In this document: piece after piece, positions 1 to 64,000 of the stretch
Layout: every line of letters starts with the position of its first letter
Numbering within the stretch: the first letter of the stretch is position 1
NCBI RefSeq assembly: GCF_035084215.1
Contig: NC_090332.1
Location: 29,016,001-29,080,000 of the forward strand
From: Heptranchias perlo
Taxonomy: Eukaryota
Reading direction: 5' to 3'
Length of the DNA stretch: 64,000 nt
Notes under the pieces: model-generated
Databases searched by the model: none
Seen by the model: the letters and a program-made list of their open reading frames with translations, nothing else
What the model was told of the DNA's origin: nothing
Program-made: the position numbers and the translations under genes

Positions 1-55
1 AAGGTGGCCATTCGGCCCATCGAGCCTGTGCCGGCTCTTAGTAAGAGCTCTCCCA
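1..55 (-). mobile_element. 3' tail of CR1-type LINE or LINE-tailed SINE (fragment at window edge)
   Basis: ggccattcggcccatcgagcctgtgccggctc matches the tails at 21961-22010 and 43441-43490 (the latter attached to a CR1 RT). Confidence 0.6.
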
Positions 56-3039
56 ACTTGGGCATCACCTACCAGATGTTAATGAGGAAGACTTTGCAGG
101 GTCGACTGGGCTGAGATTGCTTTGGACTTATCCTGATATGATCCCTGGGTCATTGCCGATGGATCGTCTTATTTACTATTGGCCACTTCCCTAAGGGACA
201 GGGTGCCCTGCAGTGCGAAACAAAACAGCTCTCCTCCCCTCCGACTTTTGCAGCAGCAGTTTTTTTTGTGCTCATCATATTGAGTGATGTTAGAGCCGGG
301 CAATGGAACACTTCCTATTTTAGGCCTCCAGCTTCAGCAGCAAGCACTCCCAGATCAGATACAATGCAGCCAGATGCAGAGCAAAGCTTCCTCTACTTTG
401 CCCAACAACATGCTGCTACAAGTTTAGCCTCTTGCCTTTGATATTCTCTAGGGTACAGCGTTGCCAGTCACTCCCATAGCAGTTTCAGCATCTTATGTTT
501 CAGGGTGTGCTCGCGTAGTCCAATATCTAACTATAAAAATAGTGTAACCCAGGGGTGGAACAATAGTATCCCTCTGTGATCTAAACTGGATATGTGTGCC
601 TTTCGCATGTGTGCTTTCTCAATCTCTCTGAAGACAGACCAAGCAAATACTTGGTGAGATGAGATGTGATACGAATCATTAAGTTGCTTTATTTCACAGC
701 ACGTGAACATATGCATTAGATTCACTTATTTTATTCAACACATCTTGGTCTTGGTGTAATAATACAAAATGTTTCCCCACAGCAATGGGTTGACTTGGCT
801 TGGCTTAAACAACACAATTACTAACTACTTCCCCTCCATTTTAACCTTCTTGCAACCTTTGCTGGGCCTGACTGCTTGTGCAGTTTTCTGTTTTAAAAAA
901 AATCCGACTGATTTTGCAGGCTTTGCTGCACCTCTCAATATGTTGATCTGTGTCCTCTTGTTTCCTGTCTCGTAGGAAGTTGGAGGTTGGTTCCTGACCC
1001 CTTTCTCTCACTGGGTGTTGGCCAGAAGAGCTTCTAATCAATCCTGCTACTGCCGCCTCCCCCTTTGAAACTAGCAAAACTCAAAAGGAGGGACTATCCA
1101 TCCTCCTGAGGTGTAAATATTTGCTGGGAGCACATGAGATGAGACAATGACTCCTCTATTGTTCCTGATCATCATAGGTGATCATAGGTGAATGAAGATC
1201 TCCTCCGCAGTTTACAGCCATCAATCTGGATTCCCAGAGGCAAATCGCCAGTGTCTAACACACTGTACTAGCCAGTTCCAACCGCAGCAGTTTCTAATGT
1301 AGCCTTGTGAAGACCTAAAGTCTCTACCTTGCTTGTTCTCCATAATCAGTCTGCAAACTGTAAACAAAAGTCACAAAATCTTCTCCAAAGCTTTGCTAGC
1401 AAAATTTGACCTGGCCTTCAAATAGGTGTTGCAGTGCTGGATATTTCTCTAACAAATCAGTGAGCTCCCTATGAGTGGTCAATCACATGCTGAGACCTCA
1501 CTTTCAGTACGTCATTTGGTTTGGAAGACCTGTTGGGGTCAGATGTACCAACTGAGCATGTGCAAAACGTGCATTACAAAGTTTCCCCACCGTCCATGAC
1601 CATTGTGGAAAATAAACCCAAACCAAATCTACCACACTGTGGTGAATGGTCAGCTGGATTTGCCTTCCCAGCGCTATTTCAGATGCTTCACTGACTCCTA
1701 ATTGCAGCACGCGACTGATTTAGAGGACTTGGCGCTGCTCCGTTCTGACTGGCTGGCCCGCCATTCAGGAAAGATTGCCCACATTTTTAGCCCACAGACT
1801 GGAAACAGCAAAATTATGTGTAAACCAGTGGGCGAGAATTCTTCCAAAAACTTCTAGCAACCCACAGTTAGGCCACCATTAGCACATGGACAGCAATTTT
1901 CAGCCTTATAACTTAATCAATCTCAGTTGTGGCATCGTGGGGAGGCTCAAAAAAGAAACCAGGCCAAATTCACCGTCGGGAGGAAAAAACAGCTGGGGAA
2001 ACCATAAAAATAATAATAAAAATATATATACAGAGAGATATTTTAATAAAGCTATAGTGTTTCACCAAAGCCTGAAATTTAAAAATGAAAGTAAACTGAA
2101 GTACTGTGAGAGATGAGGCAGAAAAAAAGCAGCTGTTTTACTGAAGAAGAAACACCCAGATCCACTGTGCCATACCACCCAATCCCACAGGTTACAGTAG
2201 AGGCGTGAAATACAGTCACTCCCTGGATTGAAAGAGAAAAGTCAAGGTCAGAGAAGGAAACGTAAGAAAAGAGCAGCTGCTGTTAATGTCCCAGTGGACT
2301 AGAAAGATGCCAGAAAGTTTTAACCACATGATGTAACAATAACTTGTTCAGCTGAACATCATTTGTTGTGACACACCCAGGCAAACTGAAATGACAGAAA
2401 GCGAACTGTGTCTTTTGCCTGATGTGCTTGCCAGACTAAATTAAGACTGAACTAGGTAACACAGCTGCCTGGGAAATTGTTCCCTTCTGCCGCCCTCCAC
2501 CTCTGGGTATACATGTTTCAACCCAGCCAAGGAAATTAAAATGGAGGCCTGTTTTTACTGATGACAGTTAAAGGGGCTGTGTTATTTAACATTTCTGGTT
2601 TGCAAGCAGTTTCCATAAACGAAAAAAAACTTCAAGTCTGTCGTGACCTTTCCATTGAGACTGCTTTTGAAGCGTTCTAACAGTGTAAATTTCATCAAGC
2701 GTCTCGATAAAGATTGCATTGTTTAAACACATCAAAAATAGTATAATTAATTGAAAAGATGGAAGCAGACTCGCAGTCTCCTATCTCCTTCTGCACTGCC
2801 AAGGGATAGTTATGGTGCCAAACCCAAAGTTAAAATCCAAATGGTGCCAAAATGCAAATACTCCCAAAAAATTGAAATTTGGCCCAATTCATGCTGTTTA
2901 GTAATTTGATGTGGCTAATCTTTAAAAATAATAAAGTCACTTCTATTTCATGCTTCTTGCCTACGGCTTCTTTAAATTATGTCTGGCATCATTTATTGGA
3001 GCCATTACCACAAAAGTGGGTCCCTCAACATTTTTTCCC

Positions 3040-3685
3040 AGTTTTCACCCCATCTCTTTTCTCCTTCCTCTTCTGAGGACGCGGATTCATCTGCAGATGA
3101 ACGAGTTCCGCAGATCCTGATGGTGACAGTGACTTATTCGTCATCTTGGAGCCTGGAGAGTTAGGGGGTGATTTTAAACCCCAAGAACAGGTGGGTTGGG
3201 GGCGGGTGGGAGTTGAAAACAGTTGTTTTTTGGGTCGCGACCGCAACCCGGCTTTATTTCCTGGTTTAACGTCGGCACGGAAAAGTACAGGCTTCCCACT
3301 GGGAATGCCAAGTCCGAGAATTTTGCGGTTGTGACCCAAAAAGTAACTATTTTCAACTCCCACCCGCCCCCCAACCCACCGGTTCCTGGGGTTTAAAATC
3401 ACCCCCTTAGTATCTGCAGCTAACTCAATATGGGGATACACAGCCGAGCCTGATTTTATCAACTAGAGTCTTTACGCATGCTCCTTTCATTGGTCGTCAC
3501 TGATAGCAATCAGAACGCTGGCTGTTTTTTTTCTCTCCTTTGCCTGGGACATTGAAACCGATTGTGTTACACCCATTACACCCCGGCTAGGCTCAGTAGG
3601 CTCTGAGGGATTGAACCAAGGATGTTTCTGATCTATATGTTCAGTAGCACACTGGGTGATACATTGGCCCACTAAGCCACCGGGA
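3040..3685 (-). mobile_element. LF-SINE-like SINE, old, interrupted by a MITE
   Basis: Similar to 47900-48275 and 9250-9512 (cacagccgagcctga, tcactgatagcaatcagaacgctggctg, gggattgaacc reversed B-box); resemblance to LF-SINE is from recalled consensus. Confidence 0.55.
3164..3406. mobile_element. PIF/Harbinger-type MITE (243 bp), family M1
   Basis: ~75 bp TIRs starting GGGGGTGATTTTAAACCCC; flanked by TTA (3161-3163) and TTA (3407-3409); near-identical copies at 13882 and 18497. Confidence 0.9.
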
Positions 3686-3788
3686 GAACTGGCCCTTCTA
3701 TTTTTATATGGCTTTGGTTGGGAATGTTCATGAGGCATCTAGTGAAGTTACAGTGGAGGAGAGGGAGCAACTCAAAGGAAATTCCTTA

Positions 3789-4846
3789 GAGTAAATTTTA
3801 ACCCCAAGAACAGGTGGGTTGGGAGCGGGTGGGAAGGCAAAAATTGTAAAACCCGCCTCCTATCCACTTCTGGTTTTAACAGAGGCATTTTGAGAGGCGG
3901 GCGACCAACCCGCTCTTAGGAGACAGGTCGGTCAGTAAAATCTTTTAAGGAGGCTGCAAGCCTCCATTTTGACATGTTTTTTACTTTTAACTCTGGGGGG
4001 CTGGGATTCCCGGGCCTTCTGATTCTCACCACATAAGAGGAGGCGGGAAAGCCTGAATCAACAGGTAAGTGCCTTTATTGCGCTGCTTGTGGGCCAGGAG
4101 GAGCAGGAGTGCTTCCTCCAGGCCTGACAAGCTTACCTGCTGCGATCCGACACACGTGATCAGCCGACCCCTCCCCCTATGTCCGACCCCCCCCTCCCAT
4201 GATCTCCGACATCCTCCACAATCTCTGACACTCGCCCCATGATCTCTGACCCCCCCACGAGCTCCGACCCCCCCCACTCCCCATGACTCAGGCCCTGATG
4301 ACTGACAACCACCGATGAGCACCGACCCCAATGTCCGACCCAATGACCACCGGCCCCGATGACCCCCCCCGATGACCGTTCCCGCCCCCTGTGACCGACC
4401 CCACCCAATGACCGACCCCCTGATGACAGACCGCCCCCCCCCCGATGATCAAGCTCCCTCAAATGACTGCCCCCCCGATGACTGACCCCCAGATGACTGA
4501 CCCCCCCCCACCCCATGACCGACCCTCCCGAAGACCAGCCCCCAACGTTGACCGCCCCTCCCCGATGGCCAGCCCCCCTGATGGCCAGCCGCCCTCCCAC
4601 CGATGACCGACCCCCCTCTCCACCCCCCCACCAATCTAAGACTAACCTGCTGGCATCCACTCCCTGGCTGCTCTCCCATCTGACTGACAGCCAGCCTGTC
4701 GGGCGGGAAACCTACTGAAAAAAATTGAAAGACATCCTTACATCAAAACAGTAAGGAGGTCCGGGAAACCCATACTTCTGGGTTTCCTGTCCTGAAACCC
4801 CTACCCCACCCACTCTCTTCCTGGCTCAACGTTAAAATTTACCCCC
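3789..4846 (+). mobile_element. Non-autonomous Harbinger-type element (~1.06 kb), family M2, with internal C-rich array
   Basis: Termini GAGTAAATTTTAAC / GTTAAAATTTACCCCC; left end shares ccccaagaacaggtgggttggg with M1; homologous inverted copy at 27270-28331. Confidence 0.8.
4160..4635. repeat. Degenerate C-rich tandem array (ccgatgacc/ccgacccc units) inside M2
   Basis: Many imperfect copies of cc(c)gatgac(c/t)gacccc; explains the Gly/Pro-rich spurious ORFs. Confidence 0.85.
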
Positions 4847-5144
4847 TTGCCTTTGTGCTTTTAACAGTTGGTAACTGTGGGTAAGGACTGTCACAAAATG
4901 GGTCCTTCTTCATAGACTTTCTTCGTGGTGGTTGATCAAAATTTCAAGTTTTAAGCTTTAAATTATATTCATTTATAAAGCTTCTCTTCGGGGAATGTGG
5001 CAAAAATCTAATTGATTAACAGCTGATGGAGCTAAGACCTTAAATGAAGGGGACAAGATGATCCCTTTCAACACATCCATTCCATAGCATAAGCATCAGT
5101 ATTTATAGTTCCCTTCGAGACGCATTGCGCTGAGTTTGTTGAGT

Positions 5145-5330
5145 ATTAGAATAATAATGACTTTCAGATGGTACTGAAAAGAGGCTAGAAATAGAGGATA
5201 TTGTAAATTGAATATTAAATTAGCTAAATGATAGGAATCAAAGGGTAATGATCATTGGTAGTGGTTCTAACTGAATTGCAGTGACCAGTACAGTGTCCTT
5301 TGATTAGCTCTGGCACATCTGATGTTTGTA
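5145..5330 (+). mobile_element. Very old CR1 RT fragment
   Basis: Degenerate DFQ..W.DR.QRV.I.G..S.W..VTS.VP-like reading with stops. Confidence 0.45.
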
Positions 5331-6388
5331 ATCTTTATGAGGCGATCTTTCTGAGGGTATGAGTAGCTGACACAATGGGGAATCAGGGTGGCAGAGGAAA
5401 GGGACAAAATTCAGAGACAGATTACGAGTAAATAAGTCGCCAATAAATTTGACAAAGAAATGGAAGTGTATTAGGGATCTAATCATGGAGCCCAATTTCG
5501 TCCTGCGTAGCATGCAGCCAAGGTTAGATGTAGTCTGGACGTAGTCTCATGAAATTGAATTCAAGCAGCAGGTTAGCAAGTAACTGCTACAAAGGCTTAA
5601 CTGAAAATAAGCCGACTGAAATTCGACATTATATCAGTTACTGCGGTTACACAATCTTATCTTTAGCTGCTACCAGTAGGGGTAGTGAGAAACACAGAGA
5701 AAAAGGAAAAAAAGCAAGAAACACTGAGCTGAGAACCTAATCAGAGTTTAACCTGCAGAATCGGTGAGAGAGAGAAAGGGGAAGAGAGGGAGACTTGGGT
5801 CACATCTGCCAATCAAAATCTTCTACTTCAGCCCACAAAATGGTTCTTCAGCCTAGCCCTTTTCCCTAGTGTGTGACTCCCAAACCCTGTGTTGCCATAG
5901 CTAATAGCTCTATCTATGTTACATTCACAATTGCACCTGCAACTAGTCCTTTAATACTGAGGCACACCTACAGTATTTCAGAGGTTAAACTTGAAATATC
6001 TTTTGGCCATCTTAAAAAGTCTCCTATAGACTTTTAAAATTTACTCCAATTAGCATTCTACATTTTTCTAAATTCTTATACTTTGAAACTTTTGAAGCTA
6101 CCTAGTCCATTGCATCACTCCCCACTTTAAGCTTTTGCATTCCTATAAAAGGACCATTAGAACACATATAATATCACCCACAAACATATGGTTTGCAGAC
6201 ATGGAATTGCAGTTTGCACAAAAATAATCCAGGTCATTACAGGAGGTAGTACAAAGTAGAACTAAAAATACAAAATGTGATTGCAATATGCAGGTTATAT
6301 CATTAAATAAGGCGAGATAGCATAATATTGAAAGTGCTGTCACAGGAGGGTACTTTTTCCAAAGTCAAGTTTACATGTTGAGAGTGTA

Positions 6389-6566
6389 AGATAAATTTTG
6401 CAAGCTCCATGCTACTGGTGGGACCTTGCATGGAGCCAGTGCATGGTGATTCCTGACCTCGAATTCAACAGACAGTAAATCGCAGGCAGTGACTCTCCAA
6501 AATTTCTGTATGTGCTGGCTGCATGTGAAGTCCTGCTGACGGCACAGGGCCTTGCAAAATTTACTA
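6389..6566. mobile_element. Short palindromic MITE remnant
   Basis: taaattttgcaagctccatgc ... gcacagggccttgcaaaattta inverted ends. Confidence 0.5.
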
Positions 6567-7288
6567 TGACGTAAGTAGACACTGATAATACCAGTCTGAG
6601 GGACTGATACTGACACACGTTGATCACCCTTATAATGAGAAGATATAAGCCTAGAAATTACACTTTGTGATATTACCGGATGAACATTTAATGCATTAGA
6701 ATTAAATTGCTTTCTATGCTATTTTAACAGAGACATTACCCCATTTAATGGATAAACGTCTCTGTGAAAATAGCAGGCAAAATAATTTACTATGAACACA
6801 TTAAGTATTTGCCAATATCACAGTGTGTAATTTCAGAAAATAAGGCAATTAAGAAAAGCTAAGAAAGCTTATGCTGTCTTTATCCTGCATTTTTAGCTCC
6901 AGTGTCCTGCTGTGATTTTGTGCCATGATGGTGCCAAATGTATAAGGCCAAGAAGGGATGGTCTCACGTCACTTTCAAGAAGCTTATCATTAGTTTTTTT
7001 TTAAAGCATAATTGAAACTAAGGTGGCCTCTTGAGCTGCTGTAGAAAATGGACATTTTCAGAAACAACAATGACTCAATTTCTTGATAAATCAGGGAAGG
7101 CTCTTTCTGTGTTTGCTCAGCATTTAAATGTTTCACAGTGATGGCACCCCAAATTTTGAACTCCTTCACTCTGAATGGTGTAGTTCTATTTTAGTTCAGT
7201 TGTATCAAGCAGATGCATAGCTATTGTTTACAGTTCAGGTTATTCTAAACTACTCCCATAATCACTTCCTTACCCTTCTGACTCTCCT

Positions 7289-7900
7289 GCCCTGAAATTT
7301 CTGGGGCTGGAGAGGGTGTAAGTCTCATTTTTCCCTGGGGAGGGATAGAATATGGCCAGAACTCTGCCAGTGTTCCATTAAATTAAGACCAGATCTTTAA
7401 ATTCCAGTGGGGAGGGCCGTGTGCGGATCTGCTACCTGCCCCCCATGTCAAGGGGCATGTTATTGGTGGTGAGGGGAGGGGGGGATTTCTCAGGCTTCCC
7501 CAGGAAATTCCTCCCTTTATGCCCTTGAAAGGCCTTAGTGGAACTAGTAAGACCTGTAATAAGTTCTTTTGAGGCCTTCTCAAGGCCCCAAACCTTTACT
7601 AGAATAAAGTAATCATTCCCAGAGGGAATCAAATAACTTCTCTAGCTGGAGTGGCTCCAATGGGATGGGAGTCAAAGACTGCAAATAAACATCATTTTTC
7701 TTTAGCCCGTTTAGGTCTCTGGGGAACTTTAGGCGTAGTGACAAGGTGGGGTGGGTGCTGCTTATGTATCCTTGCAGGAGCAGGTGGCATGCTCCGCTAT
7801 TCTAGTGACCCAGTTGAGATGGGACCTTGGGCAAGGACGGGTGGAGGTTCCGCTTTGCTGGACTTACACGACACTGTGGGGTCCCAGGAATTTCTAGGCC
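7289..7900. mobile_element. Old Harbinger-type MITE
   Basis: gccctgaaatttctgggg ... cccaggaatttctaggcc inverted ends. Confidence 0.5.
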
Positions 7901-8839
7901 TCCACCTTTATAGATTTAAAAAACAAGGCAATTCTGGTCCTCGAAGCCTAAGACACACTAGACAAGAAGCAACAGCACAAGCAAGCTCTGAACTTGGCAG
8001 GCCTAAAAGGCTCCATTGGAAATTTCAGAACATTATAATAGGGATAAGCATTTGAGGTTTGTTGTTTAAGGTTCATTGTCAGGGAAACACAGTGCAAGTA
8101 ACTTACGATTTTCAGTATCATCATTATTTGAAAAGTGGCAACATGCCCTGTGCTGCAACATTGCCAGCTGCCCACCCTAATCAGTGGTTAAAAAGTAAAA
8201 ATAAGTGAACAGTGATTTAAAATAATGCATAGACAGTGATTTGCATCTGAGCTACCATTAGCTATAGTTTCCCACTAATCAACGTTGGTGCCATTTAATC
8301 ACTCCTGTGGGCCAAAAGTAGTCAGAAAAGGATATCTGCCAACATGGAGATGCATTAATGCAAAACCTTCAGAGGCATATCTTCATTAGCATTTTTGGCA
8401 CAGACGTTGCCAAAACCATTCATCACCGGATACAGCAGAGTTCATAAAATACCCTGTTGTATCTTTTTGTTTGCGACCCCAATTCCAAAAATAAAATATA
8501 TTTATACAATACTCTGATTTATAAATGAAACAATAACAGCAGTTAAAGTGGAACTGTTTCTTATATTTTGGCTTTCTTTTTATTGGAGTATTTCTGTGTA
8601 AGTTTCTCTGTTGCCTGGCCTGGTGTCTCTGAATCCAAGATAATGGGTTCATTGCTTCATTCCAGATTGCTAAATAACTTTTCCTATGGCCAATGGCTGG
8701 GGCTGCCCACATATGATTCTCTCCTTAGATGTTTGCTTCTCACACTACTGGGAGATGCTGCAGCCTCTGCTTGGAACCTCCCTGAATGCCACACTGAGAT
8801 TGGGAAATCAGCAGAGCAGAAGTCAAACCTATGCCCATC

Positions 8840-9200
8840 TGCTTGTGTTTAAGTACCTCCATGGCCTTGACCCTCCCTATCTTTGTAACCTCCTCCATCA
8901 CAATAACCTGCCCTGAACTTTACATTCCTCTCACTCTGGCCGATGAATGCACCCCTTCTTTTCACCCCACCATTTTGGACATGATTTCAGTTGCTTAGGC
9001 CTCACGGTCTGTAATTCCATCCCCAAATCTCCACATCTTTTCCTCCTTTAAGACCCTCCATAAAACCCACTTATTTCACCAAGCTCACTCCTCTTAATAT
9101 CTCCTTATTTGGTTCAGTACCCATTTTTTTCCTTATGCATATGAAGCACCGAGGGACATTTTTCCATATTATAGGTAATATATAAATGCAAGTTGTTATT
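8840..9200 (+). mobile_element. L2 LINE 3' end
   Basis: Diverged reverse-complement match to 9515-9930; ends tataaatgcaagttgtt. Confidence 0.75.
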
Positions 9201-9249
9201 GCTCAGTGCTATTATGCTGCTCAAACTATTTTTTTGGTGTTCCCCCAAA

Positions 9250-9512
9250 ACTCTCAGCTCCCTGAAGGCCCAGAGTCTTCATGTGTGAGCCTAATAGTAA
9301 GTGTTAACAATGCAGGCATTACAGCCAAGTGTGAACTTGTCCTTAGCGAGAACACACACACACGTACACACAGACCATAGCAAACAGACATCGAAACGCT
9401 GGCTAATTTTTCCCTTCCCAAGTCCAGTAGTATTGAGCCCACTTTTGGCACCTGAAATTCTGTCCCAGATGAGTTCAACTAACTTAATACAGACCAGAGA
9501 TCAAATCTTGGA
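9250..9512 (-). mobile_element. LF-SINE-like SINE fragment
   Basis: tcttcatgtgtgagccta, gctggctaatttttcccttccc, aactaacttaatacagaccagagatcaaa shared with the other copies. Confidence 0.55.
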
Positions 9513-10799
9513 CCAACAACAACAGCAGCTTGCATTTATATAGCGCCTTTAACATAGTAAAACATCCCAAGCCACTTCACAGGAGAATTATCAAACAAAA
9601 TTTGACACCGAGACACATAAGGAGGTATTAGGACAGGTGACCAAAAGCTTGGTCAAAGGGTAGGTTTTAAGGAGCGTCTTAAAGGAGGAGAGAGAGGTAG
9701 AGTGGCAGAGAGGTTTAGGGAGGGAATTCCCCCGCTTAGGGCCTAGGCAGCTGAATGCATGGCCGCCAATGGTGGAGTGATTAAAATCAGGGATGTGCAA
9801 GAGGCTAGAATTGGAGGAGCCCAGAGATCTCGGAGGGTTGTAGGGCCGGAGGAGGTTACAGAGATAGGGAGGAGTGAGGCCATGGAGGGATTTGCAAACA
9901 AGGATGAGAATTTTAAAATCGAGGCGTTAACTTGGTGCAAGTTAGGATATGGGCAGTAGAGTTTTGGATGAGCTCAAGTTTATGGAGAGTGGAAGATGGG
10001 AGGCCGGCCAGGAGAGCATTGGAATAGTCAGGTCCAGGGGTATCAAAGGCATGGATGAGGGTTTCAGCAGCAGCTGAGGCGGGGCGGAGACGGGAGATGT
10101 TATGGAGGTGGAAGTAGGCGGTCTTGGTGATGCAGCGGACATGAGGTCAGAAGCTCATCTGAGGGTCAGATAGGACGCCAAGGTTGCAAATGGTCTGGTT
10201 CAGCCTCAGACAGTGGCCACGGAGAGAGATGGAGTCGGTGACCAATGAAGTTTGTGGCATGAACCAAAGACAATGGGCGTCATTTTAGCACCCGCTATCG
10301 GGTGCGTTCCTGGCGGGGGGGCTCCGAAAATCGGAGAATCCCGGAGCGGGACCGGAGCCCGCCTCGAACCCGCGCATTTCCGGGTTCCCCGCTGACGCAG
10401 CCCCCGCTGGTGGGAATCCCGCAGGCAATTAAAGCCAGGGGGATGCCACTTGAAAGTATTTATTTAGGTATTTCAGGTCATTAACTGACCTGATTAAGGG
10501 ATTATGCGAGGAGGGGTGGGATTTTAGAGCAAACTGGGACTGTTTCCCACACTGGGGGAAACACTCCCAGATCAAATGGACGTGTTGCAGCTGTCAGCCT
10601 GTGGCAGCTGCAAAGGTCCATTTGACAGGTGGAGGGGGGGAGACCCTCACCCATTGCAGGAGGCCACTCTGTCACTTGGGACAAAGTTTGGCCTCCACCA
10701 CCCTCCTCCTGACAATCAAAGTCACCAACTTGCACACTTACCCCGGGGTCCGGAGACATGTACCTACCTTGCGGACCCCCTCAGATGTACATCTTGCGG

Positions 10800-11285
10800 A
10801 TGGAGGCCGCCGTAGCTGCAGTCATGACCTCCTCGGAGGGTGAACAGCATCACCAGCCTCACCAGCCTTGCCATCCACGCCGTCCACCTCTGACACGTGG
10901 AGCTCCACAACAGAGTGCTGTGACACATCCACCTGTACAGCAGGAGGGAGGGCTACCGCAGAGAGAGATGCGTCGCAGAGGGCACTAGCCTCGCCACAGG
11001 GTCCACAGACCGAGGCTCAGCCTCCTGGACCTCTCTGAACAGCAGTGCACACGGAGGCTCAGAGTCACTCGACATGTAGTTGTGGACATCTGCAGCCTCT
11101 TTCATGCCGAGCTGTTCCTGGCTGGCCCGAGCACCATCTTCTTACCTGTCGCTGTCAAAGTCACCACTGCCCTCAACAACTTCTCCTCTGCATCGTTCCA
11201 GGGTGCAACCGGGGACATCGCCGACGTCTCTCAGTCGTCTGCGCAGAAGAGCCCTGCAAATACACCTACACCCACTCTGCAGTGA
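10800..11285 (+). pseudogene. N-terminal part of HARBI1-like Harbinger transposase (no DDE domain)
   Basis: DLSEQQC.RRLR.TRHVVVDICSL, LPVAVKVTTALNNFSSASFQGATGDIADVSQSSA; in-frame TAG at 10986-10988. Confidence 0.85.
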
Positions 11286-11800
11286 CACAATGGGTGGCAT
11301 CAGTTGTGGGTTCTCATAGTGATCCTCAGGAGAGGGCATTATTGCACAAACCAGACAGGATTCGCGAAGACATGGCAGTAGTGGTGCCAATATAATATGT
11401 AATGTGAGTTGTTCAGAAATTCAATATAAGTAACCACCATGACAAACCCTCAAACACCCTTGTGCATCCCCTTCATGCTCACGACATGTTTGCCTTACGC
11501 TTCCTACTGCACATATGTGATGCATGCCCTGTGGCAGGTTGAGTGAGGCTGGCCGTGAAAGAGATGCACGAGAGGGTGAGTATGAGAGAGAGCCATGAGA
11601 TTGTATGAGGATTGGGTTGAGTGGTAGTGGCGGGATGAGTACTGGCGAGGTGAGTAGGTGCAGGTACGATGAGGATGAGGTTTGAGTGGGTATGAGGGGT
11701 GATGTGACAGAGTAGTTAGTGTTGGCAGTGCTGAAGGAGATGTGGGGTGGGGGCAGTGATGTGGCAGACGGAGTGTAGGGGAATGAGTAAGTGTACTCAC

Positions 11801-12113
11801 TTTGGCTGACCTACTTAGGTCATTGCAGTGCCTCCTGCACTGTATGTTGGTGGTGCAGGTGACCTCACTTTGGCTGACCTACTGAGGTCATTGGAGCGCC
11901 TCCTGCACTGTATGCAGGTGGGCGATATGTTGGTTGCGCAGGTGACCTCCTCTGCCACCTCAAGCCAGGCCTTCCTGGTGGCCGAGGCAGGTCGCTTCCT
12001 CCCGCACGCCGGGAGGAAGATCTCTGTCCTCCCCCTCCTCCTCACCCCATGTATTGATACCTGGAGTGAGGCATCATTACACTGGGAGCAGCCTTCCCCC
12101 TGGGCTGCTCCAT
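11801..12113 (-). pseudogene. Exon 1 of Harbinger Myb/SANT-like (trihelix) partner gene
   Basis: KAWLEVAEEV...TCIQCRRRSNDL; GTGAG donor; frameshift near start; ~70 bp partial duplication of the exon end at ~11796-11865. Confidence 0.8.
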
Positions 12114-13881
12114 GCTGTAATTTTTGCTATTTGTTGCAGCATCTGTCAGTGGAGGACTGCCCCTTTAAATAGAGCTCCTCCAGCTGACAGATCTTACTGC
12201 GCATGCGCAGCCCGCCCGACGCGCAGATCAGCAGTGGGGAACCCGGAGGACCAGGTAGGTGGATCCAATTGGTGGATTGGATGCTACAATCGCGCGGGAA
12301 GCTGACTAATTTCACCGGGCGCGTTACCCGCGCGCCCGATAGCCCCCCCGCCGAGAACCTGCAGCCCTGCTAACATCAGGCCCAATGGCTTCGATCTTCC
12401 CAATATTTAGTTGGAAGAATTTTTGCTCATCCAGTACTGGATGTCGGACAAGCAATGTGACAAGCCAGAGGTAGTGGAGGGGTCAAGAGAGGTGGTGGTG
12501 AGGTAGAGCCGGATGTCATCAGCGTACATGTGGAACCTGATGTTGTGAGGGGCAGCATGCAGATGAGAAATAGGTGGGGCCAAGGATAGATCCTTGGGGG
12601 ACTCCAGAGGTAACAGTGCAGGAGTGGGAAGAGAAGCCATTGCAGGTGATTCTCTGGCTAGGACTGGATAGGTAGGAATAGAACCAGGCGAGGACAGTCC
12701 CACCAAGCTGGACGACGGAGGAGAGGCATTGGAAGACAATGGTGTGGTCAACTTGTGTCAAAGGCTGCAGACAGGTCAAGAAGGATGAGGAGGGATAGTT
12801 TACAATAGTCACAATCACGTAGGATGTCATTTGTGACTTTGATAAAGGCTGTTTCAGTGCTGTGGCAGGGACAGAAATCTGATTGGAGAGGTTCAAATAT
12901 GGAGTCGCAGGAAAGATGGATTTGGAAGGCGACAACAGGTTCGAGGACTTTGGAGAGGAAAGGGAAGTTGGAGATGGGACGATAGTTTTCAAGTCCAGAG
13001 GGGTCAAGGGTGGGTTTTTTGAGGAGGGTGCTGATGACGGCAGATTTGAAGGGAAGGGAACCATTAACAATATCAGCTAACATGGGGGCCAGGGAGGGAA
13101 GTTGGGTGGTCAGCAGTTTGGTGGGAATAGGGTCGAGGGAGCAGGAGGTGGGTCTCATGGACATGATGAGTTGGGAGAGGGCATGAGGGGAGATAGGAAA
13201 GAGACTAGAGAAAGATGCAAGTTCAGGGCTAGGGCAGTGGGGGAGCTTTGGAGGAAGTTTGGCTTTGTGGGCTAGGGGAAGGGAGGGAAGCAGCAGAGGC
13301 AACTGAATGGATGGTCTCAATCTTAGTGACAAAGAAGTCTATGAACTCCTTGCACTTGCTGTTGGAGGTGAGGATAGAGAGGGGTTTAAGAAGATGGTTT
13401 ATAGTGGAGAAGAGAAACCAGGGGCTATGTTTGCATTCCAGGATGATCCTGGATTAGTGAACAGTTTTGGCAAAGGAGAGCAGGACCCGATAGTACTTTA
13501 TATGGCCCAGCCAGATCTGGCGATGAATGGCTAAACCAGTTGCCTGCCATAAACATTCAAGTTTGCATCCCTTGGACTTAAGGAAGCAGAGATGAGGGCT
13601 GTACCATGGGGAGTGACCAGGGTGAGAGAGAGTAATGGTTTTAATGGGGATGTGGCATCAAAGGTAGAGGTCAGGGTGTGATTGGGCAGATTGGTAGCTG
13701 CAGAAATGTTGTGGTGAATGGAGGGCCAAAGGCCGTCTGGTTTCTGTAGTTTAGTACTGGACCAGGTGGTGCATTTACTCATTAGGCTGTTGGGGGTGCT
13801 CTAAACTATTTCTTATTCAAATTTTCACCCAGCAGTTTTACACAACTGATTAAACATTTGGCTATGTATCAGCCACATCAT

Positions 13882-14123
13882 GGGGGTGATTTTAAACCCC
13901 AAGAACGGGTGCGTTGGGGGCGGGTGGGAGTTGAAAATAGTTGTTTTTTGGGTCGCGACCACAACCCGGCTTTATTTCCGGGTTTAACGTCGGCACGGAA
14001 AAGTACAGGCTTCCCACTGGGAATGCAAAGTCCGAAAATTTTGCGGTTGTGACCCAAAAAAACAACTATTTTCAACTCCCTCCCGCCCCCAACCCACCCG
14101 TTCTTGGGGTTTAAAATCACCTC
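13882..14123. mobile_element. MITE family M1 copy
   Basis: Near-identical to 3164-3406, same orientation. Confidence 0.9.
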
Positions 14124-14189
14124 TGATATGACTGCACTGGAATACTCCATGGCATTGTACCAAAGGTAAATATCTGAAGAAACTGAGCT

Positions 14190-14550
14190 CCTCCTTAGTA
14201 GATAAAGGCATCGCCATACAGTGCAGAAAGCCCCAGGTTTGATTTCTTGTCTGTGCTGAGTTGGCTAATCTCACCAGTTGGATCTCCGTTCCCTCTGGGC
14301 TAGGAAGAGAAGAGAAACAAATCTACCAGGGTTCATTGCTCCTGATCGCCCTCCACTGACCTTTTGGTGGAAAGTATTTAGCTCTGCAGCAACCACATCA
14401 CATGACTACTGGAGTATTTTGTAGCCCTGCAACTCGTGATGCTAGAATAGGACAGAATAGGGCTCCATAATCAAATAGCCTGCTGGTCAAGCTCACACAT
14501 GATGACTAGCCACATGGGTGAGGTACAGAAGGCTATGGAATCATATGCCA
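14190..14550 (+). mobile_element. LF-SINE-like SINE
   Basis: ccccaggtttgattt..gtctgtgctgagttggctaatctc, ctgggctagg, ccagggttc..gctcctgatcgc, aatagcctgc..gctcacacatga..ggtgaggtac. Confidence 0.65.
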
Positions 14551-16580
14551 ACAAGTCAGGGCTTTCAGAAGGGGAGGTAGGAAAAGGAAGAAAATTGAAA
14601 AAAAAATATTATCTGAAGAAACTTGGTAAAAGACTTTGTCAGACAGGTCAGAAATATTGCAGAAACAGAATACTCTCATCTTCAAACAGGAACTCAGCCC
14701 TCCAGTGGTAAGAGAAATAATTTCTATTACAGGATACTGCTCTGGAAGCTGTTGGTAATGTTTATCACACGAGTGAAGGAGACAAGGTCACAAATTAGTT
14801 ATACAAGCCCCTTCATGACTGGAATAACATTCATTCTCAACACTTTCTTATGAAACATCTATTTATATGACATCTCCATTTCTGTTTTGCGATATTTTGT
14901 TAAAAAGTTAACAGTAATCTTACACTAGAGTTTTTGTCAGATATGGTAATAATTTTTTCCCTGTGGAGCTCAACAATGCCATAGCATTCCAGAGTGCATA
15001 GCAATAGACAGCATTGGTGCACATCGCAAGATAGGTTCGGACAAAGAAAGCTTCCTTGCTCCATTTGATCTCTTCCTTCCAGAATATGAACTCTACCACC
15101 TTCCTATTACAGCGTCGAGCATGTGGTGGTGGTACATCATAGTTCTACTACATCCTAGAAAAACATAACATAACATAGCACAACTCATAAGAACCAGTTG
15201 GTCAATAGTTCCAGTTAAATGTGTGCGTGTGTATATGTCAACTGGATATGGGAAAATGATGGAGAAGTTGTTCATCAATTTTATTTTGGTGTGTTTTATA
15301 TTGTTGCCATGGTAGATTATTAAAGGCATCCTGGTTTTATGAAGGATTTTTTTAAAAACACAGTGACAGAGGACTCATGATGCTATTTTTGAAAAAGCAT
15401 TTTTTTTACAGCATTAAACAAAATAGCGAGCGTGTGATTTTACTATATCCATGACATCCAATACGAAGTTGTTTGTTTTAACAAACAAGATGCTGCCAAT
15501 CATGATGCACTTGTAATAATAATCCTTCAACATTTCTCAAGTAGTTTGTGAGCTATTTAATGAGTATACACAAGCAAGAGTGCTAACACTGAGTCACGGC
15601 AAACATCTGGTAAATAAGTGAAGCAATGATAAATTAGGATCACCTTATGTTATATTGCATAACCATATCAAATGGCTTTACGTACAAATGGGATGAAAGC
15701 TAAAACATGTTAATTTAGGCTAATAGCCTGTGATTTCTATGATTGTTGTAAAATTAAACCTCAGTAAGCCATGCTGAGTTCCTGCCATTATTTTAACATT
15801 TATATCATGGTTCATGAGTGCTGACAATGATCCCAGGTTCCAGGTGGTGTGAAGCTGTATGAATTAGACCAGGTAACAAAACTAGAAATACTAGACATGT
15901 AATTTTATGCTTCTAGGATAGGCACAGAAGTGCAGTACATCCTTCCTAAAAAAAATGTTAATTTCAGTGGGGATGAAACTGAATTAACAATAAAAAACTG
16001 GTTGATCATTATAGAAATGTCATTTTATCCGAGTTTTAAGAGACCTTGGGCTCGATTTTGGGATCGTGTTTCCGGCGGGTTCCCAGCGGGGTGGCCCCGA
16101 AAATCCCGATATCCGGTCACGTGACCGGATCGCGACGAAATCCCGGCCACTTCCAGGTACCGCGCTGACGTGCGGGGCTGCGCGCGCAAGCCCCGCTGGT
16201 GGGAATCCCGCAGGCAATTAAAGCCAGCGGGGTTCCACTTGAGAGTACTTACCTTGCTCATTGTGGTCAGTTAATGAGCTGAAGCAGCTGTCAAAAGAGG
16301 AAGTGTGGGATTTTAGGTTCAAGGCAGTGAGTTTCCCACACAGGGGGAAACAGTCCCTCCTCAACCAGGCGTGTTGCAGCCAGCAGCCTGTGGCAGGTGC
16401 CAAGGTGCGCTCCACGGGGGAGAGCCCTCACCCACGCAGGAGGCCACCGCGTCACATAGGGCAACCCCTGCCCTCCACCACCCCCCGCCAAGCCAGAGGA
16501 CAGACCGACACGAAACCGCAGCCCCAGTCCGAGGAAGCACCCACCTACCCTGCACAACCCCTCAGACCAACACCTGCCAG

Positions 16581-17047
16581 ATGGGTGGTGTGTGGACACC
16601 CTCGGAGGACGAACAGCATGACCAGCACCAGCAGCCTCGCAGTCCACGCCGTCCGCCGCAGAGACGTGGATCCCCCCAACACGGTGTTGTAGCACGCCCA
16701 CCTGCACAGCAGGAGGGAGGGCTACCGCAGGGAGAGACGCATCGCAGAGGGCACTACCCTCGCCACAGGGTCCACAGACCGAGGCGCAGCTCCCCGGACC
16801 TCTCCGAGCAGCAGTGCACAGGGAGGCGCAGATTCGCTCGACATGTAGTCGTGGAGATCTGCAGCCTCTTTCATGCCGAGCTGCTCCTGGCTGGCCCAAC
16901 TGCTTACCTGTCGCTGTCAAAGTCACCACTGCCCTCCACACCTTCTCCTCCGCATCCTTCCAGGGTGCAGCCGGCTACACCGCCGATGTCTCTCAGTCGT
17001 CTGCGCGGACGAGCCCTGCAAATACACCTGCACCTACTCTGCAGTAA
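16581..17047 (+). pseudogene. N-terminal part of Harbinger transposase
   Basis: MGGVWTPSEDEQH...YPRHRVHRPR..PDLSEQQC...ICSLFHAELL; frameshift near 16900; LPVAVKVTTALHTFSSASFQ. Confidence 0.85.
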
Positions 17048-17576
17048 CACGATGGGTGGCATCAGTGGTGGGTCCTCATAGTGATACCCAGGAGCGGCCA
17101 TTATTGGACACAACGGACAGGATTCGCGGAGACATGGCAGTGGTGGTGTCAATATAATGTGTGCTGTTTGTTGCTCTGAAATTCAATATAGGTAACACCC
17201 ATGACAAACCCTCAGACACCCTTGTGCACCCCCTTCATGCTGACGACACGTTTGCCTTACGCTGCCTACTGCACATATGTGATGCATGCCCTGTGGCTGC
17301 AGCACAGGTGGTGGCAGGTTGAGTGAGGCTGGCCGTGAGGGAGATGCACGGGAGGGTGAGTATGGGATGGAGCAATGAGATTGTATGAGGATTGGGTTGC
17401 GTGTTAGTGGCAGGATGAGTACTGGCGAGGTGAGTAGGTGGAGGTAAGATGAGGATGGGGTTTGAGTGGGTATGAAGGGTGATGTGACAGAATAGTGTTG
17501 GCGGTGCCGAAGGAGATGTGGGGTGGGGGCAGTGTTGTGGCAGACGGAGTGTAGGGGAAAGACTTCATGTTCTCAC

Positions 17577-17821
17577 TGCGGCTGACCTACTGCGGTCATT
17601 GCAGCGCCTCCTGCACTGTATGCAGGTGGGCCATATGTTGGTGGCGCAGGTGACCCCCTCTGCCACCTCGAGCCAGGCCTTCTTGGTGGCAGAGGCAGGC
17701 CGCTTCCTCCCGCCCGCCGGGGGGAAGATCTGTGTCCTCCCCCTCCTCCTCACCCCATCTGATGATACCTGGGGTGAGGCATCATTAAACTGGGAGCAGC
17801 CTTCCCCCTGGGCTGTTCCAT
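17577..17821 (-). pseudogene. Exon 1 of Harbinger Myb/SANT-like gene
   Basis: FNDAS...KKAWLEVAEGV...WPTCIQCRRRCND; GTGAG donor; same early frameshift as copy A. Confidence 0.8.
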
Positions 17822-18354
17822 GCTGCAATTTGTTCCATTGGTTGCAGCATCTGTCAGTGGAGGACTGCCCCTTTAACTAGAGAGCCTCCAGCTGACAGAT
17901 CGTACTGCGCATGCGCAGCCCGACCGACGCGCAGGCCAGCGCCGTGGACCCCGGAGGAGCAGGTAATTGATTCCTATTAGTGGGTTGCCTGCTACGATCG
18001 CGTGGGCAACCCACTAATTTCGCCGTCCGCGTTTTCAACGCTCCCGGAGGACCACCCGCTGGGAACCCGCAGGCCTGCTAAATTCGAGCCCCTTCACTCT
18101 GCTTGTGGTATATACAGCAAAGTCCTTATGCTTAATCCCAACATGCATCCAGCTCCAACATGGTTCTATTTAGTCAGTTAAAGAAAGACTTATATTTATT
18201 CAGCATTTTATTACGTCACTCAGTAATGTCTCAAAGTTATGTGCAATTAATTATTTTGAAATGGATTAGCTAATTTTAGGTTGGCAAATTTAGCAGCCAT
18301 TTTCCTCATCGCAAAATCCCACAGACATCAATGAAATGAATGACTAGTAAACCT

Positions 18355-18412
18355 TTTTTTTTATTCGTTCATGGGATGTGGGCATCACTGGCAAGGCCAG
18401 CATTTATTGCCC
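18355..18412 (-). mobile_element. 58-bp extreme 3' end of a poly(A) LINE with target-site duplication
   Basis: Reverse match to 40368-40426; flanked by AAACCT at 18349-18354 and 18413-18418. Confidence 0.85.
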
Positions 18413-18496
18413 AAACCTGTTTTTGGTGGTTGAGGAAGAAATGTTGGACAATATCAAAAGAGAACTCACTGCTTTTCTTTGAATACTGAGGTCAGG

Positions 18497-18723
18497 GGGG
18501 GTGATTTTAAACCCCAAGAAAGGGTGGGAGTTGAAAACAGTTGTTTTTTCGGGTTGTAACCACAAAATATTTGGACTTGGCATTCCCAGTGGGAAGCCTA
18601 TACTTTCCGCGCTGATGTTAAACCCGGAAGTAAAGCCGGGTTACGGTCGCGACCCAAAAGACAACTGTTTTCAACTCCCACCCGCCCCCCAACCCATCTG
18701 TTCTTGGGGTTTAAAATCACCCC
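18497..18723. mobile_element. MITE family M1 copy (inverted, small deletion in one TIR)
   Basis: Same TIRs; internal segment is the reverse complement of that in 3164-3406. Confidence 0.88.
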
Positions 18724-19017
18724 ACAGATCTCAACATATGTGGACTTTCCGAACAGGCAGGCTGGGTCTCGACTTGATGCCTCCTGCATCATGGAGTATG
18801 TTTTGTGCCTCTACATAATGCCAGTCTGAACGCCTTTACCTGCTGAACTGTTGAACATATCTTCCTAAGAAGTCAAATAATCATTTATGTAACCAAAGAG
18901 AAGGATTAATCACAGTGAATGTTGAAATGAATTGGCCTACAACTAAACCAATTTTAGCAAATATACTTGCTCACCAAATACGTGTGCACAATACTGAAAC
19001 ACACAGTTCACAAAGTA

Positions 19018-19115
19018 TAAAATAAAAGCAAAAGGTTTTGCAAATGCACAGCTGGTCAGTCAGCTTCTGAAAGAGGCAGACAGGTTAACATTTCATGTGG
19101 AATCCTTCATCAGAA
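19018..19115 (-). mobile_element. Penelope-like element end with decayed minimal hammerhead core
   Basis: Minus strand ttCTGATGAaggattccacatGAAAtgttaacctgt..ttcagaagctgactgaccagctgtgcatttgc; related to 42965-43085. Confidence 0.55.
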
Positions 19116-21230
19116 AGAGTATTTTGTTTCACTTATATGGTAAAAATTCAGATATATTTTGAATTACAAATTGAAGCATACAGCCTTAAGACTCATCTTG
19201 CTCTTCACAATGTGGAGCCAGGACAAAGGGTTTGGGATCAATCAATACTACTGTAAATGCTTTGAAGAGAGAAGATGGTTTTAAGCTCACATGCATGGTT
19301 TCAATATAAGTTTGTAATATAAAACAGATATTCTCAGTTGAATAATGCCAGTGTTTCCTGGCTGTATTCCAAGAACTTCAAAGTATTGTTATCAGCAAAT
19401 TATCACCACTATATTAACAGAACAGGGCAATGTTCTGAGGAAATGTCAGTTTAAAATCTCAGTTTCCTCTCATTTCTGTGTAAAGAAGCCAAATTAACAC
19501 TAGCTCAGTGCAGATGTGAACATATTTCCACAGTCCTAATTAAAGGATCCAGTTCTCCCATAACTCCCCTGAGCTGTGTCACATTAACATTTTAGTTGAT
19601 GCAGACAAAACTGTTGACTAAAGTAAGACTGCTTTTCCCACAATTTTTGCATCTTTAAAAGACAAAGCATTTTATACTAGAGCTGTAAGCAATTTTTTGT
19701 ATTTATAAAGTTTATTCCACATATACATCCTGTTCCAGTCTCATTTTTGAAATTGCTTACCTTTCTTTTCTGTGGGAGCCTTTGCTGTTAAATGAAAACT
19801 ATCTTTTTTTATTCACAATGCTTATGTAAGTCTTAAATATATTGGCAGCCGCAATTTCAGTTTTTATCATTCTTAATCTGTTGAACTGGCCGATTTGCAG
19901 GAATAATTGGCACCTCCTTAATACCAGAACGGAATCATTATAAACTCTTACAAGTTGCTCTGTTTTTCCAAATACAAATCAGTGGTTTTCTAACCAGATT
20001 TGTTTTTGTTCTATAAATGTATACATACAGTGCAAATAAATAGCTAACACTGTGAAAATTCAGCTTTGATGGATTGCTCAAGAGATGAAGCATTTATATC
20101 ACTTTCCCGCACAGGTTGTTCCTGTTTGTTTTATAAATCCTGGATTACTAATACTTGTAGATTCTATGGAGACTAATGCATCTCAGCTATTTGCTACTGT
20201 TGCGCTGCACACTGTTAAAAAAGGGAACAGATAATGATGAGTTAACACAATGGATACCCTTTTTCCTACTTCCACTGCTGGAAAAAAAAAGCCTTTTTTT
20301 AATCACAGGAAGGTTTTGAAATGGAAATAAGTTGTTCCAGTAAGCAGACAATAGATCAGTAACCACATACAGCAAACACATTCCACCAACCAGATGTGGA
20401 GATTAAAGGTTAGTTTATATAATAAATTTGGAGGTGGGAAACTGATTCAGTTTTGTAAGCACATAAAAGTAACATTTTTTTTAATGACCCTTTTCCAGTC
20501 TCATGTGACCTTTTGGTGTTGACACATTAAGAAATGCTTGTATTTTGATCCATTTGTTTTCCAGAACATAAAAGCTCCAAAGATAATGGAATTGTTAAGC
20601 AATGGCCCAGATTAGCTAACGGTTCAGAAATAACAAAGTTCTCTTACAGTGCATTTAATTAGCAGAAAACGTTTGTGTCCACTGCACTTTTTATTGCCAT
20701 CTTTAAGTCCTGTACATAAATTGTTTGGTACATAAATCATAAGGACCGCAAGGACTATCTCGGAGCTCCAACCAGAATAAAGCCACCTTCACATCTATGA
20801 TGAAGTTGAATCAAATAACATTTCAAACAATTTGTTTTAAGTTTGGCTACTTAAGTAGAGGGACAATCTATGTCTTGTGGTTTGGACTTGCGCCAATGAG
20901 AGTCCGAGAATCCCACAACTCAGTTTTCTTAGGACCTGTCAAATCAGCACCAACATTTTGATCAGACACTTCCAGGTCTAATCCAGCTCTAATGATGACC
21001 CAGGTTTCCAATAGTTTTGCACATAACTGCATTCATCTAATAGTATATTATTTATATCCTGGGATAATTCACTACCACATCATAGCAAGTTAATTAGATC
21101 AATTAATCTGAATACAAAGTTAAGAGGAAGGTCAGTAGCTAATCAGTATTTATGACAAAATGTACCTGAAAATCTCATTTAAAGTTTATTAATCGGGTGA
21201 TTATTACCAAACATTTTCTAGTTTTACTGT

Positions 21231-22190
21231 TCATAGAATCGTAGGCCTCGATTTTTACTGGTGGGCGCGTTCAGGTCGGATGGAGGTATGGGCGGGAGAG
21301 AAACCATCACGGGGTTTTGCAGCGTGTGGCTTGGGCCATTTTAACTCCCTGGCCTGATTTAAATATTGCAGCACTGTCTCCCTCCTGAAACCGGCAGGAC
21401 TGACTTTAGGGCCAGCCGGCGGGTGCGAGAAATTTGGCTTGGGAGCCTTAGGACGTCAAGGACCCAAAGGAACAGTCCTCGGCATAACCTCAGTGCAGGC
21501 CAAGGGCTTCGGCAACCGATGCCAGGTGCTGAGGGGTAGGCAAGGCCGGGTCTGGGGAGGCCCAAGGAATCCTTGTGTGGCCTGGGGGGGACACAAAAGT
21601 TATTTTAAAAAAATTACCCTGGTCTCCTCTGGTTAGTGCCTACCGCAATGGTTTGGCTGTCGAGTTCCACACAATGCGGGACTTTCCCTGACACGAAAAA
21701 CGTAAAAATCACAGCGCGGGCACCAATAACATCATTGAGCCACAGCTTTTAAAATTAAAGTAGGCCCCCACCTGCCTATAATGGGTGCCTCGGCCGACTT
21801 GAAAGTTGGCGCAGATGAATTGGGAATTAGGTCGTGCCAGGTGGGAACGGAACGACCTCAGGCCCAGTAAGTTGACCTAGCCTAATTTTAAGCCCACTGA
21901 TGCACCATTCTCGCTGGGTGAGGAGGGTTAAAATCAAGGCCATAGAATCTTACAGAACAGAAGAAGGTCGTTCAGCCCATCGCGCCAGGGCTGGCTCTTT
22001 GAAAGAACTATCCAATTAGTCCCACTCACCCGTTCTTTCCCCATAGCCCTGCAAATTTTTTCTTTCCAAGTATATATCCAATTCCCTTTTAAAAGTTATT
22101 ATTGAATTTTCTGCCACCACCTTTTCAGGTAGTGCTTTGTAGGTCATAACAATTCGCTGCGTAAAAAAAGTTTCTCCTCATCTCCACTCT
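21231..22190 (-). mobile_element. CR1 3' end with (catagaat)n tail, split by a MITE
   Basis: tcatagaatc|MITE|atagaatcttacagaacagaagaaggtcgttcagcccatc; similar to reverse of 59780-60030. Confidence 0.75.
21244..21941. mobile_element. Harbinger-type MITE (~700 bp), family M3
   Basis: GGCCTCGATTTTTAC / GTTAAAATCAAGGCC; gta/ata flanks; shares gccattttaactccc.ggcct.atttaaata with 32479-33128. Confidence 0.75.
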
Positions 22191-22948
22191 GTTATTAAAA
22201 TATTAATGTGTGAACGGTGCTTGGAAGCTTTTAGTGCCTGACTGTTCTGCTTTGCTTCTTTCCTGATAGATACTGAAACAGATTGCATGTGGGCTCTGAA
22301 TCAATGTTGACCACTGTATTTATACCATGAAAGTGCTAAGCAAATGGAAAACTGCATTGTATTTCTCCGTGTTTATTATAAGCAATTTAAAAAAAACATA
22401 TCCTGTTTGATCCATGAAGGGGTTGTTTGATTGACACCCATGGTGTAATATTTCAGTCCTGTGATGCCAGGTGGATCTGTCATCATGGCCTAACTCATAA
22501 AAGATAAGTTGAAAAATGGCTCAGTTGGAAGTGATGTAATATCTTAGACTCCCTTTCCTGGCTTAGTGCCAACACATGGGGCCATGGATTCTAGCTATAG
22601 TAATACCATTGGTTGTAGGTCAATGGGACTAGCTATGGAATATGCTAGGACAAGATTCTTGACACTTTACTCCAGATCCCACAAGCATGAGATATAAGGC
22701 TAGAAATTAATATTGGTGCTATTATTGGACGGATGCTAACCGTGTTGCTATGAGATTCCTCTGTCCACTATTTTAGCAGAAGCATTTAAACTAATTGGGC
22801 CAATGCCTGGGTTAGAATAGAAATTGTCCAAGTCCAAATCATCTATATGTACTGAGAACAAAAGTGGACCTAGCACTGACCCTGACAAAAATCACTTCCA
22901 ACCCTTCCCCAATCCGAGCAATAGCCATTTATCCTGGCTGTTTGTTTC

Positions 22949-24355
22949 TAGGAACATAGGAACAGGAGTAGGCCATTCAGCCCCTCGTGCCTGCTCCGCC
23001 ATTTGCTAAGATCATGGCTGATCTGTGATTTAGCTCCATATAACTGCCTTTGGCCCATATCCCTCAATACCTTTGGTTGCCAAAAAGCAAAAAGCAGATT
23101 TAAATTTAGCAATTGAGCTAGTATCAATTGCCGTTTGTGGAAGAGAGTTCCAAACTTCTACCATCCTTTGTGTGTAGAAATGTTTTCTAATCTCACTCCT
23201 GAAAGTCTGGCTCTAATTTTTAGACTGTGCCCCCTACTCCTAGAATCCTCAACCAGCAGAAATAGTATCTCTCTATCCACCCTATCTGTTCCCCTTAATA
23301 TCTTATAAACTTCGATCAGATCATCCCTTAACCTTCTAAACTCCAGAGAATACAACCCCAATTTGTGTAATCTCTCCTCGTAACTTAAACCTTGAAGTCC
23401 GGGTATCATTCTAGTAAACCTACGCTGCACTCCCTCCAAGGCCAATATGTCCTTCCGAAGGTGCGGTGCCCAGAACTGCTCACAGTACTCCAGGTGCGGT
23501 CTAACCAGGGTTTTGTATAGCTGCAACATAACTTCTGCCCCCTTGTACTCTGGTCCTCTAGATATAAAGGCCAGCATTCCATTAGCCTTATTGATTATTT
23601 TCTGCACTTGTTCATGACACGTCAATGATCTATGTACCTGAAACCCTAAGTCCCTTTGGACATCCACTGTTTTTAACTTTTTACCATTTAGAAAGTATCC
23701 TGTTCTATCCTTTTTTGATCCAAAGTGGATGACCTCACATTTGTCTACATTGAATTCCATTTGCCACAGTTTTGCCCATTCACCTAATCTATCAGTATCG
23801 CTTTGTAATTTTATGTTTTCATCTACACTGCTTACAATGCCACCAATCTTTGTGTCATCGGCAAACTTAGATATGAGACTTTCTATGCCTTCATCTAAGT
23901 CGTTAATAAATATTGTGAATAATTGAGGCCCCAAGACAGATCCCTGCGGGACTCCACTAGTCACATCCTACCAATATGAGTACTTACCCATTATCCCTAC
24001 TCTCTGTTGCTTTTCGCTCAGCCAATTTCCTAACCAAGTCCGTACTTTTCCCTCGATTCCATGGGTTTCTATCTTAGCCAACAGTCTCTTATGTGGGATC
24101 TTATCAAATGCCTTCTGGAAGTCCATATAAATAACATCCATTGGCATTCCCCTGCCCACTACTTTAGTCACCTCTTCAAAAAATTCAATCAGGTTTGTCA
24201 GGCACGAGCTACTTTTCACAAATCCATGCTGGCTCTCTCTGATTAACTGAAAATTCTCGAGGTGTTCAGTCACCCTATCTTTAATTATAGACTCCAGCAT
24301 TTTCCCCAAAACAGATGTTAGGCTAACTGGTCTATAATTCCCTGGTTTCCCTCTA
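22949..24355 (-). mobile_element. CR1 LINE, 5'-truncated, RT region nearly open
   Basis: QHGFVK..SCLTNLIEFFEEV, YMDFQKAFDK, GVPQGSVLGPQLF, KFADDTK; the two ORFs are in frame and separated by one stop; sits inside an older CR1 fragment (22800-22948, 24356-24446). Confidence 0.95.
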
Positions 24356-24446
24356 GTGCGCCAACCAACTTTCTATCCATGCTATTACATTTCCTCTTCT
24401 ACCATGTGCCTGAATTTTTCTAACAAGCCTCTTGTGAGACATCTTA

Positions 24447-26040
24447 GGGCCAATTTTCACTCTCTCCAACTGGCAGGAATGATACGGGTGGGTGGAGGGT
24501 TAAAGTCGCTTCTGTGGCCACCCTGTACCCTTCCTACCTCCCCACTATTTTAACTGATTTGTCTGTGGCTGCATGTCAGGCGCCCGTTCCAGGCAAGCGG
24601 GGTTCCAATTAAAAGGCTGTGCTACGATGATGGCGCAGCCGCCCGCACTGCATTTTAACTTCAGTTTGTGAATGCTCCGCCCGGCTCTTGGACCCACCAG
24701 CAAGACCCAGCTGGATTGGTGTCTGAGAGATCCTAAAACAGTACAAAAGTGGGCTCTCAGCTGAAGCTCACTGGATCACATGATCTTTTCCTGCCTGGAG
24801 TGTTTCCAACTTCCAGATCGTGACTTCTACACTTTTGTTGCCCTACAGGTGAATCTTATTATGGGAACCATTCTTGCTGCTCTCTTTTGGATGGATGAAG
24901 ACTTGGAGGAGGAGGAGCAGCATCAGCAGCAGCCTCGGCAACCACCACCACCACCAGCTGGACGTCTCAGAATACACCAGGTGAGGGGGCAGGATCTACA
25001 GGCCGACTCGCCTTCCTGGACCTAACTGAGGGGCAGCACAGGAGGAGACAAGCTGCTGCAGACCACTGTAACCTCCTGCAACCCGACTTGCTACCTGCTG
25101 GGCTAAGGGGTGCATGCCTTGCAATGTGGCCCTCAATGTCGCCACAGCCCTGAATATTTACACCACAGGATCCTTTCAGTCTTTAACAGTGGAGCATCAG
25201 CCGCATCTCGCAGTCTGCAGTTGACAGCTGCATTAAGCAGATTACCGACGCCCTATTTTCCATGACCTTCCCCATTGACCTCAGCAATCAACAGGAGAGA
25301 ATTTGTGGTTTTGCGGCAGTTGCTGGCTTCCCTCGAGTGCAGGACATGATTGACTGTACACTAGTTGCCCTTAGGGCACCGGAACACGAGCCAGCAACAT
25401 TTGTCAATAGAAAAGGGTATCACTCTATCGATGTACAGCTAGTGGTCGATTACTGGAACAACATCATACAGGTCTGTGCAAGGTACCTATGGAGCTGCCA
25501 CGATGGTTTTATTCTATGACACTCTGACATCCAGAGGGATCAATGAAGCCTCAAGATATCAGGAGTAGGCTTTAAGGGCTATTGTTGCTTCTGGAAAGGC
25601 AGCAATGACTGCTTCCATAGATGGCCTGAAGAGCATTCTAGCTCTTACATAGGGCTATTCAATCTGCTGTCACGCAGACGATTAGCTCAACTGAGCCCGT
25701 GCCCATCCATTAGTGGACTGCAAGGAGTGGATGCAGATGTTGCTGCTTCTCATGGCAGTGAAAATGCACCTGCATCAATGCAGCCCTCTCCAAAGACAGC
25801 ACGTGAGGGAGCTTCTGGTCTGGACCTGGTAGGCATTGGACACCCAAGCAGCAAGACACCAGAAGCAGGTCCTCTAAGGACATTGACTTCACTGAGACAA
25901 GTGCCACCTCAGTCGCCTTGGGCTCCATCAGTAGAGTCCCAGTCACAAACCTCACAACCTCCTGACACTGAGGTAGCAGCATGTAAGAGTAAGAGGTTAG
26001 GAAAATGTAGCTGTAGTCGTAAAGCACACTGAAGGAACAA
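24447..26040 (+). mobile_element. Decayed, rearranged Harbinger element C
   Basis: TTA then GGGCCAATTTTCAC left terminus; transposase fragment followed by Myb-gene 3' region; right TIR not found. Confidence 0.7.
24861..25530 (+). pseudogene. HARBI1-like Harbinger transposase, truncated
   Basis: GFAAVAGFPRVQDMIDCTLVALRAP..FVNRKGYHSIDVQLVVD...VCARYLWSCHDGFIL (DDE_Tnp_4-like motifs). Confidence 0.88.
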
Positions 26041-26057
26041 GATATTAGTTAATATAT

Positions 26058-26228
26058 ACGCCTGTAATTTCCACGGGAGCTCTTCCAATCTCCCACTGTA
26101 AGTTCAGTGGAAGATTGGAAATCCTGGATAAATGGTGCAAATGGCATTTACATCTTTCCTCTGGAGTTTCTGCTGACCTTCCGCCTAGGTTATGGTGAGA
26201 GATCAAGGCCCCCAGGCAAATTCTACCC
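26058..26228. mobile_element. Short palindromic MITE remnant
   Basis: cctgtaatttccacggg ... cccaggcaaattctaccc with internal imperfect inverted repeats. Confidence 0.45.
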
Positions 26229-26399
26229 TACACTTTTCTGGTAATTCGATGTGTTTGTGCATTTTTTCCAGGAAGGCCTCCTGTTATCCCTCTGATACGG
26301 TGTTTAATGTTTGAAACAGTTCTCTCCTAGAGAGGATATTAGAGCTATTACAGATTATCTGAATGGTTGTCTGAGAGCAAGGTAAAGCATCATGAAGGT

Positions 26400-27190
26400 T
26401 TGCCCATAAACAAATGTGAGTCTAACTCATCTATAGTTACCCAGTTTATTTGGGCCAGATACTTTATCTTATTGAATTTTGTCTTTTCCAGTTCAGTATT
26501 CTTATCTTTGACTCTTCATTATCTTTTCCTATTTTTACATTGAACCAAACAATGTCACTGACTTTATTTCCCAATTGTTTCCCCACTCTTACATCAGTTA
26601 TTTGCTCCACTTCATTTCCCAGAAGTAAATCAAACAATGACTGTTTTCCTGTTGCAGTTGAAACATACTGCTCTGGGAAGCAGTCCTGAATATATTTTAA
26701 AAACTATTCCCAACTCCGACCCCAATTCTTACATTTATTTGAGTCTACCATGGGATTGTTTAAATCACCCAATAATATTGTTCTGTTGTTCTTACTTATC
26801 TCTTTAAACTGTCTGCAGATCTCTACCTCTATCTCATCTCCAATGTTTGGTCTGAAATGCACATTGACAAATGTACCAGTTCCCTTCCTGTTTCTTAACT
26901 CTATCCGTGTGAATTCTGTCTTAACGTAACTCCTCAAGACATTGTTAGGTTCCAGTGCAGTGCCAGAATCCTTCACTAAGACTGCCAGCCCATCCCCCTT
27001 TTTTCTTTTCCTTTCTCTCCTGAAAATGTTATAACCACAAATATTAAATTCTCAGTGAAGTCTAAACATAAGCCATATCTCTGTTATAATGACTATGTCA
27101 CAATCCTCATAGTTATTAATGCATCTAACTAATTTTGATTTGAATGATTTGTGAGTTCACCAAATACCATTCAATCCTGTTTCCAGTTTA
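26400..27190 (-). mobile_element. Old CR1 fragment, AP-endonuclease region
   Basis: ORF IELRNRKG...HFRPN...EICRQ...ILLGDLNNP. Confidence 0.75.
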
Positions 27191-27269
27191 TTGGAATAGT
27201 GATGCTTCCATTTTTAGGCTTCCTCATTTAGTTATTTGATATCCTTGCCTCTTCTGCAACAGTGTTTTT

Positions 27270-28331
27270 GGGGGTGATTTTAAAACGGAGCTGGGAAGGG
27301 GCGGGGGGTCAAATTGAGGTCGGGAAACCCATTAGTACGGGTTGCCTGGACATCCTTACGATTTTGATGTAAGGACATTTTTTTTGTCGGTTTCCCGTCC
27401 GACTGACCGGCTGATTGACAGGCTGGTCTCGGTCAGGAGGGAGAGCAGCCAGGGAAGAGAAGTCTTCAGGTAAACCTGCAGGTAAGTCTTTGTTTGTATG
27501 GATGTGGGGGGGGGGAATGGGGGTCATGGGTAGGCCCTGAGGCATGGGTGGGCAAGGGGCATGGGTGGGCATAGGTTGGCACATGTTGGCATATGTGGGC
27601 ATGGGTGGGCATAGGTTGGTACAGGGGTCACGAGTCATGGGGGATGGGATCTGGGGTCAGTCACGGGGGGGAGTTTCGGGATCGGGGTCATCGCGGGGTC
27701 CGCGATCGTTGAGGGGGAGGGTTGGGGGTGGGAGGATCGGAGTGGGTGGATGATCAGGGTCGGCGGATTGGTGTCAGCGGATCCGGGTCGGGAGTCAGAG
27801 GGGAAGGATCGGGGTTGGGGATCGGGGGATCTGGGTCGGGGTTGGAGGGGGAGGATCGGGGTCGGGGGTCCCCGGTCGGCGGGGGGTGTCAGCAATCGGG
27901 AGTTGGGGATCCGCAATCGGGGGCCAGGGGTCGGCGACCATTGTGGGGGTCGGTGCAGGTAGGCTTGTTGGGCCTGGGGGAAGCACTCCTGCTCCTCTGG
28001 GCCCACAAGCTGTGCCTTTCTAGGCACCTACCTGTTAATCTAGGGCCTTTTCGCCTCTTTTCACGAGGCGTAAAACAGAAGGTTCAGGAATCCCGGCCCC
28101 CTGGGGTTGAAGTCAGGAATTGGTGAAAAATGGAGGGCTGAAGCTTCCTGGAAAGGTTTTAAGACCCGAGCCGCCTCCTGGGAGTGAGTTGGTCGCCCGC
28201 CCCTCATCCCGCCCCCTTGAAAACCAGAAATGGGCGGGTTGGAGACGGGTTGGGGTAAGGTCTGAAATGGTGGCAATTTTCAATGCCCCCCCGCACCCAA
28301 CCCACCTGTTTTTAAATTTGAAGATTGAGCC
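27270..28331 (-). mobile_element. Non-autonomous Harbinger-type element, family M2 (inverted relative to 3789-4846)
   Basis: GGGGGTGATTTTAAA left end; tccttacgattttgatgtaaggac and gcactcctgctcct..gcccacaagc are reverse matches to copy 1; G-rich array 27505-27950. Confidence 0.8.
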
Positions 28332-28499
28332 TTTTATCTCTCACTACCACATAGCCTCTTTCTTTCCCTTTCTCCTTTGATAGTATTTTCTCACTATTTA
28401 TTTCAGCTAAACCTTTTGTTCCTATACCAAAGGCTTTATTAATTCTGCTCTCCTTCCATTCTCTTAAACGTAGACTTTCCTCATCCTCTGCCATATTAG

Positions 28500-29230
28500 T
28501 CAAATCCTCCCCCATTGTTTAATTACCCTCCCTGCAAGGACATTGGTGCTATTTCAGTTCAGGTGAAGGCTGTTTCTTTGGTATAGACTTCCTTTGTTTC
28601 AGAAATCATTCCAGTTCCCCAAGATTGTGAATCATTCTCTCCTGCACCAGCCCTGCAGCCACGTATTGAGCTTTCTAATTTTCTTTTCCTTAACCTGTCC
28701 AGTGTGTGGCACAGGAAGCAATTCAGAAATTACCGTCCTTAAGTACTTGTTATTCAATCTAGTGCCTAACTCCTTGAACTCTCTCTGGAAGCCCTTAAAC
28801 GTACTTCTACCTCAGTGTTTTGGTTTCAACTGGTTTCAAGAGGGAGGAGGCAGATGGGATGGGGAGGCAGGAGGGGAAGGTGGGAAGCTGTTAATCTAAT
28901 GGCCCTCTAAATCTTTTCCAGGGCCTCTATATTAGCCACCATATGAGAAGATTAAGACCACCTCTAATGATCCCTTCTAGCAACTTGCCTATAACCGAAG
29001 TCAAACTAACGGGCCTATAGTTTCCTAGATCTGACTTATTGCCCTTTTAAAACATTGGTACCATGTGGCCTTCTCCCTAGTCCATGGGAACTATTCCAGA
29101 CCCTAGCGAGTTTCAAATATATGAGCAAGTGGGTCGCACAGCATTTCTTCGAGAACCCTAGGAACAATACCATCAAAGCCAGCAGCCTGATCTGTTCTGA
29201 GATCATTAATTCTAGCCAGGATTATATCTG
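28500..29230 (-). mobile_element. Old CR1 fragments (putative ORF1 region plus RT N-terminal region)
   Basis: 28960-29050 reads on minus strand as GNYRPVSLTSVIGKLLEGII; 28520-28800 resembles CR1 upstream region. Confidence 0.6.
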
Positions 29231-32200
29231 CATCTACTTTGAGATTTCAATTATAGCATCAACCCTATGTTGTATTATTGGTAAATCAGCATGATCTTCC
29301 AGATGTGACATCAATTTTTAGAATTTTACAAGAAAGTGAGTAGCAGGCAGGAGTGAATCCATGATGCCCCCTTTGCCTTCATGTGAACACTACTACTAGA
29401 GTTGTTAAACACAGCATTCTAAAACTTCTCTCCCCAGAAGAAAATTTGTGAATTTGTCTTCACCTGTTTTAAAAAGAGCACAACTTGATTTGCTGTTTAA
29501 TGTTGCTGCCTTTAAAACAGGAAATTTCAATAAAAGGAGAATGATTAAAACAATCATGTCCTCTTTTCTGACTTAATAGGGCCTTAATGATCATTTCTAC
29601 CAGTTTAATAAATACTGTGAGATTAATGGAATGTGACAAAATGTATTTAGGATTTTTAAATGCTGTCCCTCTCAAATCACCTTTTAGTTTGTTTGCATGC
29701 TTCCAGCTGCTAAAACAATCCAAATGTGCGGGATAAAGAACAATGGTGAATTCTCTGGTCTTCTCTCTCATAAGACCTTCAGAAATCACATGTGACTGCA
29801 AAGGTAGAGAGTTATGGACCTTTCACAGTCCTGTGAGAACTTGGTAATTCACTATCATCAGTGAAACTGAGTAATGAGTGATGTTTCTTCTATAATAACA
29901 CTCGACTCTTTGTTCTGTTCCGAGTGCAGGCAGCAATCAACTGCAGTGATAACCTCCATAATTCTTCATTTTACCTACAGTGTGTTGTGGTGCAGAGTAT
30001 TAAAACACTACTACTAGAAATGCAATTATGCTGCAAATGTGAAGGGGAAAATGAGTTAAAGAAATGAAAGTTCTCATTAAGGAGGAATTGCCAATTAATA
30101 AGGTGTCTTGCAAGACATGATACTAGGATCGTAAATAGGGGAAGGCTGATGTCATCATATATATTCACCCTGACATATATCTTTACCTTTAAGTTACAAC
30201 TTACAAAGAAAAGTGTTGTAAAAGATTCTGGTGCCACAGATACCATGGAACTTCAGCAACCTTTCTGAATTGCTTATTCATAGAACTTGGCTGGCTCAAA
30301 TACTGCAAGATGGGAGCAATGGCTCTTTGAGATAGTGTGCATATAATAGTTCACACAGTGTCTAACGAAACGCAATCTGAGATTCTAGAAGCAATAAATG
30401 CCATCAAAAATAATTGTTGGTATGATATCAATTCTGCTTCGAGCAAGGTAGCAGGCAACACTGAAAAGTTGACTTCAGACTTTTACACATAAAAAGTAAT
30501 GTTTTTTCTCATCTGCAGTTTTTATTTTTTGCCTTTTTGTTCTGTGTAAGTGGTTGATGTGCACTCTGCTGCCAGCTGATCCTGCAAAATCAAAGAGAAG
30601 ATTCTGGCACTCTCAACTTTTTTTGACCACATCAAGGACATTCCATGGATGCTCCCTGGAAGGTTACAATCGCTTCAATCCAGCATGATACAAAAAATGT
30701 TGGCATTTGTCAACACTCTTTTTAGAATCTTCACCTGGAATCCTTCTATTCTTATTAATGTGAAACATCTGACTTTAAAAAAAAAATCTTAATTGGCATC
30801 TATTAACGTTGAAAACAAATCCCGTGTAGGGCAGCAGTGGCATTAGTTTTTTACTTAACCCATTTGTATCTCTTCCCACTGATTCTGCTGTTGTCGGTAT
30901 TGCTTCTGATGCTCGTTTATGTTTTCACAGAAACAGTGCCATTCTCTTTTGTTGTTAACTTCCTTAAATGTACAGCCAAGGCTCCCTTCTGAAGCCACTT
31001 TTACATTTTCTAAAGTCCACAAATTTTTGTAAAGTTATTGTGAGTGATGACCGCAGCCACAATCCACAGGGCTGCTCAGTGGGATTACAAACATTCTCTG
31101 GAGATTTGGCCTGAGATTGGCTGAGAAAAAGAAATACCTCTTTTAGATCACTCCTCTAATACTGATTATTATTTAGTCAAGAAAAATAGATGTCAGCATT
31201 GTAGACTGCTAATGAGCTAAAGTGGCAATATAATTGTGGCAGGTTGCAGTTTTCTGACTTGACACAAGTAATAATGGACCTTAAGAAAATTCCAGGAGAT
31301 TATGTACAAAAATAGCGTGCTAATAAGGGGCTAGTTATCATTTTCATACATGAGTATAGAGAATACTGATAAAGAGGATTTATGCTCCATGCCCACTTTT
31401 TCAATGTATATAAAAACAGACAATTTCATCATAATTGCCTTGTATACACTGGGAACAGGATAAGTAAAATATTATAGTATTTATTCCTTTGAGAATCATG
31501 GCAATTTATGAATGGCACAGTGCCAGATATAGTTTTGCCTTGTTGCACCCATTATACCCTATGGAATGGGATAATTCTATCTGCATAATAATGTTATTTT
31601 GGTGGTAACTAGACATAAGTGTGGAAATTGCTTTCAGTGTAAGGCATTATGCCAGAGGCAAATAAATAATAATGGAAAACAATGTTGGAAGTGCTCCCAA
31701 CCCGAATGCCATTGCTACAGGGTGAAAAGCAAATGTGAATGCTAGTGCGTGCACTGCTGTATAATCCACTAATTAAGGGGATAGATGAGATATTTAAAGG
31801 GCAGTCACCCCATACTGCTGGTGCAATGAGTACATCTCCCATAGATTGAACTGCTCTTAAAGGAGAGGCTGCAGGGAGCAGAATTCTTCATTTATAGGTG
31901 AAATTTTCTTTCCACTCTGATAGGTTTCTGACTACTATTAGGAATGCAGTTTCAATGCTCCTTTGGTACAGGAGGATCAGCAAGAGCAAGAACGGGCTGC
32001 CCATGACTTCAGGTGGCTCACGAGGCACACCATCAAGTCTTGCCGCTCTGCTACTTAGCAAGTTTTCTGTACCAGGCACAGCTACCTGGTGATGACAATA
32101 GAAATGTGCTTAAGCAGTTTTGAGGTTAAGCAGAGAGGATAGACAGAACTGTGCTATCTCTTTAACAAAGACATATAACATTCATACAGCATGGTCAGTA

Positions 32201-32478
32201 GCTGTCCATGTCAGCATGGCTCCTTCCAAACCAGCACTGGCACATTTGCAGGTATGCATGTTCTGGGCTAAAAGATGAACTTCTTGAAGAGCAGCACTAC
32301 TCAAACTGAGTTACAGACTTAGCCCAAAGCAATCAACATCCAAAATTGTGCTTAGCTTGGCAGCTGTGAGATAAGCACAAATTCTATCCACAAAGTTTCA
32401 GTTGCAATTGCAAGAAAGCTATGCTGAGTCCAATGGATTGATTTATAGTTATGTACTTAGTTAAAAATATACACTATA

Positions 32479-33128
32479 GCCCCGATTTTAACGGGGGCAA
32501 GGCTCGAGCATAGGCCTGCCCCAGTTGCCAACCTGAGGCCCAGGCCATTTTTTAACTCCCGGGCCTCATTTAAATAAGATAGCCTTGACTCCTGCCTCAG
32601 TCAATGATGTGTCGCCGGCGGGAACGAGTGGGGGAATGCGGCAGGAGGCTGCTGCCAGGGTCCCACAGGAATGGTCCCTAGCAAAATAAATTTGGAGTCG
32701 GGGGCAGCCCGTTGTTGGGGAGACCCTATGTTTCCTTGCGGGGCCTAGAGGGGCACTCCTGCTACTGCTGGCCCACAAGAAAACTAAAAAAAATGCATTC
32801 TTACCTTCTTGGCCCTCTTCTGGACCTGCTACCTCTTGGTGCCAGGTTTCATTGGCAAGGCTGGCAACAGGTGCCAATCTTGCGACGCAAAGTGAAAATA
32901 GCACCGAGGTCTGATTGACGTCACCAGATCCCAAATTTTGAATCTCAATAAGGCCCTCGCCCGCCTGGAGCAACAACCTCGCTGGCTGACCAAAACGCAT
33001 CTGCTAAAATGGCACGTGGGGTGAGGTGGGGGGAGATGTGATTAGTTGCACACTGCCACGATTTTACCCCGCCCCACCCCCACCCCATATGCTCCGTTTT
33101 CAACAGGCACAGGGGTTAAAATGAGGCC
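32479..33128. mobile_element. Harbinger-type MITE (~650 bp), M3-related
   Basis: GCCCCGATTTTAAC / GTTAAAATGAGGCC termini; internal similarity to 21244-21941. Confidence 0.75.
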
Positions 33129-33719
33129 TTTTGAGTAAAAATCCTCTGGTTTGAAAAAATGAATTAGGACATGGCAGGCAAATCTTTTGAGATCCCAGGA
33201 ACATTATGAAATGAAAATGCCAAGCTCATTCATTATTTTGATCCTACGCCTAATGTTTAAAAGAGAAACAAGTTAATGAAAAAGGTCCTGAGAATTCTTG
33301 CCAGATTGTACTGCCTTCTTCATAGCCCAAGGGGGTTGGAAAGGGTTAACCTGTCTCTTCAGAAAGGAAAACAATTCACTTGATCGCTAATGCAAGCTCT
33401 AAGGATGACCTCGCTCCTCCGGCTGTAAATAGTGAATCGGAATAAAAGTTCTGTTCTCTGGAGGCCAGACTGTAAAGTCAGCTCAGGCTTAGTGACAGTT
33501 TCATTTCCCCTTGTCATCCTTACATCTAATCCACCTCCCTAAGACCAAAGAATTGATTCAGATTTAGGCACTGACATTTGGATGACACACAAAAAGTGTC
33601 CAGTGTCCAGAGTCCTTGAGGAAGGGCAAAGGTCACAAAGGAAATTATATCAGTTGGTCAGCATAAAAAGTCAGTAGTGAGAGCTGTGGTTCTATTTGTT
33701 AGCTAAAAAATGGAGGCTA

Positions 33720-33987
33720 GAGGAATTTTAACTCCTGGGATATGTAAACCGTCCATAACCACCGCCCCCCCCCCCACCTCCGCTGAGTCTCTTTAGGGCC
33801 TCCGCTTCTTCCCTGGGATGGCTGTTAAAATGTTATCGGGGTCCAGAGTCAGGCGGGCACCTCAGCTGCCGACGAAACCAGAGGAGATAAACCTGCTGCA
33901 AGTCGGGAACGGAGCAGCAAATAGAGCTGCTTGATATTATCTCCCTCTGCCCAGTTTCTGCCGGGTGGAGGGAGTTAAAATCCCCCC
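33720..33987. mobile_element. Harbinger-type MITE (~270 bp)
   Basis: GAGGAATTTTAACTCC / GGAGTTAAAATCCCCCC; cta/tta flanks. Confidence 0.65.
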
Positions 33988-35163
33988 TTAGAACACCAGG
34001 GGCACTCACACATATCCATAGTGCCCCTGCATTGGCAGAGATCAGATCTATAGTCACCACCAGACTACCAGTCATTAGGTGCCCACTAACTCTATCCACC
34101 ACCAGGTTACTAGCATTAAATGCCAGCCAATTTTGTACCAAGTGCCACAATCATGAGAAACTTGCAACAGAATACAGAAAATGATGTGCAGAGGAGTGCT
34201 ATGTCCCTTTCTGTCTCCCCATCATTTTTGATGTTGAAGCAGCTAGAAATTCAAACCTGAAGAGGTACATTTTGGGTCAGTTGTAGACCTCTCCAAATAA
34301 AGCCAAAATGGTCCAACGTAAATCACTTTGGATTATGAATTCCATTTGAAGCTCATCTCTGAAAATTAGTAGCCCAATCCTGCTGGTTCTGGAGCAATAG
34401 GTGGAAATAATGATAACTTCTATTTGAAAATATTGGTGTCCAAGACAGAACAATTCGAGAAATGGAAATAACCAACTACAAGGAAGAAAGTGAAGGGCAG
34501 CCAGCCAAAGTGACCACACATACTGCAAAGGTTCAATGTAGGGCAATAAATAGCATGACTGTCAAAGCATTGAAGACCAATAGCCTCAGATAACAACAAC
34601 TCGTGCTGTGACTGGAGCAGGTACACACAGTTAGCATTGCAGGCAGTGAGTAACACAAGCAAGTCAGTGAAGAACACTTACTAAAATTAAAAACAGAAAG
34701 GGGCGAGTTTTAACCCCCCCCCACGATGGGCGGGAGAGGGTCGGGGATTGTGGGGTTAAATCGCCAATTTCGCGAAACCCGACCTCAACCCGCTACGAGC
34801 GCCTGATTTATCCGCGGCGGGTTTGGGGGTGGGCGACCAAGTAAACCACTCTGGAGAGGTGGGTCCATAATTATAATATTTAAATGAGGTGCCTTTCCGG
34901 AGATTTTAGCAGTGTTTTGAAATTAATGCTTCTTGCACGGTTTTCCGGGGTTCTGGAAACTTATCAGTAAAATGGAGGCGAGATTGAACGGCACTTCATG
35001 GGGGTGGTTAAAGGTCAGGTGACCTGATATGAATAAAGGCTGAGTGATCACAGCTGCTTTGTCAGTTCCCTCTGGGAAACGGTTTGGTGAGAGTACTTGC
35101 TGTAAGAGGTTTATTTGTACAGTTTGATTTGTTCATACAGAGAACATCAGGTTAGGTGGTGTC

Positions 35164-36350
35164 ATGGCTGCTTTTGATTGGACTTCAGATGAGGAAGACA
35201 ATTAGCAACCACAGCAGCAAGGGCATGCCGTGGGGGGAGCTGCAGGTGGAGACAGAGAGGAGAGCAACAGGAGGGGTCGAGTTCACGGGAGGTACTACCC
35301 ACCTAACAGGGTCTACAGATAGAGGCTCAGCTTCTGTGGCCTCAGAAGAGCATTGCTTCTGGAGGCTGAGATTGTCACATCAGGTGGTGGCAGATATCTG
35401 CAGCCTCCTAGAAGACAACCTGCTACCTGCTGGACCTGGCGGCCACACATTACCAGTGGCTGTAAAAGTCACCACCGCCCTCAAATGTTTTGCCTCTGGT
35501 TACTTTCAGGGCACTACCAGAGACATATCGAGGGTGTCCCAGTTGGCTGCGCATAAATGCATACGGCAGGTGACCAATGGATTGTTTGCCAGGGCTGGGA
35601 GGTATGTAACATCCCCTATGATGACAATCGGCAGAATGAGCGGGCACTCGGAGTCACGTCGCTGGCTGGTTCCCCACAGGTACAGGGTGCCATCGATTGC
35701 ACGCACATGGCAATCCGAGCATCACCAGATCAACCAGGAGCATTTGTCATCCACAAGGGATTTCATTCCATCAATGTTCAGATGGTGTGCAACCACAAGA
35801 AAAGGTTGATGCAGGTCTGCACCAGATTCACTGGGAGCTGATATGATGTTTTCATACTGCGGCAGTCCAACATCCCCGACCTGTTTGTACCTGGAACCAG
35901 CCTTAAGGGATGGCTGCTAGGCAACAAAGGATACCCCCTTCAAACCTGGCTGATGACACCTCTGAGGAACCCCACCAACGAACACCAAGAGCACTACATT
36001 GCGAGCCATTGACAACCAGATGTGTCATCGAGCAAGCCATCAGCATGCTCAAGGTGCACTTCAGGTGCCTGGACAGGTCTTGCAGTGCCCTTCAGTACTC
36101 GCCAACGAGGGTTTCTAGGACACTCGTGGTGTGCTGCATTCTGCACAACATTGCGCAGCAGTAAGGACTAGAGGTGGAGGAGGAACAAGCCACTCAGCAC
36201 TCTTCATCTGATGAGGATTCCAATGGAGAGGAGGAGGAGAACAAGGAGCAAGATGAGGACAATGAAGACGGAGCCTCCAGTGTCAGAGCAGCTGCTCACG
36301 TTGCTACTCGGGATGCCAGGGATGCCCTAATAGCTCAAAGGTTCAGTTAG
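35164..36350 (+). pseudogene. HARBI1-like Harbinger DDE transposase, full length with stops and frameshifts
   Basis: LPVAVKVTTAL, QVQGAIDCTHMAIRA, HKGFHSINVQMVC, RFTGS..DVFIL, WLLGNKGYP..WLMTP, TTRCVIEQAISMLKVHFRCLD, CCILHN, acidic tail. Confidence 0.95.
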
Positions 36351-36649
36351 TCACTCACACTGGACCAAAATAACTATCACATCTCCCAGCCCCTGCCCCC
36401 CCCACACCACTGACACAAAGCAGTCCTGTAACTAACCATCCACGCATTGCACATCTGCCAATTGGTCCTCGTCAATTCAATTCTTCGCATTCATCACCAA
36501 GCAACTGAAAACGCGAGTTGCCCACTCGGTACACAAGAATGGTGAACATGGGAAAGTGGTGCAAATTAATCAATTTTATGACAATAATTAAATAAATGAA
36601 ACTAAATAACACAACATTTTCATGAACACCCATGTGCATACCCTTAGTG

Positions 36650-38511
36650 AGTTACAAAGCTTTTATTTTTCTTTCTCTACTGCTCCTACCTGGTGCAATC
36701 CCTGTGGCTTCAGCAGAGGTAGAGGCAGGCTGCACTGATCCCTGCTCTGACTTCTGAGATGCTCATGGCCGACAACCTCTGGGTGTTGGAGCCCGTGAGG
36801 GCCTTGCCAAAGACTGCTCCACCTGCACCTGAGCAGGGGCAGACTCAGCCATTGGGAGAGAAGGCAGCATATTGGATACTGGTTGAGGTGGGAAGGGGGG
36901 GTAATAGGTGAGACGTGCGAGTGCTTTGAGTGGCCTCCCCACTTCCATGTTCCCTTTCAGCATCGTCTCTCTCCTGGGCCAGCGGCACATCACTCCTACC
37001 TCTCTGCGGGTGAGCAGCTTGGAGCAGATCAGTGACACCTTGTAAGGCCACGGCTAAGGTATCTGTCATCCTGTGTAAGGTGGCAGAAATTTTGGCATTC
37101 ATAGTTTGCACAGCTGTGGTCAGGGCATGCAGGGACTGATTAGATTGCTGCGATTGTGGAGGCCACTCTATCCATGGATGACATCCTCGCAAGGCCTACA
37201 ACATCAATCCACTTATGCTTGAGCAGGACTCCTCCATCCTCTCTGCTATTGTGGAAAGTGTGCCAGGCAGGAATGTCAGTACCACCCAATTTGCTGCTGA
37301 CCCTCTATCGTCCTCCTTTTCATTGATGGCCCTCCTCGCGTTCAGCATCTCTGTTCAGCTGAGCAGAGCTTGGAGAGAGCTGTGCCCTCCGACGCGGACT
37401 CTCCACAGCTGTCCCGACCACCACTGCTAGTGCTCACTAATGAGCTGTGATTCACCAGGTGAGAACCCATCTAACTCCCTAACACGACCCACCGAAGTGC
37501 TCGTATCTGTGCTGGTGCCTGGCAAGCATGTGTCCTGTGACGGTTCACCCTCAGAAGGAATCAGCTCCTCTCAGGATACTTTGTCCTGAAGGGCCATGGG
37601 TTGCTGTTCTTCGCGTGATGGCCCTGGAGGAGAGAAGAGATGGATATGATTTAGTCATCGGAATGTAAAAATGTTGAAATTCACATGATTAAGTGTGATC
37701 ATATTTCATTCGGTGCTGAAATCAAGTCGACATGACTTGGTCTTGTATGAGATGTGGGTCAGAGATATTTAATGCTGTCACCATGTAGCAGCAAAGTCCA
37801 AGTTTCGCCATCTCCGATAGTCAGGGACGCTGATATCCTGCTTATCTCCATGGCATCCTCTACAGATGTCAACTGCACAATCTGTGGCGGGCCACTTCCA
37901 GTCTCCTCCCTCTCTCTTGTATTTTGGGCTTTTTTTTCTCCTGCGAGGGGGTACGTCAGACCTATGAGTGTCTGTAAGGCATGTGTGCATTTGATGGATG
38001 CAGTGTATTCGATGAGAGTGACTATCAAGCAGATGCGTCACGAGTGCCACTGGCATGTATTTGAGGATGTGCGCTGAGAATCGGGTGAGCTGACTGAGGT
38101 GTGATCACATTGCATAAGGATCGGGGTGGATGGAGAAAGGGGGAGATGAGCAAGTGCATTGAAAGGGAACGATGTGTGCTGCTGAAACTTAAGTGGCTGT
38201 GAGGAGTGATGTGATGGAGTACGCTTGACAAGATAGTGAGAGAGTGGGGGTGGGGGGCAGAGTTGCTGTGCACGTTAGAATGTAGGTGAATCTGCAACTG
38301 TGCTCACCTTTCCTGACCTGGTTAGGTCATTAAACCACTTCCTGCACTGGATCACTATAATCCTGCTGCTGACCTCCTTAGTCATCTCTAACCACATCTT
38401 CTTGGTCACAGCAGCAGGTTTCTTCTTGTCATACCTCCTTCCTGGTTCTTACTGCACCCAGCAGTGCATTAAATTGAAGCGGGGTGCAGCCTTTGACCTT
38501 CCTGATTCCAT
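36650..38511 (-). pseudogene. Spliced Myb/SANT-like partner gene of element D (3 exons: ~38308-38511, ~37782-37940, ~36650-37623)
   Basis: MESGRSKAAPRF..IQCRKWFNDLTRSGK|gtgag; cag|EKKAQNTREREETGSGPP; third exon low-complexity/coiled-coil. Confidence 0.8.
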
Positions 38512-38952
38512 CTGTTAATAATTTCCTCTCTCTTGAAATGCTCCCAACTCCTCCAAAGTCCAACTTTGCATTGGCCCTTTAAATAGTCGAGGTGAAATTG
38601 GGAGGAGTGGGGAGATGGGGGAGGCGATCGGGAGGGGAGGGGTGAGACTGGGAGGGGGGGCAAGCAATCGGGTGTGGGACGGGTGAGTCCGGACGAGGGG
38701 GGAATACGATTGGGAGGAGGCCGAGCGGGGGCCGACAACAGACTTTGGCACTGCAGTGGAGCTGGGAGGAAATTTAAATATTGCTGGGATGGTCAAAGGC
38801 ACATGTCCCATCAACAACTGACCAGTTACATCAGGAGGTCTGGAAAATTCCTGGAGGGGGGAGCGGAGGGGGAACCCTTTGGAAGGCCGTAAGTGTTCCA
38901 TTTAACGCTGGACTACTCTTAAAGTGGTAATAGCATACAGCAATATGAAACC

Positions 38953-39197
38953 ATGGATAAAAAAGAACCAGAAAGAAGAGAGCCTGAAACTACTTGGAGA
39001 GTGATGTAAATATTATTCTAACTGACATTAGGCATGGAGGGGATTGAATAGTGATGGTATTTAGCAAGAAACCTGCCAATACAGCAGCCAGAACCATGTA
39101 GAAGGAATTGGCCCAGGTTGTGAATGGCATCTCCCTAACTCCCTGACCCTTCTCCAAAGCAGGATGAGGTTTAACCTCACAAGATTTGGAAATGTTA
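38953..39197 (+). pseudogene. Exon 1 of a further Myb/SANT-like gene (element F remnant); probable exon 2 at ~41190-41280
   Basis: ESDVNIILTDI...KKPANTAARTM*KELAQVVNGIS..SRMRFN.TR; beyond nested LINEs EKIVHNSREEQAAKGG parallels exon 2 of D. Confidence 0.6.
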
Positions 39198-39429
39198 TGG
39201 CTGCAATGAATATATATTTTCCACCCTTAAGACAGTAACTCTATATTTACCTAAAAGGTGCATCCACAAATCTAAGGGAACTAAATAATCTGCCCAACAT
39301 GACACCTGCATAACTTCAGTTAAACCGATACAGCATCCTGCAATGCATGCTTGCCTGTTGAAGCCTCACTTCTTCAGTGGGAATTCTGTAAGACAAGTGA
39401 TGAGAATTCTTCAATAGTTGTCAAATTCA

Positions 39430-41145
39430 ACATAGGAGCAGGAGTAGGTCATTTAGCCCCTTGAGCCTGTTCCACCTTCTTCAGCTGCTTCATCAATGAC
39501 CTTCCCTCCATCATAAGGTCAGAAATGGGGATGTTCGCTGATGATTGCACAGTGTTCAGTTCCATTCGCAACCCCTCAGATAATGAAGCAGTCCGTGCCC
39601 GCATGCAACAAGACATGGACAACATCCAGGCTTGGGCTGATAAGTGGCAAGTAACATTCACGCCGGACAAGTGCCAGGCAAAGACCATCTCCAACAAGAG
39701 AGAGTCTAATCACCTCCCCTTGATATTCATCGGCATTACCATCGCCGAATCCCCCATCATCAACATTCTGGGGGTCACCATTGACCAGAAATTTAACTGG
39801 ACCAGCCATATAAATACTGTGGCTACAAGAGCAGGTCAGAGGCTGGGTATTCTGCGGCGAGTGACTCACCTCCTGACTCCCCAAAGCCTTTCCACCATCT
39901 ACAAGGCACAAGTCAGGAGTGTGATGGAATACTCTCCACTTGCCTGGATGAGTGCAGCTCCAACAACACTCAAGAAGCTCGACACCATCTAGGACAAAGC
40001 AGACCGCTTGATTGGCACCCCATCCACCACCCTAAACATTCACTCCCTTCACCACCAGTGCACTGTGGCTGCAGTGTGTACCATCCACAGGATGCACTGC
40101 AGCAACTCGCCAAGGCTTCTTCGACAGCTCCTCCCAAACCCGCGACCTCTACCAACTAGAAGGACAAGGGCATGGGAACAACACCACCTGCACGTTCCCC
40201 TCCAAGTCACACACCATCCTGACACCATATCGCCGTTCCTTCATCGTCGCTGGGTCAAAATCCTGGAACTCCCTTCCTAACAGCACTGTGGGAGAACCTT
40301 CACCACATGGGCTGCAGCGGTTCAAGAGGGTGGCTCACCACCACCTTCTCAAGGGCAATTAGGGATGAGCAATAAATGCTGGCCTTGCCAGCGACGCCCA
40401 CATCCCATGAACGAATAAAAAAAAAACATTCAATGAGATCATGGCTGATCTGTGACCTAACCCCATATACCTGCCTTAGCCCCATATCCCTTAATATCTT
40501 TGGGTAACAAAAATCTAGCAATCTCAGATTTAAAATTAACAATTGAGCTAACATCAACTGCCGTTTGTGGAAGAGAGTTCCAAACTTCTACCATCCTTTG
40601 AGTGTAGAAGTGTTTCCTAACTTCACTCCTGAAAGCCCTGAATCTAATTTTTAGGCCACGTCCCATAGCCCTACACTCCCCAACCAGCGGAAATAGTTTC
40701 TTCCTATCTACCCTATCAGTTCCCCTTAATATCTTGAAAACTTCGATCAAATCACCCCTTAATCTTCTAAATTCCAGGGAATACAACCCTAGTTTGTGTA
40801 ATTGCTCCTCGTAATGTAACCCTTGGAGTCCAGGTATCATTCTAGTAAATCTACGCTGCACTCCCTCCAAGGCCAATATATCCTTCCTAAGGTGTGGTGC
40901 CCAGAATTGAACACAGTACTCCAGGTGTGGTCTAACCACGGCTTTGTATAAATGTAGCATAACTTCTACCCCCTTGTATTTTAGTCTAGATATAAAGGCC
41001 AGCATTCCATTAGCCTTTTTGATTATTTTCTGTACCTGTCCATGACATTTTCATGATCTATGTACATGGACCCCTAAGTCTCTTTGAACCTCCACTGTTT
41101 CAAGCTTTTCACCATTTAGAAAGTACTCTGATCATCTTTTTTAGG
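39430..41145 (-). mobile_element. CR1 LINE 3' part, split by nested LINE
   Basis: ORF 40457-41005 VRPHLEYCVQFWAPHLRKD; tail resumes at 39430-39476. Confidence 0.92.
39477..40426 (+). mobile_element. 5'-truncated poly(A)-ended CR1/L2-group LINE
   Basis: FINDLP..MFADDCTV, WADKWQVTF, ILGVTID, YKAQVRSVMEYS; AATAAA and A-tail. Confidence 0.92.
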
Positions 41146-41487
41146 TCCAACAGCCTGTAGCTGACAATAACAAGCATTCTTTTGCCGTGCAAGAAAAGAT
41201 TGTGCACAATTCCCGAGAAGAACAGGCAGCAAAAGGGGGGACAGCAAGAGGAGGAGACAAAGCAAAACCTGGGATGTCATTCAGCCAATGCTGTAGGGGT
41301 TGGAGAAGTATGTGGTCCTTCACCCACGGTTGGTTTATGTTGACTAACAGCCAATGGTCAAAGACCAGAAATGGTGTCTCTTTTTTGAGGCTCATTCTCA
41401 CTTGTACTTATCAGCCCAGACAGAGTCAATTGGGGTGATGTAGATAGGTTAGACGAAGAGTAAATGCTGGGTGCAGAAGGAAACAAC

Positions 41488-42226
41488 AAAACATCAACAA
41501 TAACATGCATTTATATAGCATCCTTAATGTGGAAAAACATCCCAAAACACATCATCGAGGCATAATCAGATAGAAATAGATGCTGAGCCAAAGAAGACGA
41601 TATTAGGAGGGGTGATCAAAATCTTGGTCAAATAGGTGATTTTAAGGAGGATCTTTAAGCAAGAGAGGGAGGTAGAGAGGCAGAAAAGTTTAGGGAGGGA
41701 ATTCTGGAGCGTGGGGCCCATACAGCATAAGGCACGGCCATCAATGTTGGGACAAAAGGAGGGGATATATACAAGAGGCCAGAGTCAGAGAAATTGAGAA
41801 TTTGGTGGGGGAGTGGGGAGTTGTAAGGCTGGAGGAGCTTACAGAGGTAGGGAGGGGCAGGACCATGATTTAAACACAAGGATGAGAATTTTAAATTTGA
41901 GGTGTTAAGGGACCAGTAGCCAATGTAGATCAGCGAGGACAGTGGTCCATCCCCCCTCACTTCACTCCACAATTAGCGGCTGTGCCTTCAACTATCCAGG
42001 CCCCACGCTCTGGAATTCCCTCCTAAACTCTTCTGCCTCTTTATCTCCCTCTCCTCCTTTAAGGATCTCCTTAAAACTCATCTCTTTGACCAAACATTTG
42101 GCCATCTTTCCTTATATCTCCTTCTTTGACTCAGCATTCATTTTTGTCTGATTATGCTTCTATGAAGCACCTTGGGATATTTTTCTATGTTAAAGGCTTT
42201 GTATAAATGCTAGTTGTTGTTGTTGT
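41488..42226. mobile_element. Two L2 3' ends abutting in opposite orientation
   Basis: 41488-41945 minus, 41946-42226 plus; both end in tataaatgc..(gtt)n. Confidence 0.8.
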
Positions 42227-42964
42227 CATCATCATTGCCTTATTACCAATATTCGCTGCACCCAGGCGATCCAGTGAGCCTAGGCACAGACCCAAGGAAC
42301 CCCCCCTATATTTTCAAGGGATTTATCTTACAGAAAATTGTGCTTGTCAATGTTAGGGAACAGAATTGCTTTTCATTTTTACACTCAGTGTCAGCACCAA
42401 GATTAAAAGCAGAGTAAAGCTCCTTCTACTTTCCCCGAACAATGTAGCCTAACCCCAAACTCAGACAAGCACTCTCATTGCACCAAAGCGACATTGTTCT
42501 TGTTTCAATAGAAAGTGACAATCACTTTCACAGTGAGTTTGCCAGTCAGTGGCTACAAATAATGAACTGTTGAGAGCTCTTTATTATGAATTCATATCAG
42601 CATGGCACTAAGTTGAGACTGTACCATACATTTCACAAAGGACCTTTACAAATAGCAACAAGCTATTTCTGATGCCATTCATGTGGGCTGGATTTAAACC
42701 TAGAAACCAGAGGTGAATGAACAATGCTATCATCCAGTCTCCTGAGAAAAAAAGCTTCCAGATAAATATGTTAGTATCTTAACCATTATAAGATTGAATT
42801 GCAAATAATTTAGCTTTAGATTTAACCATTTCCAAATGTTTAAATTATTAGTATTCAGACTTTATGGCCCTGAATTGTCATGGGGGCTGTCCCTATTCAC
42901 ATCAGGAGATGGGGACAACCCTTGCTGAAATTCAGGCATTATATATTATTCAAATCAATGAAAC

Positions 42965-43085
42965 TTTATACCACAGACATCTATCTATCTTTTCTGTTTC
43001 AGATGCTGATCCATATTCTGAGTATTTTCAGCGTTTTCCATTTTTTTGTTTCAAATCTCCAGCATTCGCAGTTGTTCTTTTTTAC
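42965..43085 (+). mobile_element. Penelope-like element end
   Basis: cagatgctga....ctgagtattttcagc.tttt...tttcaaatctccagcattcgcagt; recalled shark PLE-type terminal motif. Confidence 0.5.
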
Positions 43086-43128
43086 TTTTGCCAGAAATTG
43101 CCTTCAAAATAACGGTGAGTGTAACATT

Positions 43129-45862
43129 GGGCCAGAAATTGCCTTCAAAATAACGGTGAGTGTAACAGCGCTCACCGTTATTAGTGGTGAAACCGAAGAG
43201 CAAGTTCCGGCGACCGCACATGCGCAGTCAAACGTGAAAATCCGGATCGTGCTCTCCCTGGTTCGTTGGTGATCTGACAGTTTCGCCTTAAAGGGACATC
43301 ACCGGCCGCAATCAATAGAATCAATGGACCAGCGCCAACTTGATCTTCTGCCCAGCTGGAAACTAACTGATATCGTCACAAAACAGATACGCTCAGTTTT
43401 TTAGTCTAAACTAAGTTTTAACAGCATGGCAAGTCATGGAAGGAGGCCATTCAGCCCATTGTGTCTGTGCCGGCCGAAAAAGAGCTATCCAGCCTAATCC
43501 CACTTTCCAGCTTTTGGTCCGTAGCCTTGTAGGTTAAGGCATTTCAAATGCATATCCAAGTACTTTTTAAATGTGATGAGGGCTTCTGCCTCTACCACGC
43601 TGTCAGGCAATGAGTTCCAGACCCCCACCACCATCTTGCTGAAAAAATTTCTCCTCAGCTCCCCTCTAATCCTTCTACCAATCACTTTAAATCTATGCCC
43701 CATAGTTATTGACATCTCTGTTAAGGGAAATAGGTCCTTACTAACCACTCTATCTAGGCCACTCATAATTTTATACACCTCAATTAAATCTCCCCTCAGC
43801 CTCCTCTGCTCCAAAGAAAAAAAGCCCAGCCTATCCAATCTTTCCTCATAGCTAAAACTCTCCAGACCTGGCAACATCCTCGTAAATCTCCTCTGTACCC
43901 TTTCTAGTGCAATCACATCTTTCCTGTAATGCGGTGATCAGAACTGTACGCTGTACTCTAGCTGTGGCCTAACTAGCATAACCTCCCTGCTCTTATAGTT
44001 TATGCCTCAGCTAATAAAGTAAAGTAAAGTATCCCACATGCCTTCTTAACCACCTTATCTAGCTGTCCTGCTACCTTCAGGGATCTGTGAACATGCACTC
44101 CAAGGTCCTTCTTTCCTCTACACCTCTCAGTATCCTCCTATTTATAGTGTACTGCCTTGCCTTGTTTGCCCTCCCCAAATGCATTACCTCACACTTCTCT
44201 GGATTGAATTCTATTTGCTAATTTTCTGCCCACCTGACCAGTCCATTGATATCTTCCTGCAGTCTACAGCTTTCCTCCTCACTACCAACCACATGGCCAA
44301 TTTTTGTATCATGCCCCCTATATTTAAGTCTAAATCATTGATATATACCACAAAAAGTAAGGGATCTAGTACTGAGCCCTGCGGAATCCCACTGGAAACA
44401 GCCTTCCAGTCACAAAAGCACCCATCGACCATTACCCTTTGCTTCCTGCCACTGAGCCAATTTTGGATCTGACTTGCCACTTTCCCTTGGATCCCATGGG
44501 CTTTTACTTTTCTGTCCAGTCTGCCATGTGGGACCTTGTCTAAAGCCATGCTAAAATCCATGTAGACTATATCAAACGTGCTAACCTCATCGACCCTCCT
44601 TGTTGCCTCCTCAAAAAATTCAATCAAGTTAGTCAGACATGACCTTCCCTTAACAAATCCATGCTGATTGTCCTTGATTAATCTGTGCCTTTCTAAATGA
44701 TGATTAATACTGTCCCTCAGAATTGTTTCCAATAATTTGCCCACTATCGAAGTTAGACTGATTGGCGTGTGATTATTCGGACTATCCCTTTCTCCCTTTT
44801 TAAACAATGGTACAACGTTAGCAGTCCTCCAATCCTCCGGCACCACATCTGTAGCCAGAGAGGATTGGAAAATGATGGTCAGATCCTCTGCTATTTCCTC
44901 CCTTGCTTCTCTTAACAGCCTGGGATACATTTCATCTGGGGCTGGCGATTTATCTACTTTCAAAGATGCTAATCCCCTTAATATTTCCTCCCTCACTATG
45001 TATATCCCATCCAATATTTCACACTCCTCTTCCTTAACTACAATGTCTGTATCATCCCCCTCTTTTGTGAAGACAGGCGCAAATTATTCATTAAGAACCA
45101 TACCCACATCTTCCACCTCCACACACAGGTTACCTTTTGGTCTCTAATAGGTCCCACTCTTTCCTTAGTTATCCTCCTGCTCTTCATGTATTTATAAAAC
45201 ATCTTTGGGTTTTCCTTGATTTTACTTGCCAATATTTTTTCATGCCCTTTCTTTGCTTTCCTAATTTCCTTTTTAATTTCACCCCTGCACTTTCTGTACT
45301 CCTCTAGGCTTTCTGCAGTGTTGTGCTCTCGGTATCTGACATAAGCTTTCCTTTTTTGCCTTATCCTACCCTGTATGCTCCTGTATGTAAGTCTTAATAA
45401 CTGCCAAACAACCTCTCTGGCACTAAAAATTAACTTTTAAAAATATGGAGTCTCATTACTCCTGATTTTAATAGTTTTTGGACATTTAAAAAAAACACTT
45501 TTTAAATTAAAAAATTAAGATTTTAAAAAATGTTTTCTTTCTGTCTCTTTTATCTCAGCCTTTTAATCTTATCATCTCTTTATTTCACTTTCTCTATGTC
45601 ATTTTATAATACCTTATCGGGCACATCCGGGGTTTTAGTCCGCGCTGTTTGTCTATGAACTGCACTTCCTGGTTCTCACAGCATGGCTTACTTCATGTTG
45701 ATTGGTTGAGGGGCCTTTCACCACTCACACAGCCCGGGAAAGAACGCTGATGTTATTTGAATTCGCAGTTCAAGGAAGTTGTCACCAAAAAGAACACGGT
45801 AAATTAGAGGGTGAATTTAAACCTAATGAGCGGCGACCACTATTCGGAACAATTTACAGACC
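43129..45862 (+). mobile_element. Harbinger-type MITE family M4 (~780 bp), split by a CR1
   Basis: GGGCCAGAAATTGC / CAATTTACAGACC; 43129-43432 plus 45385-45862 match the reverse complement of 60397-61182. Confidence 0.8.
43433..45383 (-). mobile_element. CR1 LINE, RT region
   Basis: WRTANVVPLFKKG, QHGFVKGRSCLTNLIEFFEE, GIPQGSVLDPLLF, ALERVQRRFTRMLPG. Confidence 0.95.
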
Positions 45863-45994
45863 AATGTTTTTCTAGATTGCAAAAGAGAAACGCATTTGAA
45901 ATGCAATTCATAAAGTTTGGGACCATGTTAAGAAACACCTCATTTCAACAGCAGAGCAGCTCAGTGAGGCTCTTCATGCTTAATGAATGATCTC

Positions 45995-46260
45995 AGATGG
46001 TCACATTCAAGGGTAATGAATAGGACCCTGTAACATTGAGACTAGTTGCTTCAAATCAGTTTATTTTATATATTTAACTAACTTTATTCTTCTTGTAGGT
46101 TTTCCAAAAAACATCATGTTTGCAGATGATACAGCCATCTTTTATGAATCATATTCAGCTGATTCTATATCTAGACTTCTCAGCAATGATGATTGCCAGC
46201 TGGCTGTCATAAACTAAGTTATTACAAAATTTGGAGATAATTACCACTGCATTGTTTAAT
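45995..46260 (+). mobile_element. Ancient non-LTR RT fragment
   Basis: atgtttgcagatgatacagccatcttttat = MFADDTAIFY, followed by degenerate WL..KLL.N. Confidence 0.55.
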
Positions 46261-46580
46261 TTTTACGTTAAATTGGTGAACTGTTTAGCTCTTAATAATG
46301 CTGCGATTAACACACTCTTAACCTGAGTACACGTTTCTAAATATCTTACCGTGAGTTTGCACCTCATTTCCCACTTACATTTTTATAACACATCAATGAA
46401 ACAAGCACAGCCATTTCTAATTAATTGGTCTATCCCACTGTGTAAGATTCTACAAATATGCAAAAGGAGTTCTAATGCAATTAATACACTCTTTCATTAT
46501 GCAGGGGTTAGCAAATATTAATACAACTAAACAAGGATTTACAATAAAGCTATCACAATTACATTCAGGTAGCACTGATA

Positions 46581-47076
46581 GGCCCTGAATTTCCTGTAGT
46601 GGCAAGTTACACCGAAATTTAGGCCCGTCGTTATGCCGATGCTGCTGACGGCAATTTAGGCCAAAATTTCCTGTGTACCTAATTTGACTTCACCGGAACG
46701 TACGAATCAGCGTGAAAAAACAGTGTGATTTAAACGTAACCACTGGGGTCCTTGGGAAACTGAGGAAGGGCCCTATAAAAGGGCGGGAGGAAACAAATCT
46801 TTCTTCAGAGTGAGGATAGAGCATTCAGGTAAGTGGCAGACATTGCTCCGTCTTTCATTTTTTTAACGTTTTTTTAAAATTCCTTAGTCAAGAGAATTTC
46901 CAGCTTCTCAACAGCATTTCCTGGTCACAGATGAGCACCGAAAGTTTGTAGCATACTTTAGAAAAAAAAATGGGACAATAAAAATAAAAAATCATAAAAA
47001 TTGTACACATCAGTAAAGAAAACATGTGACAACCATACAGAGACATGGGGAGACAATTCTATGACAAATTAGGGCC
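46581..47076 (+). mobile_element. Harbinger-type MITE M5 containing TATA box and splice donor
   Basis: GGCCCTGAATTT / AAATTAGGGCC; TATAAAA 46774-46780; CAG|GTAAGT 46826-46834. Confidence 0.6.
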
Positions 47077-47109
47077 GGTGTAGTGCCTTACTGTCGACTG
47101 GGTTGAGAC

Positions 47110-47233
47110 TAATCAATCTGATTCTGCAGGGCTTTTGGGAAAGAGCAGGGGAGTGGGACTATTTGGAAAGCTCTTTCAAAGACCTGGTACAGGCACGATG
47201 GGTTGAATGTGCTGTATGATTCTGTTCTATGAT
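47110..47233 (+). mobile_element. CR1 3' tail
   Basis: gcagggc..gggaaagagcaggggagtgggact...tgattctgttctatga. Confidence 0.7.
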
Positions 47234-47899
47234 TAATGCTGCTGAGAGGATGGAGAGCCCCCTATGCTGGCCCTCAGATTTCTAAATGCTTAAACAGCTG
47301 ACAAATAAACTGCTTGATTTCGCTCCTTCTATCAGGTATGACACTCAAAGAGATCCTTGCAAATAGCAAAGTGCATTTCTTTCGCAGGCTCTACCAACTA
47401 TTTTTCCATTCCAAGCTGCCCAGTTTTGGGATTCTATTTCCTTTGAAGCAAAATGCCTTCCTTCAACACAGCCTTTTAAGATCCTTCCAATTTTATCTTT
47501 TAATCAGCTTGGATTGTACCCCCCAGATAATGTTATATTTTGGTGTTGCTTTCAGTGTTATTTATCTTGTATGTTCCCAACATCTGTTTTTACTTGCTTG
47601 CCTTTCTAAACTACCCTTGATGACTAAATGGGATAGCTTAAAGAGATTTTAAAACAGAAGTAAATACAAATCTAGATTTAAGAGGAATATAAATAAAGTA
47701 TGCAACAGTACACAACTTATTTAGGAGGATACTGCGAATAATAGGAGAGCCCTGTAGTGTTTAAAGAGCGTACAGTGTGATATTTACACTGCCTATACTT
47801 TGATGGTGTAAAGTGAGGTATTAACTCCCTCCAGCCCATACTTCAGTGGCATTTAATTTTAAGCCCCTTTTTCTTCACTGCTTTTCTCATCCAGTTTTT

Positions 47900-48275
47900 T
47901 GGCCCTCCCCTGCTCTTCTGAAAGCGTCGAGTCCTTGCCAGGGTACCATTCCACGGGCACTGCCCATCTTCTGGTGCCTCATCCAAGTGCCATTCTTCAG
48001 TGGGAGCCTTCTCAGTAAGTGCTGATAAGGCTATTCAACATGGGGACCATCACAGTCAGGTCCGACTCAGTCCTCATCCAGGATCCGCACACACACTTCT
48101 ACAAGGTGTCACTGGATGGTAATCAGGAGCAGGACCTTAGGTAATTTCCCCTCTTCCTACTCCTGAGGCACTGAGGCCAATGGTAGTCTCCTACTGCTAT
48201 GATCAGCTAACTCAGCAGAGAGCTGGGATTGGACTTGGGACCTTCCTGGCCTTCATGGATCAGCTACCCTACTGG
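47900..48275 (-). mobile_element. LF-SINE-like SINE (best copy)
   Basis: gggtaccattccacgggcac, ccattcttca.tgggagcct, gtcactggatggtaatcaggagc, gcactgaggccaat, gatcagctaactcagca. Confidence 0.7.
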
Positions 48276-48351
48276 GGAAGGCTTTGCACCAGCATCAGAG
48301 GGAAAGAGCTAAATTAAGTCTGTTTGGGTGAATAAATGATAGATTAGCAGT

Positions 48352-49185
48352 TACATAGAATTACATAGAATTTACAGCACAGAAACAGGCCTTTTGACCA
48401 ACTGGTCTATGCCGGTGTTTATGCTCCACATGAGCCTCCTCCCTCCCTAATTCATCTAACCCTATCAGCATAACCTTCTATTCCTTTCTTGTTCATGTGC
48501 TTATCTAGTTTCCCCTTAAATGCATCTATGCTAGTCGCTTTAACTACTCCTTGTGGAGCGAGTTCCACATTCTAACCACTCTCTGGGTAAAGAATTTTCT
48601 CCTGAATTCCTTATTGGCTTTGTTAGTGACTCTCTTGCATTTATGACCCCTAATTTTGGATTCCCTCACAAGTGGAACATTTTCTCTACGTCTAACCTAT
48701 TGAACCCCTTCATAATTTTAAAGCCCTCTATTAGGTCACCCCTCAGCCTCCTCTTTTCTTTTCTCTGCTCAGTCTTACCTGATAGTCATAACCTCTCAGT
48801 TTTGGTATCAACCTTGTAAATCTTTTTTGCACCTTCCCCAGTGCCTCTATATCCTTTTTGTAATATGGAGATCAGAACTGTGCACATTACTCCAAGTGTG
48901 GTCTAACCAATGTTCTATACAAGTTTAACATAACTTCTGCTTTTCAATTCTATTCCTCTAAAAATGAACCCCGGTGCTTTGTTTGCATTTTTTATGGCCT
49001 CGTTAATCTGCGTTGCTACTTTTAATGATTTGTGAATCTGTACCCCTAGATCTCTTTGCTCCTTTATCCCATTTAGACTTATTTGCTAAGGAGCATGTGA
49101 CCTCCTTATTTCTCCTACCAAAATGCACCACCTCACACTTATCTATATTGATATTCATTTGCCAATTACATGCAAGTTTATTAAT
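48352..49185 (-). mobile_element. CR1 LINE 3' part
   Basis: (tacatagaat)n tail; WQMNINIDKCEVVHFGRRN. Confidence 0.88.
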
Positions 49186-50789
49186 GCCAGTTGCAAAAGT
49201 AAGTATAGGATGACAATGCATTTAAATGAAATTGGCTTTTATTATATACGCAATAGAACATATGTCCATTGAAATTATTGTTGGTGAAATTTGGACATTT
49301 AAAAAATTGCTTAGAAGTGTACAGTTAAATGGAATTATCTGCACAGGATATTAATAGTTCTTCTCCCACCTTTTATACCACCATCATCTCCAAGGAGGCA
49401 CTTTACTAATTGTTGCCAATGCAAATCTGGTCAGCCAGTAGAGACTGTTGAGTTGACCTTTCTCAACAATTTTCTATCTCCTGCATCCCTCCCCCTCCCC
49501 TCCCAAGGGATGCACTTGCCCAGATAACGCCAAATGAGCTTGGGGACATGCCACATGGTCAACCAAAGTCCTACCATGGAACAGAATTTCAGTTCTCTTA
49601 TCCTCGCCTCACTGGGCCACTCCACATTTCATAACTACTTGTTGCTCTGTTTTGTGATGATTGCAATACGTTATTGTGCTAAATTTAAGTGGTGTCATTA
49701 TGAAGATTAAAGTAAAATAGAACTATAAAAGTTAACTGTCTGTTAAAAAATTCTATTTTCCTGTCTTTGCACACTGTAATGTTATGCCAAGGTATGTTTT
49801 AAAACAAGCCCATTTTAAATAAAACCAGTACGTCTTTTGAAGCAGCAATATTTTTCATCAAAACAGATGCTTGTTTTGAAAGCATTACACTTTACTGTAG
49901 CCAACACATATTTGAAACATTAAAAACAAATATGGTGATGATGGACATAGCCACACAGCTGCAAATGAGGTCATCCACCAGTTACATATAGTGGAAGTGA
50001 TAGTTATGTGTGCAGTGTCAACCAAGTTAAATTCCTGGTTGAAAATCTGAAGCTGAACACTGATATTACAAAACTTTTGTCGCACTACAATACTTAGGAA
50101 CTGAAGTTCTTGCCTTCGCTACTTCTGGCAAAAAAAAAATGACCTTTTTAGCCCTGAATGAAAACAGGAACTGCATTCATTGCCTATAGGTTTTGCAGCA
50201 TTTATAATTGTTTCTAGGAATGTGTGCAATTTACAACCAATGGAGTTGGATATTGCTGCTTCAGAAGAGCTGGGCCATAATTGAACTTTCAGTTGAAATT
50301 TGTTTTGTTCTCACATTTTTAATGTAATTGTGCTTCATGTTGTCCAGATGTTGGCAACATGTCAGAAATCACTATTTATACGTGCTGAGTGATTTCACAA
50401 AGAGATCTCATCCTTCATGGATCATCTAACATTTTTTGGAGCTTCATATCAATGCCAAGTTCATCAAACGATTACACTGCCACTTTCAGATAACAAGCTA
50501 TTGTGTGGTATAAGCATTCAGAATTTTCCAAAACTTTCCAAACAACTCCCAATTAGCCTTCAAAAGTATTCAGTAAAGCTTTGAAAAAGCTGCCATGAAG
50601 ACCCTGCAGCATAGAAATGACTGTGATATTACTGTGCGGATGCTCGGTGCATTCGTAAGATAATATCTGGGTTAACACCTCCGCTAAAATAATGAATAGA
50701 GGAATGTCATGAAAATTTCTTGAGAATTCATATAGTAATGTGGCAAATAGCCATTTCTAGGCTCACAAGACAATTTTCACTTAAGAGTA

Positions 50790-50968
50790 ACAATTTTAAC
50801 CTAATTTTAACCTGATTTTAACCTAACGCGCCCAGCGAGAACAGGTTGCGTTTGGGTCATAGGCCTGATTTACACTCTACCCTGAATTTTACGCTGAGTG
50901 AGATGTAAATCGGGCATTCGACCGATTTATACCTGTTCTCGCCGGGTGGATTAAGTTAGAATCGGGGC
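50790..50968. mobile_element. Palindromic MITE
   Basis: cctgattttaaccta..cccagcgagaacaggt / acctgttctcgccggg..ttagaatcgggg; attttaacct repeated three times at left end. Confidence 0.65.
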
Positions 50969-51096
50969 TATAGAAATAGTCTGAAGGAGTTACAAAATGA
51001 AACCTTATAGCACTCAAATAATATTTGATTAATATAATTTAAGTAACAAAATATATGCACACCAGCAGTGCAACTATTTCTTCCAACAGTCCATTA

Positions 51097-51242
51097 GGGG
51101 GTAATTGGTGATGGTGTAAAATGGCAATATTGAATTGGCCACCTGTTGACTTCAATGGAAAGGAAAATCAGGTGTGGTGTATAATGGGCAGCCGATCCGA
51201 TATCGGCCATTTTACATCATCGGCAAAAATTAAAATGATCCA
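51097..51242. mobile_element. Palindromic MITE
   Basis: gatggtgtaaaatggcaatattgaattggc / gccgatccgatatcggccattttacatcatc. Confidence 0.6.
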
Positions 51243-51291
51243 GATAACTTCATAGTTTCACAGGTTTCTTTCAGCTTTTAAATGCTTGAAT

Positions 51292-51570
51292 GTCAGCTAG
51301 GCTTAGTTGGTAGCATTCTTGTCTGTGTCAGAAGATTGTGGATTCAGGCCTCACTGAGGGAATGCTGCATTGTTAGAGGTGCTGCTAGACTGAGCCGACT
51401 TGTCCAGGTGGATGTAAAAGAACTTGGGGCACTTTTTCAAAAAAAGAGCAGGGCATTCTCCTGTGCCCTAGCCAACATTCATCCTCAAAACCAACAGACT
51501 AAACTGGCCAGTCATCTCACTGCTGTTTGTGGGACCTTGATGTGCACAAAGTAGCTGCCACATTTGCCTT
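51292..51570 (+). mobile_element. Deu-domain tRNA-derived SINE (SacSINE1-like)
   Basis: tRNA-like head ggcttagttggtagca; caggtggatgtaaaaga...gagcaggg..ttctcc...gccaacatt; ctcactgctgtttgtgggaccttg. Confidence 0.7.
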
Positions 51571-51580
51571 CAAAAAAACA

Positions 51581-51810
51581 GGGATAAGACTTTCCCTCAA
51601 TGTGGATTTCGGGTAACTGGCCAATTGTGCTGACAGGAGGGCCGGGCCTCATTCACACAGGGACGGACAGCTGCGGGTGGAAAACGAGCGCCCTGGGGTC
51701 ACCCTGACCCGTTGGACAGCAGCCCAGGTTGTTTTTGTGAAGTTTGGGGAAGCACACTTGCTCCTTCCAGCCCCACAAAAATAAATGAGAACTTACCTTC
51801 TGGGCTTCTC
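51581..51810 (-). mobile_element. GC-rich MITE remnant carrying the donor-plus-hairpin module
   Basis: ccgggcctcatt and ggggaagcacacttgctccttccagccccacaa..cttacct resemble 32560-32806; termini unclear. Confidence 0.5.
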
Positions 51811-53269
51811 TTTGGCTGGAGTGCTAGCTGAAACTGTATGGAGGGTACATAGTGCATACACTGCCCAGGCACAAGATTTTAGGAATGATGGGAGATGAAT
51901 ACTTACTTTAGTCAGGATAGCAAACCAATGACATTTAATATATGGGACTGTGGAGTGCTTGAAACCTCTGCTTACTTCAGCATCTATTCCTCATTTTGGG
52001 GGAAGTGGACCTTTTTTTGAGAAATGAGACTTCAATTTCAAATTCAAGAACTGTCTCTGAAAACTCAGTGATTTACTGTTCCTCAAACTCCGAAACCAGC
52101 ATGTTTACTGCCTTGTGGACTAAGCAAAACTGGGCACTCAGGCAGCAAATCACACAACATGGGGTAAGCGCGGAACTTCGCAAACCAGATTTGTCGGCGG
52201 GATGTTGCGCTAAATCGCTTCTTTTACTCATAGCGTGTTCATTCATTGCTTGATCCGCTGGGACCAGCATTGAAGTCAGCTATTAGACATGGGGATATGG
52301 GAAACTAGGGGGAAAGCTACTTTAACCAAAAAGGAAACAAAAAGACTGTACATTTCTTCCTAAGCAGTATCTGCAGTTTATCTAGTGGCTCCTTGTAGGT
52401 TATTGAACGCCTTTGAGCAACTTAATTGAAGTTCTTCCAAATACTATATGAAGGCCATCCATGCTGGTAACTCAGCTGTAATTCAAAACAGACCACAGGA
52501 CCTTTAGCAACGGTTTTATATCCATAAAACGGGAGGCTGTATTCCCAGTAGAATAATAACTGCATTTTAGAATGATTTTATTTCTGTGCATTTACAAGAT
52601 TGTCTCTTCTAAGAATATCGATAGATGATTTATTGTAGCAAGGGTTGTTACAGTAACATGTTCCAAGTGGCTGCACACTATTGCTTTAGGAATCCCTTTC
52701 TGACATATTTGCTCTTCCTTTGTATAGCCAGCCATCTGTGCCACACCTGTGGAATATGAGATCTGCCCAACAATTTATTGTGTCCCACCCAAATTTCATA
52801 TTACTAAATGGATCAAGCAGAACTTCGTCCTTCTAGATGTTATATCTCGTTTTTAAAAATTGAGATAAACCTTTCCCAATTCGCCTCCTATTGTACCCCC
52901 GCCACTGCCCCAATCCCTGTGGGTCATACATCAACAGTGGCTGAGCAGGTGGCCAGGTTAGCAAGCTTCTCCCAGGCCCGCATCAATGCTGAATCAGTCA
53001 CTAGTGGAAACATAAAAGTATTTGAGTCTTTGGGGAAGCCATTCTATGCCACTCAGCTCCTCCACCAAGCAATGCGTCTGAGATTGAGAATACAACAGAC
53101 AAGTTGAAAATGTTGGGCTCTTATAACTCAGTTTCTCTTGTTAATTGTCATGAAAACACTTTCCACTGATCGACTTCATGCACGTTTATTTCTCTCCTGT
53201 CACTATTAATGCTCCAGTTACACAGAGGAGCCTCTTTTTACCATACAGTTGCAGTCATAATTCTTCACT

Positions 53270-54088
53270 CCTCGTTCCCCAGCCTCTTCATTCTTGCATT
53301 GGCACCCAGTCTTGCAGCCGCTATGATCATGCCCTCTGGAGCGCCCTCCCAAAATCTCTCCACCTTACCTCCTCCCTCCTGGGTTGCAAAAGCCTACTAA
53401 AGACTTTTCCTTTCAACTGGTCCTCAACTAAATTCTACCTTCTTTCCTCCTGGTGTTCGTTTCATTGTGTGATTTGTAAAGTGTCCAACATGAGAATCAC
53501 TATATAAATGCTAATTGTTTTTGTTGTTGTTTACAGGATGGTAGAGAGGGGTTAGGTAGGAACCAAAGTATGGTTGAAGGGTCCTTAAGACACTTTTGAA
53601 GGCAGGAAAGGAGGTGATATGATGGAGATGCTGAGGAAAGGAATTCCAAAGGGTGGGGCATAGTGACTGAAGGAATAGCCACCAATAATTGAGTGCAGTA
53701 AGTGGGGAATGAGAAGTGGGCTGGTGTTTGAGGAATGAAGAGTGTGCACAGGGAGATATGGTTGGAGGAGGTAGCAGACATAGGGAGGGAAAGCATGGAG
53801 AGATTTGACAGTTGATTCTCTGGGGCATGGGAAGCCAGTGGAGATTGGTGAGAACAGGAAGTGAAGGGGCTGTGGGCCTCAGTGAGAACACAGGATTGTG
53901 TTCTGGATGCTTTGTAGTTAATGGAAGGTGGGAGTATTGAAGTGATAAAGGCATGGATTAGGACTTCTGCAGCAGATGGGGCGAGGCAAAGCCGGAGGCA
54001 AGTGATGATTCAGAGTAGATAAAAGCAGTCATGGCGACAGATTCAATATGGGAGCAGGAGCTGGGTTTGGGATTGAGTAAGATACTAA
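53270..54088. mobile_element. Old L2 3' fragments, tail-to-tail
   Basis: ORF LTNLHWLPMPQRI on minus; plus-strand tail tatataaatgcta..gttgtt at ~53500-53530. Confidence 0.7.
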
Positions 54089-54230
54089 AGCCCTGATTTT
54101 AACGGGATGGGAATTGGGGCAGACGGGGAAAGAGGCGAGCGACAAGCCCCCACAATGTCTGCGGTATGAGGCCCGGGTGATTTTAACACCGGTGCTTTAT
54201 TTCAATGTGATTGATGGGCTGCCCACCCGA

Positions 54231-55040
54231 TCATAGAAACATAGAAACATAGAAAATAGGAGCAGGAGTAGGCCATTCTGTCCTTCGAGCCTGCTCCGCC
54301 ATTCAATATGATCATGGCTGATCCTTTATCTCAATACCATATTCCCACTCTCTCCCCATATCCCTTGATGCCTTTTGTGTCTAGAAATCTATCTAGCTCC
54401 TTCTTAACTATATTCAGTGACTTGGCCTCCACAGCCTCCTGTGGTAGAGAATTCCACAGGTTCACCACCCTCTGAGTGAAGAAATTTCTCCTCATCTCAG
54501 TCCTAAATGTCCTACCCTGTATCCTGAGACTGTGACCCCTCGTTCTGGACCCACCAGGCAGGGGAAACATCCTCCCTGCATCCAGTCTGTCTAGCCCTGT
54601 CAGAATTTTATACGTTTCAATGAGATCCCCTCTCATTCTTCTAAACTCTGGTGAATACAGACCTAGTCGACCCAATCTCTCCTCATACGACAGTCCTGCC
54701 ATCCCAGAAATCAGTCTGGTAACCTTCGCTGCACTCCCTCTATGGCAAGTATATCCTTTCTTAGGTAAGGAGACCAAAACTGCACACAATACTCCAGGTG
54801 TGGTCTCACCAAGGCCCTGTATAACTGCAGTAAGACATCCTTGCTCTTGTACTCAAATCCTCTTGTAATGAAGGCCAACATACCATTTGCCTTCCTAACT
54901 GCATGTTTGCTTTCAGTGACTGGTGTACAAGGACACCCAAGTCCCTTTGTACATCAACATTTCCCAATCTTACATCATTTAAATAATACTCTGCCTTTCT
55001 CTTTTTCTCTCCGAAGTGGATAACTTCACATTTATCCACT
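54231..55040 (-). mobile_element. CR1 LINE 3' part
   Basis: (catagaaa)n tail; LSYEERLGRLGLYS.EFRRMRGDLIETYKI. Confidence 0.92.
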
Positions 55041-55172
55041 TTGGAAACAGACAGCCTGGCCATTTTCTCTGCGCAGGCCGCCCGAGGCCTATTTAAAGCA
55101 GAAATGCATATTTAAAGTGAGGTTACATTCCTTGCTTTCACATTTCACTGTCCCACTGCTGCAAGGAGGGGA

Positions 55173-57260
55173 ATCTCTGAAATTAGTCACAGCGCTGCTC
55201 CCAGGTTTTCAGATGCCTCCCTGGAGGCACTGGTGGAGGAGGTCAGGGCAAGGAAGGAGGTACAGTTTCCCAGCACGCACAGGAGCATCCCCAGAGCAAC
55301 TATCCATCAGGCCTGGACAGAGGTGGCTGTCGGGCTCAATGCCAGCAGCATCGCCCCCAGGACCTGGGTTCAGCATAGGAAGAGATTCAATGACCTCACA
55401 AGAGCATTAAGTGTGAGTACAGCTCTGCATCTCTCCAGCTCTCTCAACAGCACCTGACTATACTGCTGTCACCTCCTCCCCACCACTCTCAACAAATCCC
55501 TCCCCTCCATCACATCCTTCAACTGGCAATCAGAAGGGCACAATGCAACACCTTTCTTTCTCATTGCAAACACATTCTCCTCTTCCTTTGCTGTCTGCAC
55601 AGCTCACACTAACACCATTCTCTTCTCACATCCTCACACTTGCACATTCACCAACTCCTCCCAGCACTCCTTCCTCACTTCATATTCCACACACTTGGCT
55701 TTCTATTCACCAGCTCTCAATCCTCATTCCATCTTGCTTCTTCTCCAGCTCTCAGTACTTGCACTATATGCACAAGTTCTACACATCTCTATTTACCCTT
55801 TTGAGAGCCACTCACTAACTCTCATCCTCTCTTTCTGCAGCACAAAACAGCACATAATGCCAGGGAGAGGAGCAAGATAGGGGAGGAGTACCTGACATCG
55901 CAGCCCTCATCCAAATGGAACAGGAAGCCTTGGGGATTAATGGCTGGGGCAAAGCAATGGGCATCGGGGAAGGTGAGGCTGTCAGTTTATCTGAGCAGAG
56001 TGTCTGCATGTTACTTGCAACCCTTAATTCACCTCAGCAAATATTCAGCAAGCTTTACAACTACAAGCTGCATTCTGAAGACTGTCAGCTGCTAGTGTTC
56101 AGCCTCTCAGTGCCATCCTAACTCTTGTCCCTCTTGTCTTTCCTCTAAGTACCTGGACCCTGCAGAAGAAGACACCTCAGAGGTGGACAATCTTCCTGAG
56201 GATGCACCATCACAAGCTCCATTTCTCCCAAGCACCAACACAGACATTGGCACTTCACATGGGTTAGATAGTGAGAAGAAGGCACGGCACTTAATGGAGC
56301 ACCCAGCACGAGTGAGCAGCAGCAGGTAGTGGTGGCCCACGACAGCCCAGGAGACAGCTTGCTGGAGGGTATGGTCCTCTCCTGCTGAGCAGAATTAAAA
56401 TACCAGGGGCCCAGCCATGAGAAGAAAACTGCTTGTCTCACACGAGTAGTTATACCCAGGTACTGGGAAGGCCTGCCAAGTATGCAGGAGTCTGCTTCCA
56501 GTCTGTGTAGTGTCATCTCACAAAGCATCACTACTCTGCAGTCTACCTTGGAGAGTGTGTCCACCTCCAGGGATGTTGCAGCCGGGCCCTCACAACAGGA
56601 GTCAATGTCACCAGACTTTACAGCTTTGGTAGAAGCAGGCTTTGGGCTCCACGTTGGAGAGACAGGTGTCCATCTTGGACAAATTGGTGGACTGAATAGA
56701 TAGGGGCTTTCAAGGAGTCACTCATGTTCTGAAGCCTGCTCTTCTGTAGATCAGGGAAAGTTATGAGCCCCACGGAAGTGCCAGTGGTGCAACGGAATAA
56801 GTACATGTTGTCCTCTCTCAGGATGTCAGCATGATTGTTCCTTTGTCACCCTCTTAACCAGCCGAGGTGCAGCAGTCTTCAGCTGGGCCCTTACAGGCTC
56901 GAGCACCCGGAATTCACTGGCCACAAGCATCTCAAGGGTGCTAATTGTATCCATGTGATTTATATCATTTAGTGTTAATTTTATTCAGGTGGTGCATATT
57001 ATTTAGGGATTCTCTTGTATCCATTTATATGAGAGCTTATCTAGGGTGTGGATCTCTGTGAATAAAGGCTTGGAAGCAACTGAAGACCAGACTCTAGTAT
57101 TCTATCCTTCCCCACCTGGCTATCCAGGTTATAACAAAGGGTCCTAACATGAACAGTAGCCTTCCACCAGCTTTATTGAGGCCATTAAGGGAACACCTCG
57201 TAGGAGTAATAGATTTAGGAAACCTCCTCATACGAAAGGCATCATGGGTTCACACTTGGG
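55173..57260 (+). pseudogene. Spliced Myb/SANT-like partner gene of element E
   Basis: Exon 1 AAPRFSDASLEALVEEVRARKEV..HQAWTEVA...RTWVQHRKRFNDLTR|gtgagt (55413); acceptor ttctgcag at 55840 then HKTAHNARE; probable start mutated to ATC. Confidence 0.88.
56939..57136 (+). mobile_element. Solo LTR (198 bp)
   Basis: TG...CA ends, AAGGG 5-bp duplication (56934-56938, 57137-57141), AATAAA at 57061. Confidence 0.85.
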
Positions 57261-57384
57261 TAAGAAATTAATAGAAGGCAATTATTGTGTTGGTAATTAA
57301 ATTCATCACCGTTATCACATTTGGCAATTTAGTCTGCAGTATGGTTTAATAGCAGCTTCTGAGTTGGCATTGTCAGTATATCAT

Positions 57385-57490
57385 TGACTACAACAGTGAC
57401 TACACTTCAAAATTACTTCATTGGCTGTAAAGCATTTTGGGACATCCTGAGGTCGTGAATAGCGCTATATAAATGCAAGTTCTTTCTTTT
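57385..57490 (+). mobile_element. SINE 3' part with L2-type tail
   Basis: acagtgactacacttcaaaa.tacttcattggctgtaaagc..tttgggacatcctgagg...gcgctatataaatgcaagttcttt. Confidence 0.75.
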
Positions 57491-57614
57491 AGAAGCTGGC
57501 TGAATGGTTTCAATGTTCTATAATGCAGGTTTGAGGGGGTGTTGAAGGATGTAACACGGACTGTTAATTGCAGAGGGGCTTTGTGTAAGTTTTCAGGGCA
57601 GGGGAATGAGCAAG

Positions 57615-58752
57615 ACACCAGAATCACTGAGCAATTAACTCATCCCTCGTATCTCTTGCTGCAAGGTGTTGAGGTGGCCCTCCTTCTTCTGCTGCTTCCT
57701 TACCATCACCCTGATCTTCCTTGTCTGATGAGGACTGCTGCTTTTGCTCTGCCTCCTCCAAATGCAAACCTCTCTATGGCAAGCTTGTACAGGATGCAGC
57801 ACACCATGTGGGAGACTCTTTCAGGGGCATATTGTAGGAAGCCCCCAGACCTGTTCAGACACCTGAACCTCTGTTTCAGCAGCGCCATGATGTGCTCAAT
57901 AATGGTCCTGGTGTTCCTATGGCATTGATTATACCTGTGCTACTCAGGTATGGTGAGGTTGCAGAGGGGTGTCATGAGCCACATGTGTAGAGGGTACTCC
58001 TTGTCCCCCAGCAGCCATCCTGTCACAATGGTGGAAGTGTGACATATTGGGTGGGGGTGGTGGGGGGTGGCAATGGTTGAATGTTGTGGGATATGCATCT
58101 TGACAGCTGCCTGGGTACCTTGCACAAATTTGCATGATCCTGTTTCTGTGATCAGGAGACTAGCTGGACTTTAATAGATTGGTAGCTCTACTTATTCATG
58201 AAGGCTGTTGATTGGTGTTCTGGTGCCCTGATGGCAACATGTGTGTAGTCCATGACACTCTGAACGTGAGGGAAGCCAGTCGCTGCTGCAAATCCCTGAG
58301 CTGACTGTTGAGGTCAATGGGATATGTGATGTACTGGTCAGCTCTAGCAAACAGGGCATTGCTTACCTGCTTAATGCAGCTGTATACTGCAGACTGGGAT
58401 ATGCAGGAGATGCCCCCCATAGCGGACTGGACTGAGCCAATGGCAAAGAAGTTAAGGGCTGTGGTGACTTTGAGAGCTACTGGCAAAGCATGGCCACCTA
58501 GTCCAGCAGGCAGCAGGTCCTGTTGCAAGAGGCTACAGAAGTCTACAAAAGCCTGCCTGGAAATGCACAGCCTCCTGATGCACTGCTCTTCAGTTAGATC
58601 CAAGAAAGCGATTCTTGGCCTGTACAGCCTATGTGCTGGGTATGGCCTCCTACGAGCACCCCCTCACCTGATGTCTTCGAATGTGGCTGCTGCTGCTGCT
58701 CATTTTCCAAGTGTTCCTCCATCCAAATGTAACTAGCAATAATAGTACTCAT
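57615..58752 (-). pseudogene. HARBI1-like Harbinger transposase of element E
   Basis: DLTEEQCIRRL, LPVALKVTTALNFFA, QICARYPGSCQDAY, GWLLGDKEYPLHMWLMTP, LLKQRFRCLNRSGG..CCIL. Confidence 0.93.
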
Positions 58753-59477
58753 GACAGGAGATAAAGTTTACTAAGCGTGAGTAACGGGGAAAAAAATCAC
58801 AGAAAGAAGTGATCTGCAAGGTGGAATCTCTCCTGGCAATTCAAACAGCTCAGTGGCACACAGGTCCTATGATCATATACTTGCAGTTGAGTGTCCCTTT
58901 AAACACAGCTTCAGTGGCTCTGAGAAACCAATCCCACTAGGTTTCACTGGTGAGTTGGGCGGTGGGCAGCACGTCCGTGATTTCGCGTTAAAATAAGCCT
59001 GGGTCCTAACTGTGTCATTGGATCTGCATGTATTCATAACCCCACCTGCCTCTGGGAGGGTGCCTCAGTTGACTAAAAGAACTGCATGGTTAAAATGGTA
59101 AGACCTCTCCAGCAATTTTAACCACCTGTTCTCCTGCTCTGCTCCTTTTGGGTGAGCAGGATTAAAATCATCCCTTAAGGTTTTGTACCTATGGGCTTTG
59201 TGAAGTAGCAGCATTCTAGAAGTTATAGTGCACATACTGTTGGCAGAAAGTGACTCTGGGCATTCTTGGAGTTTCATCTATAGAACGCTTGCACAAAGTG
59301 ACATTCGGGTATTCTGGGAGTTGTAGTCTGCCAGCTAGTCGAGGCCCTTCATTCAGCTGACCGAGTGGTAGTTCTGTTGTTTAGAGCTATTTTAAACACA
59401 CCACACGGTTATGTAGGTAATTTTAATCATATTCGTGTGAATTTTTTACATCGTTAGTATATTAGAAATCCCAATAT

Positions 59478-60032
59478 AGTGCAGTGTCCAGTTCTGGGCA
59501 CCGCACTTTAGGAAAGGTGTCAGGGCCTTAGAGAGGGTGCAGAAGAGATTTACTAGAACGATTCCAGGGATGAGGGACTTTAGTTAAGTGGATAGACTGG
59601 AGAAGCTGGGGTTGTTCTCCTTGGAACAGAGAAGGTTGCAAAGATTTGATAGAGATATTAAAAATCATGAAGGGTCTAGACAGAGTAGATAGAGAGAAAC
59701 TGTTCCCATTGGCGGAAGGGTCAAAAACCAGAGGACACAGATTTAAGGTGATTGGCAAAAGAACCAAAGGTGACATAAGGAAAAACGTTTTTTACACAGT
59801 GAGTGGTTAGGATCTGGAATCCACTACCCGAGGGGGTGGTGGAGGCAGATTCAATCACGGCCTTCAAAAGGGAATTGGATAAGTACTTGAAAGGAAAAAA
59901 TTTGCAGGGCTACGGGGATAGGGAGGGGGAGTGGGACTAGCTGGATTGCTCTTGCTTAGAGCCAGTGCGGACTCAATGGGCTGAATGGCCTCCTTCCGTG
60001 CAGTAACCTTTCTATGATTCTTTCTATGATTC
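59478..60032 (+). mobile_element. CR1 LINE 3' part
   Basis: VQFWAPHFRK...LERVQKRFTR; (ttctatga) tail. Confidence 0.9.
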
Positions 60033-60396
60033 AATACTAAATCTTTAGCTTACTAAGGAGACATGATGGTGACTGAAAGAATTTCCAGAAGCTTCTGAAG
60101 TGATTTCTTTGGTTCCCCTTCTGCTACTCTTTATTGGTAGCTGTTTGTTGACTGTTCATTTTGATTAGTTGTTTTCCACTTTGTGGTTGGTGGGTTTCAT
60201 TTCCACTTTCTATTTGCTCATTGGCACAGCCTCAACCTCCTAAGTTGTGATTTGTTGCTGTTTTATGAATGTGAAGTTTGAGCAAATCAGATGCAAGTGT
60301 AACATAGAAATTTACATTTACTCAAGTGTGATGCCTTCAGTGTGACAAATCACCTATTAACTGCAAGACGTGTGTGTATGTGTGTATATATACATT

Positions 60397-61182
60397 GGCC
60401 AGTAAATTGCTCTGAGTGGTGAACCAGCACAGCTCGCCACTCATTAGATTTAAACTCCCCCAGTAAGTTACTGCGTTGTTTTTGGTGGCAACTTCCTTGA
60501 AATTCGAGTTCAAAAAAACAGCGGCCTTCCTGGGCTGAATGAGTAGGTAAAGGATCCCTCTGTCCCATCAGCCAATCAGCATGAAGCAAGCCACATTGCG
60601 AGAATCAGGAAGTGAAACTCAATTAACAAACCGCGCAGGCTAAAAACCAGGAAGTGCCCGATAAGGTTAGTAAATGTACAATAATATGAGATATTAGAAA
60701 GCGAAATAAAAATAGGGTAAGATTTAAAGACTGAGATGAAAGAGACAGAAAGAAAAAGTAAAAAATAATTAAAATTCTTTAATTTAAAATTTTGTTTTTA
60801 AATGTCCAAAAACTATTAAAATCAGAAGTAACGAGACTCCACATTTTTAAAAGCTAATTTTCAGTGCCAGTGAGATTGTTTGGTATCATTAATGCTTACC
60901 ACTCCATTAAAAGTTAGTTTAGATCTAAAAAACTCAGCTTACCTTTTTTTGTGGTGAGATTAGTTAGTTTCCAGCTGGGCAGGAGAGCAAGTTCGCGCTG
61001 GTCCATTGATTGCAGTCGGTGAGGTCTCTTCAATGCAAAGCTTTCACATCACCGGGGAATCAGGAAGAGCAAGTTCAGGATTTCCTCATTTGACTACGCA
61101 TGTGCAATCATTGGAACTTGCTCTTCAATTTGCCCATTAACAACTGTTAGGCTCACTGTTATTTTACAAGCAATTTCCGGCC
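60397..61182 (-). mobile_element. MITE family M4, uninterrupted copy
   Basis: GGCCAGTAAATTGC / GCAATTTCCGGCC termini; homologous to 43129-45862. Confidence 0.8.
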
Positions 61183-61429
61183 AATTGTTGAAAAGCACAA
61201 AAATAAGATGAAGAAATGTGCCTTCTAACTTCTTTTTACTGCTGCTGTTCTAATAAACCGTTAAATAAAAAGTATTAACAAATGTACAATACTGGTGTAC
61301 AGAAAGCAGTAAAATGAATTATTTATTCAGCACATACAAAGCATAAACAGAAGATTGTTGTTAATTTGAATTAATTCCAGAATAATATGAATTAAATGGA
61401 AATATTCCTCAGTAGTGAGCACCTCGTAT

Positions 61430-61625
61430 TCAATCTCAGGATATGGGCATTACTTGCAAGGCCGGCATTTATTGCCCATCCCTCGTTCCCCAGGTTTGAT
61501 GGCTTGCTAGGCCATTTCAGAGACCAGTTAAGAGTTGACTATGTTGGCGTGCGACTGGAGTCACATATAGGCCAGACCGGTTAAGGACGTAAGGTTTCCT
61601 TCCCTAAAGGAGGTTAGTGAACAAA
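61430..61625 (-). mobile_element. Repeat with LINE 3' end related to 39477-40426
   Basis: gcaaggccggcatttattgcccatccct motif. Confidence 0.6.
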
Positions 61626-62879
61626 TTGGATATTGATATAAGCAAAACAAAATTAACTGTCAGTGAAAGAATCTAGAAAGCAAGCAATTTCTAATTTTAT
61701 CGAAGTTACTGAACTCTTTTTGTGATAAAGAAATCTTCACCGAAAAATCGAATTATGTGTTGCTGTAATACTTGGATGTCCATAAGAGTGCAGTACTAGC
61801 TTGCAAATGGGGTAGTAAGCTTTTTTTTTAAACCTTGGTGTAATTCTGCTTTTCAAACCTTTTTTATTTGATAACTCTTAAGCTGTAATGGAAAGATTCC
61901 CCTCCTCAACTCTATAAGTATTAATTTGTTAACATAAATTTGTTACGTGTTTATTTAAAAATGAAGACTGGTACAAAACTCTTTGATTTGCAAACTAATT
62001 ATTTTAATCTATTAATTTGTAATGTATTAATAGTTTTATCCTGAATGTTTGTGTTGAGCCTCGCAAGTGATGCATGTTGGTGATTCATTCTAAATCTGAA
62101 TTGTAAATGAGCAGAGAAAATCTTCTGCTGGTGACTCAGCTTGTGCTTTTAAAGTTTAGAGCCAATAAAACAGCCCTAGGGTTAATGAATGCATTCTGTA
62201 GAAATTGCAGCTCTTACCTACCTTGTTTTTACTATGTTATTGCACCAGCATGAGAAAGATCAATATGGTGTTCTTTCTGGCCCTTTGAGTAATATTTGTG
62301 CATCAAAAATAAAACAAGATTAAATCTTTTTATTTATTTCATAAGAATGCTTTATGGTTGAATACATTTGTGTAATTCCCTTTTATATTTTTCATATTAT
62401 AAGTTGTAAAGGAAATCACTCTTGCAGATACTTTCTGACAGAAAAGATGGGTGTATATTGAAAGCTGAAAGGCTCTTTCATTACTCAGAACTCAAACCTA
62501 TTCAGTCACTTTGTTCCTAGCCTCTGAACATTTTCACTTCATCTCTGGTGTGTTTACCTATGGAGATTGCCTCCTCAGAAGTAATGAGAAGGTTTAGGGT
62601 TACTAAGGGAAAACCACCATGGATCAAACATTAGGGATACACAGTCATATATTTTAAATAAAAGTTTGGCACCTCATTTCTCATGTATGTTTTAGTAATA
62701 TATAAATTGTGTAGTGCCCTCACCAGCTGCATGAAAGGTGTTCTCTGTCATGCAGGTTATTTTGACATTAAGTTCATGATTATGTGGCTATTCCATATAA
62801 CTCAAGATAATTACAAAGTATTTTACTAAGCACCAAGATGATTAACATCATTAAACATCACAAAAAGGACAGCTTCTTC

Positions 62880-63130
62880 ACTTTAAAGCCCTGAAAGGCA
62901 TGGATGATGGATGTGGGCTATTTGACTTAGACTATGAGCATAGAACTAGAGGATGCAGGTTTAAATGAGACTAAAGATTAGAAGAAACTCTTTTTAATCA
63001 TAAAGTAATGGATATGTGGAACAGACTCCAGGCAAAAGCAGCTGGGGCAGAAATGATTAGTCCTTTAAAAGGAAAATGGATAACTATCTGGGTTGGAACT
63101 GAGCTGGTTATAGGTACAACCTGAGATAAT
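62880..63130 (+). mobile_element. Old CR1 3' fragment
   Basis: agaactagagga...tttaaa...gtaatggatatgtggaacagactcca..gcagaaatgattag.tcctttaaaaggaaaatggataacta. Confidence 0.6.
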
Positions 63131-63649
63131 CAAATATTCCATAGCACACAATGGCCCAGATTTTCCAAGCTTTGCCTGCCCATTTTCATGTGGATTTTGA
63201 GTGGGTGAGTCTGGGAAATATAACAGAGAGTTGTTCTGAAGAATTTCAACCAAATGCAATGTCAGATGCTGAATACAGCTGACCATATTTGTGTGGGTGT
63301 ATTTAAATTAAATGTTAATGACAGAAATGAATCATTTGATATATATTTGCCTGATATACTTTCCTCAATGTCACCCTTTTTGTCCACATTACTCTTACCT
63401 AAACAGGTATAGCTATTGGACACATCCATCTCCACATATCAGCCCATCTACCCTCACCAGTCACTTCCTGCCCTGTCTGCCGATAGTCACCCAGTCTCCC
63501 TTACCAGCTTCCCTACTCCTAGCAACATGGAGGGTGACCGCCATCTGGCATGTCTGCTCTAGAAACCTTCTCCCTCAAGAATGTTGTGAACTGTGTCCAG
63601 CTGACTCTCAAGCTGTGCACCTTTCTGCTCGAGGAGTGCAACCTTTGTA

Positions 63650-63735
63650 TAAACATCGGCCAGGAAATTTGGAGAACTCCAATTGCTTTTCTTCGGATAG
63701 TGCCATGGGATCTTTTTAGGTCCACCTGAGAGCAT
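63650..63735 (-). mobile_element. Deu-domain SINE core fragment
   Basis: ggagaactcc..tgcttttcttcggatagtgccatgggatctttt..gtccacctgagagca. Confidence 0.65.
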
Positions 63736-64000
63736 AAGGGGAGCAAGGCAAAGTGAAGTAGAAGAGCACCCCCTAACTCAGGGCTACCCTTGTCCTGTTA
63801 TCCTTTCTCCCCCAGCTTACTGACTGGCGGATTGACTCACTCACATTCATTCGTTCACCTTTCTACAGTCATGCACTCAAGCACAACACCATGTCATATA
63901 CTGCCATGTAAGCTATTTCAAGGAGTGTTTTGCAGACAGCATTCTAATAGATATTCCTCTTCGGTTTCTATGGGAGTTGTCCAAGAATGAGCCAGAACTT

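Follow-up and report, generated by a model that had tools for sequence, protein, structure and literature searches.

Ten families of non-autonomous PIF/Harbinger elements in a shark genome share a conserved central palindrome next to a splice-donor-like motif

Non-autonomous DNA transposons are usually viewed as stripped ends around dispensable filler. The closest described counterparts of the elements reported here, namely the rice elements mPing and mPong and the Stowaway element Ost35, are likewise short, non-autonomous and mobilised in trans, with mPing belonging to the same superfamily, and their internal regions raise or lower transposition; the available text describes no sequence-specific internal motif common to these elements (PMC9921582). 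In contrast, one palindrome is common to all ten families of shark elements analysed here, whose likeness elsewhere is about 50-70%. The zebrafish Harbinger3_DR is likewise a two-gene Harbinger system, in which, according to the accessible part of the source, a Myb/SANT protein recognises short motifs located inward of the termini; those sites are 9 bp long, subterminal and carried by the protein-encoding element (PMC9710019), whereas the module is central, about 50 nt long and found in non-coding elements. The NuwaII and PIF-Harbinger groups of PHIS, as far as the available text describes them, likewise have GG-starting terminal repeats, a 3-bp target duplication and partner elements encoding DDE and Myb/SANT proteins, with C and G enriched one base outside the duplication (here in 21/50 and 24/50 copies); the duplications observed here differ from those of the PHIS groups in being mixed NWN triplets (ATA, AAT, ATT, TAA and others) rather than strictly TNA (PMC4482050). 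The T2-MITEs of Xenopus (Kolobok) are likewise long-lived vertebrate non-autonomous lineages that persist and diversify, although they belong to another superfamily and the available text describes no shared internal palindrome (PMC6004289). Literature searches, including the core strings and the combination of MITE, donor, stem-loop and Harbinger, found no description of the module, the families themselves possibly being catalogued in Dfam or Repbase; the available part of PMC5753468 holds nothing bearing on it, and a metagenome scan with the 25-nt core gave 0 matches, which is uninformative for a vertebrate repeat.

In the window, the whole stretch of 64,000 nucleotides of Heptranchias perlo DNA under analysis, the first-pass annotation had listed five instances of a module consisting of a splice-donor-like motif followed by a hairpin with a GGAG loop, and the coordinates, strands, donor-like motifs and stems of all five were reproduced. 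Each site lies within a short element with terminal inverted repeats (Table 1). Two of the instances, the one at 51731 with an AGTG loop and the one at 21570 with its loop deleted, deviate from the consensuses of their own families, both of which have GGAG.

Table 1. Module-bearing elements in the window, with one coding Harbinger for contrast
Feature	Position	Strand	Remarks
Family A1 element, non-autonomous PIF/Harbinger	3788..4845	+	90% identity to A1 consensus over 843 aligned positions; terminal inverted repeats; CTT on both flanks (3-bp target duplication)
AG/GTAAGT motif, 5′ splice-site-like	4062..4070	+	GT at 4065; also resembles trihelix GT boxes
Central palindrome	4085..4132	.	Core 4097-4118, spacer 4 nt
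Second copy of GGTAAGT motif, inward-facing	4641..4647	-	After C-rich linker; decayed in this element
Second A1-type element	27270..28332	-	81% to A1 consensus; motif GT 28031; palindrome 28010-27963; opposite-strand motif 27481-27487
Family B1 element	32479..33128	-	79% to consensus; motif GT 32804; palindrome about 32784-32729
Family C element, 5′-truncated	about 51583..51868	-	Left end gone; motif GT 51796; palindrome 51781-51732
Family D element	21244..21941	-	82% to consensus; motif GT 21617; palindrome core deleted, remnant ends at 21568
Decayed coding Harbinger, contrast case	34700..38900	+	Transposase +, Myb-like -; right boundary approximate; left end 69% identical to family G over 285 nt; module absent

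Searches of the 3.25-Gb genome, with four of the five window sites and four more variants as queries, each returned at least 40 scored matches. An iterated profile found 49 matches in 1.26 Mb of unselected genome (33 at E<0.001 from 864 kb, plus 16 from 400 kb that had been held out) and none in reversed-sequence decoys. The density is one module per 26 kb and falls to one per 29 kb once the 264 kb surrounding the window are left out. Provided that this sample is representative, about 1.1-1.3 x 10^5 copies (about 100,000) would be predicted for the genome. Clustering of 262 matches resulted in ten families of 7-37 members (244 matches) and 18 singletons. The family consensuses, each built from at most 26 copies that were mostly retrieved by similarity to a module-containing query, are 655-886 nt long, have terminal inverted repeats starting with GG and can be aligned colinearly over their length; the families are thus related to one another. 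The 50 copies with both ends range from 447 to 1311 nt. Five near-identical copies of family F within 30 kb (L260, L265, L269, L270 and L278; G000 C2 56.99-57.02 Mb) are likely to represent a local tandem duplication.

Exact 3-bp target duplications, taken at the best 3-bp offset, were present at the ends of 18 of the 50 two-ended copies, with a central base that is mostly A or T; the copies are old, so many duplications have decayed. At their left ends, the families are similar to the transposase-side ends of various coding Harbingers, partners for some families, not every one, being present in the sample: identity is 82% over 207 nt for A2, 69% over 285 nt for G, 72% over 131 nt for E and 74% over 139 nt for A1. 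These partner elements carry a DDE transposase (PF13359) and a Myb/SANT gene (PF13873). Based on the terminal repeats, the 3-bp duplications and the ends homologous to coding Harbingers, the module families are assigned to the non-autonomous PIF/Harbinger (PHIS) elements without coding capacity.

Among these families, the module is better conserved than the rest of the consensus, as had been proposed. Identity between consensuses is 0.83 in the 50-nt core, a segment picked because it looked conserved, compared to 0.51-0.62 in eight other 50-nt segments, including both ends, and 0.47-0.55 in shuffled sequences. The accompanying claim that flanking sequence is much less similar holds between families, but part of the gap is due to CpG decay, CpG positions making up 15-16% of the flanks versus 3% of the hairpin. 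The predicted stem covariation was also recovered: in the basal stem, 61 of 80 cells outside the TGT/ACA anchor are Watson-Crick paired, with 12 extra pair types, against a label-shuffle mean of 38, where pairing was read from the same sequences and the resulting p of 5e-5 is too small, as the ten families are related and their independence is overstated. Module distances agree with flank distances (left, rho 0.56, p 0.0015; right, rho 0.52, p 0.003), which favours descent and disfavours a recent transfer of the module between families through conversion.

A different picture was obtained for individual inserted copies. Of 39 copies located through their left end, 28 retain the hairpin, deletions, truncated loci and coding elements being among the other 11 rows; in the 28, non-CpG divergence is 13.6% in the hairpin versus 19.6% and 20.8% in the flanks. 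When only the nine copies at least 80% identical to their consensus are considered, the hand-summed values are 52/426 (12%) versus 213/1502 (14%), and this narrowing suggests that the gap mostly reflects unmodelled subfamilies. After allowing for subfamilies and CpG, inserted copies decay close to neutrally, and selection on individual copies is therefore unsupported. Conservation between families, in spite of near-neutral decay after insertion, suggests that the module was likely selected in those lineages that kept transposing. The module is thus real, abundant and part of a non-autonomous Harbinger clade, and it is apparently under selection.

Coding Harbingers were compared for the presence of the same module. 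As a part of the element itself, it was found in none of 70 transposase 5′ regions (some truncated and some near-duplicates) and none of 36 Myb 5′ regions, the sole strong profile matches there (L109 and L130) being separately inserted family C elements; likewise, for the 34 coding segments of the held-out sample, no match was located at a distance of 1.5 kb or less. Families A2 and G track the left end of a coding element for 200-370 nt before the module begins, at which point the coding element runs on toward its gene. The same genome also contains young coding elements whose transposase frames are long and open, and a rare coding carrier of the module elsewhere in it is possible. At the outward-facing position of the GGTAAGT-like motif, coding elements have GGTAAGT, GGTAATT, GGTAAAT or non-donor forms, and 6 of the 18 with letters there (20 aligned) are donor-like. 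These observations bear on the proposal of the first-pass annotation that the module is a regulatory switch at the start of an intron: it is missing from the coding elements examined, where a gene to regulate would exist, and a switch in the first intron of either the transposase or the Myb gene is rejected, L109 and L130, the only strong matches in those 5′ regions, being inserted elements. Within the window, decayed Harbingers in which transposase and Myb genes converge, or of which the transposase part alone is present, occupy 34700-38900 (+), about 54900-59180 (-) and about 24447-25550 (+), the latter two having left ends that resemble families B and F by eye; the module is absent from all three.

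The interpretation to which about an even chance of being correct is given here is that the strand-symmetric palindrome and the adjacent GGTAAGT constitute a DNA-level element that would aid mobilisation by proteins made elsewhere. The stem is kept paired through double changes and displays no strand preference. Selection would have targeted those copies that continued to transpose, and a non-coding cut-and-paste element has no known need of its own RNA for movement, so that lineage-level selection would most simply operate on DNA. In mechanistic terms, two inverted GGAGGAGCA half-sites and GGTAAGT would be putative binding sites for a Myb/SANT-like transposase partner or a host factor, and/or the palindrome would extrude or bend the DNA, allowing the two ends to meet more easily. 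Internal MITE regions promote transposition according to the available part of PMC9921582, and the Myb-like protein of Harbinger3_DR is described as binding a subterminal DNA motif (PMC9710019, in the part available).

The AG/GTAAGT motif is located 29-44 nt before the core in 10/10 consensuses, always on the GGAG strand, and a related motif in the opposite orientation occurs near base 74 in six families and 100-300 nt past the hairpin in seven. In plants, trihelix proteins recognise GT-2 and GT-3 boxes, whose cores are GGTAAT and GGTAAAT (PMC4267404, available text), and the partner protein of Harbinger has a Myb/SANT/trihelix domain (PMC9710019, available text); GGTAAGT may therefore be a DNA site instead of, or besides, a splice site. 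Against a DNA role, a site for the elements' own proteins would be expected in coding elements too, where the full palindrome is absent, and an RNA role would explain a perfect donor in every family as well. Moreover, GGAG is kept in nine of the ten families, and no shared sequence-specific internal enhancer was found for mPing and mPong, according to the available part of PMC9921582.

An action at the RNA level is improbable but is the best placed of the alternatives. Here, the element would be transcribed from a retained left-end promoter, U1 would recognise the donor, and the transcript would work through its hairpin or through a small RNA derived from the hairpin, for example by keeping the element transcribed and unsilenced, which is the earlier idea minus a gene to regulate. 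The 5′ splice-site consensus AG/GTRAGT is matched in 10/10 consensuses and always on the strand that reads GGAG, the covariation is real, and promoter-like motifs, which we take to be CRE-, octamer-, YY1- and ETS-like, were counted upstream in several families. Among the data sets listed as containing the stretch, none was RNA. Family sequence is found in contigs of three runs guessed to be RNA; however, at least four contig pieces cross the donor unspliced and, among the joints and loose ends listed for these runs, none falls at 28031/28032 or 27481/27482. The peak of contig depth over the module follows from its conservation at 80% likeness.

Folding does not single out the donor strand. Three of the five window copies fold better on that strand and two on the other, and the opposite strand is as stable or more so in eight of the ten family consensuses under RNA parameters. 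Substitutions had been described as G-U compatible on the donor strand, but no such enrichment was found: G-T and A-C mismatches are about equally frequent, the outcome fixed beforehand as contradicting an RNA structure, both in the consensus stems (5:7, a small sample of 12) and in the copies (259:266 among 4,585 cells, p=0.79). The loop is not invariant either. GGAG is the commonest loop in nine of the ten families, the exception being family H, a near-perfect palindrome with TTAA in 15 of 24 copies and with GGAG absent from its four commonest loops. This rules out a LIN28-type GGAG loop, the link raised in the first-pass annotation, as an essential feature. The likeness to the pre-let-7 element bound by LIN28 presumably consists in GGAG adjoining a stem, whereas here GGAG is a 4-nt spacer in a strand-symmetric palindrome. 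Against Rfam, neither the window nor 8 loci gave a match that reached the gathering score, the best being mir-3155 (E 0.48, 24.5 bits versus a cut-off of 70), and the absence of the module from coding elements also counts against a role in RNA. Thus, of the selected cis-acting RNA structure originally proposed, the selection appears to stand, in view of the conservation and covariation, but neither action as RNA on the donor strand nor the reading as an RNA switch is supported. The module is a well-supported description with an inferred function, apparently not a new RNA switch.

It is still more doubtful that the module is under no selection, with template switching or arm-to-arm conversion during excision repair keeping the palindromes matched and the CpG-poor core merely being slow to change. 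Palindromes are indeed plentiful in these elements, at 2-10 per consensus versus 0.1-0.9 in shuffles, many of them at matching positions with different sequences, and they are nearly all Watson-Crick and strand-neutral (665 Watson-Crick pairs, 12 G-T and 10 A-C outside the focal stem). In seven young coding elements, 0-4 palindromes were counted per 520 nt of left end and 0-2 per 520 nt of coding DNA. The scarcity of CpG in the hairpin and the near-neutral decay of inserted copies also agree with a lack of selection. However, conversion can match arms but cannot hold a sequence, and the other palindromes changed while the core stayed at 0.83. The 5′ arm is steadier than the 3′ arm (conservation 0.92 versus 0.81) and is fixed where the 3′ arm decayed in families A1, A2, G and D, which fits a reading of the module as sequence. 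Among inserted copies, compensatory double changes are not in excess (29 versus 28.8 expected), and thus no ongoing palindrome repair was seen.

A similarly low probability is attached to a host-facing DNA element, either as a host-factor site for open, unmethylated chromatin or as a captured fragment (the collapsed stem of a CR1/SINE 3′ tail, or a collapsed Myb promoter) serving as a decoy against silencing or autorepression: a 12-mer of the core is common to tails that are presumably CR1/SINE-type and a 13-mer from family H is also found in a Myb promoter, but these matches are only 12-13 nt long, purine-rich, near-periodic and found after the fact, the two proposed sources are mutually exclusive, and the profile is non-significant against Myb promoters (E 0.14 and 0.3). 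The 22 matches of the core 12-mer in 864 kb comprise 11 modules, 5 automatically classed tails, 5 tails recognised by eye and 1 other. Tails of this type with the 12-mer are located in the window at 39434, 54258 and 22958 (+), and removing the inner loop of such a tail would yield a near match to the module core.

With regard to the broader meaning of a DNA-level or other role, conservation between families is higher in the core than in the terminal repeats, and none of the coding elements examined has the core as a part of its own. A tentative and rather unlikely extension is that a long-lived, gene-less Harbinger clade evolved its own sequence-specific core, which was kept while taking ends matching different coding lineages, and which would let these parasites out-compete others or escape control, whether as folded DNA, as a protein-binding pair or as a U1-bound RNA hairpin. 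SINE superfamilies have conserved central domains, and the core, if this were true, would be their DNA-transposon counterpart and a portable booster for Harbinger vectors. If the core promotes mobilisation, it would help to explain why some MITE lineages outlast their helpers.

Several further features of the Harbinger complement were noted. The sequence GGAGGAGC occurs 19 times in 36 Myb-upstream regions, mostly next to the TATA box, and in Myb promoters genome-wide, as well as at window position 12182 (-), the Myb TATA box lies between inverted TGGAGGA half-sites, which makes an autoregulatory site possible. Locus L171 (G000:C1:65938424-65941882) contains an open 411-codon frame for a Harbinger-type transposase of a divergent kind; no terminal repeat is visible over the 1.1 kb upstream of it, and it may be a domesticated gene. 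At 10275-12385 and 16050-18092 in the window lie two related Harbingers with internal deletions, 79-86% alike and 5.7 kb apart, in which a 5′ fragment of the transposase and the remains of a Myb gene are kept. Finally, a separate fold-back family of about 240 nt, with ends resembling the A1 left end, is represented at 3163-3407, 13870-14134 and 18497-18723.
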